Positions 1 to 64,000 of a stretch of DNA of 64,000 nucleotides are shown here, piece by piece. Both the position numbers and the translations under genes were made by a program. This stretch comes from Lachnospiraceae bacterium (GTDB lineage: Bacteria > Bacillota > Clostridia > Lachnospirales > Lachnospiraceae), in the NCBI GenBank assembly GCA_017455435.1, contig JAFTAU010000038.1, positions 2,284 to 66,283 on the forward strand, written 5' to 3'. The notes under the pieces are model-generated. The model made no database searches, was not told the origin of the DNA, and saw only the letters and a program-made list of their open reading frames with translations. Numbering within the stretch: the stretch's first letter is position 1; each line of letters starts with the position of its first letter.

Positions 1-606
1 TCTCTCGCGGACGGCCTTATGAAACGGGACTTGACCGCGGTTGCCGCGCTGATGGAGGCGCTGGTTATCGTAGGCGTCATGATGAGCTTTGCCGGCTCGT
101 CGCGCCCCGCGTCCGGTTCAGAGCATCATCTTTCCCACTTCTTCGAGATAACCGGCATCCTGGATGATGCGCCTTATTTCCCTCACGGTATCGACGTGGG
201 CTATGCCACCGTCATAACCGCCGGCATTCGCGAAAAGCTTCTTTCCGCACCATTTCCGACGCAGCGCTTCGTTGCCGGGCAGGATGAATACGAAAAGGAA
301 ATCCGCCGCGTTTACACCGCTTCCGCGGACGGCTGCATCGCGCTCCAGAAAAAGGTGGGCAATTATGACAAGGACAGAACCGGCATTTACCTCGAAAAAG
401 AAGAGGAAATCCGCAGCATCCTCGCCGAAATGCCATCCGCGGCCGAAACCGAAAAAATCCTTGCCGCGGCCGGATACGACATAAAAGAGTTTTATGACCT
501 TTACGGGGAGAAAAAGATCTGCGACGCCGTGAAATGGGCAAAGGATCTGAAGGATCGCTATACCGTTTTGTGGGTCAATTACGATTTGTACAAAGGGGAG
601 ATGTAA
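1..606 (+). CDS. 3' part of an iron-dependent dehydrogenase of the glycerol-1-phosphate dehydrogenase (AraM/EgsA) / DHQS-like fold; 5' end lies outside the window
   Basis: Frame 1 is open from base 1, so track ORF 19..606 begins at an internal Met. The stretch GSEHHLSHFFE...PHG..VG resembles the metal/substrate-site region of G1PDH-type enzymes. TAA stop at 604-606. Confidence 0.5.
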   Translation, partial: SLADGLMKRDLTAVAALMEALVIVGVMMSFAGSSRPASGSEHHLSHFFEITGILDDAPYFPHGIDVGYATVITAGIREKLLSAPFPTQRFVAGQDEYEKEIRRVYTASADGCIALQKKVGNYDKDRTGIYLEKEEEIRSILAEMPSAAETEKILAAAGYDIKEFYDLYGEKKICDAVKWAKDLKDRYTVLWVNYDLYKGEM

Positions 607-667
607 TGAAAGAATTTGACGTCAAAAAAATCCGCGTCGCGCCGCTTTTGAAATAGACTCACTCTAA

Positions 668-687
668 AACTTTCTAAAAAGAAAGTT
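668..687. promoter_or_regulatory. Palindrome AACTTTC-N6-GAAAGTT; candidate operator upstream of the gene at 780
   Basis: Perfect 7-bp arms read directly, located ~30 bp upstream of a -35 box. The ACTTTCT core recurs at the divergent promoters near 4.7 kb. Confidence 0.3.
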
Positions 688-714
688 ATATTTTGCCCAA
701 CAGAAAATTTAGTG

Positions 715-742
715 TTGACAAATAGTACGGTTAGGATAAAAT
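715..742 (+). promoter_or_regulatory. Sigma-70-type promoter, TTGACA-16 bp-TAAAAT
   Basis: TTGACA at 715-720 and TAAAAT at 737-742, ~40 bp upstream of the AGGAGG RBS and ATG at 780. Confidence 0.45.
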
Positions 743-779
743 AATTCTTGGTTGTAAAAACATATCAGGAGGTTTTGAA

Positions 780-1751
780 ATGAAAGACTTTATCATTGAT
801 CCCGCAACAGGATTTTCCTTTAACCCTTCGGATTTCGTTCCTTTTAAGGATCGCGAGGTCTGCGAGCGTGTCCGCAAGATCAGCGGCACCGATCTCGAAA
901 AGCGCGAGACCTGGTGGCATCCGGAATTCAACGTAAAGGTTATGATGAATCCTCATCCCGTACTTATCGCCACGCTTTTCTCGCGCCTCAAGGCCGCGTC
1001 TGAGGCCGGCAGAAAATTCACCATGATCCTTGGCAACCCGGAGCCCGATACCTATATTCCGCTGGCTCAGCTTATCAACTATTTCAAAGTTGACTGTTCA
1101 AAGGTCCACATCTTCGCGGAGGATGAATGGGCTGACGACCAGGGCAATATCGCTCCCCTCACCTACGAGGCCGGCTTCGTTCACTCCATGATCAAGTATC
1201 TCGTATATCAGATCGACCCGAAGCTCCGTATGCCCATGGAAAACGTTCACTTCCCTACCAACGAAAACATCAATGATTATTCAAAAATCATCAATGACAT
1301 TTCCGAAGGCGGCGCGGACATTATCTCCACGTCACCCGGCTGGACAGGTCATGTAGCTTTCGTGGATCCCATTCCGGAATTTATCGGCAGCGGAGACATT
1401 GAGGAATGGCTTAACAAGCCCGCTCAGATAGTCAAACTTCATCCCATGACCATCCTTCAGAACTCGCTCAACGGCACATTCGGACAGTCCGGCGACATCG
1501 CCAACGTTCCTCCGAAAGCCGCCACTATCGGCCCCATCGACGTAATGCGCGCCAAAGAGCGTATTGAGGTTCACGCGCTCAATACCTGCGGTACTTTCTC
1601 GTCATGGCAAAGAATGACGTCCCGTCTTGTTACTCACGGCCCCGTCACCCCGCTGGTTCCCAGCTCTATGCTCCAGACCAAGCCCACACAGGTTTATATC
1701 AGCGAAGAATTGGCAGCTCCTTTCGAGTGCTGGGAAAAGGTCGGATATTAA
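780..1751 (+). CDS. Glucosamine-6-phosphate deaminase / 6-phosphogluconolactonase superfamily protein (NagB-like, long form, 323 aa)
   Basis: AGGAGG RBS. Pattern F.MILG.P....Y..L......V..SKVH.F..DEW...G ... GAD....S.G..GHVAF.DP parallels the NagB signature (F..DEY ... G.G.DGH.AFNEP). Confidence 0.65.
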   Translation: MKDFIIDPATGFSFNPSDFVPFKDREVCERVRKISGTDLEKRETWWHPEFNVKVMMNPHPVLIATLFSRLKAASEAGRKFTMILGNPEPDTYIPLAQLINYFKVDCSKVHIFAEDEWADDQGNIAPLTYEAGFVHSMIKYLVYQIDPKLRMPMENVHFPTNENINDYSKIINDISEGGADIISTSPGWTGHVAFVDPIPEFIGSGDIEEWLNKPAQIVKLHPMTILQNSLNGTFGQSGDIANVPPKAATIGPIDVMRAKERIEVHALNTCGTFSSWQRMTSRLVTHGPVTPLVPSSMLQTKPTQVYISEELAAPFECWEKVGY

Positions 1752-1767
1752 TTATTTGCTCCTCAAA

Positions 1768-1795
1768 GGACCGGTTTACCGCCGGTTCTTTTTTT
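1768..1795 (+). terminator. Rho-independent terminator between convergent genes
   Basis: Stem GGACCGG/CCGGTTC with a 7-nt loop, followed by a run of 7 T (1789-1795). Confidence 0.6.
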
Positions 1796-1823
1796 GTGTT
1801 AGAAAAAGGGAGTTTTATAGAAT

Positions 1824-3278
1824 TCAGATGGAGAGCGCGGCGTCGTAGAGACGGGAAAAACGCGCGTATTTTTCGTCATAACTATAGCGGGGCTCGTAAC
1901 GCGCTTTGAAACGGACGCAGAGAGAGGCAGCCTCTTCAAGAGACTTATAGGAACCGCTGCCGACGGCGGCAATCATGGCCGCGCCGAGGCACGCAGCCTC
2001 GCTTTCCTCGGGAACCAGAACCGGAAGTCCTGTGATATCAGCCTGAATCTGACACCATAACTCGCTTTTGGCTCCGCCGCCGGTGGCGATGATGGAATCG
2101 ACCACTGTGCCGGCTTTTTTTATTGCTTCGCAGTTTTTGCGAAGAACAAAGGCCACGCCCTCCATAACGGCGCGCGCCATATCGAATGCGTCGTGCTCCT
2201 GCCTGAGTCCGTGGAATACTCCGCTGGCTCCGGCCTCAAATTCCGGCGCGTTGGTGCCCACGATATAAGGAAGAAAAATGATGTCGGTGCGGGGACGCTC
2301 ATTCAGAACCGCGTTCAGTTTGTCATAGCCGACGCCGGGCATGCAGGTACGTCTGAACCATTCCAGACTGACGCCGCCGCTTTCCGCCACGGGCAACATC
2401 ACACGCGTGTCGGGCAAAAAACCGTAGTGCATTGCGATCTTTCCGCCGTGTCCGGAGTCCCCGCGGGTCATTACCGCCAGAGCCATTACAGTACCGGTGG
2501 AGAGTGTGACGCGTCCGGGAGAAATATTGCCCGTACCTATCATACCGGCGAAATGGTCCAGAGTGCCGGTATTTATCGCGGCGCCCCGGTTTATTCCTGT
2601 CAGCGCGGCGGCTTCCTCGGTCAGGCTTCCGGCCACAGTACACGGCTCGACGAGCTGCGGAAGCTGCGCCGTACTGATTCCTATGGCGTTCAGCATTTTC
2701 TGCCAGTAGCTTTTTTTATAAATGTCAAAATACAGACTGAATGTCGCGATCGACATATCGGCGCAGAGCCTTCCGGTGAGCCTGTATGTGACGTAGTCCT
2801 TTAATAATACAAAATACGCCGTCCGGGGGAAAATATCGGGACGGTTTTTCTTTAACCACAGGATCTTGGTCGCGGGCCAGATGGGAAGCATGGAAAGCTG
2901 ACCGGTAACGCCTCTGACGGTTTCCGGAGAAAAAAGCTCGGAAAGCTGTTCGCACTCGCTGACCGATCTCTCGTCCATCCAGGAGATGGCGTTCATAAGC
3001 GGGCGCATGTCAGCGCCCAGGCATACCAGCGTTTCCGCCTGTCCGGTCAGGGCGATTTGCTTTATGTTGGCGCCGCTCCCCGCTTCACTGACAATATCAC
3101 GCAGCAACCCGGCGAGGCGCTCAAAGACCGCTTCGGCGTCAAATTCTACCGTATCGCCGCCGCGGATATAATCAACGGGCGTCGATTTAAAAGCAACGCG
3201 CCGCATACCTGAGTTGTACGCGGCTGCTTTGATGTTTGTGGAACCAAGATCTATTCCTATGTAAGTCGGTGCGCTCAT
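1824..3278 (-). CDS. FGGY-family carbohydrate kinase (xylulokinase/glycerol-kinase-like)
   Basis: N-terminal YIGIDLGSTNIKA and C-terminal ATGGGAKS..W.QI.AD. The 484-aa length is typical of FGGY kinases. Its start overlaps the DeoR stop (ATGA). Confidence 0.85.
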   Translation of the reverse strand: MSAPTYIGIDLGSTNIKAAAYNSGMRRVAFKSTPVDYIRGGDTVEFDAEAVFERLAGLLRDIVSEAGSGANIKQIALTGQAETLVCLGADMRPLMNAISWMDERSVSECEQLSELFSPETVRGVTGQLSMLPIWPATKILWLKKNRPDIFPRTAYFVLLKDYVTYRLTGRLCADMSIATFSLYFDIYKKSYWQKMLNAIGISTAQLPQLVEPCTVAGSLTEEAAALTGINRGAAINTGTLDHFAGMIGTGNISPGRVTLSTGTVMALAVMTRGDSGHGGKIAMHYGFLPDTRVMLPVAESGGVSLEWFRRTCMPGVGYDKLNAVLNERPRTDIIFLPYIVGTNAPEFEAGASGVFHGLRQEHDAFDMARAVMEGVAFVLRKNCEAIKKAGTVVDSIIATGGGAKSELWCQIQADITGLPVLVPEESEAACLGAAMIAAVGSGSYKSLEEAASLCVRFKARYEPRYSYDEKYARFSRLYDAALSI

Positions 3279-4045
3279 GCCAAAGTCACTTTCATTCCGG
3301 TCTGTCTCAGGGCGTCCGTTTCCGCGCGGTCGGCGCGCTCATCGGTAATGAGGCTGAGCTTGCCGTCGTTTACTTCGCAGACCTTTGAAAAGCCTGCCGT
3401 TCCGACCTTTGAATGGTCGGCGGCAATGATAACCTGTTTTGAAGCCGCTATCATCATGCGGTCAATAATGGCTTCCTCGGCGTGGCAGGTGGTAATGCCT
3501 CCATTCGTGCTGATGCCGTCTATGGACAGGATTGACCAATCGGCTTTGTAGTGGGAGAGCTGCTCCTGCGCATCGCTTCCGTAGGTGAAATTGAAGGTGG
3601 AATTGAGTTCTCCGCCGAGCAGCAGCACGCGGAAGCCGGGAGTATTGTTAAGGATCTTCGCAACGTCAAAAGCGTTCGTGACCACATTCAGAAATTTCTT
3701 TTTCTGAAGAGCTCTGGCTGCCTCTACGCAGGTGGAACCCGAATTGATAAAGATGGTATCGCCGTCTTTTATTATTTCGGACAGAACTTCGGCAATGCGC
3801 CTCTTTTCGGCCTGGTTTTTGATGTGCATATAATCGGACGGATTAGCGGCGACAGAAAGAACCGCGCCTCCGGAAACCCTCGCGAGCTGACCGGCCTCGT
3901 TCATGGAATCGAGGTCTTTTCTGATAGTGACGACAGTCACACCGAGAAGTTCGCTCAGCTCCGCGACGGAAACCTTTCCGTGCTCCTGAAGTATTGTGAG
4001 AATTTTCTCGCGCCTTGAATCAATCTTCGTTTTTCTGCTGCCCAT
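3275..4045 (-). CDS. DeoR-family transcriptional regulator
   Basis: N-terminal HTH (RREKILTILQEHGKVSVAELSELLGVTVVTIRKDL) plus a C-terminal DeoR sugar-phosphate-binding domain. Start chosen at Met 4045 (MGSRK) because the longer track ORF (to 4126) would overlap the upstream SIS gene. Confidence 0.85.
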   Translation of the reverse strand: MGSRKTKIDSRREKILTILQEHGKVSVAELSELLGVTVVTIRKDLDSMNEAGQLARVSGGAVLSVAANPSDYMHIKNQAEKRRIAEVLSEIIKDGDTIFINSGSTCVEAARALQKKKFLNVVTNAFDVAKILNNTPGFRVLLLGGELNSTFNFTYGSDAQEQLSHYKADWSILSIDGISTNGGITTCHAEEAIIDRMMIAASKQVIIAADHSKVGTAGFSKVCEVNDGKLSLITDERADRAETDALRQTGMKVTLA

Positions 4046-4061
4046 GGTATTTATTCCCTTA

Positions 4062-4658
4062 TTATTTATTGAGTCTCTTTCCGACTGCGCCTCCGGGATG
4101 AATAAGAGCGAAATCTTCTTTTTCATATCCCGTCTCCTCCATCAGCGCCGCCTGGAGTGCGTGAAAAACCGCACACGCCGCGGTAGTGCTTGTGGTCCCC
4201 TGAACATTATACTTGTCAGTTTCACGATTTACAAGAAACTTTATCAGAACGTCAGCTCTGCGCGCAAGCTCCGAATCAGTGTTTTCAGTAACAGTGATGA
4301 TTTTGACTCTTTTTTTTTCGCAGATGTCGGCGATGGGTATCAGCTCGCTTGTTCCGCCGCCGCGGGAGAGCAGCAACATCACGTCTCCTTTTTTTAAAAA
4401 TCCCATGCCGCCGTGGACGGCCTCCGCGGGGCTGATAAACTTTGCCGGTCTCTCCGCGCAGCACATCAGATGAGCAAAATGCATACAGGCAATGCCCGAA
4501 TGTCCGCAACCCGACGCGCCTATGCGCTCCGCGTTCTTCAACAGTTCCACCGCCGCCGAAAAACTGTCCCGGTCTATTGCGCCCTTTAGCGCGGAGAGGC
4601 ATTCCGCCTCAGTATCGAATGCCGCCAGGGCCATATTATAAGCATTATCGGATATCAT
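4062..4658 (-). CDS. SIS-domain phosphosugar isomerase (single SIS domain, 6-phospho-3-hexuloisomerase/KpsF-like size)
   Basis: Motif GASGCGHSG ... VMLLLSRGGGTSE ... KIITVTEN is the typical SIS nucleotide-like fold. GGAGGA RBS upstream of the ATG at 4658. Confidence 0.75.
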   Translation of the reverse strand: MISDNAYNMALAAFDTEAECLSALKGAIDRDSFSAAVELLKNAERIGASGCGHSGIACMHFAHLMCCAERPAKFISPAEAVHGGMGFLKKGDVMLLLSRGGGTSELIPIADICEKKRVKIITVTENTDSELARRADVLIKFLVNRETDKYNVQGTTSTTAACAVFHALQAALMEETGYEKEDFALIHPGGAVGKRLNK

Positions 4659-4687
4659 ATTTTTTCCTCCACTTGTAGTATAAATTT

Positions 4688-4790
4688 TTCCAAAAAGAAA
4701 GTCAAGTAATTATTTAGCTTTTTGAAAATGAATGTTTCAGATTGTTTTTAAGAAAAAAACATTGACTTTCTTTCTAAAAAAAACTATCAT
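4688..4790. promoter_or_regulatory. Divergent promoter region with two inverted copies of TTGACTTTCTTT
   Basis: Plus strand: TTGACT (4763-4768)-16 bp-TATCAT (4785-4790). Minus strand: TTGACT-17 bp-TATACT upstream of the SIS gene. The same 12-mer TTGACTTTCTTT occurs once on each strand (4694-4705 reverse, 4763-4774 forward). Confidence 0.45.
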
Positions 4791-4817
4791 AAATGAAAAA
4801 TAACACGGAGTATAAAA

Positions 4818-5516
4818 ATGAATATAAAACCGCCTTTTTTTGAGATAGGACCAAAATCCTATTTGTACGGAGATGATATACTGGAATTGGCTCTTGCGGC
4901 AGACAAAGCCAGCAAAAAATACGGCGTAGACATTATCTTTACGACCCCCGTTGTAGACATCAGGCGCGTGGCGCAGGAAACAGAGCGCCTTCATGTTTTC
5001 GCGCCCCACATGGACCCCATTTACCCCGGACGTGGGCTCGCGGATATTCTGCCCGAGAGTCTCGTGGCTGCCGGAGCGGAGGGCGTAATGCTCAACCACA
5101 CCGAAAAACCTCTTTCATACGAGGTTCTCTCAGAGACTGTCAAACGCGCAAAAGAGGTGGGGCTGACCACTATCGTTTGCGCGGATTCCGCCCGCGAAGC
5201 CGCGAGTATTGCCCGGCTGAAACCCGATATTATAGTGGCGGAGCCGTCGGAACTTATCGGCACCGGCGTCAGCGTAGGGGAAGAATATGTAGCCGCAGCC
5301 ATGGACGCGGTACATAACGTGGATTCGGATATTTTAGTCCTGACAGCCGCGGGTATAGCGGGCGGGCAGGATGTTTTTGACGTAATAGCCGCCGGAGCCG
5401 ACGCAACAGGCTCCTCGTCCGGCGTGGCAAAGGCGGAGGACAGAGCCGCCATGGTAGATGAAATGATTTCCGCTGTCCGCGAAGCATGGGATATGCGGTA
5501 TCCTGAAGGAGGATAA
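4818..5516 (+). CDS. Triosephosphate-isomerase-family protein (short, archaeal-type TIM-like)
   Basis: Motifs MLNHTEKP (compare NHSE) and AEPSELIGTG (compare EPPELIGTG) in a 232-aa protein. Confidence 0.7.
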   Translation: MNIKPPFFEIGPKSYLYGDDILELALAADKASKKYGVDIIFTTPVVDIRRVAQETERLHVFAPHMDPIYPGRGLADILPESLVAAGAEGVMLNHTEKPLSYEVLSETVKRAKEVGLTTIVCADSAREAASIARLKPDIIVAEPSELIGTGVSVGEEYVAAAMDAVHNVDSDILVLTAAGIAGGQDVFDVIAAGADATGSSSGVAKAEDRAAMVDEMISAVREAWDMRYPEGG

Positions 5517-5523
5517 TAAAAAA

Positions 5524-6144
5524 ATGGAATTCAAGGTTTTTCAAAAAGAACTCGAGCTGCAGAGCAGGGGCTGGATCCCCACTTTCCACGACGTCTCAAA
5601 AGAGGTTATGGAGATAGTCGCTGCGTCCGGTGTCAAAAACGGCACAGTCACTATCGCGTCGCACCACACCACCTGCTCGGTCATGATACAGGAGTGCAGC
5701 CACGATCTGGATTCTTTCGATCTGGAATACCTGCAGCACGACCTGCTGGATATCATGAGGGATCTTATTCCGGATTACCGCGAGGAGGGCGACTATCGTC
5801 ATCCCGGCCCCGTTCACGCGCAGTTCGGCAGATATGTGGACGAGCCCGGCAACTATACCAGCATGAACACGGACGGCCACCTTCGCTCGGTATTCTTCGG
5901 ACGCAGTGAGACCATGACCATAAAGGACGGAGTGCTGGACGGCGGCGAATTCGCCCACATCTATTTCGTTGACTGGGATCAGGTCAGGGCCCGTCACCGT
6001 CAGCTCAATATTACCGTTATGGGTACCACGGACGACGTGGGAGACCGCAAGTGGAACGACGGAGAAACCATCAATACGCTCCGCAAATTCACCGAAGAAG
6101 AAAAGGCATACGACAGACGCTACACTCTTCAGCAGGAGAGATAA
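5524..6144 (+). CDS. YjbQ/UPF0047-family protein (secondary thiamine-phosphate synthase fold) with a C-terminal extension
   Basis: The stretch NGTVTIASHHTTCSVMIQE...D...DL is the YjbQ signature region. Strong GAAGGAGG RBS. Confidence 0.7.
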   Translation: MEFKVFQKELELQSRGWIPTFHDVSKEVMEIVAASGVKNGTVTIASHHTTCSVMIQECSHDLDSFDLEYLQHDLLDIMRDLIPDYREEGDYRHPGPVHAQFGRYVDEPGNYTSMNTDGHLRSVFFGRSETMTIKDGVLDGGEFAHIYFVDWDQVRARHRQLNITVMGTTDDVGDRKWNDGETINTLRKFTEEEKAYDRRYTLQQER

Positions 6145-6183
6145 GGACTGCGTCACGAAAGGAAATTTATCGGAGAGAATAAT

Positions 6184-6861
6184 ATGAGACTGATTATAGA
6201 CAATGCCAATGTTTCCGACATCAAGAGGCTTTATGACGTTTATCCCATCGACGGAGTGACCACAAATCCTTCTATACTTGCAAAAACAGGCAGAAAGCCT
6301 TATGATGTACTGAAAGCTATCAGAGAGCTCGTCGGACCTGACGGAGAGCTTCACGCCCAGGCGATATCCCGCAAGGCTGAGGACATCATCCGCGAGGCGG
6401 AGTTCATCCGCGAAAAGCTCGGAAGCGCTACTTATATTAAGATTCCCGCCATTCCGGAGGGTATTAAAGCTATTAAAGAGCTCTCAAAGGTCGGATGCCG
6501 CATTACCGCAACCGCGGTTTATACCCCTCTGCAGGCGCTGGTGGCCGCAAAGGCCGGAGCCGATTATGTGGCTCCGTACGTAAACCGCATTGACAATCTC
6601 GGCGGCAGCGGCGTAGAGACGGTCGGTGAGATTAAAGAGATCTTTGAAAACAACGGAATAAAAACAATGATTCTCGCCGCGAGCTTCAAAAATGCGAATC
6701 AGGTAAAAGAGATCTGTCGAATGGGCATCGACGCCGTCACGCTCCAGCCGGAGCTGATAGACTCGCTTCTCAAAAACGATTCCGTAGAAGCCGCCGTAGA
6801 CAGATTCATTTCGGATTTTGAGGTTCTCTGTGGTTCCGGAGCTACCATGATCCAGAACTGA
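6184..6861 (+). CDS. Fructose-6-phosphate aldolase / short transaldolase (TalC/FSA family)
   Basis: Motifs DGVTTNPSIL, ATYIKIPA and ITATAVY.. in a 225-aa protein, which is the typical FSA/TalC class. Confidence 0.85.
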   Translation: MRLIIDNANVSDIKRLYDVYPIDGVTTNPSILAKTGRKPYDVLKAIRELVGPDGELHAQAISRKAEDIIREAEFIREKLGSATYIKIPAIPEGIKAIKELSKVGCRITATAVYTPLQALVAAKAGADYVAPYVNRIDNLGGSGVETVGEIKEIFENNGIKTMILAASFKNANQVKEICRMGIDAVTLQPELIDSLLKNDSVEAAVDRFISDFEVLCGSGATMIQN

Positions 6862-6958
6862 AGGCCCGCTTCACAGGGAGACAGAGGACGTGGAGACAGG
6901 GGACGAAACAGTGTCTCCTGTCTTCTTTTTAACAAACAAATAACAGGAGTATAAATAT

Positions 6959-8101
6959 ATGAAAGCTATTATCAACGCGACACTCGTCATGAAGGATCAT
7001 CTGATCTGCGACGCGTGTATTTTATTTGAAAACGGTGTTATCGTCGATTTCGGCGAGATGTGCAGCCTCTCAATTCCGGAGGGAGCGGAGATAATCGACG
7101 CGCAGGGGCTCTTTGTCGGTCCGGGTCTTGTGGACATTCATAATCACGCCGGCGGCGGAAAGTGGTTCTTTGAGGATCCGGAGTATGCCGCTCGCGCCAA
7201 TCTGCTTCACGGCACGACCACAGTTCTGGCCTGTCTTTATTTTGATATGAATAGGGACGAGCTGGTAGAGAGCGCCGCGCGCATAAAGGCCGTGATGAAT
7301 ACTCCGGCCGGAGCCAACATCGCCGGCTTTTATATGGAAGCCCCGTACATGAATCCCAAATTCGGTGCGAACCGCGAGCAGAATCCCTGGCGCGGCCCCA
7401 TCCGTGCCGAGGACTACATGCCCGTCATCGAGGCTGTCGGCGACGACGTGAGAGTCTGGGTGCTCGCCCCCGAAAGAGAGAATATCGAACAGTTTGTAAA
7501 GGATGCCAAAAAGCGCAATCCGAACGTCCGCTTTTCCGTGGGACACAGCGAGGCGAGCCCGCAGCAGATTGAGGCGCTCATGCCTTACGGTCTCTGTATC
7601 GGAACCCACCACACCAACGCCACCGGAGACCGCATTTTTTATCCCGAGGTCCGCGGCGTTTGTGTGGATGAAACGGTCAATTACAACCGCGACATCTACG
7701 CGGAGCTTATCTGCGACAGCCGCGGCATCCATGTGGATCCCTATATGCTGCGTCTGGTACGCAAGATTAAGGGCGACGACAGGATTATCCTCATTACCGA
7801 TTCCTGCGTATTTGACGGACCCATCCCGCCCGGATATGACGGCGTGACGGATATCAATTTTGACCATGAGGGCGAAATCGCCGGCTCAAAGCTGTCTCTC
7901 GAGATAGCCTGCCGCAATATGATGAAGCACACCGGAGCGTCTATCGTCGATGTGTTTAAGTTTGCGTCGACGAACCCCAGCAATGTTCTGGGCTTAAAAG
8001 ACAGGGGTCTGATAGAAAAAGGCCGCCGCGCGGATCTTATCATCACGGATCATTGGATGAACGTCAAAAAAGTTTTGTTCAAAGGGGAAGAGGTCTCTTG
8101 A
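6959..8101 (+). CDS. Amidohydrolase, N-acetylglucosamine-6-phosphate deacetylase (NagA)-like
   Basis: GLVDIHNHAGGG metal motif, 380 aa, and C-terminal GLIEKGRRADLII as in NagA-type amidohydrolases. Confidence 0.7.
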   Translation: MKAIINATLVMKDHLICDACILFENGVIVDFGEMCSLSIPEGAEIIDAQGLFVGPGLVDIHNHAGGGKWFFEDPEYAARANLLHGTTTVLACLYFDMNRDELVESAARIKAVMNTPAGANIAGFYMEAPYMNPKFGANREQNPWRGPIRAEDYMPVIEAVGDDVRVWVLAPERENIEQFVKDAKKRNPNVRFSVGHSEASPQQIEALMPYGLCIGTHHTNATGDRIFYPEVRGVCVDETVNYNRDIYAELICDSRGIHVDPYMLRLVRKIKGDDRIILITDSCVFDGPIPPGYDGVTDINFDHEGEIAGSKLSLEIACRNMMKHTGASIVDVFKFASTNPSNVLGLKDRGLIEKGRRADLIITDHWMNVKKVLFKGEEVS

Positions 8102-8709
8102 AAAGATATTGTGCAAAAAAGGTGACGGGCACTCCTGATTGGGAGGATTGTCCGAGTGCTTTTCTCGAGGAAAAATATCGTTTGACGCCGCCCGGGACCG
8201 GCGCCGAAGCTCAGCTCGCCTGGACGGACGACAAGCTGCTGGTTCATCTGAGGGCTTACGTCAGTGAAATCCGCGCGGAGGAAAAGGGTCCTACGGGTTC
8301 GCCCTGCGAGGACAGCTGTCTGGAGTTCTTTTTCTGCCCGGTTCCCGGCGACGGGCGTTATTTTAATATAGAGTTTAATTTTAACGGTTGTGTGTATCTG
8401 GGTTTCGCGAGCGGTCTTTCCAATCTGGTAAGGCTCCTCCCGGAGGGCGGCATCGAGCAGATTTTCCATCCTGAGATCAAAAGGACTCCGGATGGGTGGG
8501 AAATCTTTTACGAGATTCCGTTTGATTTTATCCGCAGGTTTTTGCCGGAGACGAGACCCGCCGCAGGCAATGTAATCAAGGCTAATTTTTACGCCTGCTC
8601 CGATTTGTCCAATCCCCCCTACTACATTTCGTGGAGCCCGGTCCGGTCGGAGAGATTTACCTTCCACAACACCGACAACTTCGGGGAAGTGGTTTTCGAG
8701 ACAGATTAA
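8098..8709 (+). CDS. Carbohydrate-binding family 9-like (CBM9/DOMON-like) protein with no signal peptide
   Basis: Pattern W.DDKLLVHL.A...........DSCLEFF..P......YFNIE.N ... F....FG.VVF. The start is uncertain: TTG at 8098 overlaps the NagA-like stop, and the track ORF starts at 8053 inside the upstream gene. Confidence 0.5.
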   Translation: MKRYCAKKVTGTPDWEDCPSAFLEEKYRLTPPGTGAEAQLAWTDDKLLVHLRAYVSEIRAEEKGPTGSPCEDSCLEFFFCPVPGDGRYFNIEFNFNGCVYLGFASGLSNLVRLLPEGGIEQIFHPEIKRTPDGWEIFYEIPFDFIRRFLPETRPAAGNVIKANFYACSDLSNPPYYISWSPVRSERFTFHNTDNFGEVVFETD

Positions 8710-8714
8710 TTTTA

Positions 8715-9117
8715 GCCCCGCCCGTTTTTGACGCAAACTTGAAAATTTTTTATCGCACGAACATATACGCTTCGAAGCTTGCGCCTGTGCTGTCAGCGAA
8801 GCCCTACGGGCTCCGGCACGCTTGCCTCCGCCCGATGCCTTCGGACAGCGTTACGCCGCAATCTTCTCGCTAATGTCTTAATGCGAAAAAAATTTTAAGT
8901 TGTGCTATGCGGGCGGGGCAGGTTTCCTCGAGGCCGGCCCTCGTGCTACCTCAAGGCGGGATCCGAAGGCCGCCGGCGCTTAACGAATTCGAGCGTAAGC
9001 GATGAATGAGTTTAGCGTCCGCTGCGTGACTGAGATAGCGAGAGCGTCCCGCCGGAGGTTCACGAGGGTCAGGCCGGAACAGACACATCCCTCGTTTGCG
9101 TCAAAAGAGGGCGGGGC
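8715..9117. repeat. ~400-bp GC-rich non-coding element bounded by 24-nt imperfect inverted termini; MITE-like or structured RNA
   Basis: Left end is GCCCCGCCCGTTTTTGACGCAAAC (8715-8738). The reverse complement of the right end (9094-9117) is GCCCCGCCCTCTTTTGACGCAAAC, matching at 22/24. Internal long stems lie at 8789-8849 and at 8934-8961 paired with 9047-9077. Confidence 0.45.
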
Positions 9118-9184
9118 GTGAATAGTGCCAAAAACAGCCAAAAACAGGCGGGGCGTAAATAACAGAGACAGACTTAAAACAATC

Positions 9185-9193
9185 TGGTATAAT
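9185..9193 (+). promoter_or_regulatory. Extended -10 element (TGGTATAAT) of the likely rha operon promoter
   Basis: TGnTATAAT read directly, ~37 bp upstream of the rhaD ATG. GGAAGAGGAG RBS follows. Confidence 0.4.
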
Positions 9194-9229
9194 CCGGATA
9201 AAGAATAAATACAAGGAAGAGGAGACAAC

Positions 9230-10042
9230 ATGAAAGACATCCTTACAGCACCTTACATGGTGGAAATGATCCGTACCGTGACAAACATGTACAATCACGG
9301 CTGGGACGAAAGAAACGGCGGAAATGTTTCCATGCTTCTGGACGAAGCAGACGTCGCGGAATATCTCGACACCGAAACCGCGATACGCGAAATCAAAACA
9401 GGATTTTCCGCTCCGCAGCTCGACGGAAAATACTTCCTCGTCACCGGCACGGGCAAATATTTCAAAAATGTGCAGTATGAGCCAGAGATAAATCTCGGAA
9501 TTGTACGCCTTACCGACGGCGGCGAGACCGCCCGCCTTCTTTGGGGCTTTTCGGACGGCGGAAACTTCACCTCGGAATTTCCCGCGCACATGATGAGTCA
9601 CGCGGCGCGTCTTTCCGTTGACCCGGAAAACCGCATAATCATGCACTGCCATCCCTCAAACCTTCTGGCTATGACATACGTCCACACACTCGACGAAAGA
9701 GAATTCACCCGTACGCTCTGGCGCATGAGCACAGAGTGCATCGTGGTATTCCCGGAAGGCGTAAACGTGCTTCCCTGGATGGTCTGCGGCACGAATGAGA
9801 TAGGAGAGGCTACCGCTGAAAAAATGCTCACCGCCAGGCTTGTGGTCTGGGCGCAGCACGGCATTTACGGCTGCGGACGTACTCTGGACGAGGCCTTCGG
9901 TCTGATAGAGACCGCGGAAAAAGGCGCCGAGATATATATGAAGATAGCGCACCTGCCGATTCTGAATACAATCACCGACGAAGACCTGCATAAGCTCGAG
10001 GAAAGATTCGGCCAGAAAGGACGCGAGGGTTATCTCGATTAA
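9230..10042 (+). CDS. rhaD: Rhamnulose-1-phosphate aldolase
   Basis: N-terminus ...MYNHGWDERNGGNVS... and class II aldolase His motifs (HCHP). 270 aa. Followed by rhaB and rhaA. Confidence 0.85.
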   Translation: MKDILTAPYMVEMIRTVTNMYNHGWDERNGGNVSMLLDEADVAEYLDTETAIREIKTGFSAPQLDGKYFLVTGTGKYFKNVQYEPEINLGIVRLTDGGETARLLWGFSDGGNFTSEFPAHMMSHAARLSVDPENRIIMHCHPSNLLAMTYVHTLDEREFTRTLWRMSTECIVVFPEGVNVLPWMVCGTNEIGEATAEKMLTARLVVWAQHGIYGCGRTLDEAFGLIETAEKGAEIYMKIAHLPILNTITDEDLHKLEERFGQKGREGYLD

Positions 10043-10059
10043 CGAAAGGCTTTACTGCT

Positions 10060-11340
10060 ATGAATTATTACATTGCTGTTGATATCGGCGCTTCTTCCGG
10101 CAGACATATTGTGGGCTGGAAGGAAAACGGAGAGATCCGCACCGATGAGGTTTACAGATTTCCGAACGGGGTAAAGTCCGAGGACGGACATCTGGTCTGG
10201 GACACTGAGGCGCTGCTTGGGCATATCAAAACCGGCATAGAAGAAGCGCGAAAGAAATACAAAAACATCCGCAGCCTGGCGATAGACACCTGGGGCGTAG
10301 ACTATGTGCTGCTGCGCGGCGATGAGCCGGTGATGCCGGTTTATGCCTACCGCGACGGCAGAACGGCCGAGGCGATAGAAAGAGTTCACGGGATTATACC
10401 CTTTGCGGAGCTTTACCGCCGCACCGGATGCCAGTTTCAGACGTTTACCAGTATTTATCAGCTTTACGCGGACAAAATGGCGGGACGCCTTGAAGGCGTG
10501 ACCGATTTTCTGATGCTGCCGGAGTATTTTTCCTACAGACTTTGCGGCGTAAAGGCAAAAGAGTACACGGACGCTACCACCACCGGTCTGATGGATGCGG
10601 CATCGGGCCGTTTTGACAATGAAATCGTCACGGCGTTGGGTTTTCCGAAAGAGCTTTTCACGGACACCGTGCAGCCGGGAACGCGCATCGGCTCTTACGA
10701 GGGAATCGACGTTATTCTTTGCGCCACCCATGACACGGCTTCCGCCGTGGAGGGCATTCCCATGACGGAAGAAGCTCCCTATATTTCCAGCGGCACATGG
10801 TCCCTGATGGGAGTTAAGACAGCGGCGCCGGTTTTGTCGGAGCAGGCCGCTGCCGCAAACTGGTCGAACGAGGGCGGCGTGGGCTATAACCGCTTCCAGA
10901 AAAACATCATGGGGATGTGGATTATAAACGAGCTTCGCAGAGAGCTTTGCCCGGACGCTCCTTTCGGAACCATAGTGGACGAGGCAAAGGCCAGCAACTG
11001 CCGAGTTATTCTGAGCGTCAATTCTCCGGAGTTTTTCTCACCGGAAAGCATGAAAACGGTGTTCGATAAAAAATCGGGACACCTTCTGCAGACCCCCGGC
11101 GATTATTTCAAATGCGCCTACCGCTCGCTGGCGGACTGCTACTCCACCGCATTGGACGAGCTCGGACAGCTGCTTTCGAGGTCATTTGGCAAAATATATA
11201 TCGTGGGCGGCGGCGCCAAAAACACATTTCTTAACGACCTTACCGCCGAAGCCACCGGAAAACAGGTGATTGCCCTCCCGATAGAAGCAACCGCGCTGGG
11301 CAATCTCAAAGTACAGATGCATTCTGAGGAGAAAAAATAA
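10060..11340 (+). CDS. rhaB: Rhamnulokinase (FGGY family)
   Basis: YIAVDIGASSGRHIVG N-terminus and IVGGGAKN near the C-terminus. Positioned between rhaD and rhaA. Confidence 0.85.
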   Translation: MNYYIAVDIGASSGRHIVGWKENGEIRTDEVYRFPNGVKSEDGHLVWDTEALLGHIKTGIEEARKKYKNIRSLAIDTWGVDYVLLRGDEPVMPVYAYRDGRTAEAIERVHGIIPFAELYRRTGCQFQTFTSIYQLYADKMAGRLEGVTDFLMLPEYFSYRLCGVKAKEYTDATTTGLMDAASGRFDNEIVTALGFPKELFTDTVQPGTRIGSYEGIDVILCATHDTASAVEGIPMTEEAPYISSGTWSLMGVKTAAPVLSEQAAAANWSNEGGVGYNRFQKNIMGMWIINELRRELCPDAPFGTIVDEAKASNCRVILSVNSPEFFSPESMKTVFDKKSGHLLQTPGDYFKCAYRSLADCYSTALDELGQLLSRSFGKIYIVGGGAKNTFLNDLTAEATGKQVIALPIEATALGNLKVQMHSEEKK

Positions 11341-12596
11341 TGAGCTATATCGAAGCGAGAGAAAAATATGCAGCTCTCGGAATAGATACCGATGCCGCCA
11401 TAAAAAAACTGAGCACCGTGCCGGTTAGTCTGCACTGCTGGCAGGGCGATGACGTGAGAGGCTTTGACACCGACCCGAGCAAGCCACTGACCGGAGGCAT
11501 CCAGACCACGGGAAATTATCCGGGCCGCGCAAGGACTCCTCAGGAGCTTATGCAGGATATCGACGAAGTTCTGAAACTCATTCCCGGTCGTCCAAAGCTG
11601 AATCTTCACGCGAATTACGCGATTTTCGAGGAAGGAGACTGGGCTGACCGCGACAAGCTGGAGCCCCGCCACTTTGCAAAATGGGTTGAATTCTGCAAAG
11701 AAAGAGGCCTCGGCTGTGATTTCAACCCCACCTTCTTTTCACACCCCATGTGCGATCCGCTGACGCTCTCGAGCCCTGACGAAAAGACCCGCCGCTTCTG
11801 GATTGAGCACGGCAAAGCGTCTATCCGCATTTCAAAATATCTCGCAGAGGAGCTCGGCGAAACCTGTGTCATGAATATCTGGACAGGGGACGGACTGAAG
11901 GATATTCCGGCGGATCGCCTCGGCCCGCGCGAGAGATACCGCGATTCGATAGACGAGATTCTTTCCGAGCCGTTTGATTTTTCGCAGGTAAAACCCTGCG
12001 TGGAGAGCAAGGTTTTCGGCATCGGTGTAGAAGCCTATACCGTAGGCTCCGCCGAATTTGCGCTTAATTACGCCGCCACGAACAAGGACCGCTGCATTCC
12101 TCTCATGGACAACGGTCACTATCACCCCACCGAGGTCGTTTCCGACAAGATTCCGGCGCTGCTGGCGTTCTTCCCGGAGATTGCGCTCCATATCACGCGC
12201 CCCATCCGCTGGGACAGCGACCACGTGGTTCTTTTCGATGACGAAACCAGGGAAATTGCCAGAGAAATAGTACGTACAGGCGGACTCGACGGAAGAGTGC
12301 ACATCGCCCTTGATTTCTTCGACGCCTCAATAAACCGTATCAGTGCGTGGGTGACCGGCTTCAGAAACCTTCAAAAGGCGCTGCTTTTCGCACTTCTTCA
12401 GCCTAACGCGGAGTTGAAGCGTCTTCAGGACGAAGGCAATTTCACAAAGCTTATGGTCGCTCAGGAAGAGCTCAAGACCATGCCTTTCGGAGAGGTCTGG
12501 AACGAATACTGCCGTTTCTGCGGCAAGCCCGCGGACGGAGAGTGGTTCCCTTGTATTGAGGAATACGAAAAAAAGAATCTTTCCGGGCGGAATTGA
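11340..12596 (+). CDS. rhaA: L-rhamnose isomerase
   Basis: Motif SLHCWQGDDV.GF in a 418-aa protein. Its start overlaps the rhaB stop (TAATG). Confidence 0.9.
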   Translation: MSYIEAREKYAALGIDTDAAIKKLSTVPVSLHCWQGDDVRGFDTDPSKPLTGGIQTTGNYPGRARTPQELMQDIDEVLKLIPGRPKLNLHANYAIFEEGDWADRDKLEPRHFAKWVEFCKERGLGCDFNPTFFSHPMCDPLTLSSPDEKTRRFWIEHGKASIRISKYLAEELGETCVMNIWTGDGLKDIPADRLGPRERYRDSIDEILSEPFDFSQVKPCVESKVFGIGVEAYTVGSAEFALNYAATNKDRCIPLMDNGHYHPTEVVSDKIPALLAFFPEIALHITRPIRWDSDHVVLFDDETREIAREIVRTGGLDGRVHIALDFFDASINRISAWVTGFRNLQKALLFALLQPNAELKRLQDEGNFTKLMVAQEELKTMPFGEVWNEYCRFCGKPADGEWFPCIEEYEKKNLSGRN

Positions 12597-12636
12597 AGGC
12601 AATAATTATTTGAAAGAAATACTTCATTCAGCGTCG

Positions 12637-12669
12637 TAAAACCCCGGGGGTCGCTCCCCGGGTTTTTTA
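12637..12669 (+). terminator. Rho-independent terminator after rhaA
   Basis: AAAACCCCGGGG-loop-CCCCGGGTTTTTT. Confidence 0.75.
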
Positions 12670-12765
12670 TGCACCCGGCAAAGGCGGACTCAAACCCCTT
12701 GATTTTACCTGCCCGAAATAGTAAACTTTATAAAGACTAAAAACGCTTAGGCGAAAGGAGATACC

Positions 12766-13761
12766 ATGAATTTTATTGATGGAGTAAAAGCAAGAGCAAA
12801 AGCAGACAAAAAAACGATCATTCTGCCGGAGTCCATGGACGCGCGCACCTATGAGGCGGCGGTAAAGGTAATGAAGGAGGGCTTCGCGAACCTCATCATG
12901 ATTGCCACCGAAAAGGAACTGAGTGAATACGGAAAAGACTACGATCTGACCGGCATCACCATTGTGGATCCCACCACCGATCCCAGGACACAGGGCTACA
13001 TTGATAAGCTCGTCGAGCTTCGCAGCGCAAAAGGCATGACCGCGGAGCAGGCCACCGATATTCTCATGAATGATTATACATATTACGGCGTAATGATGGT
13101 TAAGATGGGCGACGCGGACGGCCTCGTATCCGGCGCGTGCCATTCCACCGCCAATACGCTTCGCCCCTGCCTTCAGGTTCTGAAGACAAAGCCCGGCACA
13201 AAGCTCGTATCCGCGTTCTTTATTATGGTTGTTCCGGATTGTGAGTACGGCGAGGAAGGTACCTTCGTTTTCGCGGATTGCGGCCTTTGCCAGGACCCGA
13301 ATTCCGATGAGCTGGCGTCGATAGCCGCCGCTTCGGCCGATTCCTTTAAAGCGCTCGTGGGAGCTCAGCCTAAGGTCGCGTTCCTGAGCCATTCCTCAAA
13401 GGGCAGCGCGAAGCACGCGCTGGTAGACAAGGTCACCGCTGCCGTGGCAGCCGCTAAAGAGCAGTTCCCCGACATGGTCTGTGACGGTGAGCTTCAGCTT
13501 GACGCGGCCATAGTTCCGTCGGTCGGCGCTTCAAAGGCTCCGGGCAGCCCTGTCGCCGGACAGGCCAACGTCCTGATTTTCCCGAACCTCGATGCCGGAA
13601 ACATCGGCTACAAGCTCGTTCAGAGACTTGCGAAGGCGGAGGCCTACGGTCCCATGACGCAGGGCATCGCCGCTCCCGTCAATGACCTGAGCCGCGGTTG
13701 CTCGGCGGACGACATAGTGGGCGTCGTCGCCATTACGGCCGTTCAGTGCCAGATGCAGTAA
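12766..13761 (+). CDS. pta: Phosphate acetyltransferase
   Basis: Motifs KTIILPES.D.R...A, GLVSGA.HST..T and P.NDLSRG in a 331-aa Pta-type protein. Confidence 0.9.
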   Translation: MNFIDGVKARAKADKKTIILPESMDARTYEAAVKVMKEGFANLIMIATEKELSEYGKDYDLTGITIVDPTTDPRTQGYIDKLVELRSAKGMTAEQATDILMNDYTYYGVMMVKMGDADGLVSGACHSTANTLRPCLQVLKTKPGTKLVSAFFIMVVPDCEYGEEGTFVFADCGLCQDPNSDELASIAAASADSFKALVGAQPKVAFLSHSSKGSAKHALVDKVTAAVAAAKEQFPDMVCDGELQLDAAIVPSVGASKAPGSPVAGQANVLIFPNLDAGNIGYKLVQRLAKAEAYGPMTQGIAAPVNDLSRGCSADDIVGVVAITAVQCQMQ

Positions 13762-13775
13762 ACCGTAACAAACAA

Positions 13776-13811
13776 AGGGTCTCTTCCGCTGATGGAAGAG
13801 GCTCTTTTTTT
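13776..13811 (+). terminator. Rho-independent terminator after pta
   Basis: Stem CTCTTCC/GGAAGAG (extended imperfectly), followed by TTTTTTT. Confidence 0.65.
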
Positions 13812-13900
13812 AGAAGAAAAAACCGAAAGCGAAAAAACCGTTTTTGTTGTATAATGATAGACAAAGACGCTAGAAAAAGCTAAAAGGAAAGGTATCTACA

Positions 13901-15448
13901 ATGGCGGAAATTTTATACAGAAGCACAAGAAGCGAAAACGAAGAGTTTTCCCCGAGCAGTGCGCTGCTCAAAGGTCTGGCGCCGGACGGAGGGCTTTTTG
14001 TCCCTACGGTTATGCCCACTTTTGCCGACATAGCGGCAAACATGGCGGCAGAGGGGCTGACGGATGGCGCTGGGGAGAGTACGGCAAAAACTCTCGAAAA
14101 CCTGACGAAGCTCGGTTATAAGGACGTGGCATATCAGGTGCTGCGCGTTTTCCTGACCGATTACACCGCGGAAGAAATCAGAGACTGCGTCGAAAAAGCC
14201 TACGACAGCAAATTTGACACACCCGAGATTGCGCCGGTGGTATCCAAAGACGGCAAATATTACCTCGAATTATTCCACGGCGCCACGATTGCGTTTAAAG
14301 ATATGGCGCTTTCCATACTGCCGCACTTGATGACGGCGGCGGCCCGCAAAAACGGCGTCAAGGATGAAATCGTCATTCTGACCGCCACCTCCGGCGACAC
14401 CGGAAAAGCGGCTCTCGCGGGTTTTGCCGATGTGCCCGGGACAAAGATTATAGTCTTTTATCCAAAACACGGCGTCAGCCCGGTACAGGAAAAACAGATG
14501 GTCACGCAGCGCGGCGAAAATGTAAAAGTTGTGGGAATAGAGGGCAATTTTGACGACGCCCAGAACGGCGTCAAGGCTATGTTCTCTGACCGTATGCTGG
14601 AGGCGCTACTGGCGGACAAGGGCTATCGCTTTTCTTCCGCCAATTCCATAAACATCGGCAGGCTTGTTCCTCAGATAGCGTATTATATATGGGCATACCT
14701 GCGCCTCGCCGCGTCCGGAGCTATCTGTATCGGCGATGAGATAAACGTCACCGTTCCCACCGGCAATTTCGGAAATATCCTGGCCGGATACTACGCAAAA
14801 CGGATGGGGCTTCCGATCAGGACGCTCGTTTGCGCGTCCAATGAAAACAAAGTCCTGTACGACTTTTTCGGCAGCGGAACATATAACAAAAACAGAGAAT
14901 TCAAGCTTACCAGCTCTCCGTCTATGGACATTCTCATCAGCTCAAATCTCGAAAGACTGATATTTGAGTCGGTGGGCTCCGGCGCAAAGCGCTGCGACGA
15001 GTTGATGACGGCGCTGAAAGGCGGCGGAAAGTACACGCTCACCCCGGCGGAGATGTCGCGCTTTTCCTGCTTTGCCTCCGGATGGACGGACGAAGAGGGC
15101 ACGGCGCGAGAGATAGAGCGGGTTTACAAAAACTCAGGCTATATCATCGACACCCATACAGCCGTGGCTTCCGCCGTGGCGAAAGAATACGCGGCAGGAG
15201 AGGGCGCAGGCATCCCGATGCTGGTAGTTTCCACCGCTTCGCCGTACAAGTTTACCCGCAGCGTGCTGACATCAATAGATGCGAAATACGCCGATATGGA
15301 GGATTTCGCGCTTGCGGATGAACTGTCCGCGCTCTCGGGGGTTCCGGTTCCGCCGGCTATAGAATCGCTGCGCACGGCTCCGGTGCTGCATGATACAGTC
15401 TGCGGCGTTTCCAATATGCGCGACGCCGTACTGGAATTTTTAAATTAA
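13901..15448 (+). CDS. thrC: Threonine synthase (long form)
   Basis: N-terminal YRSTR, PLP-lysine region LFHG.T.AFKD.A, and TSGDTGKAA. 515 aa. Confidence 0.9.
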   Translation: MAEILYRSTRSENEEFSPSSALLKGLAPDGGLFVPTVMPTFADIAANMAAEGLTDGAGESTAKTLENLTKLGYKDVAYQVLRVFLTDYTAEEIRDCVEKAYDSKFDTPEIAPVVSKDGKYYLELFHGATIAFKDMALSILPHLMTAAARKNGVKDEIVILTATSGDTGKAALAGFADVPGTKIIVFYPKHGVSPVQEKQMVTQRGENVKVVGIEGNFDDAQNGVKAMFSDRMLEALLADKGYRFSSANSINIGRLVPQIAYYIWAYLRLAASGAICIGDEINVTVPTGNFGNILAGYYAKRMGLPIRTLVCASNENKVLYDFFGSGTYNKNREFKLTSSPSMDILISSNLERLIFESVGSGAKRCDELMTALKGGGKYTLTPAEMSRFSCFASGWTDEEGTAREIERVYKNSGYIIDTHTAVASAVAKEYAAGEGAGIPMLVVSTASPYKFTRSVLTSIDAKYADMEDFALADELSALSGVPVPPAIESLRTAPVLHDTVCGVSNMRDAVLEFLN

Positions 15449-15924
15449 TGAAGAGAAAAGTCCTGACAATCCTTTTTATTCTGACGCTCGGTTTTATCTG
15501 GGGACACTCCATGATGCCGACGTCAGCCTCGGCCGCCGAATCGGGAGGCCTTTTGGAACTAATCAGGCCTTTTCTGGAATTTTTTGTGGGAAAGGGCAAC
15601 GCTGACGATCACCTGATCAGAAAGCTCGCCCATCTGGCCGAATACTTCGCGCTCGGAACGGAAACGGCGCTTTTTGTCGTGGCGGAATGGATGAATTACC
15701 GCGCAAGGAGGCAGCATATGCTTCCGGAGAGCATTCTCAAAAAAGCTCTTTTATCCGAGGCGTTTGTTTTTTACGTCGCGTTTCTGGACGAGTCTATACA
15801 GATGATAGTCGGCAGAGGACCTCTGATAGAGGACGTATGGCTGGATCTGGCCGGGGGTCTTATCGGCGTGGGACTCGTTTCACTTCTGACGGCCCTTTCT
15901 CACAGGAAAAAACAGGATGGATAA
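15448..15924 (+). CDS. VanZ-family membrane protein
   Basis: Small 4-TM protein with the motif D...RK.AH...Y..LG typical of VanZ-like proteins. Its ATG overlaps the thrC stop. Confidence 0.6.
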   Translation: MKRKVLTILFILTLGFIWGHSMMPTSASAAESGGLLELIRPFLEFFVGKGNADDHLIRKLAHLAEYFALGTETALFVVAEWMNYRARRQHMLPESILKKALLSEAFVFYVAFLDESIQMIVGRGPLIEDVWLDLAGGLIGVGLVSLLTALSHRKKQDG

Positions 15925-16987
15925 TGTGATAAAAAGACCTCGAAAGAGCAAAACAAAAAAGATTGTCTTTATTATCTTGTTTATAGCCCTGAATGCCGTT
16001 GTTCTCTATTTTACGGCAAAGGCGGATTTTTCAAAAAATCTTCCGGATTATCCCGGGACTCCGTTCGGAATTAAAAATATACTGTTTATGCTGGGCGCAC
16101 TGCTCTGCGTGGGAGCTGTTCTGGGCGCGGAAACAGTCAAATATCTGATGATGATGCGGCACCTGGGAGAAAAAGTCTCGCCGCGGGTCGCCTTTGAGAC
16201 CGCCGCCCTGGGCAAGTATTATGACAATATTACCCCTTCCGGCGCGGGTGGACAGCCGTTTCAGATATGGTACATCCATTCAAAGGGCTATTCCTCGGGC
16301 GCGTCGGCGGCCATGCCGCTGGGCGGTTTTATTACTATGCAGTTTGGCTTTGCTTTTCTGGCGCTGCTGGTTTTTGTTTTCGGCGGCGGCGCGGTGGGCG
16401 CGGTACCTATAAAAATCGCCGCTTATGTCGGCGCGCTGTTTTATCTTATCGTTCCGCTGATGATAGTAATTACGGCCGTTTCGCCGCGGCTGTCCGGAAA
16501 GATCGCTTCATTTATTATAAAGGCCGGCGGAAAGCTTCGTATTTTTAAAAATCCCGAAAGGAAAATCCAAAAGGCCGGAGAGGCTCTGGCAAATTATTCC
16601 GAGAGCCTCAAAAAAATAGCGAAAAGCAGGATGCTGCTCGTAAAGCTTTTTGTTCTGTCCGTGATTTTCCACGTGGCCATGTGTTCGCTGCCGTTTTTTG
16701 TGCTCCATATATTCGGCGCGAATATAGGTTTTTTTGAATCGCTGGCGATGTGCGTTTTTGTCTACGCGTCCATTACCATCGTTCCCACGCCCGGCAATTC
16801 CGGCGCGGCAGAGGGCTCGTTTTACATTCTTTTCAGTCGCCTTGACACCGCCGGCCTGTTCTGGGCTATGCTGGTGTGGCGTTTTCTTTGTTACTATACG
16901 TTCATTCTGATAGGTCTGGGGATTTACGGCTACGGTTCAGCTGAAAAGCTGCTGAAGAAAAAGAAGGGAGCCGAAAATGAAACCTGA
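15917..16987 (+). CDS. Flippase-like / lysyl-PG-synthase TM-region (UPF0104) family membrane protein
   Basis: Polytopic membrane protein of ~8 TM with a basic N-terminus and a PGNSGAAEG motif. Overlaps both neighbouring genes. Confidence 0.5.
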   Translation: MDNVIKRPRKSKTKKIVFIILFIALNAVVLYFTAKADFSKNLPDYPGTPFGIKNILFMLGALLCVGAVLGAETVKYLMMMRHLGEKVSPRVAFETAALGKYYDNITPSGAGGQPFQIWYIHSKGYSSGASAAMPLGGFITMQFGFAFLALLVFVFGGGAVGAVPIKIAAYVGALFYLIVPLMIVITAVSPRLSGKIASFIIKAGGKLRIFKNPERKIQKAGEALANYSESLKKIAKSRMLLVKLFVLSVIFHVAMCSLPFFVLHIFGANIGFFESLAMCVFVYASITIVPTPGNSGAAEGSFYILFSRLDTAGLFWAMLVWRFLCYYTFILIGLGIYGYGSAEKLLKKKKGAENET

Positions 16988-18170
16988 CAAGATACGTTCG
17001 GTACAATTTATTGACGCATTTTTTCCTACGGTAGACGGCGTTATTCAGACGGTACACAATTACGCGAGCATTTTGAACAGGAATTCTTTCTCCTGCGTTG
17101 TAGCGCCCAGAGGAAAGACGCCGTATCGGGGTGCTGATCTGCCGTACAAGGTAATGTGGACCTCGTCCATGAATCTCTCGGTGGCGGAATACCGCCTGCC
17201 GACACCCGGGCTGGACAAAAATCTCAACACTTTTCTGAATATCATACGCCCCGACATTTTTCACGCGCACACACCCTTCAATGAAGGCAAATTTGCCGTA
17301 AGGTACGCGAAAAAGCTGGGCATTCCATGTATAGCCACATTTCATTCCAAGTATTATGACGACGTGATGCACATCATCGGCTCAAAGCCCATCGCAAAGA
17401 TGGTTGTCGCCGATATCGTCAATCTCTACAAGCGCATGGACAGTGTATGGGCCTGCTCTGATGGTACGGCCGAAACGCTGCGCAGCTACGGCTACAATGG
17501 CGACATTTTTATCATGGACAATGGCTCGTCCTTTGAGATTCCGCGTGAGAAATGGCCGCGTTTAAAAGAAAAGGCCGCGCACCTTTATGGCATCAATCCG
17601 GGCAAAAAAAATATCCTGTTCGTAGGACATCTTATCTGGCATAAAAATCTAAAGCTTATTCTGGATGCTTTCAGGGAGCTGACAAGTGACAGTGACGATT
17701 ACAGGCTGATAATAGCCGGAGAGGGCTACGACGGTGAAGCTATAAAAGCTTATGCCGGGGATCTCAGGCTGCCGCCCGGGTCGGTGCGTTTCATCGGAAA
17801 GGTTTCGGACAGGGAGCTGCTGGGCGGTATATATCTGAACGGAGATATTTTCTTTTTCCCGTCTGTCTATGACAATTCGCCCCTGGTGGTCAGAGAAGCC
17901 GCTTCCATGGGGGTGCCTTCGCTGCTGACCGAAGAGTCAAACGCAGCGGAAGCCGTGGTGAAGGATGTTTCCGGCTTTACAGCCGCGGAAAACACTGAGG
18001 CAATGTGCGCCGAGCTGCGACGGATACTGACAGACGACGCCCTCCGCGCGCGCGTTGCGGCACGGGCCGAGATTGACATTCCTCAATCCTGGGAAGAAAT
18101 AGTGGAACGCGTCAGATACAAATACGCGGAAGTGATAGACGAGTACAATTTCCGGCATAAAAAAGGGTAG
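16977..18170 (+). CDS. Glycosyltransferase, GT4 family (GT-B fold)
   Basis: C-terminal pattern F.FPS.Y...PLVV.EA...G.P (E-X7-E-like region). 397 aa. Confidence 0.8.
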   Translation: MKPDKIRSVQFIDAFFPTVDGVIQTVHNYASILNRNSFSCVVAPRGKTPYRGADLPYKVMWTSSMNLSVAEYRLPTPGLDKNLNTFLNIIRPDIFHAHTPFNEGKFAVRYAKKLGIPCIATFHSKYYDDVMHIIGSKPIAKMVVADIVNLYKRMDSVWACSDGTAETLRSYGYNGDIFIMDNGSSFEIPREKWPRLKEKAAHLYGINPGKKNILFVGHLIWHKNLKLILDAFRELTSDSDDYRLIIAGEGYDGEAIKAYAGDLRLPPGSVRFIGKVSDRELLGGIYLNGDIFFFPSVYDNSPLVVREAASMGVPSLLTEESNAAEAVVKDVSGFTAAENTEAMCAELRRILTDDALRARVAARAEIDIPQSWEEIVERVRYKYAEVIDEYNFRHKKG

Positions 18171-18171
18171 C

Positions 18172-18198
18172 GAAAACACAAGGGGACTGTCCCTTTGT
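18172..18198 (+). repeat. Post-stop hairpin GAAAACACAAGGGGACTGTCCCTTTGTG, related to the hairpins at 49161 and 50290
   Basis: Starts 2 nt after the TAG stop of the GT4 gene. Same architecture, and most bases, as GAAACACACGGGGACAGTCCCCGTGTG. Confidence 0.55.
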
Positions 18199-18320
18199 GA
18201 TTGCTCCTTTGTGTTTTGCGACGATTATCGTCAAACTCTCATGCCTGCTTTTTGACTGATTCATAGCTACAGTCAATTAAGGGAAAAAAGCCTTGCGCAT
18301 AGTTGTTGATTTGGCTCATT

Positions 18321-18380
18321 GTTAGTCTGCGCATTATTGTACATATTGTGGTTAGTTTGCGCACTGCTGTATATATCACT
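18321..18380. repeat. Tandem imperfect 30-mer duplication
   Basis: GTTAGTCTGCGCATTATTGTACATATTGTG is followed directly by GTTAGTTTGCGCACTGCTGTATATATCACT. Confidence 0.6.
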
Positions 18381-18445
18381 CGCCCGGCATTATCCCACGC
18401 AACTATTCGTTAAAGTAAGGCGTTTTATAAAAAGCAAATATATTC

Positions 18446-18793
18446 GAGAGTGCTGTGAGGCATGTTGCTTCTCAGCACTCTCTCTTTTCGCCTTTTATTG
18501 GCAATAATAGAGTGCTGAGAGATATGTTGCCCTATAGCACTCTTTAAGCAGTGGAGATGTAAGTGATTTCGAGAGTGCTACAAGGCATGTATCGCTATAC
18601 CACTCCCAACTATTCGTTAAACTCATTTTCAAGAGAGTGCTACAAAGGCACATGCCCCGCAGCACTCTCGTTTTTACGAAAAAGCCGATTTTTTGAGAGT
18701 GCTACAAAGGCACATGCCCTGCAGCACTCCCGATTTCTTGAATATCCCGTTTTTAAGAGAGTGCTAAAGAGATACATGCCCTACAGCACTCTT
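18446..18793. repeat. Array of six 37-nt hairpin repeats at a fixed 62-63-bp period with unique 25-26-nt spacers (CRISPR-like layout, degenerate repeats)
   Basis: Repeat starts are at 18446, 18508, 18571, 18633, 18695 and 18757. The consensus is GAGAGTGCT-N19-AGCACTCTC. Arms are conserved and the centres vary around (G)GCA(C)ATG(T)(T)GCC. Confidence 0.8.
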
Positions 18794-18850
18794 TCAAACA
18801 GGCTTGTAGCTGTTTTTCTAAACCGTTACAAGAAATGATGAGGATATTCG

Positions 18851-18869
18851 AGGTCACAAATTGTGACCT
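18851..18869. promoter_or_regulatory. Perfect 19-bp palindrome AGGTCACAA-A-TTGTGACCT
   Basis: Read directly, ~240 bp upstream of the comB-like gene. No T-run follows, so an operator is more likely than a terminator. Confidence 0.3.
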
Positions 18870-19105
18870 TATAAGAAACTGTTCCCTGAAGACTATTGCT
18901 TCCGATTGACGGAGGAAACATTTTTGAAATGTAAAAACGATATCTCGAAGGATGAAGGCGAAGAGGAATTATTCGGCCAAAAAACGCAACCCAAATCACA
19001 TTATTCGTCTGAAAAACGTGCTGCGGGGTACAATCGGCAATAATAAGCAATGCGACGCTATGAGTCCCGTAGCAAAAAACGAGCGTTGGTGGTATTATAT
19101 ACACC

Positions 19106-19813
19106 ATGAATATCAGAATTAATCAGCAATTGAATGGAATAGAAGACATTACCGGGGCGGCGGTGATAATAGACGTTTTCAGAGCCTTCTCGGTGGAGTG
19201 CCATCTGCTAAGTAACGGCGCCGAAAAGCTTCTTGCAGTGGGCGGAAAGCAGGCGGCGTATGATTACCGCGAACGGCATCCGGGCACGCTTCTGATAGGC
19301 GAGAGAGACGGCGCAATGCTGCCCGGATTTAATTACGGCAATTCCCCTTCGCAGGTCGAAGGCGTCGATTTTACCGGAAAGACCGTCGTTCATACGACCA
19401 GCGCCGGAACGCAGGGCGTATCCGGAGCGAAGAACGCCCGCCTTATTCTGGGGGCTACGCTTTTGAACGCGGCAGCCACCGCGGAATATATCAAAAAGAT
19501 AGGAGAGGAAGATGTCACCCTCGTGTGCATGGGGTTGGGTGCGGTTGAGCCCACGGACGAGGACACGCTCTGCGCCGAATATATCCGCGCCATGCTGATT
19601 TCGGACGAGGCTGCCGACGAATTTAGAAAGACTCTGCCTGAACGCATTGAAGGGTTGAAATACACCAGCGGCGCCAAATTCTTTGACCCCGCGAGGCAGT
19701 CCGTTTTCCCTGAGAAGGACTTTTATCTAAGCACTGAAATCGACCGGTTTGACTTTGCAATTAAGGCCGGGCGCGCCGGCGACGGATTCTTCCTTATGAA
19801 AAAAACTATCTAA
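19106..19813 (+). CDS. comB: 2-phosphosulfolactate phosphatase (ComB) family protein
   Basis: Motifs VIIDVFRAFS, GER.G...PGF.YGNSP and HTTSAGT in a 235-aa protein. Confidence 0.75.
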   Translation: MNIRINQQLNGIEDITGAAVIIDVFRAFSVECHLLSNGAEKLLAVGGKQAAYDYRERHPGTLLIGERDGAMLPGFNYGNSPSQVEGVDFTGKTVVHTTSAGTQGVSGAKNARLILGATLLNAAATAEYIKKIGEEDVTLVCMGLGAVEPTDEDTLCAEYIRAMLISDEAADEFRKTLPERIEGLKYTSGAKFFDPARQSVFPEKDFYLSTEIDRFDFAIKAGRAGDGFFLMKKTI

Positions 19814-19878
19814 CAGTTTTAATTTAACGCATGTAAACATGAGTCATAGTCGGTGAAATCAAGCGTTTAAGCGAGCTT

Positions 19879-19969
19879 CTCCGTATGATTTGTGAAAATT
19901 GAAATCTCTACGGAGTTCTGAACGAAAAAACTCCGTATGATTTGCAGATATTGAAATCTATACGGAGTT
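19879..19969. repeat. Two tandem ~40-nt hairpin repeats (CTCCGTATGATTTG...ATTGAAATCT.TACGGAG)
   Basis: Copy A is at 19879-19917 and copy B at 19929-19969. Each has 7-9-bp arms (AACTCCGTA/TACGGAGTT) and a ~23-nt loop. They lie between convergent genes. Confidence 0.65.
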
Positions 19970-20014
19970 CGCTCCGCTTATTTCCGGTTGTCACAATTGA
20001 ACCTTATTAACACT

Positions 20015-20053
20015 AAAAAAACCGCCGCGAAGCACGGGCCTGCGGCGGTTTTG
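20015..20053 (-). terminator. Rho-independent (bidirectional-looking) terminator of the nhaC-like gene
   Basis: AAAAAA-ACCGCCGC-loop-GCGGCGGT-TTT. On the minus strand the stem is followed by TTTTTTT. Confidence 0.75.
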
Positions 20054-20070
20054 CTATAAGTTTTATTATC

Positions 20071-21651
20071 TTACGCTTCTTTTTTCTTTGCCAGATATTT
20101 CATAACCAGCAGGAAGCCGAACATCAGCACCAGCATAACCGGCATAACAACATAGATATTCGGGAAGAAGCCGGAGACGATAAACGCCACGAAGGAAAAG
20201 CCCGCCACGGTAATCGCGTAAGGAAGCTGCGTGGAAACGTGCTCAACATGGTTGCACTGCGCACCGGCGGAGGACATGATGGTCGTATCCGAAATAGGAG
20301 AGCAGTGGTCGCCGCAGACAGCGCCTGCCAGACAGGCTGAAACGCCAACGTAAAGCAACGGATCGCCCACTTTGAAGATGGAGGTTACTATCGGGATGAG
20401 GATACCGAAGGTTCCCCACGAGGTGCCTGTCGAGAAGGAAATGACTACCGCCACCAGGAAGATGACTGCGGGCAGCATCTTATAGAGCGAATCGGAAGCG
20501 CCGGACATAAACGACTCGACAAATTCGGTAGAGCCGAGCAGACCGGTCATATTCTTGAGCGCTGTAGCCAGCGTCAGGATGAGCATGGCGGGAACCATTG
20601 TCTTGAAGCCCGCGGGGATGCAGGTCATAGCGTCTTTCAGAGAAACGAGTTTTCTGATGGCAAGGTAAATGACAATCAGTATAAGCGTTGCAAGGCCGCC
20701 CAGCGGAAGAGCCACGGTGGCGTCGGTGTCGCCGAACGCCGCGATGAAATCGTGATAATTAGCGCTTTCGGAATCAAAGAAGCCGCCGTTATAAATCAGC
20801 GCGACAACGCAAAGTCCGATGAGCACCAGGATGGGAGCCAGCATATCCAGAACCTTGGCGTGTCCCTTGCTCTTTCCTCTGCGCTCCTGCTCGGTCTTGA
20901 CGGCGTTCATCGTATCGGAAGAAGCGTCGTTCGTCTCGGGATCCTCGTCTTCCACCATAGCGGCATCAGCACCCAGATCGCCCGCGGCGGCCTTCATCTC
21001 AGACTTTCTCATCTTGCCGTAGTCAAAGCCGAGAAGAGAAATCATGATGACGAAGCCGAGCGTCAGGATAGAGTAAAAGTTGAAAGGAATCGCTTTTACG
21101 AAGAGCTCAAAGCCGCTCATTTTTTCGCTGTCGACGTAGCCGGAAACCGCGGCGGCCCAGCTCGAAATGGGAGCTATCATGCAAACGGGAGCGGCGGTGG
21201 CGTCGATGATGTACGCCAGCTTCGCGCGGCTGATTTTCTTTTTGTCGGTGACGGGAGTCATGACCGCGCCGACGGTAAGGCAGTTGAAATAGTCGTCAAT
21301 GAAAATCAGGATGCCGAAGATACAGGTGCAGATAAGAGCGCCGGCCTTGGTTTTGATGTGCCTGTCGGCAAAATCGCCGAATGCCTTGGCGGCGCCGGCC
21401 TTGTTGATCAGGGCCACGATAATGCCGAGAATCGCGAGGAAAACAAAAATGCCGGCATTGCCCGATACAGCTTTAATCAGTCCGTCATTGATAACTGTAT
21501 TAAATGTTCCGGGAATCGAAAAGCCGGTAGCCAGCAGTCCGCCGGCCAGAACGCCGATGAACAGGGAGCTGTAAACCTCTTTCGTAATGAGGGCGAGCGC
21601 TATAGCCAAAACCGCAGGCACGAGCGCCCAGAAAGTTCCGAAGAAATCCAT
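20071..21651 (-). CDS. nhaC: Na+/H+ antiporter NhaC-family transporter
   Basis: N-terminus ..FWALVPAVLAIALALITKEV..SLF.G.. and a polytopic 526-aa protein with a central hydrophilic loop. GGAAGGAG RBS. Confidence 0.8.
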   Translation of the reverse strand: MDFFGTFWALVPAVLAIALALITKEVYSSLFIGVLAGGLLATGFSIPGTFNTVINDGLIKAVSGNAGIFVFLAILGIIVALINKAGAAKAFGDFADRHIKTKAGALICTCIFGILIFIDDYFNCLTVGAVMTPVTDKKKISRAKLAYIIDATAAPVCMIAPISSWAAAVSGYVDSEKMSGFELFVKAIPFNFYSILTLGFVIMISLLGFDYGKMRKSEMKAAAGDLGADAAMVEDEDPETNDASSDTMNAVKTEQERRGKSKGHAKVLDMLAPILVLIGLCVVALIYNGGFFDSESANYHDFIAAFGDTDATVALPLGGLATLILIVIYLAIRKLVSLKDAMTCIPAGFKTMVPAMLILTLATALKNMTGLLGSTEFVESFMSGASDSLYKMLPAVIFLVAVVISFSTGTSWGTFGILIPIVTSIFKVGDPLLYVGVSACLAGAVCGDHCSPISDTTIMSSAGAQCNHVEHVSTQLPYAITVAGFSFVAFIVSGFFPNIYVVMPVMLVLMFGFLLVMKYLAKKKEA

Positions 21652-21761
21652 TTGTTGATACTCCTTCCTTTACGAATAATGAACGATTATACCACATAAT
21701 TTACCTTTGTAAAGCGGTAAAGTGTGCGGATTTCATATTTTGGCAGTTTTCTTGCGGTTAT

Positions 21762-22334
21762 TTACTGATAATTTGCAGAGATTCTGTCGCATCTGTCCAT
21801 CATGTCTTCGATGGCGCCATGAAAGGTAGTGAACATGAGATGTATATACTGGGCATTTTTTTCGCTCATGCCCGAATTGACATAATCGAGTGTCAGACCC
21901 GCGAGCAGGCATCGCAGAACGGAGATTATCATTTCGGAATCCGCGTCATTGAGCTTTCGGCGGGCAAATTCCGGTGTGAGGTATTCACGTATAATCTTGT
22001 CGGTGTATTTCCACAGATAATCTTCAAATATGGAGCGGCTGACGGAATTGTAGATGTGAAAAATGGAGCGCCTGTTCTTTGATGCGTAATCGAGTACAGA
22101 AAAAATGCCGTTTTCGAGAGAATCTGCGGAAGCGTCTTCGGGAAACATAAGTGAAAGCTGCTCCGAAATGATTTCATCTATGAGCGAGGGCAGGTCTTCA
22201 TAATGATAATAAAAAGTATTACGGTTTATTCCACAGCTGTCCGCTATTTTCTTAACGCTGATTTCGGAGAGAGGCATCCGGTCGAGCATTTCAAGAAACG
22301 AAGCCTTTATAGCTTTTTTTGTAAGATCCGACAT
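21762..22334 (-). CDS. TetR/AcrR-family transcriptional regulator
   Basis: HTH region ISVKKIADSCGINRNTFYYHY. Start set at Met 22334 (MSDLTKK) rather than the upstream track start at 22394. Confidence 0.8.
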   Translation of the reverse strand: MSDLTKKAIKASFLEMLDRMPLSEISVKKIADSCGINRNTFYYHYEDLPSLIDEIISEQLSLMFPEDASADSLENGIFSVLDYASKNRRSIFHIYNSVSRSIFEDYLWKYTDKIIREYLTPEFARRKLNDADSEMIISVLRCLLAGLTLDYVNSGMSEKNAQYIHLMFTTFHGAIEDMMDRCDRISANYQ

Positions 22335-22360
22335 TGATTTCTCCTGCAATTTGTCAAATC

Positions 22361-22374
22361 CAGACAAGTGTCTG
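22361..22374. promoter_or_regulatory. Palindrome CAGACA-AG-TGTCTG between the divergent TetR and MMPL genes; candidate TetR operator
   Basis: Perfect 6-bp arms, extendable to ATC(C)AGACA/TGTCTGAT, inside the 131-bp divergent intergenic region. Confidence 0.4.
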
Positions 22375-22465
22375 ATTTTTAGGCATCTGCCCAAAATTGT
22401 TTATTTATTATATGCCGCCATCAGCTAAAATACAATAGTATTTCAGAGAAGGAGCGCGTGGCTTT

Positions 22466-24550
22466 ATGAGACTCGGAAAGATTGTGGTAAAAGCAAGAAT
22501 CGCGATAATCGCGATTACCCTGATTCTCTGCGCACTTTCGGTACTGGGCATGATAAATACCCGTATCAATTTTGACATGCTGACCTATCTGCCAGAGGAT
22601 TTTGAAACCGTCAAAGGGCAGGAAATACTGCTGGAAGAATTCGGAAAAGGCGGCTTTTCCATGGTTATGATAGAGGGCATGGACCAAAAGGACGTCGTAG
22701 AGCTGAAAAAAGAGTTCGAAAAGGTGGATCATGTCGAATCGGTGATTTGGTACGACACCTTTGCGGATATCAATATTCCCATGGAGATTCTGCCGGACGA
22801 GCTTTACGAGAAATTCAATTCCGGAAGCTCCACGGTTATGGCGGTTTTCTTTGATACAAGCACCTCCGCCGACGAAACCATAGAGGCCATCCGCAGCATA
22901 CGCCTGATCGGCGGCGAAAAGGTCTTTGTCTCGGGACTTTCCGCAATGATTACGGATCTGAAGGAACTGTGTGAAAAAGAAGAGATTATCTATGTTGGAA
23001 TAGCCGTAGGCTGCGCCCTGATTGTGATGATGCTGTTTCTGGACAGCTTTCTGGTTCCCTTCGTCTTCCTTGCCAGCATCGGCGCCATGATACTGATCAA
23101 TATGGGCACCAACTTTTTCCTGGGCGAAACCTCGTATATTACAAAGGCTCTGGCCGCAGTGCTGCAGCTTGCCGTTACGATGGATTACAGTATTTTCCTG
23201 TGGCACAGCTACAATGAATACAGGCACAACGGAAATGATGCCCGCTCTGCGATGCCGCTTGCCGTCAGGGACACGCTCGCCGCGGTGGTGGGTTCGTCTA
23301 TCACGACAATCGCCGGCTTTATCGCGCTTTGCTTTATGAGCTACACTTTGGGAAGCGACCTGGGCATAGTAATGGCAAAGGGCGTGGCGCTTGGCGTAAT
23401 CGGATCCGTCACCCTGCTTCCCGCCATGATTCTGGTCCTGGACAAGCCTCTTTCCGTCACGCGTCACAAAAGCCTTATTCCGAACTGCGGAAAGCTGTCC
23501 GGCGGAATAATAAAGATATTCCCCGTTTTTATCATAGCCTTCGCGCTGCTTATCATCCCTGCCTACTACGGATATGACAAGACAAACGACAATACATATT
23601 ATACGATAGCGGACAGCCTGCCGGAGGATATGGAATTTCGCGTAGCAAACAAAAAGCTGCAGGACGAGTACGATATGCAAAACGTCCAGATGATTCTGGT
23701 GCGCTCGGATATCCCGTCCGCAACCGTCCGCGAGATGAATAAAAAACTGGAGCAGATCGACGGCGTCAAGGCGGTGCTGGGAATGGAAAGCGTTCTGGGG
23801 GAGAGGATTCCCGAGGAGATTCTGCCCTCGGGCATAAAATCCACATTGGAGTCCGAAAACTGGAAGCTGCTGCTGATTACTTCCGAATATAAGATTGCGA
23901 CCGACGAAATCGCGCATCAGATTGATGAAATAAACAGCACGCTGAAAAGCTATGACGAACAGGGGCTTCTGATAGGCGAAGCGGCCTGCACTCAGGATTT
24001 GATAAATGTGACAAAAATCGATTTTCAGGTAGTTACGTGGGTCAGCATCGCATTTGTCTTCCTTATTGTATTCTTTGTAGAAAAAAGCCTCTCGCTGCCG
24101 TTTATCCTGATAGTGCTGATTGAGGTCGGAATCTTTATCAATCTCGGCATCCCTTATTATACGGGCGACAGACTTCCCTTTATTACGCCGATATGCATCT
24201 CAACCATTCAACTCGGCGCGACGGTGGACTATGCCATACTTCTGACCACAAAATACAAGGCTGAGCGCACCGGCGCTTTTTCCGGTGTCTCAAAGCCAAA
24301 GAAGGAGGCCGTAAAGACCGCGCTTCAAAGCTCAATCCCGTCCATCATTGTTTCGGGTGCGGGGCTGTTTGCCGCAACCTTCGGGGTTTATGTATATACG
24401 AGCATAGATATGATAGGTTCTATGTGCGCTCTGCTCGCACGTGGCGCCGTGATATCGATGATTCTGGTAATTTTTGTTCTTCCGTCTTTGCTGGTTTTGT
24501 GCGACGGATTGATAAAAAAGACCACTTTCGGAATGAAAAACTGCATCTGA
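22466..24550 (+). CDS. MMPL/RND-superfamily membrane transporter
   Basis: 694 aa with two blocks of ~6 TM, each preceded by an extracytoplasmic domain. Typical MMPL organisation, adjacent to a YhgE/Pip protein. Confidence 0.8.
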   Translation: MRLGKIVVKARIAIIAITLILCALSVLGMINTRINFDMLTYLPEDFETVKGQEILLEEFGKGGFSMVMIEGMDQKDVVELKKEFEKVDHVESVIWYDTFADINIPMEILPDELYEKFNSGSSTVMAVFFDTSTSADETIEAIRSIRLIGGEKVFVSGLSAMITDLKELCEKEEIIYVGIAVGCALIVMMLFLDSFLVPFVFLASIGAMILINMGTNFFLGETSYITKALAAVLQLAVTMDYSIFLWHSYNEYRHNGNDARSAMPLAVRDTLAAVVGSSITTIAGFIALCFMSYTLGSDLGIVMAKGVALGVIGSVTLLPAMILVLDKPLSVTRHKSLIPNCGKLSGGIIKIFPVFIIAFALLIIPAYYGYDKTNDNTYYTIADSLPEDMEFRVANKKLQDEYDMQNVQMILVRSDIPSATVREMNKKLEQIDGVKAVLGMESVLGERIPEEILPSGIKSTLESENWKLLLITSEYKIATDEIAHQIDEINSTLKSYDEQGLLIGEAACTQDLINVTKIDFQVVTWVSIAFVFLIVFFVEKSLSLPFILIVLIEVGIFINLGIPYYTGDRLPFITPICISTIQLGATVDYAILLTTKYKAERTGAFSGVSKPKKEAVKTALQSSIPSIIVSGAGLFAATFGVYVYTSIDMIGSMCALLARGAVISMILVIFVLPSLLVLCDGLIKKTTFGMKNCI

Positions 24551-24562
24551 CAGGAGGATGTT

Positions 24563-26464
24563 ATGAATAAAAAATTGTTATCAATATTGAGTATTCTGCT
24601 TACGCTGACATTGGTTTTTGCCGAATTCAAAGCACCCGTGAAGGTTTTCGGCGAGGAGGAAAAAAACGAAATCGAAAGTGCAGTTTCTGCGATTGCGGAC
24701 TCCATCGGCGTGAGCAGCACTTCCGCTCAGCTGATAAACGATAACGTGATGTACGTTATCACAGACGCCGCCGGAACACCCGAAAAAGCCATTTTTTCCG
24801 ATGCAAACGGAATGACGGAGCAGGAACTGGCGAGCTTCAAGCAGCCTGTGGACGTTACTGTTACATACACTCTTAACGGAAAAGAAGTGAGCGCAGATGA
24901 AATAGCCGGCGCGTCCGGAAAGGTCGGCATCAGGTTTGATTACAGAAACAATGAGATCAAGACTGTGGAGATAGACGGAAAAGAGGAGGAGATGTTTATC
25001 CCTTACGTCGTGGTTTCCGGTGTGATCCTGAGCAATGAAAACTTTTCGGACATTGAAATAGTTCACGGCAGGCTTGCCGGAGACGGAAGCAGATTCGTGG
25101 CCGGCGGAATCGCCGTGCCCGGGCTGAAGCAGAATATCGACCCGGACGGAAAAATAAAGGATCTGGAAAAAATACCGGATTATATAGAAATCACTGCGAA
25201 TACGACAAATTTCGACCTTCCGATGACTATCTCAGCTGTTTTTGCGCTGAATCTTGACGAACTGGAGCTGGGAAGTTTTGACGGAGTGACAGAGCTGACG
25301 GACGGAATCGGCCGCCTGAAAGATGCGATGATACAGCTTGTGGACGGCGCCGGACAGCTTTCTGACGGCAGCGAAAAGCTTTCGGACGGTGCGGCGCAGC
25401 TTGCAGGCGGAATAAAAGAGCTGAGCGGCGGCCTGGGCAAGCTTTCAGACAACAGCGGCGCGCTCAGAGACGGAGCCGCGCAGGTATTTAATTCACTGCT
25501 TTCCACGGTGAAGGGAGAACTGGAAAAAGGCGGCCTGCAGGTCGGAAACCTGACCATAGGCAATTATTCAAAGACCTTGAATAAGATAATTGATTCCCTG
25601 GATTCTACCAATGTTTATAATCAGGCGCTGGCGCAGGTGACCGTGGCGGTAGAAGCGAACCGCCCGCAGATAAAGGCAGCAGTCACGGCAGCGGTAAAAG
25701 ATCAGGTTACGACGGCGGTAAAGGCCGCGATAGAGCAGGGCGTGAGAGCGCAGGCCACCGATACGGTAAGGGCTGCTGCGGAACCCGGCGTCAGGGAAGC
25801 GGTCATTACCGGAGCAGGTTTCAATTCTGTGGCGGAGTATGAAGCAGCTGTGACGGGAGGATTTGTGAGCGCCGAGGTGGCCGCGCAGATAGAGGCGGCT
25901 GTGGCTTCAAATCTTGATACGGTAGTCGAACAGCAGCTGCAGACGCTTATCACGCAGCAGACGGATGCACAGCTCGACGGCCAGGTAGAAGCGCAGATGA
26001 ACAGCGACGAGATAAAAGCTGTGATTGATGCAAATACTCAGACTCAGGTCGAAATGCTTATCTCGCAGAATATGGCGTCCGAGGAGGTACAGGGAAAGCT
26101 TTCCACAGCTGCGGCCGGAGCAAAAGCGGTTATAGCCGCAAAAGCACAGCTTGACGCTTACAACTCGTTCTATCTGGGGCTTAAAACGTATACAAACGGT
26201 GTCGACGCGGCCGCATCCGGAAGCAAAAAGCTCCTGGACGGCGCCGGCAGCTTAAAGAAAGGCGCATCGGACCTGGCGGGCGGTATGTCGGAGCTTGCCG
26301 ACGGCATCAAAAAACTGGACGATGAGGGCATAAGCAAACTCACCGAAAAGTTCGACGAAAACACGGTTTCTGCGATAAAGCGCTTTGCAAAGGTTCTTGA
26401 AATTGCGGGCGATGCCACGGACGTGAAATATATCATCAGAACTGCGTCTGTTGAGGGCAAATAA
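24563..26464 (+). CDS. YhgE/Pip-domain secreted or anchored protein with tandem L.DG...L heptad-like repeats
   Basis: Signal peptide present. Repeats LTDGIGRLKDAMIQLVDGAGQLSDGSEKLSDGAAQLAGGIKELSGGLGKLSDNSGALRDGA recur near the C-terminus (LLDGAGSLKKGASDLAGGMSELADGIKKL). Confidence 0.75.
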   Translation: MNKKLLSILSILLTLTLVFAEFKAPVKVFGEEEKNEIESAVSAIADSIGVSSTSAQLINDNVMYVITDAAGTPEKAIFSDANGMTEQELASFKQPVDVTVTYTLNGKEVSADEIAGASGKVGIRFDYRNNEIKTVEIDGKEEEMFIPYVVVSGVILSNENFSDIEIVHGRLAGDGSRFVAGGIAVPGLKQNIDPDGKIKDLEKIPDYIEITANTTNFDLPMTISAVFALNLDELELGSFDGVTELTDGIGRLKDAMIQLVDGAGQLSDGSEKLSDGAAQLAGGIKELSGGLGKLSDNSGALRDGAAQVFNSLLSTVKGELEKGGLQVGNLTIGNYSKTLNKIIDSLDSTNVYNQALAQVTVAVEANRPQIKAAVTAAVKDQVTTAVKAAIEQGVRAQATDTVRAAAEPGVREAVITGAGFNSVAEYEAAVTGGFVSAEVAAQIEAAVASNLDTVVEQQLQTLITQQTDAQLDGQVEAQMNSDEIKAVIDANTQTQVEMLISQNMASEEVQGKLSTAAAGAKAVIAAKAQLDAYNSFYLGLKTYTNGVDAAASGSKKLLDGAGSLKKGASDLAGGMSELADGIKKLDDEGISKLTEKFDENTVSAIKRFAKVLEIAGDATDVKYIIRTASVEGK

Positions 26465-26802
26465 CGAACGCCCGGAGCGGCGCATATATTATTAAGATTT
26501 TTTACCAAATTATTTTACAAATAAAAGACAAATCCCTCAAAAATATAGTATAATAAATTGAACTGAGAACTTTCGTAATATAAAATTTCCTTCAGACAAA
26601 CGCCCTGGGGTGTTCGAAAAGCTGTATTATTTTTGAACCTACACTTTGACATAAGGGATTTCAGTATTGCTTTGGATATGTCAGGCCTCGATGCAGTGGA
26701 AGACAGAGTCCGAAGCCGCGATTACCCACCTGGCAGCAGCTAGGCGTCAGAAAAGCAGTCCGGCACTTTGGGGTTTAATTTTTTTCAGGGAGGAAAAATC
26801 CA

Positions 26803-28017
26803 ATGAACAAAATTCAAATGACCACGCCCCTTGTAGAGATGGACGGAGATGAGATGACCAGGATTCTCTGGCAGTACATCAAAGACGAGCTTCTTCTTCC
26901 GTTCATCGACCTTAAGACAGAGTATTACGACCTCGGTCTCAAATATCGCGACGAGACCGACGACAAGGTTACCTTTGACGCGGCTGAAGCCTGCAACAGG
27001 CTCGGCGTCGGAGTAAAGTGCGCTACCATCACTCCCAATGACGCCCGCGTAAAAGAGTACAATCTCAAAGCCATGTACAAGAGCCCTAACGGCACTATCC
27101 GTTCCATCATGGACGGCACCGTTTTCCGTGCTCCTATTATGCTCAAGAGCATTCCGCCTTATGTTCCCACATGGGAAAAACCTATCACCATCGCCCGTCA
27201 CGCTTACGGCGACGTTTACAAAAACACCGAGATGAAGATTGACGGCCCCGGCCTTGCGGAGCTCGTATTCACCGCTGAGGACGGCACCGTTACCCGTCAG
27301 ACCATTCATGAATTCAAGGGCCCGGGCGTCATCCAGGGTATGCACAACCTTGACAAGTCCATCACCAGCTTTGCCCGCAGCTGCTTCAATTTCGCACTCG
27401 ACACTAAGCAGGATGTATGGTTCGCGTCCAAGGACACCATTTCCAAGAAATACGACGGCCGCTTCCGCGATGTATTCCAGGAAGTCTACGACAAAGAATA
27501 CAAAGAAAAATTCGAGGCCGCCGGCATTACCTATTTCTACACCCTCATTGATGACATCGTAGCCCGCGTTATCCGTTCAAAAGGCGGATTCATCTGGGCC
27601 TGCAAGAATTACGACGGCGACGTTATGAGCGATATGCTTGCCACCGCTTACGGCTCACTGGCCATGATGACCTCAGTTCTCGTTTCTCCTTCGGGCAAGT
27701 ACGAGTACGAAGCCGCTCACGGCACCGTGCAGCGCCACTATTACAAGCATCTCAAAGGCGAAGAGACCTCCACGAACTCCGTAGCTACCATCTTCGCATG
27801 GAGCGGCGCCCTCCGCAAACGCGGCGAGCTCGACGGCATCGAGGAGCTTCAGGTATTCGCTGACAAGCTCGAAAAGGCCACCCTCGACACCATCGAGGCC
27901 GGCAACATGACCGGCGACCTTGCCCTCATTACCACCATGGACAAGTCCAAAGTCAAAAAGCTCAACTCCCTTGACTTCATCAAGGCTATCCGCGCCACCC
28001 TCGAGGGAATGCTGTAA
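26803..28017 (+). CDS. icd: NADP-dependent isocitrate dehydrogenase (eukaryote-like, ~400-aa subfamily)
   Basis: N-terminus [19 protein letters not shown]....YDLG...RD.T.D.VT. 404 aa. Confidence 0.9.
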
Positions 28018-28034
28018 TTATTCAAAAATCTTCG

Positions 28035-28063
28035 GAGGACCGGTTTTCCGGTCCTCTTTTTTT
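28035..28063 (+). terminator. Rho-independent terminator after icd
   Basis: GAGGACCGG-TTTT-CCGGTCCTC followed by TTTTTTT. Confidence 0.85.
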
Positions 28064-28137
28064 GAGCGTGGCTCGGTAATTCCGCCACAATAGAGTCAAA
28101 ACGTGCTATACTGTATGGGATTTTCCGGGGGATAAAT

Positions 28138-29535
28138 ATGAACGAGCTTTGGACCACGGGTCATATAGTTGAATTAAATGAAATGCTGAAAGGGCGGGAG
28201 ACGAGAACCGCGCTCCAGAGACAGATTCTGGAATTTTGTCCCGCGTCGTCCCTGATCTGCTTTACGCTGAATATCGCAGGACCGGTAAAGGTCAGCGCCC
28301 TGATTTCTGAGGCGTTTTACGCGGGCTGCGCCGCGATAGAAGAAGCTCTTAAAATGGCCGGCCTGCCCGCAGAGAGCAGGGAAGAGGAGTACCCCTACGG
28401 ATACGAGGCTTATTACGTGATTTCCGAGGAGGAGCAGTCCGCAGAGGATATAAAACGGCTCATGTGCATCATCGAAGAAGAACATGAACTCGGCAGGCTT
28501 TTTGATATAGATGTGATCAGAAGCGATGGCTCAAAGGTCTCGCGCACAGAGCTTGGCATGGAGGAGCGCCGCTGCCTGATCTGCGAAAAAGCCGCCGCCA
28601 TCTGCGCCCGGGCCCGGGCTCACACAGTCGGTGAGCTGCAGAGCCGGACCGCGGAGATGATAACTGATTATCTGCGTGAAAACCTTTCACCGGAAACTGT
28701 CTCGCGGATGTCCTATATTTCGATGATGAACGAGGTGGCAGTAACGCCGAAGCCCGGCCTGGTGGATCTGGCAAACAACGGCTCCCACCGCGATATGACG
28801 CCGGATTTATTCGAAAAGAGCGCCGCCGCGATTAAGGACTATTTCGGAAAGTGCTTTGAATGCGGCAGGAGGCTTGCCGACACCGCTCCGGAGGAAATCA
28901 TCACTCACATCAGGCCGCTGGGAGTCGAGGCGGAAAAGAAAATGTATGAAGCCACAGGCGGAGTAAACACTCACAAAGGCGCGATTTTTTCACTCGGAAT
29001 AATATGCGCCGCGTGGGGCTGCGCGGGGGGCTTCGACGTTAAAAAGATAATGGAGACATCAGGACGAATAGCGTCTCCCATTGCGGATGAAAAAGGTCTT
29101 CGCGGTATCGCCGGGGGAGCCAGAACACAGGCCGCCTCCGGGTTTGAAAGCGTTGAAAAACTATCTCTTCCCGCGTATAAGCTGGCGACGCTCCTCGGCT
29201 TTGATGTAAACACGGCGGCGGTATACGCGCTGATAAAACTGATCGCCGGCATCACCGACACAAATATGATTGCCAGAGGCGGTCATGAAAGCGCCGCGGA
29301 GATGAAAGCGTCGGCGGATGACGTCGCAAAACACTTTGAAACAGGAATGAAAGAAATGCGGCGTCCGGGTGGCGGAGATATGGATTACATAATCACGCGG
29401 ACGGGGGAAGATTTTATGAAGGACGTTTCGGCGCTCGATGAGGCGTTTATTGCAAAAAATGTTTCCCCGGGCGGCAGCGCGGATCTTCTTATGATTACAC
29501 TGTTTTTTATAATGATAGAGGGGCTCGGAAAATGA
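28138..29535 (+). CDS. citG: Fusion protein: CitX (holo-ACP synthase / phosphoribosyl-dephospho-CoA transferase) + CitG (triphosphoribosyl-dephospho-CoA synthase)
   Basis: The N-terminal ~180 aa carry the CitX-type LFDIDV...G..VSR motif. The C-terminal ~280 aa carry the CitG-type PKPGLVD...NGSHRDM, plus GG.NTHKG and MIARGG. Confidence 0.75.
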   Translation: MNELWTTGHIVELNEMLKGRETRTALQRQILEFCPASSLICFTLNIAGPVKVSALISEAFYAGCAAIEEALKMAGLPAESREEEYPYGYEAYYVISEEEQSAEDIKRLMCIIEEEHELGRLFDIDVIRSDGSKVSRTELGMEERRCLICEKAAAICARARAHTVGELQSRTAEMITDYLRENLSPETVSRMSYISMMNEVAVTPKPGLVDLANNGSHRDMTPDLFEKSAAAIKDYFGKCFECGRRLADTAPEEIITHIRPLGVEAEKKMYEATGGVNTHKGAIFSLGIICAAWGCAGGFDVKKIMETSGRIASPIADEKGLRGIAGGARTQAASGFESVEKLSLPAYKLATLLGFDVNTAAVYALIKLIAGITDTNMIARGGHESAAEMKASADDVAKHFETGMKEMRRPGGGDMDYIITRTGEDFMKDVSALDEAFIAKNVSPGGSADLLMITLFFIMIEGLGK

Positions 29536-30242
29536 CAATGGTAGTTAATAATTACAGAGAAATTGAAAAGAGGGTGGCAGCGGCGTGCGAAAGAGCGGGA
29601 AGAAACCGTTCCGAAGTAACGATAGTGGCGGTCAGCAAGACAAAGCCTGACGAAATGGTGGAAGAGCTGGCAGCCGCCGGCGTACGGGATTTCGGCGAAA
29701 ACAAGCCGCAGGAGCTCATGAGAAAGCATGACGGAATCCTCACGGATGAAGGTGAGCCGCTCCGCTGGCATATGATAGGCAATCTCCAGACCAACAAGGT
29801 TAAGATGGTAGTAGGCAAAGCGTGCCTGATTCATTCCGTGCCGAGCCTGCACACGGCCGAGGCGGTTTCAAAGGAAGCCGTCAAAAAAGGGGTCGTAGTT
29901 CCGGTCCTGATAGAGATAAACATCGCGGAAGAGGAAACAAAGCACGGCGCCGACGCCGCGGAGACAGAAAACCTCGTCAGAACGATTGCCGCCCTGCCGA
30001 ATCTGTCGGTAAAGGGACTTATGGCCATCGCTCCGCCCGTTGAAGATCCGGAGGAAAACAGAGGTTATTTTAAGAGCCTCAGGCGGATGCGTGACAGACT
30101 GCGTGCCGAGAACATCGGAAACGCCCCCATGACGGAGTTGTCTATGGGAATGACAGGCGACTTTGAGGTAGCTGTAGAAGAAGGCGCGACGATAGTACGC
30201 GTTGGCACGGCGATTTTCGGCGCGAGAGATTACAGTGTCTGA
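29532..30242 (+). CDS. yggS: YggS-family pyridoxal-phosphate homeostasis protein
   Basis: Motifs VAVSKTKP, FGENKPQE, WHMIG.LQ.NK and SMGM..D in a 236-aa protein. Its start overlaps the citXG stop. Confidence 0.9.
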   Translation: MTMVVNNYREIEKRVAAACERAGRNRSEVTIVAVSKTKPDEMVEELAAAGVRDFGENKPQELMRKHDGILTDEGEPLRWHMIGNLQTNKVKMVVGKACLIHSVPSLHTAEAVSKEAVKKGVVVPVLIEINIAEEETKHGADAAETENLVRTIAALPNLSVKGLMAIAPPVEDPEENRGYFKSLRRMRDRLRAENIGNAPMTELSMGMTGDFEVAVEEGATIVRVGTAIFGARDYSV

Positions 30243-30382
30243 ATCCGTGGAGAAGGTTAAAAAAATAACGAAATTCATTAAGAAAAATCACAAAAAATCA
30301 CTTGCACTTATTTTAATTAAATGATATTTTATGGAATGAGCGAGCTATATGTTTTTTAATCTGAAAACAAAAGAGGACGCCT

Positions 30383-30823
30383 ATGGACAAAGTAGATAAA
30401 ATGCTGGTAAAACTCCTCCAGGAAAATGCCCGGTATTCACTCAAACAGCTTTCGGAACAGGTTTATCTTTCCTCGCCTGCAGTTGCTTCGCGTATCAGCA
30501 AGCTCGAGGAGAGCGGTATCATCACCGGATATCACGCCTCGGTTAGCTCAGAAAAGCTCGGTTATCACATCAGCGCTTATATCAGCGTTTCGATGGTTCC
30601 AAAGAAAAAACAGGAGTTTCTTCCTATTATTCAAAATCGCCCGAACATCCTCGAATGCAGCATTGTTTCGGGTGACTACACACTAATCATTAAAGCGATT
30701 TTCGCTTCCACCGCAGAGCTCGATAATTTCATCGCAGAGGCTCAGCGCTACGGTCACACCCAGACACAGATTATCCTGTCAGAGCCGGTACCGTATCACA
30801 GCGTTTCCTCGTCGATTGAATAA
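30383..30823 (+). CDS. Lrp/AsnC-family transcriptional regulator
   Basis: N-terminus D..D..L...LQ.NAR.S...L...V.LS.PAV..R...LE..G.I.GY. 146 aa. Confidence 0.85.
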   Translation: MDKVDKMLVKLLQENARYSLKQLSEQVYLSSPAVASRISKLEESGIITGYHASVSSEKLGYHISAYISVSMVPKKKQEFLPIIQNRPNILECSIVSGDYTLIIKAIFASTAELDNFIAEAQRYGHTQTQIILSEPVPYHSVSSSIE

Positions 30824-30852
30824 AATCGTTCTCTAAAGCGGATTATATCAAG

Positions 30853-30878
30853 GCAGGGACATGCGCCCTGCTTTTATT
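30853..30878 (+). terminator. Rho-independent terminator after the Lrp gene
   Basis: GCAGGG-loop-CCCTGC followed by TTTTATT. Confidence 0.55.
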
Positions 30879-30946
30879 AAGCCGAATATTCAAAGCTTTG
30901 ATAATAAAAACCGCATTAATCTGATACTTTGCGCGAGAGAAAAAAG

Positions 30947-31882
30947 ATGGCTTTTTCAACTGTTTTTACACAGATTCTGATATTGTTTATGATAATGGCC
31001 GCGGGCTTTGCCGCCGGAAAGGCAAAAGTCTTTTCGGAAAAGGCCTCAAAGGATCTTTCCGCGCTGCTGATACGGGTGGCAACGCCGGCGCTCGTGATAG
31101 TCTCAATGCTCAGAGAATATGATTCCCGGCTGATGATTGACGCGCTTCTGACGCTCGCCGTCACGTTTTCGGCATTCGGCGTGGCTATTATTCTCAATCT
31201 GCTGCTTTCAAAGGTTTTAAAAGTAAAAAACAGCCGCAGAGGCATCTGGGTTCTCACCACGACATTTACCAATTCCGGCTTTATGGGGTTCCCGGTCGCG
31301 CTCGCTCTGTTCGGCCGCGAAGGTCTGTTTCTGGCGGCATTTGCAAATCTGGCGCAGAACCTTTTGATGTTTTCCGTGGGAGTCAGGCTGGTTGTCAGGG
31401 ACAACCCTGATAAGGATCATCAGGCGGAACCGTTCCTAAAGACCATGCTTTCTCCGGTTAATATTTCGCTGGTTATCGGACTTGTGCTGTTTTTCCTGCA
31501 GATTCCCGTGCCGGAGCCGGCGACAGATGCACTTGAAAAAATCGCCGGCATAGTTACGCCCGTGTCCATGATAGTGGTGGGACTTAATATTTCAAAATAC
31601 AGGCCGCTTGATGTATTAAAAGACAGAGATGCGATTCTGGCGGCTGTGCTGCACGCCCTGCTCATCCCCTTTATACTTCTTCTTACACTTAAACTGATTC
31701 CGTTCAGAGAAGGCAGTATCGTGCCCGCAGTCAGCGTGCTTATTTTGTCGATGCCTGTTTCATCGATTTCGCAGGCGCTGGCTGAACAGTACGGAAGCGA
31801 TTCCACATTTACCAGTCACGCGATTTTTATCGGAAATCTGATTTGTCTGGGGGTCTGCCCTCTGATAATGACTCTGATATGA
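30947..31882 (+). CDS. AEC (auxin-efflux-carrier) family permease
   Basis: ~10-TM protein of 311 aa with the typical AEC N-terminus (F..V..QI..LF.....GF...K). ATG at 30947 is preferred over the TTG at 30929. Confidence 0.7.
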   Translation: MAFSTVFTQILILFMIMAAGFAAGKAKVFSEKASKDLSALLIRVATPALVIVSMLREYDSRLMIDALLTLAVTFSAFGVAIILNLLLSKVLKVKNSRRGIWVLTTTFTNSGFMGFPVALALFGREGLFLAAFANLAQNLLMFSVGVRLVVRDNPDKDHQAEPFLKTMLSPVNISLVIGLVLFFLQIPVPEPATDALEKIAGIVTPVSMIVVGLNISKYRPLDVLKDRDAILAAVLHALLIPFILLLTLKLIPFREGSIVPAVSVLILSMPVSSISQALAEQYGSDSTFTSHAIFIGNLICLGVCPLIMTLI

Positions 31883-31885
31883 TGT

Positions 31886-32590
31886 TTATCTTGACCTGCC
31901 GGCGAGTTTTCGCGTGTGGTACATCGCCGTGTAGGCTTCTTCGGTGAGGTAATTCAGGTATTCTTCATCCTCTATGGAAAACTCGCGGTTTATCAGTTTT
32001 TTGATGAGGAAACGGCGCTGCTCGCCCGGGGCGGCGCTGTTTTCATCCGCGAAAATCATTTTGTCAAGGTCGGCAGAGGAATAAGTGCCGAGAAACCAGC
32101 CTATAACCTTGAGAGTAAAGGCGTTTTCCGCCGCGAGGCCTTTTTTCGCGCTGTATGACTTGAAAAAAATCCGAAGTCCGAAAACGATAAAGAAAAATCC
32201 GAGAATCAGTTCGATAACAGTCAGAAAAACATGAGAATCATTTGAACCGGCAAAGCCGAGCACTCGTGAAAGACCGATGAAAAAGGCGACGCCCCCGCAC
32301 AGCACAAAGAAAAAGGAAGAGTCGTTGATCTCGCCGAGTTTTTTGAGGGCGGCGGAAAAAGAAGGAGAAGAGGGTTTTTCGTTTTCGCAGCCGCAGCGTC
32401 GTTTTTCTATCAGTTTTTTTGCTTTTTCTTCGTCGACCGCGTCTACCGTGACGACAAACAGCTCCCCTTCGTCGTCGCTGCAGATCAGCGCATCGACGCC
32501 GGAACAGGTGAGGTATTCACTGATTCTTTCCGCGTAGAGCCGCGGGCCTTTAGTTACGACCGCCCGCCCCAGTTCATCTGAATATGACAT
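31886..32590 (-). CDS. Hypothetical membrane protein: soluble N-domain, three TM segments, acidic C-domain
   Basis: ORF with coding-like composition that fills the gap between convergent and divergent neighbours. No family recognised. Confidence 0.5.
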   Translation of the reverse strand: MSYSDELGRAVVTKGPRLYAERISEYLTCSGVDALICSDDEGELFVVTVDAVDEEKAKKLIEKRRCGCENEKPSSPSFSAALKKLGEINDSSFFFVLCGGVAFFIGLSRVLGFAGSNDSHVFLTVIELILGFFFIVFGLRIFFKSYSAKKGLAAENAFTLKVIGWFLGTYSSADLDKMIFADENSAAPGEQRRFLIKKLINREFSIEDEEYLNYLTEEAYTAMYHTRKLAGRSR

Positions 32591-32658
32591 TTTTGCCGCC
32601 TTTCAGCCTAATGATAGCACGGCGAAAAAAGATTTTTTCTAAAAAATTTATAAAAAGA

Positions 32659-32687
32659 TTGACCGGCTCGTGGGATCGGTGTATAAT
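32659..32687 (+). promoter_or_regulatory. Sigma-70 promoter, TTGACC-17 bp-TATAAT
   Basis: TTGACC at 32659-32664 and TATAAT at 32682-32687, upstream of the GntR gene. Confidence 0.6.
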
Positions 32688-32690
32688 AAC

Positions 32691-32711
32691 TGTACTAATA
32701 CAGATAGTACA
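32691..32711. promoter_or_regulatory. Inverted repeat TGTACTA-N7-TAGTACA; candidate GntR/YtrA operator overlapping the transcription start
   Basis: Perfect 7-bp arms beginning 4 bp after the -10 box. GT..AC-type half-sites are typical for GntR-family operators. Confidence 0.5.
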
Positions 32712-32733
32712 GCTAAATTGAGGTATATTTAAA

Positions 32734-33132
32734 ATGATTAGTCTTGATTTCAGAAACCCGTCGCCGATTTATATTCAGATCAGAGACGGATTCAAAAAAC
32801 TGATACTCTCGGGGACACTCGCCGAAAACGAGCCTCTCCCGTCAGTCAGGCGCCTTGCGTCGGAGATGGCGATAAACCCCAATACCATTCAGCGCGCGTA
32901 CAGCGAGCTGGAGGCGGAGGGCTATACCTATTCCATCCCGGGCAAGGGCAGTTTTGTCGCCGAGCCCGGCGGCAAAAGGAACGCGCGCAGGACAGAGCTT
33001 ATTTCACGTCTGAAGGATACTGTGACAGAGCTTGCGCAGCTCGGAACCGCTCCGGATGAATTAAAAAAACTGATAGACGACTACGCCTTCGGCGGCGCGT
33101 CAAACACGGCAGGAGGTAAAGCTGATGATTGA
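32734..33132 (+). CDS. GntR-family (YtrA-subfamily) transcriptional regulator
   Basis: Pattern PIY.QI......I..G.L....LPSVR.LA....INPNT...AY..LE..G. Short 132-aa YtrA type. Confidence 0.85.
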   Translation: MISLDFRNPSPIYIQIRDGFKKLILSGTLAENEPLPSVRRLASEMAINPNTIQRAYSELEAEGYTYSIPGKGSFVAEPGGKRNARRTELISRLKDTVTELAQLGTAPDELKKLIDDYAFGGASNTAGGKADD

Positions 33133-34021
33133 AGTAAGAGGTTTGGTTAAAAGCTTTGGGGAAACAAAGGCTCTCGACGGGGCGGATATGAACGTCCGCA
33201 ATTCCAGCGTTTATGGGCTCGTGGGTCCCAACGGCTGCGGAAAGACCACCATGATAAAACATCTTTTGGGCGTGCTCAGGCAGGATGCCGGCACGGTATC
33301 CTACGACGGGAGCGACATCTGGGAGAACGCCTCGATAAAGCAGCAGATCGCGTCGATTCCGGACAACTGGTTCTTTTTCCATTCGGCCACTGTATCGGAT
33401 ATGAAAAAGTATTATCAGGGCTTCTACGGGAATTTTTCAGAGGAACGTTTCAAAAAGCTTTCCGCGCTTTTTGATATAAATCCCTCCCGCAGAATCAGCT
33501 CGCTTTCAAAGGGAATGAAAAAGCAGGTCGCGTTTTGGATTACGCTTTCCACCATGCCGGGCTATCTGATTCTCGACGAGCCGGTGGACGGCCTTGACCC
33601 CGTTATGCGCCGTCAGATTTGGCGCCTGCTGATGGACGACGTTTATCAAAGGGGCACGACGGTGCTCGTCTCGTCGCACAATCTCCGCGAGCTCGAGGAC
33701 GTCTGCGATTTTGTCGGCATTATGAATAATGGCAAAATCGAAATAGAGCGCTCGCTGACGAAGCTCCAGGAAAACATGGTAAAAATCCAGATTGTTTTTC
33801 CGGAAGAGGTAAAAGAACTGCCGCAGGGCATTCCCGCGCTGCACAGCTCCCGCATGGGCAGGGTCTATACCCTGATTATGAAGATGAACGAGCAGGAAGC
33901 CAAGGACGCTTTGTCACAGTACGAGCCGCTTATGTTCGAGGCGCTTCCCCTGACGCTGGAGGAAATATTCATTTATGAAATGGGAGGAAAAGACCATGAC
34001 ATCAAGGACGCCGTACTTTAA
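33125..34021 (+). CDS. ABC transporter ATP-binding protein
   Basis: Walker A GPNGCGKTT, signature LSKGMKKQ and Walker B LILDEP. Confidence 0.9.
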   Translation: MIEVRGLVKSFGETKALDGADMNVRNSSVYGLVGPNGCGKTTMIKHLLGVLRQDAGTVSYDGSDIWENASIKQQIASIPDNWFFFHSATVSDMKKYYQGFYGNFSEERFKKLSALFDINPSRRISSLSKGMKKQVAFWITLSTMPGYLILDEPVDGLDPVMRRQIWRLLMDDVYQRGTTVLVSSHNLRELEDVCDFVGIMNNGKIEIERSLTKLQENMVKIQIVFPEEVKELPQGIPALHSSRMGRVYTLIMKMNEQEAKDALSQYEPLMFEALPLTLEEIFIYEMGGKDHDIKDAVL

Positions 34022-35747
34022 TAAAACTCTCTTTAAAAAGAATATACTAGGCTTCTGGCCTCTCTGGGGCGTAGCCGGGCTGTTGGGCGTCGTTGTGTCG
34101 CTCGGAATCCTGAATATTAACCTCTATGACGAGACTCGCTTCTTCAACAGCGTTTTTGAGCTTTCGCCCATAATCAACGTTGTTCTGGCTATGATTTACG
34201 CCATGCTGTGCGCGCTGCTGGTCTGGAAATACCTGTTCAGCGAAAAGAGCGACGTGTTCTTTCACTCGCTGCCCGTAAAGCGTGAAGGCCTCTTTTTGAC
34301 CAACTATCTGTCAGGCTTTGTCATCATGCTCATTCCTTACGTCTGCGTCGGAGCCACTGTGGTGATATCAAGTCTGGTTCACCATGCCTTTGACGCCGGC
34401 GTTGTTCTCCGCACTGTTCTTATTGTGCTGGGTGAAAACCTTTTCTTCTTCTCCCTCGCGTCGTTCGTGGTTTTTCTGGTGGGACATTTGGCGTCGTTTA
34501 TCGCGGTATATCTGGCCGCGAATTTTCTGGCGGTGCTTTTTGAACTGGTCATTACCGGTCTGGCGCGCGGATTTTGGGTGGGATACGATACGGTTTATAA
34601 CGCGTATGCCAGATTCCTCTCGCCCTGCGTTCACATGATTGCCGAGTTGGAGGAAAGCGGAAACTGGGTTGTTGCGGCCTACGCGGCGGTGGGCGTCGCG
34701 TTGTCGGTGGCCGCGATGCTTTTGTACCGCGGGCGCAACAGCGAGTCCGCCGGAGAGATTGTGGCTATCAGGGTGCTGCGCCCCATTTTCAAATATGCCT
34801 TCGCGATTGTCATAGGCATGCTGGGCGGAAATATTCTGTATAGCCTGCTGTACCTCTTTGACTCCGACAGCGCGTACAGGTTTTTGCCTATGCTGATTTG
34901 CGAACTTCTGATGGGCGCGATAGGATACTTCGCGGCGCAAATGCTTCTGGAAAAAACGGTCCGCGTATTCAAAAAGAAGAATATGACGGGGTTCATTCTC
35001 GTTTCCGCTGTCCTGATACTGATCTGCGGCTCATTCAAGATGGATTTCTTCGGCGTTGAAAACAGAACCGCGAAAGCGGAGGATATAAAATGCATCGAAA
35101 TGATGGCGGTGGGCGCCAGATGTGAGGCCGGCCAGGACGATTCGGACAGGCTGCGGAAGATTCTGGATTTTCATGAGGTGATTCTCGAAAACAAAGAAGA
35201 TATCCGTTTCGCGGACGACACCTCTCTCTGGACTTTGAGCGATTATCGTGGCAACACGGTCAGATTCGTTTATACTCTGAAGAACGGCGAGGTATTTGAG
35301 CGCCAGTATATTTTCAGGCCAGGGAACGAGGCGATATATAATGCTTATGAAAACATCATGAAAGATACCGAGGTGAAGAGAGGATTCTTCTCCACGGAAG
35401 GCGTTAAGATAACAAATATCGAACTGTTTCAGATGGCCGGCGAGGGCGCGGAGAGCACGTATGAACAGACCAGTGTTCATCACGTCGATTATAACAGGAT
35501 TCTGAACGCCCTTTATAAAGAGGCTGACAAGATTGAGTTTTTCAGCGGCGACGATTATGCGCTCATAATGAACATCTCTTCCGAAAAAGCCAAAAACTCG
35601 GATTATTATGACTATTATTATCTTTCGATAGTAATAACTCCCGACATGAAGAATGTTGTGGAGGAACTGATTCGCACCGGTCTTCTTGCAAACGAAAACG
35701 GCACTTTAAAACTGATTGACGAAGAATACGGACACTCGCAGAAATGA
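33996..35747 (+). CDS. ABC-2-type membrane permease component with a large C-terminal extracytoplasmic domain
   Basis: Start chosen at the ATG at 33996, which has a GGGAGGAA RBS. Multiple TM segments are followed by a ~220-aa soluble tail. Translationally coupled to the ATPase gene. Confidence 0.6.
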   Translation: MTSRTPYFNKTLFKKNILGFWPLWGVAGLLGVVVSLGILNINLYDETRFFNSVFELSPIINVVLAMIYAMLCALLVWKYLFSEKSDVFFHSLPVKREGLFLTNYLSGFVIMLIPYVCVGATVVISSLVHHAFDAGVVLRTVLIVLGENLFFFSLASFVVFLVGHLASFIAVYLAANFLAVLFELVITGLARGFWVGYDTVYNAYARFLSPCVHMIAELEESGNWVVAAYAAVGVALSVAAMLLYRGRNSESAGEIVAIRVLRPIFKYAFAIVIGMLGGNILYSLLYLFDSDSAYRFLPMLICELLMGAIGYFAAQMLLEKTVRVFKKKNMTGFILVSAVLILICGSFKMDFFGVENRTAKAEDIKCIEMMAVGARCEAGQDDSDRLRKILDFHEVILENKEDIRFADDTSLWTLSDYRGNTVRFVYTLKNGEVFERQYIFRPGNEAIYNAYENIMKDTEVKRGFFSTEGVKITNIELFQMAGEGAESTYEQTSVHHVDYNRILNALYKEADKIEFFSGDDYALIMNISSEKAKNSDYYDYYYLSIVITPDMKNVVEELIRTGLLANENGTLKLIDEEYGHSQK

Positions 35748-36226
35748 TGAAAATAGATATAGTATGTGTCGGAAAGATTAAAGAAGCTTTTTATCGTGAT
35801 GCGATCTGCGAATATGCCAAAAGGTTATCCGCCTACTGCGATTTCAGAATAATTGAGGTGGCGGACGAGCCTGCTCCGGAGGGCGCCCCGGCAGCCGAAG
35901 TGGAGAGAATAAAGGATCGCGAGGGCGAAAGGATATTGTCAAAGCTGCCCGCCGGCGCGTTTGTCGTCACTCTTGAAATCGACGGAAAATCATTTTCATC
36001 GGAGGGTTTTGCCGAAAAACTGGGCAGTCTGATGACGGGCGGGATGTCCCATGTCCAGTTTGTCATCGGAGGTTCACTGGGCCTTTCTCCAAAGGTGTCC
36101 TGCCGCGCCGGATTTAAGCTGAGTTTTTCCGCGATGACCTTTCCGCATCAGCTTATGCGTGTAATCCTTTCAGAGCAGATATACAGGGCGTTTCGCATCA
36201 TGCGGGGCGAGCCGTATCACAAATAA
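35744..36226 (+). CDS. rlmH: 23S rRNA (pseudouridine1915-N3)-methyltransferase
   Basis: 160-aa SPOUT protein with motifs I..VGK.K, ..LE..GK..SSE.FA, F.IGG..G and S.S..T..HQ..R..L.EQ.YRA. Confidence 0.9.
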   Translation: MMKIDIVCVGKIKEAFYRDAICEYAKRLSAYCDFRIIEVADEPAPEGAPAAEVERIKDREGERILSKLPAGAFVVTLEIDGKSFSSEGFAEKLGSLMTGGMSHVQFVIGGSLGLSPKVSCRAGFKLSFSAMTFPHQLMRVILSEQIYRAFRIMRGEPYHK

Positions 36227-36231
36227 TCCTT

Positions 36232-36265
36232 AAGGCGCGGTCCGGATCGGCCGCGCCTTATTTTG
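36232..36265 (+). terminator. Rho-independent terminator after rlmH
   Basis: AAGGCGCGG-loop-CCGCGCCTT followed by ATTTTG. Confidence 0.65.
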
Positions 36266-36381
36266 TAACATATTCGTAACAACATCTTGCTTTTTGCGAA
36301 ACATTCCTATAAAATAATCGAAACAGATAGAATTCTCTTGTTGACGGTTTTGGAGCGAAAAAACTGCGATGGGAGAATAAA

Positions 36382-36951
36382 ATGAAAAACAAAAAATTCA
36401 CAAAAATCGCGGCGGGGCTCTGCTTTGTTATATCAGGAGTCCTGTTTGCTCTTGCAAAGTCCGGTTTTGTAAAAAGCGAAGATGCGGTCGTCGTGACTAC
36501 GGCAGGCACAGAAGATGTGCCCGTGGATGGGAGCGCCGCGTCAGAGGAGCAGACGGTTTTCGTGCATGTCTGCGGCGCGGTAAAAAATCCCGGGATCTAC
36601 GGGCTTTCGGCCGGCAGCAGAATAGGAGACGCGATAGACGCCGCGGGAGGCTTTACCGCCGATGCCGACACTGACAGCCTGAACCTCGCCCAGCCCGTTT
36701 CGGATTCGCAGCAGGTTCGCGCCCCGACGCTGGGCGAAGCCTCAGAGCAGGCCGACGGAAAAATCAATATCAATACCGCGTCGCAGCAGCAGCTTGTGAC
36801 GCTGCCCGGCATCGGAGAATCAAAAGCCCGTGCCATTACGGATTTCCGCACGGAGCACGGCAGATTTGAAAAACCCGAGGACATCAAAAAAGTGCCGGGC
36901 ATAGGAGACTCCGTTTTTGAAAGAATCAAAAACGATATAAAGGTGGACTGA
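36382..36951 (+). CDS. comEA: ComEA-family helix-hairpin-helix DNA-binding competence protein
   Basis: N-terminal TM segment, SLBB-like segment VHV.GAV..PG.Y, and C-terminal INTAS...L..LPGIG..KA..I...R...G.F....D...V.GIG. Confidence 0.85.
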   Translation: MKNKKFTKIAAGLCFVISGVLFALAKSGFVKSEDAVVVTTAGTEDVPVDGSAASEEQTVFVHVCGAVKNPGIYGLSAGSRIGDAIDAAGGFTADADTDSLNLAQPVSDSQQVRAPTLGEASEQADGKININTASQQQLVTLPGIGESKARAITDFRTEHGRFEKPEDIKKVPGIGDSVFERIKNDIKVD

Positions 36952-36954
36952 TAA

Positions 36955-37641
36955 ATGTCAAAAATTCTGGTAGTTGACGATGAAAAACTGATTGTTAAGG
37001 GGATCAGATTCAGCCTCGAGCAGGAAGGCATGGAAGTGGAATGCGCCTACGACGGAGAAGAAGCCATAGAAAAAATCTCCTCCGGAAAATATGACCTGAT
37101 TCTTCTCGACCTTATGCTTCCCAAAAAAGACGGTCTGGAGGTTTGCCGCGAGGTTCGTGAGACCTCTGACGTCCCCATCATCATGCTCACTGCCAAAAAC
37201 GACGACATGGACAAGATCCTCGGCCTCGAATACGGCGCCGATGACTATATCACAAAGCCTTTTAATATTCTCGAGGTAAAGGCCAGAATAAAAGCCATTA
37301 TCAGGCGCAACACCATAAGAGCGAGACACTCGGACGGCGGAAACCGCATTTCGGTAAAAGAGCTCACCATAGACCGTGACAGCCTCAGGGCGTTTATTTC
37401 CGATGAAGAAGTAAATCTCACCGCAAAGGAATTTGACCTGCTGGAGCTCTTTATCACGAATCCCGGAAAGGTCTACAGCCGCGAACAGCTCCTCGCTCTG
37501 ATCTGGGGCAAGGACTACCCCGGAGATGTCCGCACGGTTGATGTCCACGTCCGCAGACTCAGAGAAAAAATAGAAGAAAATCCCGCTGCCCCCAGATATG
37601 TTTTTACAAAATGGGGCCTCGGGTATTTTTACAAAGACTGA
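36955..37641 (+). CDS. OmpR-family response regulator (WalR/YycF-like)
   Basis: Receiver domain (ILVVDDE, DLILLDLMLP) plus a winged-helix domain (LT.KEF.LL, R.VDVH...LR.K.E). Confidence 0.9.
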   Translation: MSKILVVDDEKLIVKGIRFSLEQEGMEVECAYDGEEAIEKISSGKYDLILLDLMLPKKDGLEVCREVRETSDVPIIMLTAKNDDMDKILGLEYGADDYITKPFNILEVKARIKAIIRRNTIRARHSDGGNRISVKELTIDRDSLRAFISDEEVNLTAKEFDLLELFITNPGKVYSREQLLALIWGKDYPGDVRTVDVHVRRLREKIEENPAAPRYVFTKWGLGYFYKD

Positions 37642-37677
37642 TTGCGCCGCGTGCGCGTTTGATACAGGAATGCAGTA

Positions 37678-39201
37678 ATGAATGAAAGCCGCAAAAAACG
37701 TCCCCCGAGACTGAGGGTGATTGTTTTTGTATTTATAGTTTTAATAGCGACAATCCCCATGATAAGCGTCAGCCTGGTGCTTATCAATTCTGCTTTTGAC
37801 CGCGAAATCGAGAGCGGAAAGAGCGAGCTTTCCGGACAGGTTCTCATTCTTGCAAACCAGCTTCAGGCGGATGATTACGTTTCCCATTACATTACTTCTG
37901 ACAAAAATGTCGCGATAGAGCAGATTGCCGACATCTGGGGCGGCAGGATACAGATTACAAACGCCGGCTGCAAGGTTCTGGTCGATACCTACGGCCTCGA
38001 TATTTCCCGCTACAATATTTCCGAATATGTTCTGACCGCGCTTTCCGGGCAGAGCGTCAATTATCTCGATGAACAGAGCATGACGCTTGTGCTTTCCCAG
38101 CCCATTTATAATTCAGAAGAAAAAGAGCTCGTCGTGCCGCTCGAAGAGCTTGCGGACGGACAGGAGCCGGAGTACCGTTCAAAGATTGACGGAGTTATTC
38201 TCGTTACCGTGGATATGAGCCGTCGCACGACCACGCTTACCGGCATCAGCAGCCAGATGTATTTGCTGTGGATTGCGGCAGCGTGTCTCATTATTCTCAT
38301 TGTATTTCTGGTTATGGTCAGGCTTTTCAGGCCGTTTGGAAGAATCGTCTCCGAAATCGACGCGGCTGTTGAGGGCACGTCCAAAAGAATCAGCGTCAGG
38401 AGCTATCTCGAGTTTTCGAGAATCAGCGATGCCGTCGGTCGCCTGATAACCCGCATCAATTCGCTCGATGAGTCCAGGCAGGAATTTGTCTCAAATGTCT
38501 CGCACGAGCTAAAGACGCCCATCACGTCAATGCGCGTTCTGGCCGATACAATTAATACCATGGAAGATGTTCCGCCGGAAACGTACCGCGAGTTCATGCG
38601 CGATATCTCCGGAGAGCTTGACAGAGAGGGCCGGATAATTGACGATCTGCTCTCTATTTCGAGACTTGAGGCCGGGCGCGTGGATTTGTCTGTTTCGCAG
38701 GTCAATCTCAACGAATGGATTGAGAGCGTACTTCGCCGCGTCAGTCCCATCGCAAAGGCGTCGGGGATAGATCTGCTTTTTGAATCATTCCGCCCCGTCA
38801 GCGCCGAAATCGATGAAATAAAGCTCACGCTCGCGCTCACCAACATCGTCGAAAATGCAATTAAATACAATAAAGAAGGCGGCTGGATAAAGGTTTCGCT
38901 CAATTCCGACCACCATTATTTCTTTATAAAAATCGAGGACTCGGGCATCGGCATTCCCAAAGAGGCCATGCCGCACCTGTTCGAGCGCTTTTACCGCGTA
39001 GACAAGGATCGCTCCAGAGAGAGCGGCGGCACGGGACTGGGCTTGTCCATTGCAAAACAGATTGTCAATCTGCATCACGGAGCCATCCGCGCCTACAGCG
39101 AGCTCGGCGAGGGCACTACCTTTGTTATCAGAATTCCTCTCGAATATCACGAAAAAGAACTGTCTTTACAGCAGGAGGCGTCAGATGAAGAAGATAGTTA
39201 A
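37678..39201 (+). CDS. Sensor histidine kinase
   Basis: TM-flanked sensor domain, H-box FVSNVSHELKTP, N-box NAIKYN, and G-boxes DSGIGI and GGTGLGLSI. Confidence 0.9.
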   Translation: MNESRKKRPPRLRVIVFVFIVLIATIPMISVSLVLINSAFDREIESGKSELSGQVLILANQLQADDYVSHYITSDKNVAIEQIADIWGGRIQITNAGCKVLVDTYGLDISRYNISEYVLTALSGQSVNYLDEQSMTLVLSQPIYNSEEKELVVPLEELADGQEPEYRSKIDGVILVTVDMSRRTTTLTGISSQMYLLWIAAACLIILIVFLVMVRLFRPFGRIVSEIDAAVEGTSKRISVRSYLEFSRISDAVGRLITRINSLDESRQEFVSNVSHELKTPITSMRVLADTINTMEDVPPETYREFMRDISGELDREGRIIDDLLSISRLEAGRVDLSVSQVNLNEWIESVLRRVSPIAKASGIDLLFESFRPVSAEIDEIKLTLALTNIVENAIKYNKEGGWIKVSLNSDHHYFFIKIEDSGIGIPKEAMPHLFERFYRVDKDRSRESGGTGLGLSIAKQIVNLHHGAIRAYSELGEGTTFVIRIPLEYHEKELSLQQEASDEEDS

Positions 39202-40102
39202 CTTAATTCTTGTTTGTTTGATGCTGTCTGTTTTTTCCGCCTGCGACGGCGCAAAGGAAGCTCCCGCTGATGAGGGCTTCAGGCTGTTTTACATCAATTC
39301 GCAGGCGACGATTCTGACCGAATACAGCTACAAAGCCCGCGAAACTGAAACACTCGCTGTCGTAAAGGAATTGTTTGACAGCATGGCTAAGGTCTCCATC
39401 GAGGGCTGTTCGTCCGTTGTTCCTGCCGGTGTCAAATACATGGGCGCCGAGCTTAACGGGGATATTCTCAATCTTTTTATCAGCGGTGACCTTAATTCCG
39501 CTCCGGTCAGACAAAAAATGCTGTTCTGCGCTGCCATGACCAATTCATTTGCGCAGCTTGACGATATCGAGGGACTTCAGATCTACTGCGACGGCGATCC
39601 TGTAACAGACGGAACCGGCGCCGGGATCGGCATACTGAAAACCATGCGTTTTATCAGCGATGTTATCGACGGTCCCGACGATTACAAAGAAAGTGATCTT
39701 ACCGTTTACTTCGCGAATGAAGCAAAAGACAGGCTTGTAAAGACTGTGGTCACCGCCGCGTACAGACGTACTACGCCGATGGAGCGCGTAGTCGTGGAAC
39801 AGATTATAAAGGGACCGGCGGACAAGACGCTCTCCGCCACTGTTCCTTCCACACTGACCCTGCTCGGGGTGAACGTCCGCGACGGAATCTGCTATGTCAA
39901 TTTTGACGACAAATTCCTGACAGAGGCGCTCACGACCAATGATTATATTCCGGTCTATTCAATAGTAAATTCGTTACTGGAGCTGAAGGGCATAGAATCT
40001 GTCCAGATCAGCATCAACGGTTCGAGCGATATCACCATGCCGCTCGGCGAGATTTCTTTTTCGCGTCCGCTGACGTATAACGACGTTTACATCGATCAGT
40101 AA
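39185..40102 (+). CDS. GerMN-domain lipoprotein
   Basis: Lipobox LSVFSAC after the start at ATG 39185, which overlaps the kinase 3' end. Two GerMN-like repeats (LFYIN..., LTVYFAN...GP....L.A.VP....LL.V...DG.CYVNF). Confidence 0.7.
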   Translation: MKKIVNLILVCLMLSVFSACDGAKEAPADEGFRLFYINSQATILTEYSYKARETETLAVVKELFDSMAKVSIEGCSSVVPAGVKYMGAELNGDILNLFISGDLNSAPVRQKMLFCAAMTNSFAQLDDIEGLQIYCDGDPVTDGTGAGIGILKTMRFISDVIDGPDDYKESDLTVYFANEAKDRLVKTVVTAAYRRTTPMERVVVEQIIKGPADKTLSATVPSTLTLLGVNVRDGICYVNFDDKFLTEALTTNDYIPVYSIVNSLLELKGIESVQISINGSSDITMPLGEISFSRPLTYNDVYIDQ

Positions 40103-40160
40103 TCTGACTCTTTTCTGACGAAAGTCAGTCTGAAAATCTTTTATTCTTTGCGAGGTATAA

Positions 40161-42410
40161 ATGTTTCGCAGACCATTTTTGCTGATTTTTTCGGCACTGT
40201 TTGCCGTGTGCTTTGCCGCGCGTTTTTTTGGCGTTTCGCTCCTGCGCAAGACGCCGCTCACCGCTGCTTTTTCGGGAGAAAAAACGGCCGCGTCTGCCGT
40301 GGGCGTGATAGATAGAATTACTGTTACGGCGGAGTACGAGAGGCTGCAGCTCACAGATTGCGAGGTGAGTCTCTGCGGCGGGGAGTTTTTGGGAACGAAC
40401 GGACTGCTTGTTTACGGGGACGGCTTTTTGGATCTGCCCGAAGGCGCGAGGGTCAGAATCACCGGTGATATCAGTGCTTTTGATACGCCTGATAATCCCG
40501 GGGAGTTTGACAGACAGAGCTATTACAGGACGCGGGGACTTGACTTTGTCTTTTATTCCGACAGCGTGGAAATCATAGAGGAAGATACGCGCTCGTTCCC
40601 TGACAGAGTGCTGGGGTCGCTCAGGCAGAGACTTTCGGAATCCGTAGACCGCGTCAGTGCAGACGAAACAGAGGCCGGCCTTTTCAAGGCATTTTTTCTG
40701 GGTGACAAATCCGGAATCGATGAGGAGCAGTACGACCTCATCAGAATTGGGGGCGCTGCGCATATGCTTGCAATCAGCGGGCTCCATCTGTCATTGATTG
40801 GAAAGCTGCTGCTGGATTTGTTCAAAAAGCTGCGTCTGCCGCCCACGCCTTCGTTCATAACTGCGGATCTGATTTTGCTGCTTTACGTGATAATGCTGGA
40901 CGGCAGCGCCTCTGCCTGGCGTGCGTATATTATGTTTTCGGCCGCGGTTTTCGCGCCTCTGCTCGGCAGGTCATACGATTTTTTGTCAGCGCTGGGACTG
41001 GCCGGGACCTTGCTGCTGCTTTCCGCGCCGTCCTATGTTTCGGACCCGGCATTTCTGCTTTCTTTTTCAGCGGCAGCCGGAATCGGAATCATTTATCCGG
41101 TTCTTCGAGGGGCGCTCGGCGGTCTGATGAAAAAGCTGCCGCGCTTTCTTGAAAGAGCTTTTTCAGCGCTCGTTTTCAGCGTTTCGATACAACTCATGAC
41201 GCTGCCGGTAACTGCGTATTTTTACTACTCTGTTCCGCTTTACGGAATGCTCGTTAATATTGTTATGCTGCCATTTTTGTCGCTTGCGCTGGTCTCGGTC
41301 ATGGCCGGGGCGGCGGCCGGCATTTTCAGTGCTTCCATCGGAGGCTTTTTTATAGGCTTTGCGCATTATTATTTTGCGGTGCTGCTGAAGATTTGCGAGT
41401 GGGTGGGAGATTTGCCGTTCGCCGTGATTACGACAGGGAAACCGGCAGAGTGGCAGATTGCTTTGTATTATGCGCTGCTTTCGGCTTTTCTGTTTTTGCT
41501 GAGACGGTGGGCGAAAGGCGTGGAAAAAGGGCAGAAGAGAAGGCTGCGAAAAGCGGCTCCCGCACTGCTCGCGCTTTCCCTGGCCGTGGCCTCTCTTTTT
41601 CATATCGGCGGGGGCCCGTCAATTACCGCGCTGTATGTTGGACAGGGAGACTGCTCTGTCATTACCACGGAAGAAAACCACGCCGTGCTCATTGACTGCG
41701 GCAGCTCGAGCAAAAAAGACGTTTCGGGGAGCGTTATTCTGCCTTTTTTGAAATCCTCGGGAATAAGTATAATCGACATGATTTTTCTCAGTCACGCTGA
41801 CGGCGACCATATCAGCGGGCTTTCTAAGCTTTTAAGTGACAACGCCATAAAGGTGGGTATGGTCTGCGTTTCATACTCCGCCGAAACGCGGCAGGAGTGG
41901 AGCGAGGTGGCTGAGCTTGCAGGGAAGGCCGGGGTTCCGCTCGTAAATCTAAAAACCGGCGATACCGCGATGGCGGGAGGGATGACATTTGAAGTGTTAT
42001 CACCGTCAGAGCAGCTTTCCGCCGACGCTGACAAAAACGAGAGGTCCATGGTTGTCAGAATGGAATACGGCGATTTTTCCGCGCTTTTTACCGGCGATAT
42101 CGGAGAACTCGCCGAGGACATTCTCTCGGATGAGAATGACAAAACCGACTGCGATTATCTAAAGTGTCCCCACCACGGCAGCAAATACAGCAGCAGTAAA
42201 GATTTTCTGCAAAGCGTAACTCCTGCTCTGACCGTCATATCCGCCGGGCGCAACAACAGCTACGGGCATCCGGCGCCGGAAACTATAGAGCGCCTTATCT
42301 CGTCCGGAAGTGAGGTTTTTCGCACGGACACCTCCGGCGCCGTCACCACCCGTATATCCTCCGCCGGCGAAGGCGTGAAAACCGTTTATTTTTCGGACGC
42401 TTTTCGTTGA
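40161..42410 (+). CDS. comEC: DNA internalisation competence protein ComEC/Rec2 (with C-terminal metallo-beta-lactamase domain)
   Basis: Competence-domain motif HMLAISGLH, a polytopic core, and a C-terminal MBL motif FLSHADGDH ... CPHHGS. 749 aa. Confidence 0.9.
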   Translation: MFRRPFLLIFSALFAVCFAARFFGVSLLRKTPLTAAFSGEKTAASAVGVIDRITVTAEYERLQLTDCEVSLCGGEFLGTNGLLVYGDGFLDLPEGARVRITGDISAFDTPDNPGEFDRQSYYRTRGLDFVFYSDSVEIIEEDTRSFPDRVLGSLRQRLSESVDRVSADETEAGLFKAFFLGDKSGIDEEQYDLIRIGGAAHMLAISGLHLSLIGKLLLDLFKKLRLPPTPSFITADLILLLYVIMLDGSASAWRAYIMFSAAVFAPLLGRSYDFLSALGLAGTLLLLSAPSYVSDPAFLLSFSAAAGIGIIYPVLRGALGGLMKKLPRFLERAFSALVFSVSIQLMTLPVTAYFYYSVPLYGMLVNIVMLPFLSLALVSVMAGAAAGIFSASIGGFFIGFAHYYFAVLLKICEWVGDLPFAVITTGKPAEWQIALYYALLSAFLFLLRRWAKGVEKGQKRRLRKAAPALLALSLAVASLFHIGGGPSITALYVGQGDCSVITTEENHAVLIDCGSSSKKDVSGSVILPFLKSSGISIIDMIFLSHADGDHISGLSKLLSDNAIKVGMVCVSYSAETRQEWSEVAELAGKAGVPLVNLKTGDTAMAGGMTFEVLSPSEQLSADADKNERSMVVRMEYGDFSALFTGDIGELAEDILSDENDKTDCDYLKCPHHGSKYSSSKDFLQSVTPALTVISAGRNNSYGHPAPETIERLISSGSEVFRTDTSGAVTTRISSAGEGVKTVYFSDAFR

Positions 42411-42490
42411 CAAGCGCCGTAATCCGTTGTATATTCTAATTTACTATTTTTTATTTGGCAAAAATGTGCCACGAAAGAGGAGGTTTATCA

Positions 42491-43696
42491 ATGAAGAACT
42501 TCAAAAGAATGTTAGCTCTGCTTATGGTAGCAGCGCTTTCTGTCGCTTCATTTTCTGCCTGCGGTGACGAAGAGCAGACTACTGCGGCAGCTGACAGCGG
42601 CGAAACCACTGAGGCTGCACAGGAGGGCGGCACCTTTGTTATCGGCGGAATCGGCCCGATCACCGGACCTGCCGCAGTTTACGGCATTGCTGTTCAGCGC
42701 GGCGCCCAGATTGCTATCGACGAGATCAACGCGGCCGGCGGAGTAAACGGCATGACTCTGGCGCTGGATTTCCAGGACGACGAGCATGACGCCGAAAAAT
42801 CAGTCAACGCCTACAACACCATCAAGGACAACGGAGCGAAGGTTCTTCTCGGAACCGTTACCTCCACACCTTGCGAAGCTGTTGTAGAAAAGACTTTTGA
42901 AGACGGCATGTTCCAGATCACCCCTTCGGGATCTTCTGTAAACGCTATCTGCCACGAGAACGCTTTCCGTATCTGCTTCTCGGATCCCAGTCAGGGAACC
43001 GCCGCTGCCCAGTACATCAAGGGAACCCTCGGCCTCACCAAGGCAGCTGTTATCTATGACAATTCCGACGTTTATTCATCGGGCATCTATGAGAAATTCG
43101 CCACCGAAGCACAGGCTCAGGGAATCGAAATCGTTTCCGCTCAGGCATTCTCCGGCGCGGACAACAAGGACTTCAATACTCAGCTCATCGCCATCAACGA
43201 CGCCCAGCCTGAGATTGTTTTCCTTCCTATTTACTATCAGGCAGCAGCTCTAATCCTGCAGCAGTCTCAGAAAGCCGGATATAGCTTCACATTCTTCGGA
43301 TGCGACGGTCTTGACGGCGTTATCGGACAGCTCGAAGGCGACGCCGCTCTTGCTGAAGGAGTTATGCTTCTTACTCCTTTCGTTGCCGACGACCCCGCCG
43401 AGAACGTACAGAGCTTTGTTCAGGCTTATCAGGCCGCTTACGGCGAAGTCCCGAACCAGTTCGCGGCAGACGCTTACGACGGCATTTATGTCATCAAGGC
43501 TGCTCTTGAGCAGGCTCAGATCACCGATCCCACCATGTCTGTTTCCGATATCGGAACCGCTCTTATCGAAGCCATCAAGACCATCACGGTCGAAGGTATC
43601 ACCGGCACTATGAAGTGGACCGAGGACGGCGAGTGTGACAAGACCCCTAAGGGCATGGTCATCAAGGACGGCGTTTACACAGCTATCACTCAGTAA
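42491..43696 (+). CDS. Branched-chain amino acid ABC transporter substrate-binding lipoprotein (LivJ/K-like)
   Basis: Lipobox SFSAC after the ATG at 42491 (AAGAGGAGG RBS). Type-I periplasmic-binding-protein pattern IGGIGP.TG.AA.YG......GA..A..EINA.GG. Confidence 0.85.
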   Translation: MKNFKRMLALLMVAALSVASFSACGDEEQTTAAADSGETTEAAQEGGTFVIGGIGPITGPAAVYGIAVQRGAQIAIDEINAAGGVNGMTLALDFQDDEHDAEKSVNAYNTIKDNGAKVLLGTVTSTPCEAVVEKTFEDGMFQITPSGSSVNAICHENAFRICFSDPSQGTAAAQYIKGTLGLTKAAVIYDNSDVYSSGIYEKFATEAQAQGIEIVSAQAFSGADNKDFNTQLIAINDAQPEIVFLPIYYQAAALILQQSQKAGYSFTFFGCDGLDGVIGQLEGDAALAEGVMLLTPFVADDPAENVQSFVQAYQAAYGEVPNQFAADAYDGIYVIKAALEQAQITDPTMSVSDIGTALIEAIKTITVEGITGTMKWTEDGECDKTPKGMVIKDGVYTAITQ

Positions 43697-43706
43697 TATA
43701 TATTAC

Positions 43707-43735
43707 GCGGCTCCGGCCCCGGCGGCCGGAGCCGC
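43707..43735 (+). promoter_or_regulatory. Perfect 12-bp GC-rich hairpin after the liv binding-protein gene (intra-operon attenuator or RNA-stabilising stem)
   Basis: GCGGCTCCGGCC-CCGGC-GGCCGGAGCCGC with no T-run. A second AT-rich stem with a T-run follows at ~43757-43790. Confidence 0.55.
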
Positions 43736-43820
43736 CTTATAAAAAACACGGGTCAAATAATAGGAGAGCTTCTTCTATTATTTTTCCCGTTTAAAAAGGA
43801 AGTTTTTACGGGAGGCGGAT

Positions 43821-44693
43821 ATGTTTATATCCTATTTATTCAGCGGCATAAGTCTGGGAGCCATATATGCGCTTATCGCGCTGGGCTACACCATGGTTTA
43901 CGGCATCGCGAAGATGCTTAATTTTGCCCATGGCGACGTCATTATGGTAGGCGGATATATTGCTTTCACACTCAGCGTCACGCTGGGACAGAGCGCGTGG
44001 ATCGCGATAATAGGCAGTATCGTTTTCTGTACGCTCCTCGGCATAACCATCGAAAAAATCGCGTACAAACCACTCAGGAACGCCTCAAAGCTGGCGGTTC
44101 TTATCACCGCCATCGGAGTCAGCTATTTCCTCCAGAATCTCGCGCTTCTGATTTTTGGCTCAAATTCAAGAAACTTCAAATCTCTGGTCTCTGTTCCCGT
44201 TATCTCCATCGGCCAGGTCACCATCCCCGGCGAAACTGTAGTGACCATAGCCGTTTCGGTACTTATAGTTGTAGGACTTCTTTTATTCATCAACAAATCC
44301 AAATCCGGCGCCGCGATGCTGGCCGTATCGGAAGATCGCGCGGCCGCGGAGCTTATGGGCATTAATGTAAACAGGACTATCAGCCTGACATTCGCTATCG
44401 GCTCCGGTCTGGCGGCGGTGGCAGGTATATTGATGTGCTCGCAGTACCCCAGTATCGGTCCGTACACCGGTCAGATGCCCGGCATAAAAGCATTTATCGC
44501 TGCCGTTTTCGGCGGCATCGGCAGTATCCCCGGCGCCATGATCGGCGGCGTAGTAATAGGCATAATCGAAAACCTCAGCAAAGCATACATTTCTTCACAG
44601 CTTTCTGACGCGATTACATTTGTCATTCTGATTCTCACTCTTGTCATAAGGCCCACCGGACTCTTTGGCAAGAAGATCAACGAAAAGGTTTAA
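43821..44693 (+). CDS. livH: Branched-chain amino acid ABC permease (LivH type)
   Basis: 290-aa polytopic protein with motifs GL..G..YAL.A.G..M.YG and N.AHGD. Operon context. Confidence 0.85.
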   Translation: MFISYLFSGISLGAIYALIALGYTMVYGIAKMLNFAHGDVIMVGGYIAFTLSVTLGQSAWIAIIGSIVFCTLLGITIEKIAYKPLRNASKLAVLITAIGVSYFLQNLALLIFGSNSRNFKSLVSVPVISIGQVTIPGETVVTIAVSVLIVVGLLLFINKSKSGAAMLAVSEDRAAAELMGINVNRTISLTFAIGSGLAAVAGILMCSQYPSIGPYTGQMPGIKAFIAAVFGGIGSIPGAMIGGVVIGIIENLSKAYISSQLSDAITFVILILTLVIRPTGLFGKKINEKV

Positions 44694-44705
44694 GGAGGCC
44701 CCGTT

Positions 44706-45824
44706 ATGGATAAAAACAAAAAATCGGTTTCGGGCTCCATGCTAAAGTCCTTTGGTTTCAAATCCCCCGCCGGCAATAAGCTCATCACCCTGCTCATTCC
44801 GCTGGCATTCTTCGTAATCTGTCATCTGCTGGTTGATTTCGGCGTACTCGGCAGCCTGTTCGAAGGCCTGCTGGTACCGCTGTGCTACTACATCATTATG
44901 GCCGTTTCGCTCAATCTCACAGTCGGCATACTGGGAGAGCTTTCGCTGGGACACGCCGGCTTTATGTGCGTGGGAGCCTATGTGGGCGGCATCTTCTCGT
45001 TTATCACGCAGGAGACCATCACCTCGCCGTGGATCCGCTTCCCGCTCGCCATTCTGATAGGCGGCATAGCGGCGGCGCTGTTCGGCCTGCTTATCGGCAT
45101 CCCGATTCTGCGTCTGCGCGGCGACTATCTGGCCATAGTTACGCTGGCATTCGGTGAGATAATCAAAAATATCATGCAGAACATTTATCTTGCGAAGGAC
45201 GTTAACGGGCTGCACTTCTCCTTTGCAAAGCCCATAGACCTTGCGGACGTCGACGTTGCCTCAAAGATTGACATTCTTAAAGGCCCCATGGCGCTGAAAG
45301 GCGTTCCAAAGGATGCGAATCTCATCATAGCCGTTATTCTGGTTCTGATTACACTTATAGTAATACTGAACCTCATTGATTCCCGCGCCGGCAGAGCGAT
45401 AATGTCTATCAGAGACAACCGCATCGCCGCCGAGTCCACAGGCATCAACATCACAAAATACAAGCTCATCGTCTTCGGCATCTCCGCGTTCTTCGCGGGC
45501 GTGGCGGGCGTTCTTTCGTCCCACTACAACATGGTCACCGAGGCGAAGAAATTTGATTACAACACGTCGATACTGATTCTCGTATTTGCCGTTCTGGGCG
45601 GACTCGGAAAGATGCGCGGCACCATTATCGCCACTATTCTGCTGTACGCCCTGCCTGAGCTGCTGCGCGGCCTGCAGTCATACCGCATGCTGGTTTACGC
45701 CATCGTGCTTATCGTGATGATGATACTTAATAACAACGCCCGCTTCAACGAATGGAAAAAGAGAGTCAAGGCTTTCTTCACAAAGAAAAAACCCGCTGTG
45801 GACGCAGGAAAGGAGGAAGAGTGA
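44706..45824 (+). CDS. livM: Branched-chain amino acid ABC permease (LivM type)
   Basis: 372-aa polytopic protein with motifs G.LSLGHAGFM..GAY and LRL.GDYLAIVTL.F.EI. Confidence 0.85.
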   Translation: MDKNKKSVSGSMLKSFGFKSPAGNKLITLLIPLAFFVICHLLVDFGVLGSLFEGLLVPLCYYIIMAVSLNLTVGILGELSLGHAGFMCVGAYVGGIFSFITQETITSPWIRFPLAILIGGIAAALFGLLIGIPILRLRGDYLAIVTLAFGEIIKNIMQNIYLAKDVNGLHFSFAKPIDLADVDVASKIDILKGPMALKGVPKDANLIIAVILVLITLIVILNLIDSRAGRAIMSIRDNRIAAESTGINITKYKLIVFGISAFFAGVAGVLSSHYNMVTEAKKFDYNTSILILVFAVLGGLGKMRGTIIATILLYALPELLRGLQSYRMLVYAIVLIVMMILNNNARFNEWKKRVKAFFTKKKPAVDAGKEEE

Positions 45825-46582
45825 TGTCGTTTGTAGAGATAAACAATATCAGCATTTCCTTCGGAGGACTCCGCGCGGTTGACGATTTTTATCTGCGCCA
45901 GGAAAAAGGCGAGCTCTACGGCCTGATCGGCCCGAACGGAGCCGGAAAGACCACGGTCTTTAACCTGCTCACCGGCGTTTACAAGCCCGATCGCGGCACT
46001 TTTTTCCTTGACGGTGAAAACATGACCGGCAAAAGCACGATAAAGCTCAACCAGTCCGGCATCGCCAGAACCTTCCAGAACATCAGGCTGTTTGGCAATT
46101 TGAGCGTACTTGACAACGTCAAAATCGGCCTTCACAACAACTACAGATACTCCGCTTTTGACGGCATTGCCCGCCTGCCGAAATACTTCAAAACAGAAAA
46201 AGCAATGAACGAAAAGGCAGAGGAAATACTGGAGCTCTTTGAGCTTTACGGGGACAAAGACATTCTTTCGTCCAATCTCCCCTACGGAAAACAGCGCAGG
46301 CTGGAGATAGCCAGAGCGCTTGCCACGGATCCCAAATACCTGCTTCTGGATGAGCCCGCCGCCGGCATGAACCCCAACGAAACCGCGGAGCTTATGGATA
46401 TGATCCGCTTTGTTCGGGATCATTTCGGCATGACGATTCTGCTCATCGAGCACGATATGAAGCTGGTGGCCGGCATCTGCGAAAAGGTTTCCGTTCTCAA
46501 TTTCGGACAGCTTCTTGCGCAGGGCAAGACCTCCGAGGTACTGAAGGATCCAGAGGTCATAAAGGCCTATCTGGGACAATAA
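45824..46582 (+). CDS. livG: Branched-chain amino acid ABC ATPase (LivG type)
   Basis: Start at ATG 45824 overlaps the livM stop. Walker A GPNGAGKTT, signature LPYGKQRRLEIARAL, Walker B LLLDEPAAG. Confidence 0.9.
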   Translation: MSFVEINNISISFGGLRAVDDFYLRQEKGELYGLIGPNGAGKTTVFNLLTGVYKPDRGTFFLDGENMTGKSTIKLNQSGIARTFQNIRLFGNLSVLDNVKIGLHNNYRYSAFDGIARLPKYFKTEKAMNEKAEEILELFELYGDKDILSSNLPYGKQRRLEIARALATDPKYLLLDEPAAGMNPNETAELMDMIRFVRDHFGMTILLIEHDMKLVAGICEKVSVLNFGQLLAQGKTSEVLKDPEVIKAYLGQ

Positions 46583-46592
46583 GGGGGGCGAT

Positions 46593-47306
46593 ATGGCATT
46601 ACTTGAAATCAAAGATATGGAAGTGTCCTATGGCTTTATCCGTGCAATAAAGGGCATTTCATTCTCAGTAGAAAAGGGCGAAATCATAGCGCTCATCGGC
46701 GCGAACGGCGCCGGCAAGACCACCACGCTGCACGCACTTTCCGGCATCATCCCCATCGCCGGCGGAAGCATTTCCTTTGACGGCAAAGACCTCGCAAAGG
46801 TTCCCGCTCACGAAAGAGTGGCAATGGGCATCGCCCAGGTTCCGGAGGGCAGAAGAGTATTCCAGCAGCTTACGGTTTACAAAAATCTCATGCTGGGCGC
46901 CTATGCCCGCAAAAACCAGGATGAGATAGCCGCTGACCTGGAAAACGTATTCGAGAGGTTCCCCAGACTAAAGGAGCGCAGAAACCAGATTGCCGGCACT
47001 CTTTCCGGCGGCGAACAGCAGATGCTGGCCATGGGCAGGGCTCTTATGTCAAAACCCGCCATTATGCTGCTCGACGAGCCCTCGATGGGATTATCACCTA
47101 TTCTCGTCTCGGAAATATTTGATATAATAAAAAAGATAAATGAGAGCGGCACCACCGTTCTGCTCGTTGAACAAAACGCCAAAAAAGCTCTTTCGATTGC
47201 GGACAGGGCATACGTTCTGGAAACCGGAAGCATTATTCTGTCCGGAAAGGCAAACGCGCTCATGAATGATGATTCTGTGCGCAAAGCTTACCTCGGTGAA
47301 TCATAA
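46593..47306 (+). CDS. livF: Branched-chain amino acid ABC ATPase (LivF type)
   Basis: Walker A GANGAGKTT, signature LSGGEQQMLA, Walker B LLDEPS. Confidence 0.9.
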   Translation: MALLEIKDMEVSYGFIRAIKGISFSVEKGEIIALIGANGAGKTTTLHALSGIIPIAGGSISFDGKDLAKVPAHERVAMGIAQVPEGRRVFQQLTVYKNLMLGAYARKNQDEIAADLENVFERFPRLKERRNQIAGTLSGGEQQMLAMGRALMSKPAIMLLDEPSMGLSPILVSEIFDIIKKINESGTTVLLVEQNAKKALSIADRAYVLETGSIILSGKANALMNDDSVRKAYLGES

Positions 47307-47319
47307 GGGAGGTGATTAT

Positions 47320-47934
47320 ATGGCAAATCTTGTAATTACGATAGCGAGAGGCTACGGAAGCAACGGAAAGCTCATCGGTAAAACGCTGGCAAAGGAACTC
47401 GGCATAGGTTTTTACGACAGGAACCTGCTCAGAGAAGCGAGCGAAGTCAGCGGAATATCAGAAGGGTTTTTCGGCATGAATGATGAAAAGGTGAAGTTCA
47501 GTCTCTTCAAGAAAAAGCCGGAAGTCAAGGACAATCCCCGCACTCCGGAAGATGACAAATATGTTTCGGACGACAACATCTTTAATCTTCAGGCGGCGCA
47601 TATCCGCACCATCGCCGAAAGAGAGTCATGCGTAATAGTCGGAAGATGCGCCGACACGGTTCTGAAAAATCACGACAACATTATCAGAATCTATATTTAC
47701 GCGTCTCCCAAGTACTGCATAAAGACCATAATGGATATGTACGGTGTGTCCCCGGGTGAAGCTGAAAAACTTATCAGAGAAACAGACAAAGAGCGCAGCG
47801 CGTACTACGAGCACTACACCGGAAAAAAATGGAACGATTTCTCCAATTATGATCTTTGCCTGAGCGCTTCCACACTGGGCGTGGAAAAATGTGTCAGTCT
47901 TATAAAGGACTATATCGAACTGAAAAACAGTTGA
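47320..47934 (+). CDS. Cytidylate-kinase-like family protein
   Basis: Start at ATG 47320. The stretch [26 protein letters not shown] is characteristic of the Cmk-like (non-Cmk) family. Confidence 0.7.
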
Positions 47935-47942
47935 GGTACTCA

Positions 47943-49079
47943 ATGGAAAAAGAACAATTTTTAGAGGCTCTCGAAAAGCTCATCGAAATCGGAAAGTCCA
48001 AAAACGGCGTTATCGACATTGACGAGGTAAACGATCTTTTTAAGGATGAGGATTTCACCGAGGATCAGATGGAGATTGTCTATTCTCACCTGCGCGATGC
48101 CGATATAGAGCTTGTACAGGAAATGAACGACGACCCGACGGCCGATGACGTTTTTGTCGATGACAATCTTGACGATTCTGACGACAGTCTCGACGATGCG
48201 GATGTTGCCGAAGAGGAGATAGACCTTTCGTCAATAGACCTTCTCGAAGGTGTCGGTACTGAGGATCCTGTCCGCATGTATCTAAAGGAAATCGGCGTTT
48301 ACCCGCTGCTGTCTCCGGAGGAAGAGCTGGAGCTCGCAAAGCGCAAGGCCGAAGGCGACGAAGAGGCAAAGGAGCGTCTGGTAAAGGCAAACCTGCGTCT
48401 GGTTGTCAGCATTGCAAAGCGCTACACCGGCAGAGGCATGAACTTCCTGGATCTTATTCAGGAAGGAAATCTCGGCCTCATGAAGGGCGTCGAAAAATTC
48501 GACTACACAAAGGGCTACAAGCTCAGTACCTACGCGACCTGGTGGATCAGACAGTCCGTGACCAGAGCGCTTGCGGATCAGGCCAGAACAATCCGCGTGC
48601 CCGTACACATGGTCGAGACCATCAACAAGATGTCAAAGACCCAGCGCCGTCTGACGCTGGAGCTGGGCTACGAGCCCTCCGTTGCTGAACTTGCAAAGGC
48701 CATGGACATCACAGAGGAAAAGGTCATGGAGATCATGCAGATCGCCAGAGAACCGGCCTCGCTTGAGACGCCCATCGGCGAAGAGGACGATTCAAACCTC
48801 GGCGATTTTGTCCCGGACAACAACACCGAAACTCCCGAGGGCAATATCGAAAAGGTTATGCTGCGCGAGCATATTACCGCCCTGCTCAGCGACCTGAAGG
48901 AAAGAGAAAGACAGGTTCTGATTCTCAGATACGGGCTGGAGGACGGACACCCCCGCACCCTCGAGGAAGTGGGAAGAGAGTTCAACGTCACCCGCGAGAG
49001 AATCAGACAGATCGAAGCCAAGGCCATTCGCAAACTCAAGGTACCGGTCAGAAGCAAAAAAATCAAAGATTTTCTTTAA
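47943..49079 (+). CDS. rpoD: Primary RNA polymerase sigma factor (SigA/RpoD)
   Basis: Start at ATG 47943. Acidic region 1, region 2 ([28 protein letters not shown]) and region 4 ([19 protein letters not shown]). Confidence 0.95.
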
Positions 49080-49095
49080 TCAATAGCATGTGATT

Positions 49096-49139
49096 AAAAA
49101 CCGGCGCGGCCCGTTAGATGAGTTCGCGCCGGTTTTTTG
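49096..49139 (+). terminator. Rho-independent terminator after rpoD
   Basis: AAAAACCGGCGCG-loop-CGCGCCGGTTTTTT. Confidence 0.8.
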
Positions 49140-49160
49140 CGTCTGTTGAGCTGTACATTT

Positions 49161-49190
49161 TGAAACACACGGGGACAGTTCCCGTGTGTT
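49161..49190 (+). repeat. Left 30-bp direct repeat / hairpin flanking the rhuM cassette
   Basis: TGAAACACACGGGGACAGTTCCCGTGTGTT, which is 29/30 identical to 50290-50319. It forms a ~12-bp stem, here followed by TTTAAAAA. Confidence 0.85.
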
Positions 49191-49302
49191 TTAAAAATTG
49201 GATTGACATAGCAGCGGGAAAATGCAATATTATTTGCAAATGTTATAGGAGATTTGATATAACACAAGTGGATAGCCTCGGTGGCACAGGAGGTTTTTTG
49301 AT

Positions 49303-50292
49303 ATGGATAATTATGGAGAAATTGTTATTTACCAGACTGAGGATGGTTTTTCAAAAATTGAAGTCAATTTAAAAAATGAAACAGTATGGCTGTCGATTGA
49401 TCAGATGGCTGAACTGTTTCAGCGGGATAGAAGTGTTATTGGAAAGCATGTACGTAATATATTTAAAGAGGGTGAACTGAAAAAAGATTCAGTATGGGCA
49501 AAAATTGCCTACACTGCCGCCGATGGAAAAATATATGACGTAGATTTTTATAATTTGGATGTTATTATTTCCGTGGGCTATAGGGTTAAATCCTTTCGTG
49601 GCACACAATTTCGAATTTGGGCAAATTCGGTACTTAGGGAATACATAATCAAGGGATTTACAATTGACGACGAGCGCCTGAAGGGAAATGCCGGAGGAAA
49701 TTATTGGAAGGAACTTCTTGATCGAATCCGTGATATCCGTTCATCGGACAAGGTGCTTTATCGTCAGGTGTTAGATTTATATGCAACAAGCGTGGATTAT
49801 AATCCGAAGAGCGAAGAATCCATTCAGTTTTTTAAAATTGTACAAAACAAGCTCCATTATGCTGCCCATGGACATACTGCGGCAGAAGTGATTTATGAAC
49901 GTGCTGATGCGGAAAAGCCATTTATGGGATTGACATCTTTTTCTGGCGAGCTGCCTGCTCTTAAAGATATCGGAGTTGCAAAAAACTACTTGAAAGAAGA
50001 TGAACTAAAGGTTTTAAACAATCTTGTTTCCGGCTATTTTGATTTAGCTGAAATATCTGCCATAGAGCATAAACCGATGTATATGAGTGACTACGTGACA
50101 CAGCTGGACTCAATTCTTACTTCGGGAAACAGAAAACTTCTTACCGATGCAGGAAGTATAAGCCATGATCAAGCCATGAAGAAGGCAAAGGATGAATACA
50201 GAAAATATCAGGAGATAACGCTGTCTCCTGTTGAAGAAGAGTATCTAAAGAGTATTAAAGAAGTGGAAAAAGAGGCCAAAAAGAAAAACTGA
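49303..50292 (+). CDS. rhuM: RhuM-family protein (virulence/defence-island-associated, function unknown)
   Basis: N-terminus IVIYQTEDG..K.EV.L..ETVWL...QMAELFQ.DR.VI.KH..NIFKEGEL, then YNLDVIISVGYRVKS.RGTQFRIWA. Visibly AT-rich compared with its neighbours. Confidence 0.85.
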   Translation: MDNYGEIVIYQTEDGFSKIEVNLKNETVWLSIDQMAELFQRDRSVIGKHVRNIFKEGELKKDSVWAKIAYTAADGKIYDVDFYNLDVIISVGYRVKSFRGTQFRIWANSVLREYIIKGFTIDDERLKGNAGGNYWKELLDRIRDIRSSDKVLYRQVLDLYATSVDYNPKSEESIQFFKIVQNKLHYAAHGHTAAEVIYERADAEKPFMGLTSFSGELPALKDIGVAKNYLKEDELKVLNNLVSGYFDLAEISAIEHKPMYMSDYVTQLDSILTSGNRKLLTDAGSISHDQAMKKAKDEYRKYQEITLSPVEEEYLKSIKEVEKEAKKKN

Positions 50293-50319
50293 AACACACG
50301 GGGACAGTCCCCGTGTGTT
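50290..50319 (+). repeat. Right 30-bp direct repeat / hairpin flanking the rhuM cassette
   Basis: TGAAACACACGGGGACAGTCCCCGTGTGTT. Its first three bases are the rhuM TGA stop. Confidence 0.85.
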
Positions 50320-50330
50320 ACACACGACAT

Positions 50331-50372
50331 AAAACAAGGCTGTGAGATTCAAAACTCACAGCCTTGATTTTA
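50331..50372. terminator. Bidirectional terminator hairpin between rhuM (+) and the disrupted ggt (-)
   Basis: Perfect 12-bp stem CAAGGCTGTGAG-ATTCAAAA-CTCACAGCCTTG, flanked by AAAA and ATTTTA. Confidence 0.7.
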
Positions 50373-50394
50373 AATCACGTGTTCTTCGTAAGGC

Positions 50395-52239
50395 TTAATA
50401 CGCCAGGGCTTTGCCGCTTCTTCTCGGGTCGGCGCCGCCCCTGACGGTGCCGTCGCCGTTGAGCGCTATGGCCTGGACGCCGCCGAAATAATTGTCATAG
50501 GCGGCCTTGTCAACGAGGGTATATCCCATATCTTCGAGAGCTTTCATGGCGCTTTCGCTCAGGGGATAAACCGAATCTTCGGTAGTCCTCTCGTAGTGCA
50601 GCTCTGTTTCGCTGTCCGCCCACACCCTGGTGGTATTGATGGCTTCCTGTACGTCCATATCAAAATCTATCATGCGCTCTATCACCTGGGCCACCACGGA
50701 GAATATTCTGGTGCCGCCCGGCGTTCCTACGGTGAGGAACGGCTCATTGTCGGGAGTCAGAACCACGGTGGGAGTGATGCAGGAAAGAGGACGGGCACCG
50801 GGCTTTGCGCAGTTTACGGACTCCGGATCCAGACTGAAATCGTACATTTCGTTATTGAGAATGAATCCGTATCCGGGGACGGCTATCTTGCTGCCGTAAA
50901 AATCGCCGATGGTCTGCGTGCAGGTGACCATATTTCCGTCCTTGTCAATGATTGAATATGAAGTGGTGGAGCCATGTTCAAAGGCTGCCGGGTCCGCCGC
51001 GGTGTACTTTCCGTTTCCGGCGTCAATGCCGTCAAATCTCTGCTTGGCGTATTCCTTGGAAGTCAGCCCGTCAAGGACGCTTTGCTCCACATTCTCGTAC
51101 ATATACTCGGCTCTGTCGGCGAAAGCGATCTTTGTAGCTTCCGCGATGGCGTGAATATATTCGGGGCTGTTTATCTCCATGGTCGCAAGGTCATAGTTTT
51201 CCAGAATATTGAGGATCTCAATGAGGTGCGTGCCGCCCGAGGATGAGGGCGGAAGAGAATAAACCTTGTAATCGCGGTAAGTGGAAGAGAGAGGCGTGCG
51301 GTGTTCGACTTTATATGAGGAAAAGTCTTCCTTTGTGATGTGCCCGCCGTAGCCGTTTACCGATCCCACTATCGCGTCCGCGATCTCGCCGCTGTAAAAG
51401 ACCTCCGGCCCCTGCTCGGCGATAAGTCTGTAAGTTTTTGCCAGGTCAGGATTTGTGATGACCTCGCCCGTTTCGTATGCCCATCCGTCGTTCAGATAAT
51501 ATTCTGAAAGCTCCTTCATCGCGGATATCTGGGTGTATTCCTCGTTGGAGGCTTCTTCCATCATGGGCATGCACAGATAGCCTTCCTCAGCGTACTTTAT
51601 TCCGTCCGCCATCAGCATTGCTCTGGTGAAATTGCCAGAGCCGTAACTGTTCAGAGCCTCTTCGAGCCCCGCGATCTCTCCGGGCACGGCCACGGCCAGC
51701 CCGCCGAGACGGTTCAGTCTGGAATAAGCTCCCGTCAGGGTAGCGCCCTCTTCCGTGGTATAGTACATGATGTTTCCGTCAGCGTCGAGCCACTGCCTCG
51801 CGTCGGTGGCGGCGGGCGCCGTTTCACGGAAGTCCAGCATAATTACCTCTCCCGTATCGGCCTTGTAGATGGTCATATAGCCGCCTCCGCCGATGCCTGA
51901 GGTGTAGGGCTCCACAACGCCGAGAGTGTACGAAACCGCGACAGCCGCGTCCACCGCGTTTCCGCCGGATTACAAAACCTCGAGGCCGGCCTTTGAAGCG
52001 TACCAGCTCGAAGATGCCACGGCCGCCTCCTTTCCGGTGGCGTCTCTGTCGGTCAGGATGACCTTCCCGTCCGAGTCATAGGGAACCCAGACGGCGTTTT
52101 CGTCTTCGGTTTCCTTTTCGCCCGTGCTTTCCGCCTCGGAAGTCGGGGCGTTTGTCGTCTCGTCGGAGTTTCCTCCGCAGCCGATGGCGGAGAACACCAT
52201 AGCCAGCGCCAAAAGCAAAGAAACAAATCTGATTTTCAT
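50395..52239 (-). pseudogene. ggt: Gamma-glutamyltransferase paralogue (lipoprotein) interrupted by one in-frame TAA
   Basis: Track ORFs 51970..52284 and 50395..51954 are in the same frame. Read-through translation gives ...ASKAGLEVL*SGGNAVDAAVAVSYTLGVVEP..., with the stop (51970-51972) aligned to the Gln of LDILQAGGNAIDAAVA in the intact paralogue. Lipobox SAIGC follows the ATG at 52239. Confidence 0.75.
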
Positions 52240-52516
52240 AATCATCATTCCTTTCAGTTTAATAATTCCTCTCTGTAAGAACAATTATTCCCTTCCATTA
52301 TATTTCACCGAAAATGAAAAAACAAATACAATCATTGTCAAAAAAATGCCAATCGCCACAACGAAAAAATCCGAAGTTTTTGTATGACAACACTTCAGTT
52401 TTTTAATGATTTAGCATAATGATATTCATTTTAAAATGTTGCAAACAAAAGGAATTGTATTGTATAATAATTAAACAATTCTATGTTCGTTTTTATGTGA
52501 AAATACAGGAGATAAA

Positions 52517-54412
52517 ATGAAAATAATAACCAGAATTCTCAGCTTGTTTCTCGTTCTTTCCATGCTTCTTTCCGCCGCTGCCTGCGGAGGCGGTGACGAA
52601 GGCGCCACCACGTCCGCTCAGTCGCAGGAATCCGAAAGCGCGGGTGAATCCACAGAGGTCGCTCCCGCCGTGGAAGGCGACGAATTCGGAAACGCCGCTG
52701 TCGGAAAAAACGGCGCGGTCTCCAGCTACAACGAGATTTCCTCTCAGATAGGTCTTGATATTCTTCAGGCGGGCGGAAACGCCATCGACGCGGCGGTCGC
52801 CACTGCTCTCGCGGTAGGCGTCGTAGAGCCTCACCACAGCGGCATCGGCGGTTCGGGCCTCATGACCATTTATCTCGCTGAAGAAGACAGATACACCACT
52901 ATCGAGTATCTCGAAAACATTCCCGGAAACGTAGAGTCGGACTACTACCTCAAAAACCGCAACATCGAGACTCCCAGAGCCGCCGGCGTGCCCGGACAGG
53001 TGGCGGGTCTCGCTATGGCCCTCGAAAAATACGGCACCATGAGCTGGCACGACATTCTCCAGCCCATCATAAAGCTCTGCCGTGAAGGCTTCCCGATTGA
53101 CGAGGTCGCTGCCGGCGCTATGGCGGACGGCTATGAGAAGTTCAGCAAAGAAGGAAAAGAATACCTCTTTGAGCTCTTTACCGACGACGGCTTCCCCTAT
53201 GCCGAGGGCGATATCTTCAAGAACGAAGACCTCGGGAACACATTTGAGACTCTTGCGGAAAAAGGCTGGCAGGATTTCTACACCGGCTCCATCGCCGAGA
53301 AAATCTCAGCGGATTTCAAGGCCAACGATGCAGCAATGTCCATGGAGGATCTGGCCAATTATTACGCCGCCGAGAGAGAACCCATCGTTACCAATTACTA
53401 CGGCTACGACGTGGTCACGGTTGCCAATCCCTCCGTCGGAGGAACGCTCCTCATCGGCGCGCTCAATATCATGGAGCAGCTCGGAATAAAAGACATCGAG
53501 CAGGGCACTGCCGACTACTGGAAGGTATTCAACGAATCCGTCCGTCTCGCCACGAACCCCGCATATACCTATTCGGGCGACCCGGCGTTTTACAACATGC
53601 CTTCCGAGACTCTCTGCTCAAAAGAATACGCCGCGGACAGAGCAAAGCTCTACAATCCCAAGGCCGCTCTTGACCCGCTTCCCGACGCGGACCTCGAGTA
53701 TTCCAAAAATGAAGTTCCTTCACTCACGGGAAAAGCCATCGCCGTCACTCCCACAAAGAACCCCCTTGTGTCCAATATTCCCGTCGTGGGCGAAACAGTC
53801 AGCGGCACTTCACAGCCCGACACCATAGACCAGGGCGGAAACACCACCCATATCGCAGTCATTGACGCGCAGGGCAATATCGTTTCCACCACAAACACAG
53901 TAGGCCTTTCATGGGGCTGCTACCACGCCACACCCGGCCTCGGCTTTATTTACAACACTCACCTCAACAACGTTTCGTGGACCACTGAATCCAGCCCGGA
54001 TTACTTTGCCGACGCAGGAAAGAGAGTACGTTCCACCATGTCGCCCACCATCGTTGTAAAGGACGGACAGCCCATCATGGCGGTCGGTTCTCCCGGCTCC
54101 ACGGTTATCCCGCCCGTTATCGCGAATATCATAAACAATGTTCTGCTTTATGATATGAACATTCAGCAGGCCATCAACGCTCCCAGAGCGCTCGTCATCG
54201 ACAGACCTTACGTTGATATGTCGGGAGAGCAGGGACGAATGGACAAAAAGACCGTCAGACTGCTCGAGGTATTCGGATATGTATTCAAAAATACCATTTC
54301 CGATTATGACGCCGTCTGCGGAGGAGTAGCCGCCATCACAATCGACAAGGAATCCGGTACGATAACGGCCGGAGGAGACCCCCGTCGCGATTACAAGGCC
54401 CTTGCCTATTAA
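52517..54412 (+). CDS. ggt: Gamma-glutamyltransferase-family protein (lipoprotein, intact)
   Basis: Lipobox SAAAC. Motif GGNAIDAAVA....GVVEPH.SGIGG, and an autoprocessing-site region GGNTTHIAVID..GN.VS.T.T. Confidence 0.9.
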   Translation: MKIITRILSLFLVLSMLLSAAACGGGDEGATTSAQSQESESAGESTEVAPAVEGDEFGNAAVGKNGAVSSYNEISSQIGLDILQAGGNAIDAAVATALAVGVVEPHHSGIGGSGLMTIYLAEEDRYTTIEYLENIPGNVESDYYLKNRNIETPRAAGVPGQVAGLAMALEKYGTMSWHDILQPIIKLCREGFPIDEVAAGAMADGYEKFSKEGKEYLFELFTDDGFPYAEGDIFKNEDLGNTFETLAEKGWQDFYTGSIAEKISADFKANDAAMSMEDLANYYAAEREPIVTNYYGYDVVTVANPSVGGTLLIGALNIMEQLGIKDIEQGTADYWKVFNESVRLATNPAYTYSGDPAFYNMPSETLCSKEYAADRAKLYNPKAALDPLPDADLEYSKNEVPSLTGKAIAVTPTKNPLVSNIPVVGETVSGTSQPDTIDQGGNTTHIAVIDAQGNIVSTTNTVGLSWGCYHATPGLGFIYNTHLNNVSWTTESSPDYFADAGKRVRSTMSPTIVVKDGQPIMAVGSPGSTVIPPVIANIINNVLLYDMNIQQAINAPRALVIDRPYVDMSGEQGRMDKKTVRLLEVFGYVFKNTISDYDAVCGGVAAITIDKESGTITAGGDPRRDYKALAY

Positions 54413-54460
54413 TTTAAAAAAATTTTTTTGATAATATTATTATCATCAGGAGGAAAGATT

Positions 54461-55093
54461 ATGAAAAAGCTTTTAGCAGTTCTTCTTGCTGCGATTATGG
54501 TTCTCGGAATGGCCGCTTGCGGCGATACGGCTGAAACCACCACCGCGGCTCCCGACACCCAGGCCACAGATGACACCACTAAGGCTGCGGACGACACCAC
54601 TGCCGAAGCCGCTCAGTACACGACAAAGATCGTTGCTCCGGCTGTCATCACCACTATCGGACAGGCTGACATCGACGTTGGAAAACAGGTTCTCAAAAAA
54701 GCCGGCGTTGAATTCACCGAAGACGACAAACTTGCTGCCGACGCGGTCGGCAACTACGGCACCATCTTTATGGTTATCGGAGCTTCCAAAAAAGGCCTTG
54801 GCGCTGCCGGCATCAGTGTTGAAGATGAAGTAGCCCGTGCAAACGCCGTTATCGACGCTGCAAAGGCTGCCGGAAAGCAGATTATCGCCATGCATCTCGG
54901 AGGTGAAGACCGTCGCGGCGGACAGTCCGATCAGATTATCGACGCGGTTATTGTAAAGGCTGACTTTGTCGTAGTAGCCGGCACCGGAAACGCCGACGGT
55001 CATTTCACTCAGACCCTGTCCGGCATCGGAATCCCGATCACCGTTGTTGACAACACCAAAGCGGCTGTTGACGTTATAGCTGCGCTTCTGTAA
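54461..55093 (+). CDS. Uncharacterised lipoprotein with a Thr/Ala/Asp-rich linker and an alpha/beta domain; candidate solute-binding partner of the downstream permease
   Basis: AGGAGGAAAG RBS and ATG at 54461, lipobox GMAAC, low-complexity linker ETTTAAPDTQATDDTTKAADDTTAEAA. No family recognised. Confidence 0.6.
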   Translation: MKKLLAVLLAAIMVLGMAACGDTAETTTAAPDTQATDDTTKAADDTTAEAAQYTTKIVAPAVITTIGQADIDVGKQVLKKAGVEFTEDDKLAADAVGNYGTIFMVIGASKKGLGAAGISVEDEVARANAVIDAAKAAGKQIIAMHLGGEDRRGGQSDQIIDAVIVKADFVVVAGTGNADGHFTQTLSGIGIPITVVDNTKAAVDVIAALL

Positions 55094-55107
55094 TTACCAC
55101 CGTACTG

Positions 55108-55148
55108 ACGGCTCCGGTGTTTAGCTATACCGGAGCCGTAGTTTGTTT
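55108..55148 (+). promoter_or_regulatory. Perfect 11-bp hairpin plus T-rich tail between the lipoprotein and permease genes (partial terminator or attenuator)
   Basis: ACGGCTCCGGT-10 nt-ACCGGAGCCGT followed by AGTTTGTTT. Same placement as the hairpin after the liv binding-protein gene. Confidence 0.55.
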
Positions 55149-55169
55149 AAAGAACAAGGAGGAACTGTT

Positions 55170-56570
55170 TTGGATCAGGAACTGATTATCTTATTGGTAA
55201 TGATAGGGACTTTCCTGCTCAGCAATTTTTTGCTCCATTTCCCCGTCAGTCTCGGTATGGCTCTTTCCGCCGTACTCGGCGCCGTTGTTTACGGCATTTG
55301 CGGCGGAGACATTTCTGAGCTCGGAAGACATCTGTTTGAAGGAACGTTTACATATTTGGACACCGTTCTGATCATCGCGATGGCAATGATCTTCATGACG
55401 TTTATCCAGGAGTCGGGCACAATGGGCGCTCTGAACAACGCCATAGTAACGCGTTTCTACAAAAAGCCCGTCATTATGCTTATCCTCTTGATGATTATCG
55501 TCATGTTCCCCGGTATGATTACCGGTTCGTCAACGGCGGGCGTTCTTGCCGCGGGTTCAATCGTCGCGCCTATTCTTATTCTGATAGGTGTTCCTAAGGA
55601 TAAGACCGGCGCGGTTATCGCGGTGGGAGCCATCCTCGGTATGGCGGCACCGCCCGTCAACATCCCCGCGCTGCTTATAGCGGGCGGCGTCGATATGCCT
55701 TTCTCGGGCTTTGACGTACCGCTGCTTCTCATCACGCTCATTCTCGGTATATTCACAGTGCTTTTTATCTGTATGAAGTATTGCCGGAATATCAATATCG
55801 AAGAATTAAAGCCCCATCTTGATTCTGAGACAGGAAAGAAATACGGCTTCAAAGTTTACATTCCCGTTATCGTTCTGGCGCTCATTCTGATCATCAGAAT
55901 GGTTCCCAGCATTCTTTCCATTTTTGGCGCGACCGGAGGCTTTGTAGACTGGTTCACGCAGTTCGCCAGCAAGATAGCGGCCATAGCGATGCCGCTCACC
56001 TTCCTTATCTGCGCGCTGCTTGCCATCATCCCCGGCTTCGGCAAAAAGTTCAACATTATCAAATCCTGCAAGAACGCGATCAACACCACTATTCCGGTTC
56101 TCGGAAAGCTGATGGGCGTTGGAATGTTCATTCAGATTCTTACTTTGACCGGAGCCAGAGGCTGGATCGTTCAGGCTTGCTTAAAGCTTGCCTCGCTCGG
56201 CGGAGCGCAGGAGACGTTTGCCATCGGCACCGTACTTCTGCTTCTCGCCATAGCCATTGTCTGCCCGGCGTTCGGCGCGGTTTCTTCTTACGGATCGGCG
56301 ACGGTTCTCGGCGTTCCTTTCCTTATCGTTCTGATGGACGTAAAGTTCCCGGCCTCGTCTGAGATAATAATGGCGTGCGCGCTTTCCACCATCGTCTGCT
56401 GCGGAGACCTTATGCCACCCACCGCCCTGTCCGGAAACTACGCGGCGGAGCTGGTAGGTGAAAAATACTCAAAGGTTCTGAAACACGTTGTGGTTCCCGT
56501 GGTCGTAAGCATAGTATTCTGCCTTGCCGTCCTGCTGCTGGCGGAACCGCTCAAATTCCTGGCGCGTTAA
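55170..56570 (+). CDS. Ion-transporter-superfamily permease resembling the TRAP large subunit DctM
   Basis: Probable TTG start at 55170, 8 nt after AAGGAGG. Polytopic ~466-aa protein. The segment GMITGSSTAGVLAAGSIVAPIL...G.....GAVIAVGAILGMAAPP parallels the DctM pattern (GS..A......G.I..P.M...G......G.I...G.LG...PPS). Confidence 0.55.
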   Translation: MDQELIILLVMIGTFLLSNFLLHFPVSLGMALSAVLGAVVYGICGGDISELGRHLFEGTFTYLDTVLIIAMAMIFMTFIQESGTMGALNNAIVTRFYKKPVIMLILLMIIVMFPGMITGSSTAGVLAAGSIVAPILILIGVPKDKTGAVIAVGAILGMAAPPVNIPALLIAGGVDMPFSGFDVPLLLITLILGIFTVLFICMKYCRNINIEELKPHLDSETGKKYGFKVYIPVIVLALILIIRMVPSILSIFGATGGFVDWFTQFASKIAAIAMPLTFLICALLAIIPGFGKKFNIIKSCKNAINTTIPVLGKLMGVGMFIQILTLTGARGWIVQACLKLASLGGAQETFAIGTVLLLLAIAIVCPAFGAVSSYGSATVLGVPFLIVLMDVKFPASSEIIMACALSTIVCCGDLMPPTALSGNYAAELVGEKYSKVLKHVVVPVVVSIVFCLAVLLLAEPLKFLAR

Positions 56571-56582
56571 GGAGGTAATGAC

Positions 56583-56747
56583 ATGATATTCGGAATCAGT
56601 ATTCTTACATGGATTTATCTTTTAATCATTGTTTTTTTACTTGTATTCATTATCTGGAATATGATTACGGAAAAAGACGTTCTGCGTCAGATCGACGCGG
56701 CCCTTGTCATCATTCCGCTGTTGCTTCGGCTGTTCCTGGTGAAGTAA
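56583..56747 (+). CDS. Unlisted 54-aa two-TM membrane peptide
   Basis: TAAGGAGG RBS 6 nt upstream of the ATG at 56583. Translation is MIFGISILTWIYLLIIVFLLVFIIWNMITEKDVLRQIDAALVIIPLLLRLFLVK, with TAA at 56745-56747. It is tightly packed between the permease and the next gene and is too short for the 60-aa ORF track. Confidence 0.6.
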   Translation: MIFGISILTWIYLLIIVFLLVFIIWNMITEKDVLRQIDAALVIIPLLLRLFLVK

Positions 56748-56760
56748 GGAGGAAAAGGAC

Positions 56761-58179
56761 ATGACATTGGAAGTTAAGACAAAAACCCCCGTTAATTATA
56801 TTACAGCAGCAGTTCTTCTGATACTGTGCTGCGTTATGTTTTTCGTCCTGAAGGGTCAGTTTGAAACCATGAGCGAGCCGGAGCTTGTCTACTACGGAAA
56901 AAACTCCAGCGTAAAGGCTATTCATTGGCTTTCGGAGTGGAATCCCCGCCTGAAGGAAACCCGCGGAGGCGCCGGAGATACGCTCGTTTATGAGCTTCGC
57001 GGCGAAGAAGAGGGCGATACCATAATCATTTTCGGCGGAGTTCACGCTAACGAGCCCTCCGGCTCCGTAGCCGCCATATACATGGTTGAGAATCTTCATC
57101 CAAAGGCCGGCACCGTCTATATCCTCACGCATACCAACGCCGCGGGATATACCTGCACGGACCCCCAGGAAGCTTCTCCCATGTTCTATACCGTTGATAC
57201 CGGAGCCGGCGAAAGACAGTTCCGCTTTGGCTCGCGCGTATCAAACCCCATCTATCAGTGGCCGGATCCCGATATCTATGTTCACACCTCCGGACAAAAG
57301 CTGGCCGGCTCAGAGACCAGAAATCTGAACCGCTGCTACCCCGGCATAGAAGACGGCACCATCACGGAGCAGGTAGCCTACGCCCTTACTGAAATGGTAA
57401 AGGATCTGGACGCGGCCGTCACCATCGACCTGCACGAGGCCTCTCCCGAATACAAGACTATCAACACCACGGTTTTCCATTCGAGAGCCAATTCCATCAC
57501 CTCGGCCCGCGACTGGTACATCCCCGAAGACCTCGAGGACGCGGCTCACATGGGAGCGGAAGTCTCGCCTGAGAATTTCCGCGGCCTGTCGCACATCGAG
57601 CTCGGAACATGGACCGACACGCTGGCCATGCTGATGGAGACGTCCAATCCCTCTCAGGGACGCGAACACGGAAAGACCGGAACTGACCTTGTTGTAAACG
57701 GAATAGACAAGTTCTATCTGCGCAACAACCAGTCCGTGGGAATTCAGGACAAGAGATACGGCATCGAGGTCGATACCGGAGAGTTTGTCGATGAAGACAC
57801 CTTCGTAGCCGCGAATGATTCCTCGGCGGAAGAGATGACAGCTCTCGGCGCGCGTCCTCTTTCCATGCGCGTCGCCAGACACGTAATAGCGACGCTGGCT
57901 TATGCTCAGAGCTATACCGATTCTATCGGAACCGCACTTGAAGACGCTGCCGCGGCAGCCACCGAAGAAGACAGGCTCGCGATTTACGAAGAGGTCGGAA
58001 TCGGAAAATCCTCTCTTGACGGCAGTATTATCGCCGAAAGAAGAACCGGTATAATCGACCTGGGAGAACTGCCTTCGTACAGTGATCTCTGCGCCAATCT
58101 TTACAAATACCTCGCGCCTTCGGACGAGGTCGAGACCAGCGCGGACGTATTCGCGGGTACTTCTTCACTGATTAAATAA
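56761..58179 (+). CDS. Succinylglutamate desuccinylase/aspartoacylase (AstE/AspA, M14-like zinc hydrolase) family protein, N-terminally membrane-anchored
   Basis: TM anchor, then zinc-site motif IIIFGGVHANEPSG (H-x-x-E). 472 aa. TAAGGAGG RBS. Confidence 0.65.
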   Translation: MTLEVKTKTPVNYITAAVLLILCCVMFFVLKGQFETMSEPELVYYGKNSSVKAIHWLSEWNPRLKETRGGAGDTLVYELRGEEEGDTIIIFGGVHANEPSGSVAAIYMVENLHPKAGTVYILTHTNAAGYTCTDPQEASPMFYTVDTGAGERQFRFGSRVSNPIYQWPDPDIYVHTSGQKLAGSETRNLNRCYPGIEDGTITEQVAYALTEMVKDLDAAVTIDLHEASPEYKTINTTVFHSRANSITSARDWYIPEDLEDAAHMGAEVSPENFRGLSHIELGTWTDTLAMLMETSNPSQGREHGKTGTDLVVNGIDKFYLRNNQSVGIQDKRYGIEVDTGEFVDEDTFVAANDSSAEEMTALGARPLSMRVARHVIATLAYAQSYTDSIGTALEDAAAAATEEDRLAIYEEVGIGKSSLDGSIIAERRTGIIDLGELPSYSDLCANLYKYLAPSDEVETSADVFAGTSSLIK

Positions 58180-58191
58180 GGTGAATTATCT

Positions 58192-59121
58192 ATGAAACGT
58201 TTTACATTAATCATCATGACCGCCGCGCTCCTTTTTGCGGGGTGCGGCTCTTCGGGGGAGAGCACAGCGGGCGGGCAGTCCGCCGCGGAGCCTACGGATT
58301 TTTCGTACGCGCCTGTTACGGTTACCACGGGAACTACGGAATCCGCCGCCACCGATGAGGTCAGTCTCGAGGATCTGGCTATCGACCCGCCGTACTCCTT
58401 TAATCCCGACGAAATGCTGCCCTCGGACTTCGGCGATTATTTCAAGACGCAGTATAACAGCGTTACGAGCACATATAAGCTCCTCGCCGGCGACAGGTAC
58501 GAAAGTGAAGTCACAATGATTAAGAGCCCGGTCGACGGTCCATCGGTTTATGTGATTGCCGGAATACACGGAGACGAGGAAGCCGCGTGGCAGGCCGGAA
58601 AGCTTCTCAAAAAGATTTCCATAAAAGCCGGAACTCTCTATATCATTGCTCCCGCCAACAAATACGGCGCGGTATCACTTTCGCGCCTGATAGATTCAAA
58701 AGACCCTAACAGAGTCTGGCCGGGCGATAAAAACGGTAACGGAGCGGAAAAGGTTGCGGCCTCCATCTTCGCGGACGTAAAAGAAAAATCCCCGGATTTT
58801 GTTTTCGACCTGCATGAGGCGAGGATTATATCCGACGACAGAGACTTCCTCGGAAGTTCGCTGATCTACACGACGCTCGACGTATTCCCTGACGATTTGT
58901 TTATGGACATCATCGACGACGCTCAAAACGGTATTATCTGCAACCACAAACTAAACTCCTACTCGCCGGGACCTGCGGGCAGCGTAAATCGCACGATCAC
59001 CGAAAAGCTGGGAATCCCCACCTTTACCGTGGAAACCTTCAGAGGATATCAGATGGAGGACCGTATTCACGACCAGCTCGATATAGTAAACTGGGTACTG
59101 AAATTTTATGGCCTGGAATAA
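58192..59121 (+). CDS. AstE/AspA (M14-like zinc hydrolase) family lipoprotein
   Basis: Lipobox LFAGC. Motif VYVIAGIHGDEEAAW (H-x-x-E) and a downstream DLHE motif. 309 aa. Confidence 0.65.
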   Translation: MKRFTLIIMTAALLFAGCGSSGESTAGGQSAAEPTDFSYAPVTVTTGTTESAATDEVSLEDLAIDPPYSFNPDEMLPSDFGDYFKTQYNSVTSTYKLLAGDRYESEVTMIKSPVDGPSVYVIAGIHGDEEAAWQAGKLLKKISIKAGTLYIIAPANKYGAVSLSRLIDSKDPNRVWPGDKNGNGAEKVAASIFADVKEKSPDFVFDLHEARIISDDRDFLGSSLIYTTLDVFPDDLFMDIIDDAQNGIICNHKLNSYSPGPAGSVNRTITEKLGIPTFTVETFRGYQMEDRIHDQLDIVNWVLKFYGLE

Positions 59122-59124
59122 ACA

Positions 59125-60261
59125 GTGAAATATTTCATCATTATCAGCCTGATAATCATCATCGCGTGCCTGGCTGCCGAGGCAAAACTCGCGGCCGGGC
59201 ATCGCCGCGCTATAAAGCATGTTATTCACGTAAACGGAACCCGGGGCAAATCCGCGGTTTCGCGTCTGATTGCCGCTGGCTGCGCCGCCGGCGGTCTCAG
59301 AACATACTGCAAAACCACCGGCACCTTGCCGATGACTATTGACACAAACGGAAACGAAACCGAAATAAAACGTATCGGCAGAGCCAATATTTCCGAACAG
59401 ATAAAGATACTGAAAAAAGCGGCCGCGGACGGAGCCGAGGTTCTCGTGATAGAGTGTATGGCCGTAGACCCGGAATTGCAGCGCGTCTGCGAGAGAAAAA
59501 TCCTCCGCTCGGATATCGGCGTTATCACAAACGTACGAATAGACCACGTCGCGGAGATGGGAGAAACAATTCCCGAGGTATGCGAGGCTCTCTGCGAAAC
59601 TATTCCCGAAAACGGCATAGTTTTCACCGCGGACGAAAGGAGCTTTGACGCCATCAGAGAAAACGCCGGACCGCGGGGTAGCGAGGCGGTTCTCGTAAAT
59701 GAAACGCCGGAGGATACCCGGGAGTTCCTTTTCCCCGAAAATATCGCTCTGGCGCTGCGCGTCTGCGAATATCTCGGAATAGAGCGCCGGACTGCACTCG
59801 AAGGAATGAAAAAAGTCATTGCCGACCCCTATGAGGCAAAGAGGTATACGCTCCCGGGCGGGGCGGTTTTTGTCAACGCCATGTCGGCAAACGACCCGGA
59901 ATCCACGGGCATACTTCTTTCAAAATTCATAAACAAAAAATCTCCGGACGGGCGGCTGATTATCATTCAGAACAACAGGGCTGACAGAGCCTACCGCATA
60001 AAGCTGATGGCCGGGTTTGCAGCCGGAGCGGGAGCGGATGAGATATGGCAGCTCGGCTCCTATAGCGGGGCCGCCCGCAGGATTTTTGAAAAATCCGGTA
60101 TAAAAACAGAAAAGTTCAGACGCGCCGCGGAGCTGCCCCTCGCAAGGGTACGGTCGGGAGACCTGGTATTCGCCATCGGTAATATTGCCGATGAGGGAAT
60201 AAAGCTCATGAATCTGGTAGAGGGAAAGGAGGAAAGCCGAAAATGTACGGAGAAGTCATAA
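59125..60261 (+). CDS. pgsB: Poly-gamma-glutamate synthase, Mur-ligase-like subunit PgsB/CapB
   Basis: GTG start. N-terminal TM segment, then IHVNGTRGKSAV.RLI and ...NI.EQ.K......GA...V.ECMAV.PE.Q, closely paralleling Bacillus CapB (VNINGIRGKSTVTRL...NIGEQ...ECMAVNPDYQ). Confidence 0.85.
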   Translation: MKYFIIISLIIIIACLAAEAKLAAGHRRAIKHVIHVNGTRGKSAVSRLIAAGCAAGGLRTYCKTTGTLPMTIDTNGNETEIKRIGRANISEQIKILKKAAADGAEVLVIECMAVDPELQRVCERKILRSDIGVITNVRIDHVAEMGETIPEVCEALCETIPENGIVFTADERSFDAIRENAGPRGSEAVLVNETPEDTREFLFPENIALALRVCEYLGIERRTALEGMKKVIADPYEAKRYTLPGGAVFVNAMSANDPESTGILLSKFINKKSPDGRLIIIQNNRADRAYRIKLMAGFAAGAGADEIWQLGSYSGAARRIFEKSGIKTEKFRRAAELPLARVRSGDLVFAIGNIADEGIKLMNLVEGKEESRKCTEKS

Positions 60262-60671
60262 TAACAGGTATCATTGTCAGTATCGTTTTTTCGTATTTCA
60301 CGTCGCTTTCTCCTGCCGGGCTCATTGTACCCGGGTATATTGCGCTGAATATAGGCTCCCCGATCAAGATACTTTTGACCTTTGCCGTGGCTTTTATCAC
60401 GTTGGGCATATACAAGATTATTTCACGCTTTACCATTCTGTACGGGCAGAGACGTTTTGCCCTGTTGGTAATCATTTCAATCTGCGTAAGCTGGCTTGTG
60501 ACGCTGCTTCCATTGCCTGTCGCCAATGTCAGCGTGATTGGATACCTGATTCCCGGGATTATCGCAAAGGACTGCGAGAGGCAGGGAATACTCAAAACCG
60601 TCCTGTCGCTGGCGGCAGCGGCCGGAATTACTGTTCTGATTTGCCTGCTGCTGGGAGCCAAATTACTCTGA
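60243..60671 (+). CDS. pgsC: Poly-gamma-glutamate synthesis membrane protein PgsC/CapC
   Basis: 142-aa, 4-TM protein with motifs G.IVPGYIAL and GY.IPG.IA, as in CapC. AAGGAGG RBS. Overlaps the pgsB 3' end. Confidence 0.85.
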   Translation: MYGEVIITGIIVSIVFSYFTSLSPAGLIVPGYIALNIGSPIKILLTFAVAFITLGIYKIISRFTILYGQRRFALLVIISICVSWLVTLLPLPVANVSVIGYLIPGIIAKDCERQGILKTVLSLAAAAGITVLICLLLGAKLL

Positions 60672-61741
60672 TGGTAATCAAAAAACGGGAAAAAAGAATC
60701 CGGGTAATGCTGCTTTTGATGCTGCTCGTTACGGCGTCGGGGCTTTTGCTCGCTTATTTTACCTCGTCCGTGACTGAAAAGCCGCTGTATAATACGGCGG
60801 TAAACGCCGCCCGAAAAATGAGCGCCTGCATGGAAGAAATCGCGGCCGAAAAAGCGCGGCGCGGGATAGAAATTCCGCCGGAGGATATTTTTTCTACCGG
60901 TCTGATAGGAGAAGATTATAACGACATCACCACCACGAGCGGAGACCTCGCGGCAAAGCGCACGAGCGCGAATCCCGATATGGCGTCCATGATGGTCTTT
61001 ATGCTGGATGAAGCCGGCATAAAGGCCGGAGACACTGTCGGCTGCAATTTCTCCGGGTCGTTCCCGGCACTTAATATTGCCACTGTCTGCGCCTGCGATG
61101 CGATGGGAGTCAGGGTCGTTTATATCTGCGCCTGCGGCGCTTCTACATGGGGAGCAAACAATCCCGGTCTTTCATTTCCGGAAATGGCGGACGTTTTGTA
61201 CAAAAAAAACCTGATATCCGCTCCGCCGGTTCTGGTAACCCCGGGCGGAGGCAAGGACACCGGCAGCGGCCTTGATCCGGAGCTGTTTTCGGAGGTCTGG
61301 GAGAGGGCGGAGGCTCTCGGCTATCCCACGCTCACGGAAGAGGATTTTGAAAAAAACGTGCTTGCCAGAAAGGCGGTGCTGGACGCGTATGATATTGACT
61401 GTTTTGTCGCGGTGGGAGGGCACCTGGCGTCTCTCGGACGCGGAGATGTGGTCTATCTGCTGGGTCAGGGCATAATTCGAGAGGAAGTAGGTTTTACAAA
61501 TGAAAAAAGCGGACTGGTCGAAAGGTACTTAAATGGAGGCACTCCCACCATCCTTCTTCTCAATATCAAAAAGCTTGCGGCGGACTACGGACTGCCCTTT
61601 GATCCGGTAAAACAGGCAGAGGTCGGAACAGCCGGATTGTACTATGAAAAGACGTATAACAAGGCGGTTCTGATAACAGCCCCGGCGGCCTTTTTGTGCC
61701 TGCTTATTTTATTTAAAAAACCGCATAAAAAGAGCGAATAA
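60671..61741 (+). CDS. Third poly-gamma-glutamate system component, not PgsA-like; bitopic protein with a large extracytoplasmic domain
   Basis: ATG at 60671 overlaps the pgsC stop (translational coupling). TM segments at the N- and C-termini. Assigned by position only. It may correspond to the TIGRFAM 'poly-gamma-glutamate system protein' class found where PgsA is absent. Confidence 0.45.
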   Translation: MVIKKREKRIRVMLLLMLLVTASGLLLAYFTSSVTEKPLYNTAVNAARKMSACMEEIAAEKARRGIEIPPEDIFSTGLIGEDYNDITTTSGDLAAKRTSANPDMASMMVFMLDEAGIKAGDTVGCNFSGSFPALNIATVCACDAMGVRVVYICACGASTWGANNPGLSFPEMADVLYKKNLISAPPVLVTPGGGKDTGSGLDPELFSEVWERAEALGYPTLTEEDFEKNVLARKAVLDAYDIDCFVAVGGHLASLGRGDVVYLLGQGIIREEVGFTNEKSGLVERYLNGGTPTILLLNIKKLAADYGLPFDPVKQAEVGTAGLYYEKTYNKAVLITAPAAFLCLLILFKKPHKKSE

Positions 61742-61860
61742 AATAACATAAAACGTCATAGAAATGTTGAAAAATAAGCAAATAAAATATAGAAACAAAG
61801 TGCCCTTTTTGCTATAATAATGCTGGATTGGGATATTGTCTAATAATAGGAGAATAAACT

Positions 61861-64000
61861 ATGGCAGAACAAGAAAAGAATAAGAAAAAGAAAGGCTGGT
61901 TATTCCTGCTTCTCGGAATTATTCTGGCGGCAGGCGTTGCCACTGTCCTTGCTTTGACTCTGGGAAAAAACAATCCCGGTCCCGGCGGCCCGGGTGATGA
62001 CCTTCAGAGGTCAGCAGAGGAAATTGCTCTTGCCGAAAAGCTCGCGGCCGAGGGCAGCGACACCATCTCTATAGATCACGACATAGAGATAGTCGGTACG
62101 CTCGTCGTTTTCGGGGACAAGACCCTTACCGGAAACGGACGTATTATCTCAAAAGGCTCCGGAGAGTACGTCATCACTCTCGGCGAGGGGGCTGTGCTAA
62201 ACCTCGACGGCCCTTCTGTAGAGAGCGAAGAAGGCGGTGCCACGAACGGCATCTACGTTTCGGAGACCGCGTCATTTAATCTGCTTTCAGGCAGTGTCAG
62301 AAATCTGGTCGGACACGGCGTCCGCAATCTCGGCGCTGCCCGTATTCTGGGCGGAACGATTTCAGAAGTCGGTACAAACTGGCTCATGGTCGATTCCGGT
62401 TCTACAGTAGAGATGAAGGCCGGCACATTCTCTGATGCCGGAGAGGCCGGAGTTCTGATTGGCTCCAGCGCCACGTTCACATACGGCGGAGAAGCTGTTA
62501 TGGACGGCTCCGTAGACAACCTGGTCTACAACCTCGGAACCTTTACCGCCGATGGCGGAAAGTTCCTCGGAAATCTTGATTATGCACTTTACAACAACGG
62601 CATCATGGACATCAAAAACGTCGTCTTCGAAGAGTCCGAGATTCTCGGTCCGATTCACAACGGAGAGGACGGAGTCATGACCGTTTCGTCCGTCACCATG
62701 AAGGACAGCGAGACGGACTTTATTTTCAACGAAGGAGACCTGACCCTCACCGACGTAACATTCGGCAACTGCAACAACCAGGCCATTGAGTGCGCCTACG
62801 GCAATATCAGGATGCAAAACATCACTGCCGGAAAGATAGGCGGGAACTTCCTTCTCAGCCGCAAATCAAAGGCTGTCATCGAGAATCTTACCATAGAGAC
62901 CGTTGGCTCGGATATCGTTTACAACCGCGCCAGCGACCTTCAGTTAAAGACTCTCAGATGCGGCGATGTGGGCGGCAGCGCCTTCTTTAACGATTTCCTT
63001 ACTTCCAAATCCACTGCCGGAGCCGGTGACGTCACTATTGAGGACTTTGAAATAGGTCACGTCATGGTAAACGGCATCCGCTCAAATGGCGGAAAAGTTC
63101 TCTTAAAGGACGGCGTCTTTGATATCTGCGACGGACACGGCGCTTACGCCAAGGACGGCGAGTTTACATGCGACAGCGTCACCTTCAAGGGCTCGGCGGT
63201 AGGCAGAGCCGTCGTTCTGGTAGGCTACAACACCAACACCGAAACAGTGGCCGTCTTCCGCAACACCACCATTACCGGCGGCGCGAGAGGACTCCAAAAT
63301 CACGCTATAGTCACGTGGGAGTCCGGAACCATCTACGGCAACAAATCCTCCGGAAAAATCAATATCGGAGCCGGCGTCAAAAACTCCGGACAGTTCACCA
63401 TGCTGGGCGGAACCATCCGCGACAACCGCGCAAAATCCAGCGGCGGCGGCATTTACAATGAAGGAACTCTCATTGTAAAGGGCGGCACTATCAAAAACAA
63501 TTCATCCGAACAGTCCGGCGGCGGTATCAGAAACTCCGTCAAGGGTACGGTCAAAGTCTCCGGCGGATTGATTTACAACAACACCGCGAAGAGCTACGGC
63601 GGCGGCATTGCCAGCGCCGGAAGGCTCACCTTCTCCGGCGGCACGGTTTCTTACAATTCGTGCGCCAAGAGCGGCGGCGGTATCGCTATCACGGGCGACA
63701 CCACCGGAAAACAGAAGGGCGCGGGCGTCGGATATCTCACCGGCGGTACCGTAAAGAACAACAAATCCACCGCTTCGGGCGGCGGCGTATATCTCGGCTC
63801 ATCCGCTCAGTACGGCTCGCTGGAAGGCGTCAAGATTAAGAATAACAAGACCTCCGACAATACGTCCGGCGGCGGCGTCTCGTCCCTCAGCAAGCTCTAT
63901 ATCTACAAGGGTACCGTAATCACCGGCAACAAGTCCGGCACCTACGGCGGCGGTGTCTATAACAGCATCACCAAAGACGGCACAAAGCACGGCACTATGT
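61861..64000 (+). CDS. 5' part (>713 aa) of a large membrane-anchored right-handed beta-helix surface protein with Pmp-like GGG(I/V) repeats; continues beyond the window
   Basis: Not in the ORF track because no stop lies inside the window. I translated it by hand: ATG at 61861 after AGGAG, then MAEQEKNKKKKGWLFLLLGIILAAGVATVLAL (signal anchor), open to base 64000. At least seven S/Y-GGG-I/V motifs at ~25-aa spacing lie between ~63430 and 63960. Confidence 0.7.
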   Translation, partial: MAEQEKNKKKKGWLFLLLGIILAAGVATVLALTLGKNNPGPGGPGDDLQRSAEEIALAEKLAAEGSDTISIDHDIEIVGTLVVFGDKTLTGNGRIISKGSGEYVITLGEGAVLNLDGPSVESEEGGATNGIYVSETASFNLLSGSVRNLVGHGVRNLGAARILGGTISEVGTNWLMVDSGSTVEMKAGTFSDAGEAGVLIGSSATFTYGGEAVMDGSVDNLVYNLGTFTADGGKFLGNLDYALYNNGIMDIKNVVFEESEILGPIHNGEDGVMTVSSVTMKDSETDFIFNEGDLTLTDVTFGNCNNQAIECAYGNIRMQNITAGKIGGNFLLSRKSKAVIENLTIETVGSDIVYNRASDLQLKTLRCGDVGGSAFFNDFLTSKSTAGAGDVTIEDFEIGHVMVNGIRSNGGKVLLKDGVFDICDGHGAYAKDGEFTCDSVTFKGSAVGRAVVLVGYNTNTETVAVFRNTTITGGARGLQNHAIVTWESGTIYGNKSSGKINIGAGVKNSGQFTMLGGTIRDNRAKSSGGGIYNEGTLIVKGGTIKNNSSEQSGGGIRNSVKGTVKVSGGLIYNNTAKSYGGGIASAGRLTFSGGTVSYNSCAKSGGGIAITGDTTGKQKGAGVGYLTGGTVKNNKSTASGGGVYLGSSAQYGSLEGVKIKNNKTSDNTSGGGVSSLSKLYIYKGTVITGNKSGTYGGGVYNSITKDGTKHGTM

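Follow-up and report, generated by a model that had tools for sequence, protein, structure and literature searches.

A two-module chromosomal island of a Lachnospiraceae bacterium that may make and recycle poly-gamma-glutamate

In the DNA analyzed here, a 64,000-nt window of contig JAFTAU010000038.1 from a Lachnospiraceae bacterium, genes for poly-gamma-glutamate (PGA) synthesis lie side by side with genes for GGT, zinc hydrolases and a permease, which raises the question whether they form one system and, if so, what it does with its polymer. Profile searches and ORF inspection recovered all genes listed for positions 50395-61741 in the initial annotation at or near their coordinates, but there are ten genes and not eleven, the eleventh ORF being obtained only when the split ggt gene is counted as two. 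The island is composed of two modules (Table 1), module A (GGT, DUF6305, the permease with its small peptide, AstE1 and AstE2) and module B (PgsB, PgsC and the TIGR04332 protein). In the reading that we favor, with a probability of about 0.6, PGA would be made and extruded, broken down to glutamate on the cell surface and taken up again, and species having only module A would scavenge PGA.

Table 1. Features of the island (positions in the window).
Feature	Position	Strand	Evidence
ggt(-), inactivated GGT lipoprotein gene	50395..52239	-	PF01019 E 6.6e-141; TIGR00066 435 bits
Divergent intergenic control region	52240..52516	.	promoter-like site by consensus scan
ggt(+), intact GGT lipoprotein	52517..54412	+	TIGR00066 390 bits
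DUF6305 lipoprotein	54461..55093	+	PF19823 E 1e-39
GC-rich hairpin, candidate attenuator/terminator	55108..55139	+	dG -27.5 kcal/mol, z -5.4
Distantly DctM-like permease	55170..56570 (ORF from 55143)	+	PF06808 34 bits
pep54, 54-aa hydrophobic membrane peptide	56583..56747	+	tblastn and permease-downstream position
AstE1, membrane-anchored AstE/AspA-type zinc amidohydrolase	56761..58179	+	PF24827 34 bits
AstE2, lipoprotein AstE/AspA-type zinc amidohydrolase	58192..59121	+	PF24827 48 bits
PgsB/CapB amide ligase	59125..60261	+	TIGR04012 319.5 bits; PF08245
PgsC/CapC membrane component	60243..60671	+	TIGR04011 115.5 bits; PF14102
TIGR04332 'poly-gamma-glutamate system protein'	60671..61741	+	TIGR04332 322 bits

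The plus-strand genes are as closely packed as initially described, the gaps being, in order, 48, 76, 12, 13, 12 and 3 nt, after which the genes overlap by 19 and 1 nt. The second gap is 76 nt with the likely true permease start, a TTG preceded by the ribosome-binding site AAGGAGG, supported by the close relative L171 and yielding a protein of 466 aa, and 49 nt with the upstream TTG at 55143. A consensus scan found a promoter-like sequence TTGCAA-18-TATAAT at 52439-52468, ahead of ggt(+), this being a sequence match only. The 13-bp hairpin directly 3' of the DUF6305 stop codon has equivalents of different sequence at the same position in L171, L001, L004 and L006, followed by a U-run in L001 and L004, and appears to be a conserved attenuator or terminator. 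Such an element would divide the plus-strand genes into two or more expression units, where one or two transcripts had been proposed earlier.

PgsB (P-loop GTRGKS), PgsC, the TIGR04332 protein and the ggt(+) product all score above the curated cut-offs of their families (222.7, 96.45, 100 and 358 bits, respectively). The third synthase gene, whose ATG overlaps the pgsC stop codon and which was initially listed as a third PGA component, is not PgsA; its family is TIGR04332, which is also the name on Francisella 'capA'. The protein, with an ectodomain between N- and C-terminal transmembrane helices, occupies the place of PgsA. A structure search with its AF2 model (pLDDT 91.9, pTM 0.89) found no PDB neighbor of the predicted fold (TM <0.25). 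The TIGR04332 family comprises 1482 clusters at 50% identity, and in four separate clusters it is fused to an AstE-type domain; in one such fusion (P0322) a second hydrophobic segment is retained, which would keep the AstE domain outside the cell. Further fusions are TIGR04332-histidine kinase and PgsC-TIGR04332.

The minus-strand ggt is indeed disrupted, its sole break in 614 codons being an in-frame TAA at 51967-51969 (read GLEVL*SGGNAVDAAV). In the close relatives L171 and L001 this codon is AAA (Lys) and the gene is intact (614 and 610 aa). The nonsense codon is specific to the strain of the window. The ggt(+) product has a lipoprotein signal ending in LLSAAAC and the catalytic TTH motif. 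Its best solved relatives are GGTs of B. licheniformis, E. coli and B. subtilis (263-200 bits), and the CapD structure scores lower (128 bits). Like Bacillus GGTs, which degrade PGA, the enzyme lacks the lid loop, its small subunit being gapped there when aligned with H. pylori GGT. Since the window GGT resembles general GGTs, its substrate could also be glutathione or other gamma-glutamyl peptides. The pseudogene copy in this strain, as well as the lack of glutamate racemase and PgsE genes within the island, is counted against recycling.

The zinc-binding residues HxxE...H are retained in both hydrolase families, as are the catalytic Glu and numerous invariant arginines. In AstE1, which has an N-terminal membrane anchor, H95, E98, R187-N188, R191, H225-E226 and E293 are 99-100% conserved (132 sequences); the protein is remote from the solved structures 2qj8 and 3cdx. 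In AstE2 (lipobox LFAGC), the conserved residues are H126, E129, R165, N173-R174, H208-E209, E281 and R291 (83 sequences), and its family profile matches AstE/AspA, Csd4 and MpaA structures (3cdx, 2qj8, 6twl, 4wcm, 4axv) as well as Peptidase_M99 (Csd4). The window enzymes share their zinc site, N-R carboxylate clamp and catalytic Glu with MpaA and Csd4/Pgp1 (gamma-D-glutamyl-meso-diaminopimelate peptidases) and with AstE, aspartoacylase and DoeB (deacylases), all of which split the amide bond joining an acyl or gamma-glutamyl carbonyl to the alpha-amine of an acidic amino acid. MpaA and Csd4 cleave gamma-D-glutamyl bonds, acting on peptidoglycan stem peptides. Still, the similarity is remote (E 1e-4 to 1e-14 to any characterized enzyme; 22-23 bits for the DoeB equivalog, whose cut-off is 403), and the window enzymes differ in being extracytoplasmic and anchored, AstE1 also having a large insertion and extra invariant arginines. 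PghP/PghL (phage PhiNIT1; YndL and YoqZ of B. subtilis), zinc enzymes that have a carboxypeptidase-A-like fold and cut the gamma-glutamyl linkages in PGA (PMC4497714), provide a precedent for M14-clan chemistry on this polymer, but the window enzymes belong to another family, AstE/AspA, and sequence and profile searches gave no match to PghP/PghL structures. This remoteness and the missing PghP-type match are likewise counted against recycling. As had been noted, every extracytoplasmic component of the island is lipid- or membrane-anchored.

The lipoprotein initially left without assignment belongs to DUF6305. It consists of a low-complexity linker and a Rossmann-like alpha/beta domain (AF2 pLDDT 85; >93 in the domain), for which a structure search found no close PDB neighbor; the GxSxKGLGxxG loop, H145, RR151-152 and D179 are invariant over 82 sequences. 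The permease, with more than 3000 homologs found (456 species representatives), belongs to the ion-transporter superfamily and is only distantly DctM-like. A gene of 45-54 aa is called directly downstream of it in the inspected loci, and tblastn matches to pep54 (35-89% identity) lie at this place in many further ones. This resembles TRAP systems (DctPQM, TAXI), where a DctM-like large permease is encoded alongside a small membrane partner and an extracytoplasmic lipoprotein, and the NCBI name of the permease homologs is 'TRAP transporter large permease subunit'. Unlike in TRAP systems, the PF06808 score is weak (34 bits, compared to 357 for the true DctM in L077), a peptide of roughly 50 aa stands in place of DctQ, there is no DctP/TAXI binding protein, and DUF6305 is a single domain, not the two-lobed binding-protein fold. 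A role of DUF6305 as binding protein of the permease is not supported: at locus L174, a LIV-type amino-acid ABC importer with a binding protein of its own takes the place of the permease, while GGT, DUF6305 and AstE-type genes are retained.

Hundreds of anaerobes from gut, rumen and sediment carry the same gene set, cultured examples being Clostridium pascui, Lutispora saccharofermentans and Cetobacterium somerae. Among 37 GTDB loci seeded with the permease (at least 6 kb on both sides), DUF6305 and AstE1 are present in all, GGT in 36, AstE2 in 34, and PgsB/PgsC/TIGR04332 in 20. In the opposite direction, 18 metagenome loci seeded with TIGR04332 and flanked on each side by at least 8 kb all have DUF6305, the permease and AstE1; GGT is present in 17 of them and AstE2 in 16. 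Both samples come from the best 80 relatives of the query, and thus distant family members may behave differently. In the sampled loci the PgsA-less synthase module never occurs without module A, whereas module A can stand alone, having no pgsBC within 10 kb in 17 of the 37 loci, including Sphaerochaetaceae and Clostridium transplantifaecale (L077). Hence the linkage claimed initially holds, while the fusion of all genes into a single unit does not.

Gene order and orientation vary, the modules being downstream, upstream or divergent of each other, and the linkage surviving this variation argues for selection on it; the arrangement is not due to chance. The neighborhood check proposed earlier thus showed co-occurrence, in varied order and with fusions, in four groups, Clostridia, Fusobacteriota, Spirochaetota and Bipolaricaulota, reaching Fusobacterium, Cetobacterium, Sphaerochaetaceae and Bipolaricaulis. 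A dedicated two-component system lies beside about 46 loci. The literature yielded no description of the island as a unit, in line with the initial annotation, and nothing on DUF6305 or on succinylglutamate desuccinylase together with pgsB; the gene set is not specific to Clostridia, though.

Stand-alone module A would also be expected if it were a general scavenger of gamma-glutamyl or N-acyl-glutamate compounds (glutathione, gamma-glutamyl peptides, folyl-polyglutamates, peptidoglycan fragments) that beside pgsBC mainly feeds glutamate into polymer synthesis, without polymer recycling. The GGT being nearer to general GGTs than to CapD, the replaceability of the permease by an amino-acid importer and the fermentation of amino acids or glutamate by many carriers are consistent with this explanation, which we nevertheless consider rather unlikely: module A accompanies all sampled full-flank TIGR04332-type synthases, substrate supply alone poorly explains the repeated fusions of AstE-type domains to a synthase component, and the presence of two or three distinct exo-acting enzymes, each of them tethered to the surface, suggests that the substrate is a polymer.

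In Bacillus, the PGA operon is not as loosely tied to degradative genes as initially stated: the GGT-family gene capD sits within capBCADE in B. anthracis, and pgdS is directly 3' of pgsBCAE in B. subtilis, GGT being an exo-hydrolase during starvation. Both there and in the window, the ATP-dependent PgsB/PgsC synthase is linked to polymer-cutting enzymes, but the island lacks PgsA/CapA, PgsE and the NlpC/P60 enzyme PgdS, has instead TIGR04332, two AstE/AspA-type zinc enzymes, DUF6305 and a dedicated permease, and has all its outer components tethered. By analogy with capD, the island could be a capsule anchoring or maturation machine, in which a CapD-like GGT puts PGA on peptidoglycan, AstE-type carboxypeptidases trim peptidoglycan stem peptides or determine how long the PGA chains are, and the permease recovers by-products. 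While the CapD match of the GGT, the Csd4/Peptidase_M99 and MpaA matches of AstE2 and the TIGR04332-AstE fusions agree with such a role, it seems improbable, as the GGT is more like hydrolytic GGTs and the same set exists in diderm Fusobacteria and Spirochaetes and at synthase-free loci. Moreover, Candela and colleagues reportedly found in 2009 that F. nucleatum secretes its PGA rather than anchoring it.

The closest counterparts of module B are the PgsA-less three-gene loci of F. nucleatum and Francisella (capBCA), which encode, besides PgsB and PgsC homologs, a conserved membrane protein that bears no relation to PgsA and is annotated in Francisella under TIGR04332. They differ from the window trio, which is embedded with GGT, DUF6305, the permease and AstE-type hydrolases, a combination found in no paper, and whose host is a monoderm member of Clostridia, the comparators being Gram-negative. 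F. nucleatum produces PGA with homologous genes (PMC3815933), whereas the Francisella locus has no demonstrated PGA product; it takes no part in making the capsule there, and its function is given as unknown (PMC4688374), which speaks against recycling. The finding that Francisella capBCA is needed for virulence, with capB and capC dispensable for the capsule, together with the TIGR04332 fold having no solved relative and the histidine kinase fusion hinting at ligand sensing, would suit a short gamma-glutamyl oligomer or glutamylated envelope molecule in place of free PGA, module A editing or removing the modification, but this is hardly probable given that PgsB and PgsC score as equivalogs of PGA synthase components and that a Fusobacterium MAG (L078) carries the full island, F. 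nucleatum being reported to produce PGA.

The make-and-recycle reading is preferred because of the family scores, the two-way linkage, its rearrangement and spread, the fusions and the conserved catalytic residues, and also the lid-less GGT, the transporter swap in L174, the two-component system and the PGA precedents. The island would then be a chromosomal two-module system turning over a gamma-glutamyl polymer. Module B, a PgsA-less three-gene type of PGA synthase, would ligate glutamate in the cytoplasm by ATP-driven PgsB, and PgsC and the doubly anchored TIGR04332 ectodomain would pass the chain outside. At the outer face of the cell membrane, the GGT of module A may take gamma-glutamyl units off the polymer at its amino end, the zinc enzymes may start from the carboxyl end, cutting N-(gamma-glutamyl)-glutamate bonds, or may process oligomers, DUF6305 may bind the polyanion or aid its processing, and the permease would bring in freed glutamate or short gamma-glutamyl peptides.

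Cyanophycin metabolism is similar in its mode of working alone: an ATP-dependent ligase (CphA) makes a non-ribosomal polyamide reserve that dedicated peptidases (the cyanophycinases CphB/CphE, with dipeptide use) recover, and some non-producers carry the degradative genes only, while the polymer, enzyme families and cellular location are different. If the make-and-recycle reading is true, cells with both modules would deposit PGA outside the cell as a layer or reserve and take it back, and cells with module A only would harvest PGA or gamma-glutamyl peptides of other makers.

Every gene that the initial annotation had named in the island (window positions 50395-61741) was confirmed by the ORF list and the profile scans (see the table). 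The genes fall into two modules. Module A comprises the gamma-glutamyltransferase (GGT), the DUF6305 lipoprotein, the permease with its 54-aa peptide, and two AstE/AspA-type zinc hydrolases (membrane-anchored AstE1 and lipoprotein AstE2), while module B comprises PgsB, PgsC and the TIGR04332 protein. According to their profile scores, PgsB and PgsC belong at equivalog level to the poly-gamma-glutamate (PGA) synthase families. The divergent ggt, described initially as disrupted, indeed contains a nonsense codon, a single in-frame TAA, but the same codon is AAA (Lys) in loci L171 and L001, where the gene is intact (614 or 610 aa). The gene is thus interrupted by one nonsense change that is specific to this strain, unless it reflects a sequencing error. 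These two Logan contigs and a goat-rumen Lachnospiraceae MAG (L010) are the nearest relatives, and the TIGR04332 protein of L171 is 96% identical to the one from the window.

Features of the island, its surroundings and related loci (L-numbers denote related loci or contigs)
Feature	Sequence	Position	Strand	Details
Generic sensor kinase/response regulator pair	window	36955-39201
Complete liv-type ABC transporter	window	42455-47306
RhuM-family gene	window	49303-50292		PF13310 E 1e-104
Bidirectional terminator-like hairpin	window	50335-50366
ggt	window	52239 to 50395	minus	PF01019 E 6.6e-141; lipoprotein signal; above TIGR00066 cut-off
In-frame TAA in ggt	window	51967-51969	minus	reads GLEVL*SGGNAVDAAV
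Intact lipoprotein GGT	window	52517-54412	plus	TIGR00066 390 bits (cut-off 358)
DUF6305 lipoprotein	window	54461-55093	plus	PF19823 E 1e-39
Hairpin directly after DUF6305 stop codon	window	55108-55139		dG -27.5 kcal/mol, z -5.4
Permease, most likely start (TTG)	window	55170		behind ribosome-binding site AAGGAGG
AstE1	window	56761-58179	plus	PF24827; N-terminal membrane anchor
AstE2	window	58192-59121	plus	PF24827; lipobox
PgsB/CapB	window		plus	TIGR04012 319.5 bits (cut-off 222.7); PF08245 E 2.6e-9; P-loop motif GTRGKS
PgsC/CapC	window		plus	TIGR04011 115.5 bits (cut-off 96.45); PF14102 E 5.5e-30; 19-nt overlap with pgsB
TIGR04332 "poly-gamma-glutamate system protein", most likely start (ATG)	window	60671	plus	322.2 bits (cut-off 100); start overlaps pgsC stop codon
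Start of ~1837-aa repeat protein gene	window	61862-64000		runs off window end
~1837-aa repeat protein gene	L171	11146-16659
90-aa gene, CitE-like (HpcH_HpaI), CitF and class-I fumarase-like genes	L171	17705-21026
Hairpin after DUF6305	L171	~4393-4424
Hairpin after DUF6305	L001	~9940-9969
Hairpin after DUF6305	L004	~9933-9966
Hairpin after DUF6305	L006	~9935-9965
Sensor kinase/response regulator pair	L074	16111-18139
Sensor kinase/response regulator pair	L077	7152-8564
Sensor kinase/response regulator pair	L084	5657-7559
Sensor kinase/response regulator pair	L050	13701-15726
Sensor kinase/response regulator pair	L170	3839-5859
AstE, GGT, DUF6305, AstE and LIV-type importer genes	L174	5265-14793
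Accompanying conserved ORF, example	L066	3396-4622
Accompanying conserved ORF, example	L035	4548-4853
469-aa ORF	L006	3148-4557
90-aa ORF	L006	16184-16456

Permease homologues were aligned, which yielded relatives in 456 GTDB species representatives. The best 80 of the loci, each taken with 10 kb of flanking sequence, were searched by tblastn with the window proteins, and counts were restricted to the 37 that have 6 kb or more on either side. Almost everywhere in these best 80 loci, DUF6305, the permease, the peptide and AstE1 follow one another in this order, in most cases with AstE2 next, and a GGT lies alongside. DUF6305 and AstE1 occur in all 37 counted loci, GGT in 36, AstE2 in 34, and PgsB, PgsC and TIGR04332 in 20, while a second permease-peptide-AstE1 triad is present in 23 loci. 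The TIGR04332 protein has 504 relatives in metagenome contigs. Among the best 80 of these, 18 loci extend 8 kb or more to each side, and every one of the 18 contains DUF6305, the permease and AstE1, while GGT is found in 17 and AstE2 in 16. In all sampled loci the TIGR04332 gene adjoins pgsB and pgsC. Hence, the co-occurrence in other genomes that had been proposed as a test was found from both seeds. The island arrangement is beyond chance, and the linkage survives rearrangement, since the two gene sets occur in several relative orders and orientations. Carriers include Lachnospiraceae, Oscillospiraceae, Tissierellaceae, Fusobacterium, Cetobacterium, Sphaerochaetaceae and Candidatus Bipolaricaulis. 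Three loci come from bins named Phocaeicola, Selenomonadaceae and Coriobacteriaceae (L020, L023, L035), but by gene order and identity they look like the Sphaerochaetaceae loci that the same study produced, so the taxonomy of these bins is probably wrong. Conserved ORFs with no significant Pfam match accompany many of the loci: a family of 408 aa precedes GGT in 22 loci, another of about 100 aa comes after AstE2 in 16, and two single ORFs occur in L006.

We consider it probable (about 0.6) that these genes serve to make PGA, cut it back and re-import the products. PGA would be polymerised by PgsB and extruded via PgsC and the TIGR04332 protein. At the membrane surface GGT would attack it from the amino end, whereas the zinc hydrolases would work at the carboxyl end or cut oligomers; DUF6305 would assist, and glutamate or short gamma-glutamyl peptides would re-enter through the permease. 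Each of these functional steps is inferred; what is observed are the identities and topology of the gene products, their conserved catalytic residues, the genomic linkage and the fusions. The island had been described as one fused locus; its linkage is conserved, but it consists of two modules, with module A lacking pgsBC within 10 kb in 17 of the 37 permease-seeded loci (e.g. in Sphaerochaetaceae and Clostridium transplantifaecale). Among cultured carriers, both modules are present in Clostridium pascui, Lutispora saccharofermentans, Paratissierella segnis and Cetobacterium somerae, and module A was seen with no pgsBC in the examined sequence of C. symbiosum, C. transplantifaecale and Yanshouia hominis. 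Organisms with module A alone, many of which are glutamate fermenters, would scavenge PGA or related peptides. The same loci would suit a general gamma-glutamyl scavenging that feeds synthesis, an alternative that we consider unlikely; module B separated from module A was not seen in the sampled clade (18 TIGR04332-seeded loci).

In alignments with solved GGTs, the TTH motif of the intact enzyme falls on residue 1 of the small subunit (the catalytic Thr position). In the alignment, the small subunit lacks the lid-loop residues of H. pylori GGT, while the alignment with the lid-less B. licheniformis enzyme is free of lid-loop gaps; the Bacillus GGTs that lack the lid can use PGA. A CapD-like machine for anchoring and maturation would be consistent with the match of this protein to the CapD large chain (128 bits), but the closest enzymes are GGTs from Bacillus and E. 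coli (263-200 bits), and such a function seems improbable.

The two zinc hydrolases score 34 and 48 bits with PF24827 (cut-off 25). The HxxE...H zinc ligands, the N-R carboxylate clamp and the catalytic Glu are conserved in 99-100% of the family members (132 and 83 proteins), and many arginines are also invariant in both families. The AstE-type proteins do not reach the equivalog level of DoeB (TIGR02994, 22-23 bits vs 402.7), and their PDB matches to AstE, AspA and DoeB are remote (E 1e-4 to 1e-14), covering only the N-terminal half of the domain. Moreover, the AstE2 family profile matches MpaA and Csd4, which cleave gamma-D-glutamyl bonds. No island protein has a Pfam match to the PghP/PghL or PgdS (NlpC/P60) families, and sequence and profile searches with AstE1 and AstE2 yielded no match to solved PghP, PghL or PgdS structures. 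Still, PGA cleavage is chemically plausible for AstE-type enzymes, because N-(gamma-glutamyl)-glutamate resembles N-succinyl-glutamate, and PghP provides a precedent of a carboxypeptidase-A-like zinc site that can cut PGA (PMC4497714).

The canonical Bacillus operons pgsBCA(E)/capBCA(D)E contain PgsA/CapA, whereas the third gene of the island encodes a TIGR04332 protein, and no island protein matches the PGA_cap (PgsA/CapA) families in Pfam or NCBIfam. As PgsA is missing, the island is not a canonical Bacillus operon; its profile matches assign it to the three-gene type with a TIGR04332-family third gene. In the very confident model of this protein (pLDDT 91.9), a helix at either terminus anchors an ectodomain. 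The protein has no Pfam match, and the fold search of the model found no PDB neighbour with TM above 0.25; since a confident model has no solved neighbour, the protein is not a PgsA homologue, and a PgsA-like metallophosphatase fold was rejected. The family comprises 1482 clusters at 50% identity, including fusions of TIGR04332 with AstE (four clusters), with a histidine kinase (HisKA/HATPase_c, one cluster) and with PgsC (one cluster); these are P0322, P0350, P0352, P0395, P0358 and P0439, found in loci such as L170. In P0322, the C-terminal helix of TIGR04332 is followed by a second hydrophobic segment, with which the AstE domain would remain extracellular.

Three-gene clusters have reportedly been described by Candela et al. 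2009, and in our sample one Fusobacterium MAG (L078) has the full island. PGA production by F. nucleatum, by means of homologous genes, has been reported (PMC3815933). The capA gene of Francisella is annotated under the TIGR04332 family name (PMC5362203); the locus is needed for virulence, while capB and capC are dispensable for the capsule, and the locus is listed without a known function (PMC4688374). The Francisella capsule data would allow for a product of PgsB, PgsC and TIGR04332 other than PGA, but given the F. nucleatum report and the equivalog-level scores we find this very unlikely.

As to the proposed re-import, the permease is only distantly DctM-like by its profile scores: it exceeds the gathering score of PF06808 (34.1 vs 23.8 bits), while a true DctM in locus L077 has 357 bits, and it scores 17 bits vs 321 with NCBIfam TRAP_fused. 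Pfam and NCBIfam scans gave no match to the DctQ, DctP and TAXI families among the island proteins, which instead include the 54-aa peptide and DUF6305. Compared with the small PgsE/CapE peptide of the Bacillus synthase operons, the 54-aa peptide of the island is encoded after the permease, is duplicated together with it in other loci, and stays with it in loci lacking pgsBC.

The DUF6305 model has a confident, single Rossmann-like domain. The fold search retrieved only generic Rossmann-like matches (FtsZ N-domain, ThiM, SGNH esterases; TM at most 0.42), the PDB profile search gave no significant sequence match, and homology with TIGR04332 was rejected (hhalign probability 13%). Invariant features are the GxSxKGLGxxG loop, His145, Arg151-Arg152 and Asp179. 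These features would fit either an anion-binding site or a hydrolase site, for which Ser109-His145-Asp179 is a candidate triad. In locus L174, the AstE, GGT, DUF6305 and AstE genes adjoin a LIV-type ABC amino-acid importer (Peripla_BP_6, two BPD_transp_2, two ABC_tran) that replaces the DctM-like permease. As this importer brings its own binding protein, DUF6305 is not simply the solute-binding protein of the permease, and that role is weakened as a candidate. The conserved logic across the transporter swap appears to be amino-acid uptake.

A GC-rich hairpin of 13-15 bp follows DUF6305 at the same place in all five loci examined, with completely different sequences; two of these loci, L001 and L004, have a U-run behind it. 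This suggests a conserved attenuator or terminator between ggt-DUF6305 and the permease with the downstream genes, and therefore the two parts are likely expressed at different levels. Moreover, a sensor kinase and a response regulator are embedded in about 46 of approximately 160 related loci, some of them lacking pgsBC. A dedicated two-component system is absent from the window, where only a generic pair (28-31% identical) was found.

Upstream of the island there are comEC, the liv-type amino-acid ABC transporter (about 3 kb away) and, between this transporter and the island, a cytidylate-kinase-like gene, rpoD and the RhuM-family gene. L001 is arranged alike, with a MatE efflux gene in place of the latter. 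Given the housekeeping flanks and the flat GC content across the region (0.50-0.53), the island is a chromosomal locus in a housekeeping context. A recently acquired mobile island was rejected on the same grounds, L001 having the same rpoD-linked position and L171 sharing the downstream flank, although the RhuM-family gene stands where L001 has MatE. Directly downstream of the island, also in L171, L001 and L004, a gene encodes a very large protein with a signal anchor, no Pfam match, and Gly/Asn/Thr-rich repeats that suggest a beta-helix. In L171, the closest relative, about 6.7 kb past the island, there are cit and fumarase-like genes. They could encode citrate or citramalate lyase and mesaconase, which would make glutamate fermentation possible; the corresponding part of the present genome falls beyond the window end.

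The finding is real, and the initial interpretation was in large part borne out. Its contrast with Bacillus, where only a loose association of synthase and degradative genes had been assumed, was overstated, as such coupling is already known there: capD lies inside capBCADE, and pgdS follows pgsBCAE. The island is thus not a new kind of system, but no account of its recurrent association with DUF6305, AstE-type enzymes and the permease was found in the literature, and searches on DUF6305, on succinylglutamate desuccinylase with pgsB, and on PGA with TRAP transporters and gut bacteria gave nothing relevant. The unit had been considered undescribed in Clostridia, which agrees with this result, but Fusobacterium, Cetobacterium, Sphaerochaetaceae and Bipolaricaulis carry it as well.

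Tentatively, and at somewhat less than even odds, the locus type may represent a system with which anaerobes widely use and recycle PGA and which has escaped recognition until now. It would comprise two new families of AstE-like PGA/gamma-glutamyl carboxypeptidases, a new lipoprotein (DUF6305) that binds polyanions or acts as a catalyst, and a new TRAP-like permease of minimal type with a subunit of about 50 aa, and it would provide the first functional context for TIGR04332/Francisella CapA. The interest of the finding lies in its wide distribution, the several uncharacterised families involved, and the possibility of direct tests in cultured carriers. If true, it would provide testable functions for four uncharacterised protein families, new PGA-degrading enzymes for biotechnology or capsule stripping, and a handle on the long-unexplained Francisella capBCA virulence locus. 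PGA biology rests almost entirely on Bacillus; on this reading, given the 1482 TIGR04332 clusters and the 456 species representatives with the permease, PGA synthesis and consumption would be common in the uncultured Clostridia, Fusobacteria and Spirochaetes of gut and rumen. Communities in gut, rumen and sediment would then commonly share PGA as an extracellular store of glutamate, with producers carrying both modules and scavengers the degradative one only.

Follow-up and report, generated by a model that had tools for sequence, protein, structure and literature searches.

The window analysed here, a 64,000-nucleotide stretch of a Lachnospiraceae genome, carries three co-directional genes within positions 54461-56747 of its forward strand, as judged by inspection of open reading frames. 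They encode a 210-aa DUF6305 lipoprotein (54461..55093), a 466-aa DctM-like permease (55170..56570) and a 54-aa membrane micro-protein (56583..56747) that is a candidate small subunit of the permease. A stem-loop of 13 pairs, followed by the tail AGTTTGTTTA, lies between the first two genes on the same strand (55108..55139). The three reading frames are as an earlier note on this DNA had given them, down to the two-helix peptide with a good ribosome-binding site (GGAGG precedes 56583). The start of the permease was set at the TTG codon at 55170, based on alignment with 30 homologues and an AGGAGG box at 55158-55163; on the same grounds, it replaced the start of the longest open reading frame at 55143.

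The genes around this trio bear out the gamma-glutamyl context that the earlier note had seen for it. The plus-strand operon opens with a gene for an exported, 631-aa GGT/CapD-like gamma-glutamyltransferase (GGT) lipoprotein (52517..54412; PF01019, 436 bits; TIGR00066, 390 bits with a cut-off of 358). Another GGT gene of the lipoprotein type, the first in the region, is found on the minus strand (50395..52284; G_glu_transpept, 471 bits on 50395-51954). It is interrupted by one in-frame TAA at 51972-51970 (...LEVL*SGGNAVDAAV, with Gln in the paralogue) and is probably a pseudogene or the product of a sequencing error. On the other side of the trio, again on the plus strand, are genes for two AstE/AspA-like (M14-related) zinc hydrolases: a 472-aa, membrane-anchored, outward-facing protein (56761..58179; PF24827, 34 bits), in which inspection of the sequence revealed an N-terminal transmembrane segment and HxxE...H...E motifs, and a 309-aa lipoprotein (58192..59121; PF24827, 48 bits). 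Overlapping genes at 59125-61741 then encode a poly-gamma-glutamate (PGA) system of the TIGR04332 type, consisting of the synthase ligase subunit PgsB (59125..60261, plus strand; TIGR04012, 319.5 bits, cut-off 222.7), the synthase membrane subunit PgsC (60243..60671, plus strand; TIGR04011, 115.5 bits, cut-off 96) and the TIGR04332 'poly-gamma-glutamate system protein' (60641..61741, plus strand; 322 bits, cut-off 100), the gene for which is third in the synthase operon, at the place of PgsA. All soluble parts of the module face outwards, namely the GGT lipoprotein, the DUF6305 lipoprotein and the two hydrolases.

To assess the conservation of the trio, we collected related loci in two ways. 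The set chosen by DUF6305 comprised 80 genome loci drawn from at least 557 matching stretches, with one genome per species. The permease was downstream of DUF6305 in all but two of these loci, both of which are cut by contig ends, and the permease, the micro-peptide and the AstE/AspA-like hydrolase follow wherever the contig allows. Across 84 loci with both genes (the 80-locus set plus further related loci), the permease is mostly directly downstream; a hydrolase gene sits between the two in 10, an arrangement seen in Bipolaricaulota and Thermotogota. Conversely, 80 metagenome loci chosen by the permease had DUF6305 just upstream in 61 of the 66 copies with enough upstream DNA, and three of the five remaining copies have DUF6305 elsewhere in the locus. 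The co-occurrence of the lipoprotein family with DctM-like genes is thus tight from either starting point, and the trio suggested in the earlier note is a genuine unit. Lineages that bear it include Clostridia, Fusobacterium nucleatum, Treponema, Leptospira, Thermotoga, Bipolaricaulota and Varibaculum, and inheritance of DUF6305, permease, peptide and hydrolase as a set extends to hundreds of species. Clostridium tetanomorphum DSM 4474 and Fusibacter paucivorans DSM 12116 are among the carriers in the set chosen by DUF6305.

The trio does not stand alone. An AstE/AspA-like hydrolase and a GGT accompany it in nearly all loci: in almost every one, the gene next after that of the micro-protein encodes a hydrolase of the 472-aa type, the second hydrolase is found in many and a GGT gene is near DUF6305 in nearly all. 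The trio also co-occurs with PgsB, PgsC and TIGR04332. In profile searches of 301 Clostridia genomes, the permease and TIGR04332 were found in the identical three genomes, and PgsB was present in 15 of 15 module-bearing genomes, adjacent or not; pgsBC is often more than 10 kb from the trio or on other contigs. A main role in scavenging glutathione only, as suggested by GGT in Treponema and Fusobacterium, was rejected based on this 15-of-15 presence of PgsB. The locus of F. nucleatum, an experimentally shown PGA producer according to Candela 2009 as cited in PMC3815933, bears the same whole module. Some loci contain a second set of permease, peptide and hydrolase genes without its own DUF6305, so DUF6305 may be shared between permease sets or may be dispensable. 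Alternatively, the permease may have the membrane-anchored hydrolase as its real partner, given that its linkage to this hydrolase is no looser than that to DUF6305.

Profile searches with all three proteins, as proposed in the earlier note, returned DUF6305 for the lipoprotein, DctM (PF06808) for the permease and nothing for the micro-protein. The lipoprotein had been described as belonging to an unrecognized family, a description contradicted by its match to Pfam DUF6305 (PF19823; 135.9 bits with a cut-off of 25, profile positions 2-152 of 154). A signal peptide and lipobox (...GMAAC) at its N terminus indicate that it is exported. The Thr/Ala/Asp-rich linker and the compact alpha/beta domain noted from the sequence were both confirmed: the linker, of around 35 aa, is disordered in the AF2 model (pLDDT of about 50), and residues 59-210 form one confident domain (pLDDT above 90), a single six-stranded Rossmann/flavodoxin-like fold of around 150 aa. 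The predicted fold, with its one Rossmann-like domain, is not of the two-lobed solute-binding kind, and binding proteins were found neither among the top 50 Foldseek hits in the PDB nor among the HMM hits. Foldseek also returned no convincing solved relative from the PDB, and a search of PDB sequences with the DUF6305 profile gave insignificant matches only (for example, dihydropteroate synthase loops, E = 0.13). The earlier note had named an enzymatic fold as evidence against binding; the predicted fold proved undistinctive between binding and catalysis.

Residues conserved in the DUF6305 alignment include Q68, S109, K111, H145, R151, R152 and D179. The invariant residues all map, in the AF2 model, to the loops after strands 1, 3, 4 and 5, where they would form one predicted pocket. 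In one locus (L087), a single lipoprotein carries three tandem DUF6305 domains, each with the full motif set. An apparent DUF6305-permease fusion in another locus (L057) was set aside as a deletion or assembly artefact and does not count as a sign of contact between the two proteins, as the first one and a half permease helices are missing and the MAG contig is just 3.8 kb long.

Not all DUF6305 proteins travel with the permease. In the 301-genome Clostridia sample, 10 genomes had DUF6305 above the cut-off, and the permease profile matched only 3 of these 10. Insensitivity of the permease profile was ruled out as the cause: the loci fetched contained a different DUF6305 subfamily without a permease. 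In seven of seven loci, this second subfamily is encoded in operons with the order SBP_bac_5, DUF6305, sensor kinase and regulator. The N-terminal part of this kinase is a membrane domain of about 220 aa, and a large outer domain is lacking. The fold and a Gly-rich loop are retained in the kinase-linked proteins, and K111, H145, R151, R152 and D179 are replaced; in the two subfamilies taken together, only G67, Q68, S109, G117, E123 and A134 never vary. A pocket that depends on context is a typical trait of binding proteins, so the difference between the carrier and kinase contexts counts towards a binding-protein role. Judged from these alignments, the pattern favours binding or docking over catalysis.

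Several lines of evidence place the permease at a distance from known families. It scored 34 bits against PF06808 (cut-off 23.8), with a weaker match to CitMHS, 17 bits against TIGR02123, for which the cut-off is 321, and E = 0.08 for its best sequence match in the PDB. DctM was the best Pfam family for 31 of 31 homologues; other families matched among them were CitMHS (30 of 31), DcuC (11 of 31) and NhaC (11 of 31), with weaker best E-values. The earlier note had asked whether the permease might fall in the DcuC or YfcC branch, with the lipoprotein unlinked to it; instead, DctM is closest and DUF6305 is tightly linked. In Foldseek comparisons, the AF2 model of the permease (pLDDT 89.6) resembles TRAP M subunits (SiaQM and IseQM, TM 0.6-0.67), with DASS carboxylate carriers next. 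The top structural match was a model of MleN (NhaC family), with TRAP M subunits close behind, a small separation between folds. Aligned along its full length to IseQM, the permease has matching SGS, PPS and PPV loops. The signature loops of its family are MITGSSTA, APPVNIP and GDLMPPTAL. Its hairpin-tip motifs and predicted elevator fold are those of ion-coupled carboxylate carriers. A profile of the permease family found only 818 representatives (E<=1e-3) among 1.84 billion proteins and does not reach canonical DctM proteins. The permease thus represents a family of its own within the ion-transporter superfamily, with a predicted elevator-type fold and a distant kinship to TRAP-type permeases. 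The same genome has a canonical DctM match (308 bits) in a 682-aa open reading frame on another contig, which suggests an unrelated, fused-type TRAP permease elsewhere in the genome.

A micro-protein open reading frame was called in 77 of 85 loci, the window included, and the remaining 8 are mostly cut by contig ends. These frames are preceded by a Shine-Dalgarno sequence, encode 47-54 aa (two calls are shorter, at 37-38 aa) and start 0-30 nt past the permease stop codon or overlap it. The protein in the window has one transmembrane helix that a short polar loop joins to a conserved C-terminal helix (...AALVIIPLLLRLFLVK). Among the 72 distinct sequences, Y6, Q30, P39, L42, R43 and K48 are conserved at 90-100%. 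The micro-protein matched no Pfam or NCBIfam family. Identity with PgsE/CapE was considered and rejected, given that no family match was found and that the micro-protein stays by the permease even where pgsBC is distant.

The stem-loop at 55108-55139 comprises 11 Watson-Crick pairs plus a G-U and an A-U pair and has a folding energy of -30.6 kcal/mol (z = -4.3; none of 200 shuffles was as stable). The hairpin reported in the earlier note as 11 bp with a T-rich tail is therefore real; its tail is just moderately T-rich. Among 43 distinct homologous intergenic gaps (40-260 nt), 34 have a strong hairpin of unrelated sequence at the same position, and there is no room for a promoter ahead of the permease start at 55170. 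The stem-loop is likely a leaky terminator or a 3'-end stabilizer that would lift lipoprotein expression over that of the permease. Its recurrence fits a surplus of the outer component, as the over-expression device proposed in the earlier note would give. As had also been observed, a 12-bp hairpin in the liv operon of the window (43707-43735) is placed likewise, after the Peripla_BP_6 binding-protein gene and before the BPD_transp_2 permease gene. The two hairpins have a stem core in common, which has just two copies in the genome; the hairpins here are therefore not a repeated element.

Collectively, these observations suggest, at roughly even odds (probability of about 0.5), that the trio is the transport core of a conserved PGA turnover and salvage module of the PgsB-PgsC-TIGR04332 type. 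Judged by its gene neighbours, it probably re-imports glutamate or a gamma-glutamyl product released from PGA. In the mechanism we propose, GGT would take gamma-glutamyl units off the amino end of the polymer and the AstE-like enzymes would cut the N-acyl-glutamate type bond at its carboxyl end, so that between them glutamate or short gamma-glutamyl peptides would be set free extracellularly. The DUF6305 domain, held on a flexible, lipid-anchored linker and presumably made in excess because of the stem-loop 3' of its gene, would use its Lys/His/Arg-Arg/Asp pocket to catch the anionic product before passing it to the permease. Driven by a cation gradient, the permease and the two-helix peptide would then import it. 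DctQ is a scaffold-type small subunit in TRAP systems, and the peptide may likewise support the permease in the manner of a scaffold. We infer ligand binding by DUF6305 and delivery to the permease solely from linkage, the cationic pocket, the variants with tandem domains and the subfamily found with kinases; what the permease carries and which ion drives it are guesses from genomic context.

The gene orders GGT-DUF6305-permease, found here and in many other loci, and SBP_bac_5-DUF6305-kinase, found in seven of seven, are parallel, which raises the possibility that DUF6305 is a docking or adaptor protein linking an upstream-encoded outer protein to a downstream-encoded polytopic membrane protein. 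The pairs would be GGT and permease here and SBP_bac_5 and sensor kinase in the other subfamily, with the GGT product being channelled or sensed without free diffusion. The lack of a large outer domain in the kinase, beyond its membrane domain, is consistent with this idea, and the six residues invariant in both subfamilies could be a contact or scaffold core. We nevertheless regard an adaptor as unlikely. GGT changes sides from locus to locus, being either upstream or downstream, whereas the adjacency of DUF6305 and permease is fixed; the conserved charged pocket, small residues and Gly-rich loops resemble a site for a small ligand; and three tandem domains, together with the surplus implied by the hairpin, suit a receptor better than a 1:1 adaptor.

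That same pocket might instead be an active site. S109, H145 and D179, an invariant Ser, His and Asp in the loops that follow strands 3, 4 and 5 of a fold resembling flavodoxin, could in principle form a catalytic triad, which would make DUF6305 an extracytoplasmic gamma-glutamyl enzyme (a hydrolase or transferase, or else an epimerase) and leave the permease as a plain secondary carrier with the micro-protein as its sole helper. Weak Foldseek neighbours include SGNH-type acylhydrolases, ThiM and FtsZ-like nucleotide binders, and second permease copies do occur without their own DUF6305. An enzyme nevertheless seems improbable, as the His, the Asp and both Arg residues are gone from the kinase-linked subfamily even though the fold and Gly-rich loop are kept, and neither HMM searches nor Foldseek gave a significant match of DUF6305 to any enzyme family. 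Moreover, the Ser of the GQS motif after strand 1 is variable and missing from the window's protein, three catalytic domains in one lipoprotein would be odd and the locus has three or four hydrolases as it is. We give still less credence to a module for producing or retaining PGA, in which DUF6305 would anchor the capsule non-covalently by holding the polyanion and the permease would feed glutamate to synthesis or move a small, synthesis-linked anion out of the cell. Perfect co-occurrence with the TIGR04332-type synthase, which has no PgsA, would fit such a role, as would the cationic pocket, the multi-domain variants, the long flexible stalk and the high expression implied by the hairpin. However, an elevator-type carrier is unable to move a polymer, gene order binds DUF6305 to the permease and not to pgsBC, and the three or four outward-facing enzymes in the operon that hydrolyse gamma-glutamyl or N-acyl-glutamate bonds indicate breakdown.

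Salvage of PGA products by a binding-protein-dependent carrier invites comparison with known transporters. Among secondary transporters, dependence on an outer binding protein is established, to our knowledge, for just two families, TRAP and TTT. The trio would functionally resemble a TRAP transporter (DctPQM, SiaPQM, IseQM; TCDB 2.A.56) yet is not a member of the TRAP family. In each, the large subunit has a DctM-type elevator fold (predicted here) with matching hairpin-tip motifs, a small membrane partner is encoded next to it, the gene for the extracytoplasmic protein comes first with a stem-loop after it, and the substrate is likely a carboxylate. As the earlier note had stated in setting the trio apart from canonical TRAP systems, Pfam and NCBIfam profile scans found no DctP, DctQ, TAXI or TctC gene at the locus, and a profile search of the whole genome (93.6% complete) gave no DctP or DctQ match. 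In place of the two-lobed DctP or TAXI protein, the trio has a 150-aa single Rossmann-like domain, and in place of the four-helix DctQ (PF04290), a subunit of around two helices and 47-54 aa; its permease scores 34 bits against DctM compared with 308 for the canonical DctM in the genome. TctABC is similar in concept, with a secondary carrier, a small membrane subunit and an extracytoplasmic partner, but neither the three proteins nor their homologues matched TctA, TctB or TctC (Bug) in Pfam scans.

Carriers with small accessory subunits are known, as are REP stem-loops in the binding-protein operons malEFG and hisJQMP. Translational coupling of the micro-protein to its carrier recalls the former, although its family has no database match. 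In operons of the latter type, as in the trio and the liv operon of the window, a hairpin after the binding-protein gene would provide for differential expression, although the hairpins here, with two stem-core copies, are unlike REP elements in being no repeated element. PgsB and PgsC are common to the module, to the Bacillus subtilis system (pgsBCAE with pgdS and ggt) and to the cluster of pgsB, pgsC and a third gene of the F. nucleatum type (Candela et al. 2009, as cited in PMC3815933). A GGT/CapD-type enzyme acting on PGA is likewise shared with the Bacillus system. In contrast to Bacillus, the module lacks PgsA and PgsE and has TIGR04332 instead, as well as AstE/AspA-like hydrolases where Bacillus has PgdS (NlpC/P60). 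Bacillus loci have no counterpart of the trio, and DUF6305 had no match in 14 control genomes, B. subtilis included. Searchable literature yielded no report of DUF6305, of the trio or of pgsB, pgsC and a TRAP transporter in combination; matches for 'PgsW' were unrelated.

Thus, of the new transporter architecture put forward in the earlier note, a conserved non-TRAP unit stands; its lipoprotein belongs to a recognized family with a predicted single-domain fold, and the unit comes with further genes of the PGA module. We tentatively suggest, as a possibility that falls short of being probable, that DUF6305, the DctM-like permease and the micro-protein represent a hitherto undescribed class of secondary transporter that depends on a binding protein, the third after TRAP and TTT, with a single Rossmann-like receptor. 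DUF6305 would then be a receptor family that plugs into a carrier at PGA loci or into an intramembrane-type sensor kinase at SBP_bac_5/ABC loci, and its kinase-linked subfamily hints at a new signal-sensing accessory. If true, a third class with a minimal receptor and a two-helix subunit would widen the design space of elevator carriers and assign a function to a Pfam family with at least 557 matching stretches in a collection that has one genome for each species. The non-Bacillus (TIGR04332) PGA system is also more than a three-gene synthase, having a fixed, outward-facing module for hydrolysis and probable uptake attached to it. Carriers of the module include gut Clostridia, F. nucleatum and spirochaetes, and its fixed association with the synthase implies active turnover of PGA, whose roles might include glutamate storage, buffering or that of a capsule under remodelling. 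Such a turnover module would be relevant to both capsule biology and PGA biotechnology.

The genes of the window between 52517 and 61741 are all read from the + strand, and each is separated from the next by a short gap or overlaps it. A GGT gene (52517-54412, +; PF01019, 436 bits) is followed by genes for a 210-aa DUF6305 lipoprotein (54461-55093, +), a DctM-like permease (longest ORF from 55143, ending at 56570, +), a 54-aa micro-protein (56583-56747, +) and two AstE/AspA-like zinc hydrolases, one membrane-anchored (56761-58179, +) and the other a lipoprotein (58192-59121, +). These lead into PgsB (59125-60261, +; TIGR04012, 319.5 bits), PgsC (60243-60671, +; TIGR04011) and a TIGR04332 'poly-gamma-glutamate system protein' (60641-61741, +; 322 bits). 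The earlier note's description of the lipoprotein, permease and micro-protein genes (the trio) and an intervening hairpin is correct apart from one start codon: the permease most likely begins at TTG 55170, because AGGAGG lies six bases before it and homologues begin at the same point.

On either side of this operon, several features stand out. A divergent GGT gene (50395-52284, −) carries one in-frame TAA (51972-51970), where the adjacent GGT paralogue has Gln, and is a pseudogene or a sequencing error; its lipoprotein N-terminal part and 519-aa catalytic part are otherwise intact. Between a sigma-70 gene and this pseudogene lies a RhuM-family gene (49303-50292, +; 350 bits), with two strong bidirectional terminator-like hairpins downstream (50293-50366). 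Beyond the operon, a gene that runs off the window (61861-63999, +) encodes a large exported protein, over 713 aa long; it has an N-terminal anchor, many Gly/Asn/Thr-rich repeats and a weak polymorphic-outer-membrane-protein repeat match, and is possibly a beta-helix surface protein.

The trio is real and conserved, and is undescribed in the searchable literature. Three contigs encoding distant DUF6305 proteins (one from Bipolaricaulis, another metagenomic) share the order GGT (one or two genes), DUF6305, sometimes an AstE-like gene, DctM-like permease, an ORF of 47-48 aa and an AstE-like gene of ~380 aa, often followed by PgsB, CapC and a third gene. In a collection with one genome per species, at least 557 stretches were found to encode a DUF6305 relative; of the 80 loci retained, all except two, which are cut by contig ends, have the permease after DUF6305. 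Reciprocally, among 80 metagenome loci picked by the permease alone, DUF6305 lies just upstream of 61 of the 66 permease copies with at least 800 nt of upstream sequence; three of the other five are second copies after GGT, with DUF6305 elsewhere in the locus. The linkage thus holds whichever gene is used to choose the loci. Across 84 loci with both genes, including the three distant contigs, the DUF6305-permease gap is <25 nt in 20, 25-39 nt in 7 and 40-260 nt in 44, and a single hydrolase gene intervenes in 10 (Bipolaricaulota and Thermotogota).

Variants of this arrangement also occur. Many Clostridia loci (L008, L009, L020, L023, L026, L030, L098-L114 and others) have a second set of permease, micro-protein and membrane hydrolase, right after GGT and upstream of DUF6305, that lacks its own DUF6305 gene. 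In a Treponema MAG (L057:1693-3429), one ORF fuses DUF6305 to the permease after the permease's second helix; the permease's first one and a half helices are absent and the topology would still be consistent, and the fusion, on a contig of only 3.8 kb, is probably a deletion or an assembly artefact.

At the end of every complete permease gene stands an SD-preceded ORF of 47-54 aa (two calls were shorter). It was called in 77 of 85 loci examined, most of the other eight being cut by contig ends, and a 4-nt overlap with the permease stop occurs in some loci. The 72 distinct sequences give the consensus MxxxIYLxIxAxxLxLxxWNLFxEKxxxxQxxAALVxIPLxLRLLxIK, with Y6, Q30, P39, L42, R43 and K48 conserved at 90-100%. 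The gene is clearly real, and its product consists of a TM helix and, after a short polar loop, a second hydrophobic helix that is shorter.

The stem-loop between the lipoprotein and permease genes (55108-55139) has 13 pairs, 11 of them in an unbroken Watson-Crick run, and folds far better than shuffled sequences (z = -4.3). Of the 43 distinct DUF6305-permease gaps that measure 40-260 nt, 34 contain an unbroken stem of 8 bp or more at z <= -2 (median z = -4.4); these stems are unrelated in sequence, and spirochaete loci with 10-12-nt gaps have no such stem. In the window the permease start lies only ~30 nt beyond the stem, too close for a promoter to fit, so the permease must be read through the stem. 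Hairpins that yield a surplus of the outer component are known from binding-protein operons, and the read-through stem-loop fits the surplus expression that the earlier note suggested. The parallel it drew with a hairpin after the liv binding-protein gene (43707-43735) is also sound, as that hairpin is real and has a Peripla_BP_6 binding-protein gene on one side and a permease gene on the other. The two hairpins (43709-43733 and 55110-55137), each between an outer-protein gene and a permease gene, have a common 8-nt stem core, GGCTCCGG...CCGGAGCC, of which no copy is expected by chance in the window and only these two occur in the whole 1.73-Mb assembly.

For all 31 aligned permease homologues the best Pfam family is DctM (best E = 6e-17), with CitMHS, DcuC and NhaC matching more weakly. 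Over its full length the permease profile aligns with the M part of the isethionate TRAP permease, at an E-value of only 0.08, pairing the hairpin-tip and broken-helix motifs MITGSSTA/ISGSGPAT, APPVNIP/IPPSNP and LMPPTAL/VTPPVGV. The AlphaFold model (pLDDT 89.6) gives TM 0.6-0.67 to TRAP M subunits (IseQM, FnSiaQM, PpSiaQM and HiSiaQM); similar scores come from an MleN model and DASS carriers, and lower ones from AbgT proteins. The family is compact and does not merge with canonical DctM, as its profile retrieves just 818 representatives from 1.84 billion at E<=1e-3. PF06808 scores 308 bits for the genome's canonical DctM, on another contig, versus 32-34 for the window permease. DctP and DctQ have no match anywhere in the genome. 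Together, the DctM profile, TRAP-M alignment and fold match suggest that the permease operates in the manner of ion-coupled elevator carriers of carboxylates; it resembles TRAP-M in fold and motifs but would be only a distant cousin, outside TRAP as a defined system. Compared with each of the 30 aligned homologues, the window permease carries two extra stretches of roughly 10-20 residues (near residues 255-275 and 340-352), at both of which model confidence dips. The canonical DctM match, the genome's only one, lies inside a 682-aa ORF (contig C84:104668-106017) that is possibly a fused TAXI-type TRAP permease.

The lipoprotein, at first taken to belong to no recognised family, matches Pfam PF19823 (DUF6305; 135.9 bits), a family without known function that no paper in the searchable literature mentions. 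A search of 5.8 billion proteins returned ~100 relatives, always annotated as DUF6305 or hypothetical and all with a signal peptide or lipobox. Residues 59-210 are modelled confidently by AlphaFold (pLDDT above 90) as a single three-layer alpha/beta domain with six strands. The residues invariant in this subfamily (G67, Q68, G107, S109, K111, G112-G114, G117, A134, H145, G148, R151, R152, G153, G176 and D179) all fall in loops after strands 1, 3, 4 and 5, which would form one site at the C-terminal sheet edge, as in doubly wound folds. Foldseek against the PDB found no convincing relative (best TM 0.3-0.46, to ThiM, the FtsZ N-domain, flavodoxin and SGNH hydrolases), and HMM searches against the PDB and Pfam gave nothing significant; with a one-domain model, this argues that the domain, as predicted, is not a two-lobed solute-binding protein. 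Other architectures include two-domain forms (proteins P0003-P0005) and Bipolaricaulota forms with an extra N-terminal beta-rich domain weakly resembling 3-keto-disaccharide hydrolases.

Of 301 genomes sampled evenly from the same class, 10 had a DUF6305 match above cut-off, and in 7 of these (7 of 301 Clostridia; loci L088-L094, for example L092:5571-11242) the protein belongs to a different subfamily. All seven loci run from an SBP_bac_5 protein through DUF6305 to a sensor histidine kinase and a response regulator, and in most of them a DUF3798 binding protein and an ABC transporter come next. The kinase begins with a polytopic domain of ~220 aa and lacks a large outer domain, and the operon may be a three-component sensing system. 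This subfamily retains the fold markers G67, Q68, S109, G117, E123 and A134, and K111, H145, R151, R152 and D179 are substituted. From these patterns we infer that the general role of DUF6305 is that of an extracytoplasmic partner to polytopic membrane proteins, with a pocket that would vary by system as in binding-protein families. That DUF6305 is an enzyme is decidedly unlikely: S109 is kept, but H145 and D179 are not, and such system-dependent change argues against a fixed Ser-His-Asp catalytic triad. A 588-aa lipoprotein with three tandem DUF6305 domains (L087:4230-5996), each with the complete conserved motif set, points the same way.

Poly-gamma-glutamate (PGA) synthesis accompanies the module, that is, the trio with its outward-facing GGT and AstE/AspA-like hydrolases. 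PgsB occurs in 15 of 15 module-bearing genomes (12 above cut-off, 3 fragmented), including spirochaetes with the module far from pgsB; among 14 control genomes PgsB exceeds the cut-off only in B. subtilis, and DUF6305 is absent from all 14, B. subtilis included. Three of the 301 sampled genomes encode the permease, and precisely these three encode TIGR04332. The module is therefore part of PGA systems of the TIGR04332 (PgsA-less) type, as in Fusobacterium nucleatum. PGA production has been shown experimentally in this species (Candela et al. 2009, as cited in PMC3815933), which has the module in full (L048).

Every enzyme of the module is either exported or anchored in the membrane with its domain facing outwards. 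GGT-family enzymes cleave off gamma-glutamyl units, and AstE/AspA-type enzymes hydrolyse N-acyl-Glu/Asp bonds, the chemical type to which the gamma-glutamyl-glutamate bond belongs. It is unlikely that DUF6305 is instead an adaptor linking GGT and permease, and quite improbable that the module serves polymer retention or supplies glutamate to synthesis. The simplest reading is extracellular breakdown with re-uptake, in which PGA would be degraded outside the cell by these enzymes and its products taken back up. The trio would then be the importer through which the PGA system salvages glutamate or gamma-glutamyl compounds, an assignment to which we give a probability of about 0.5, with DUF6305 as its outer receptor and the micro-protein as a small subunit of the permease.
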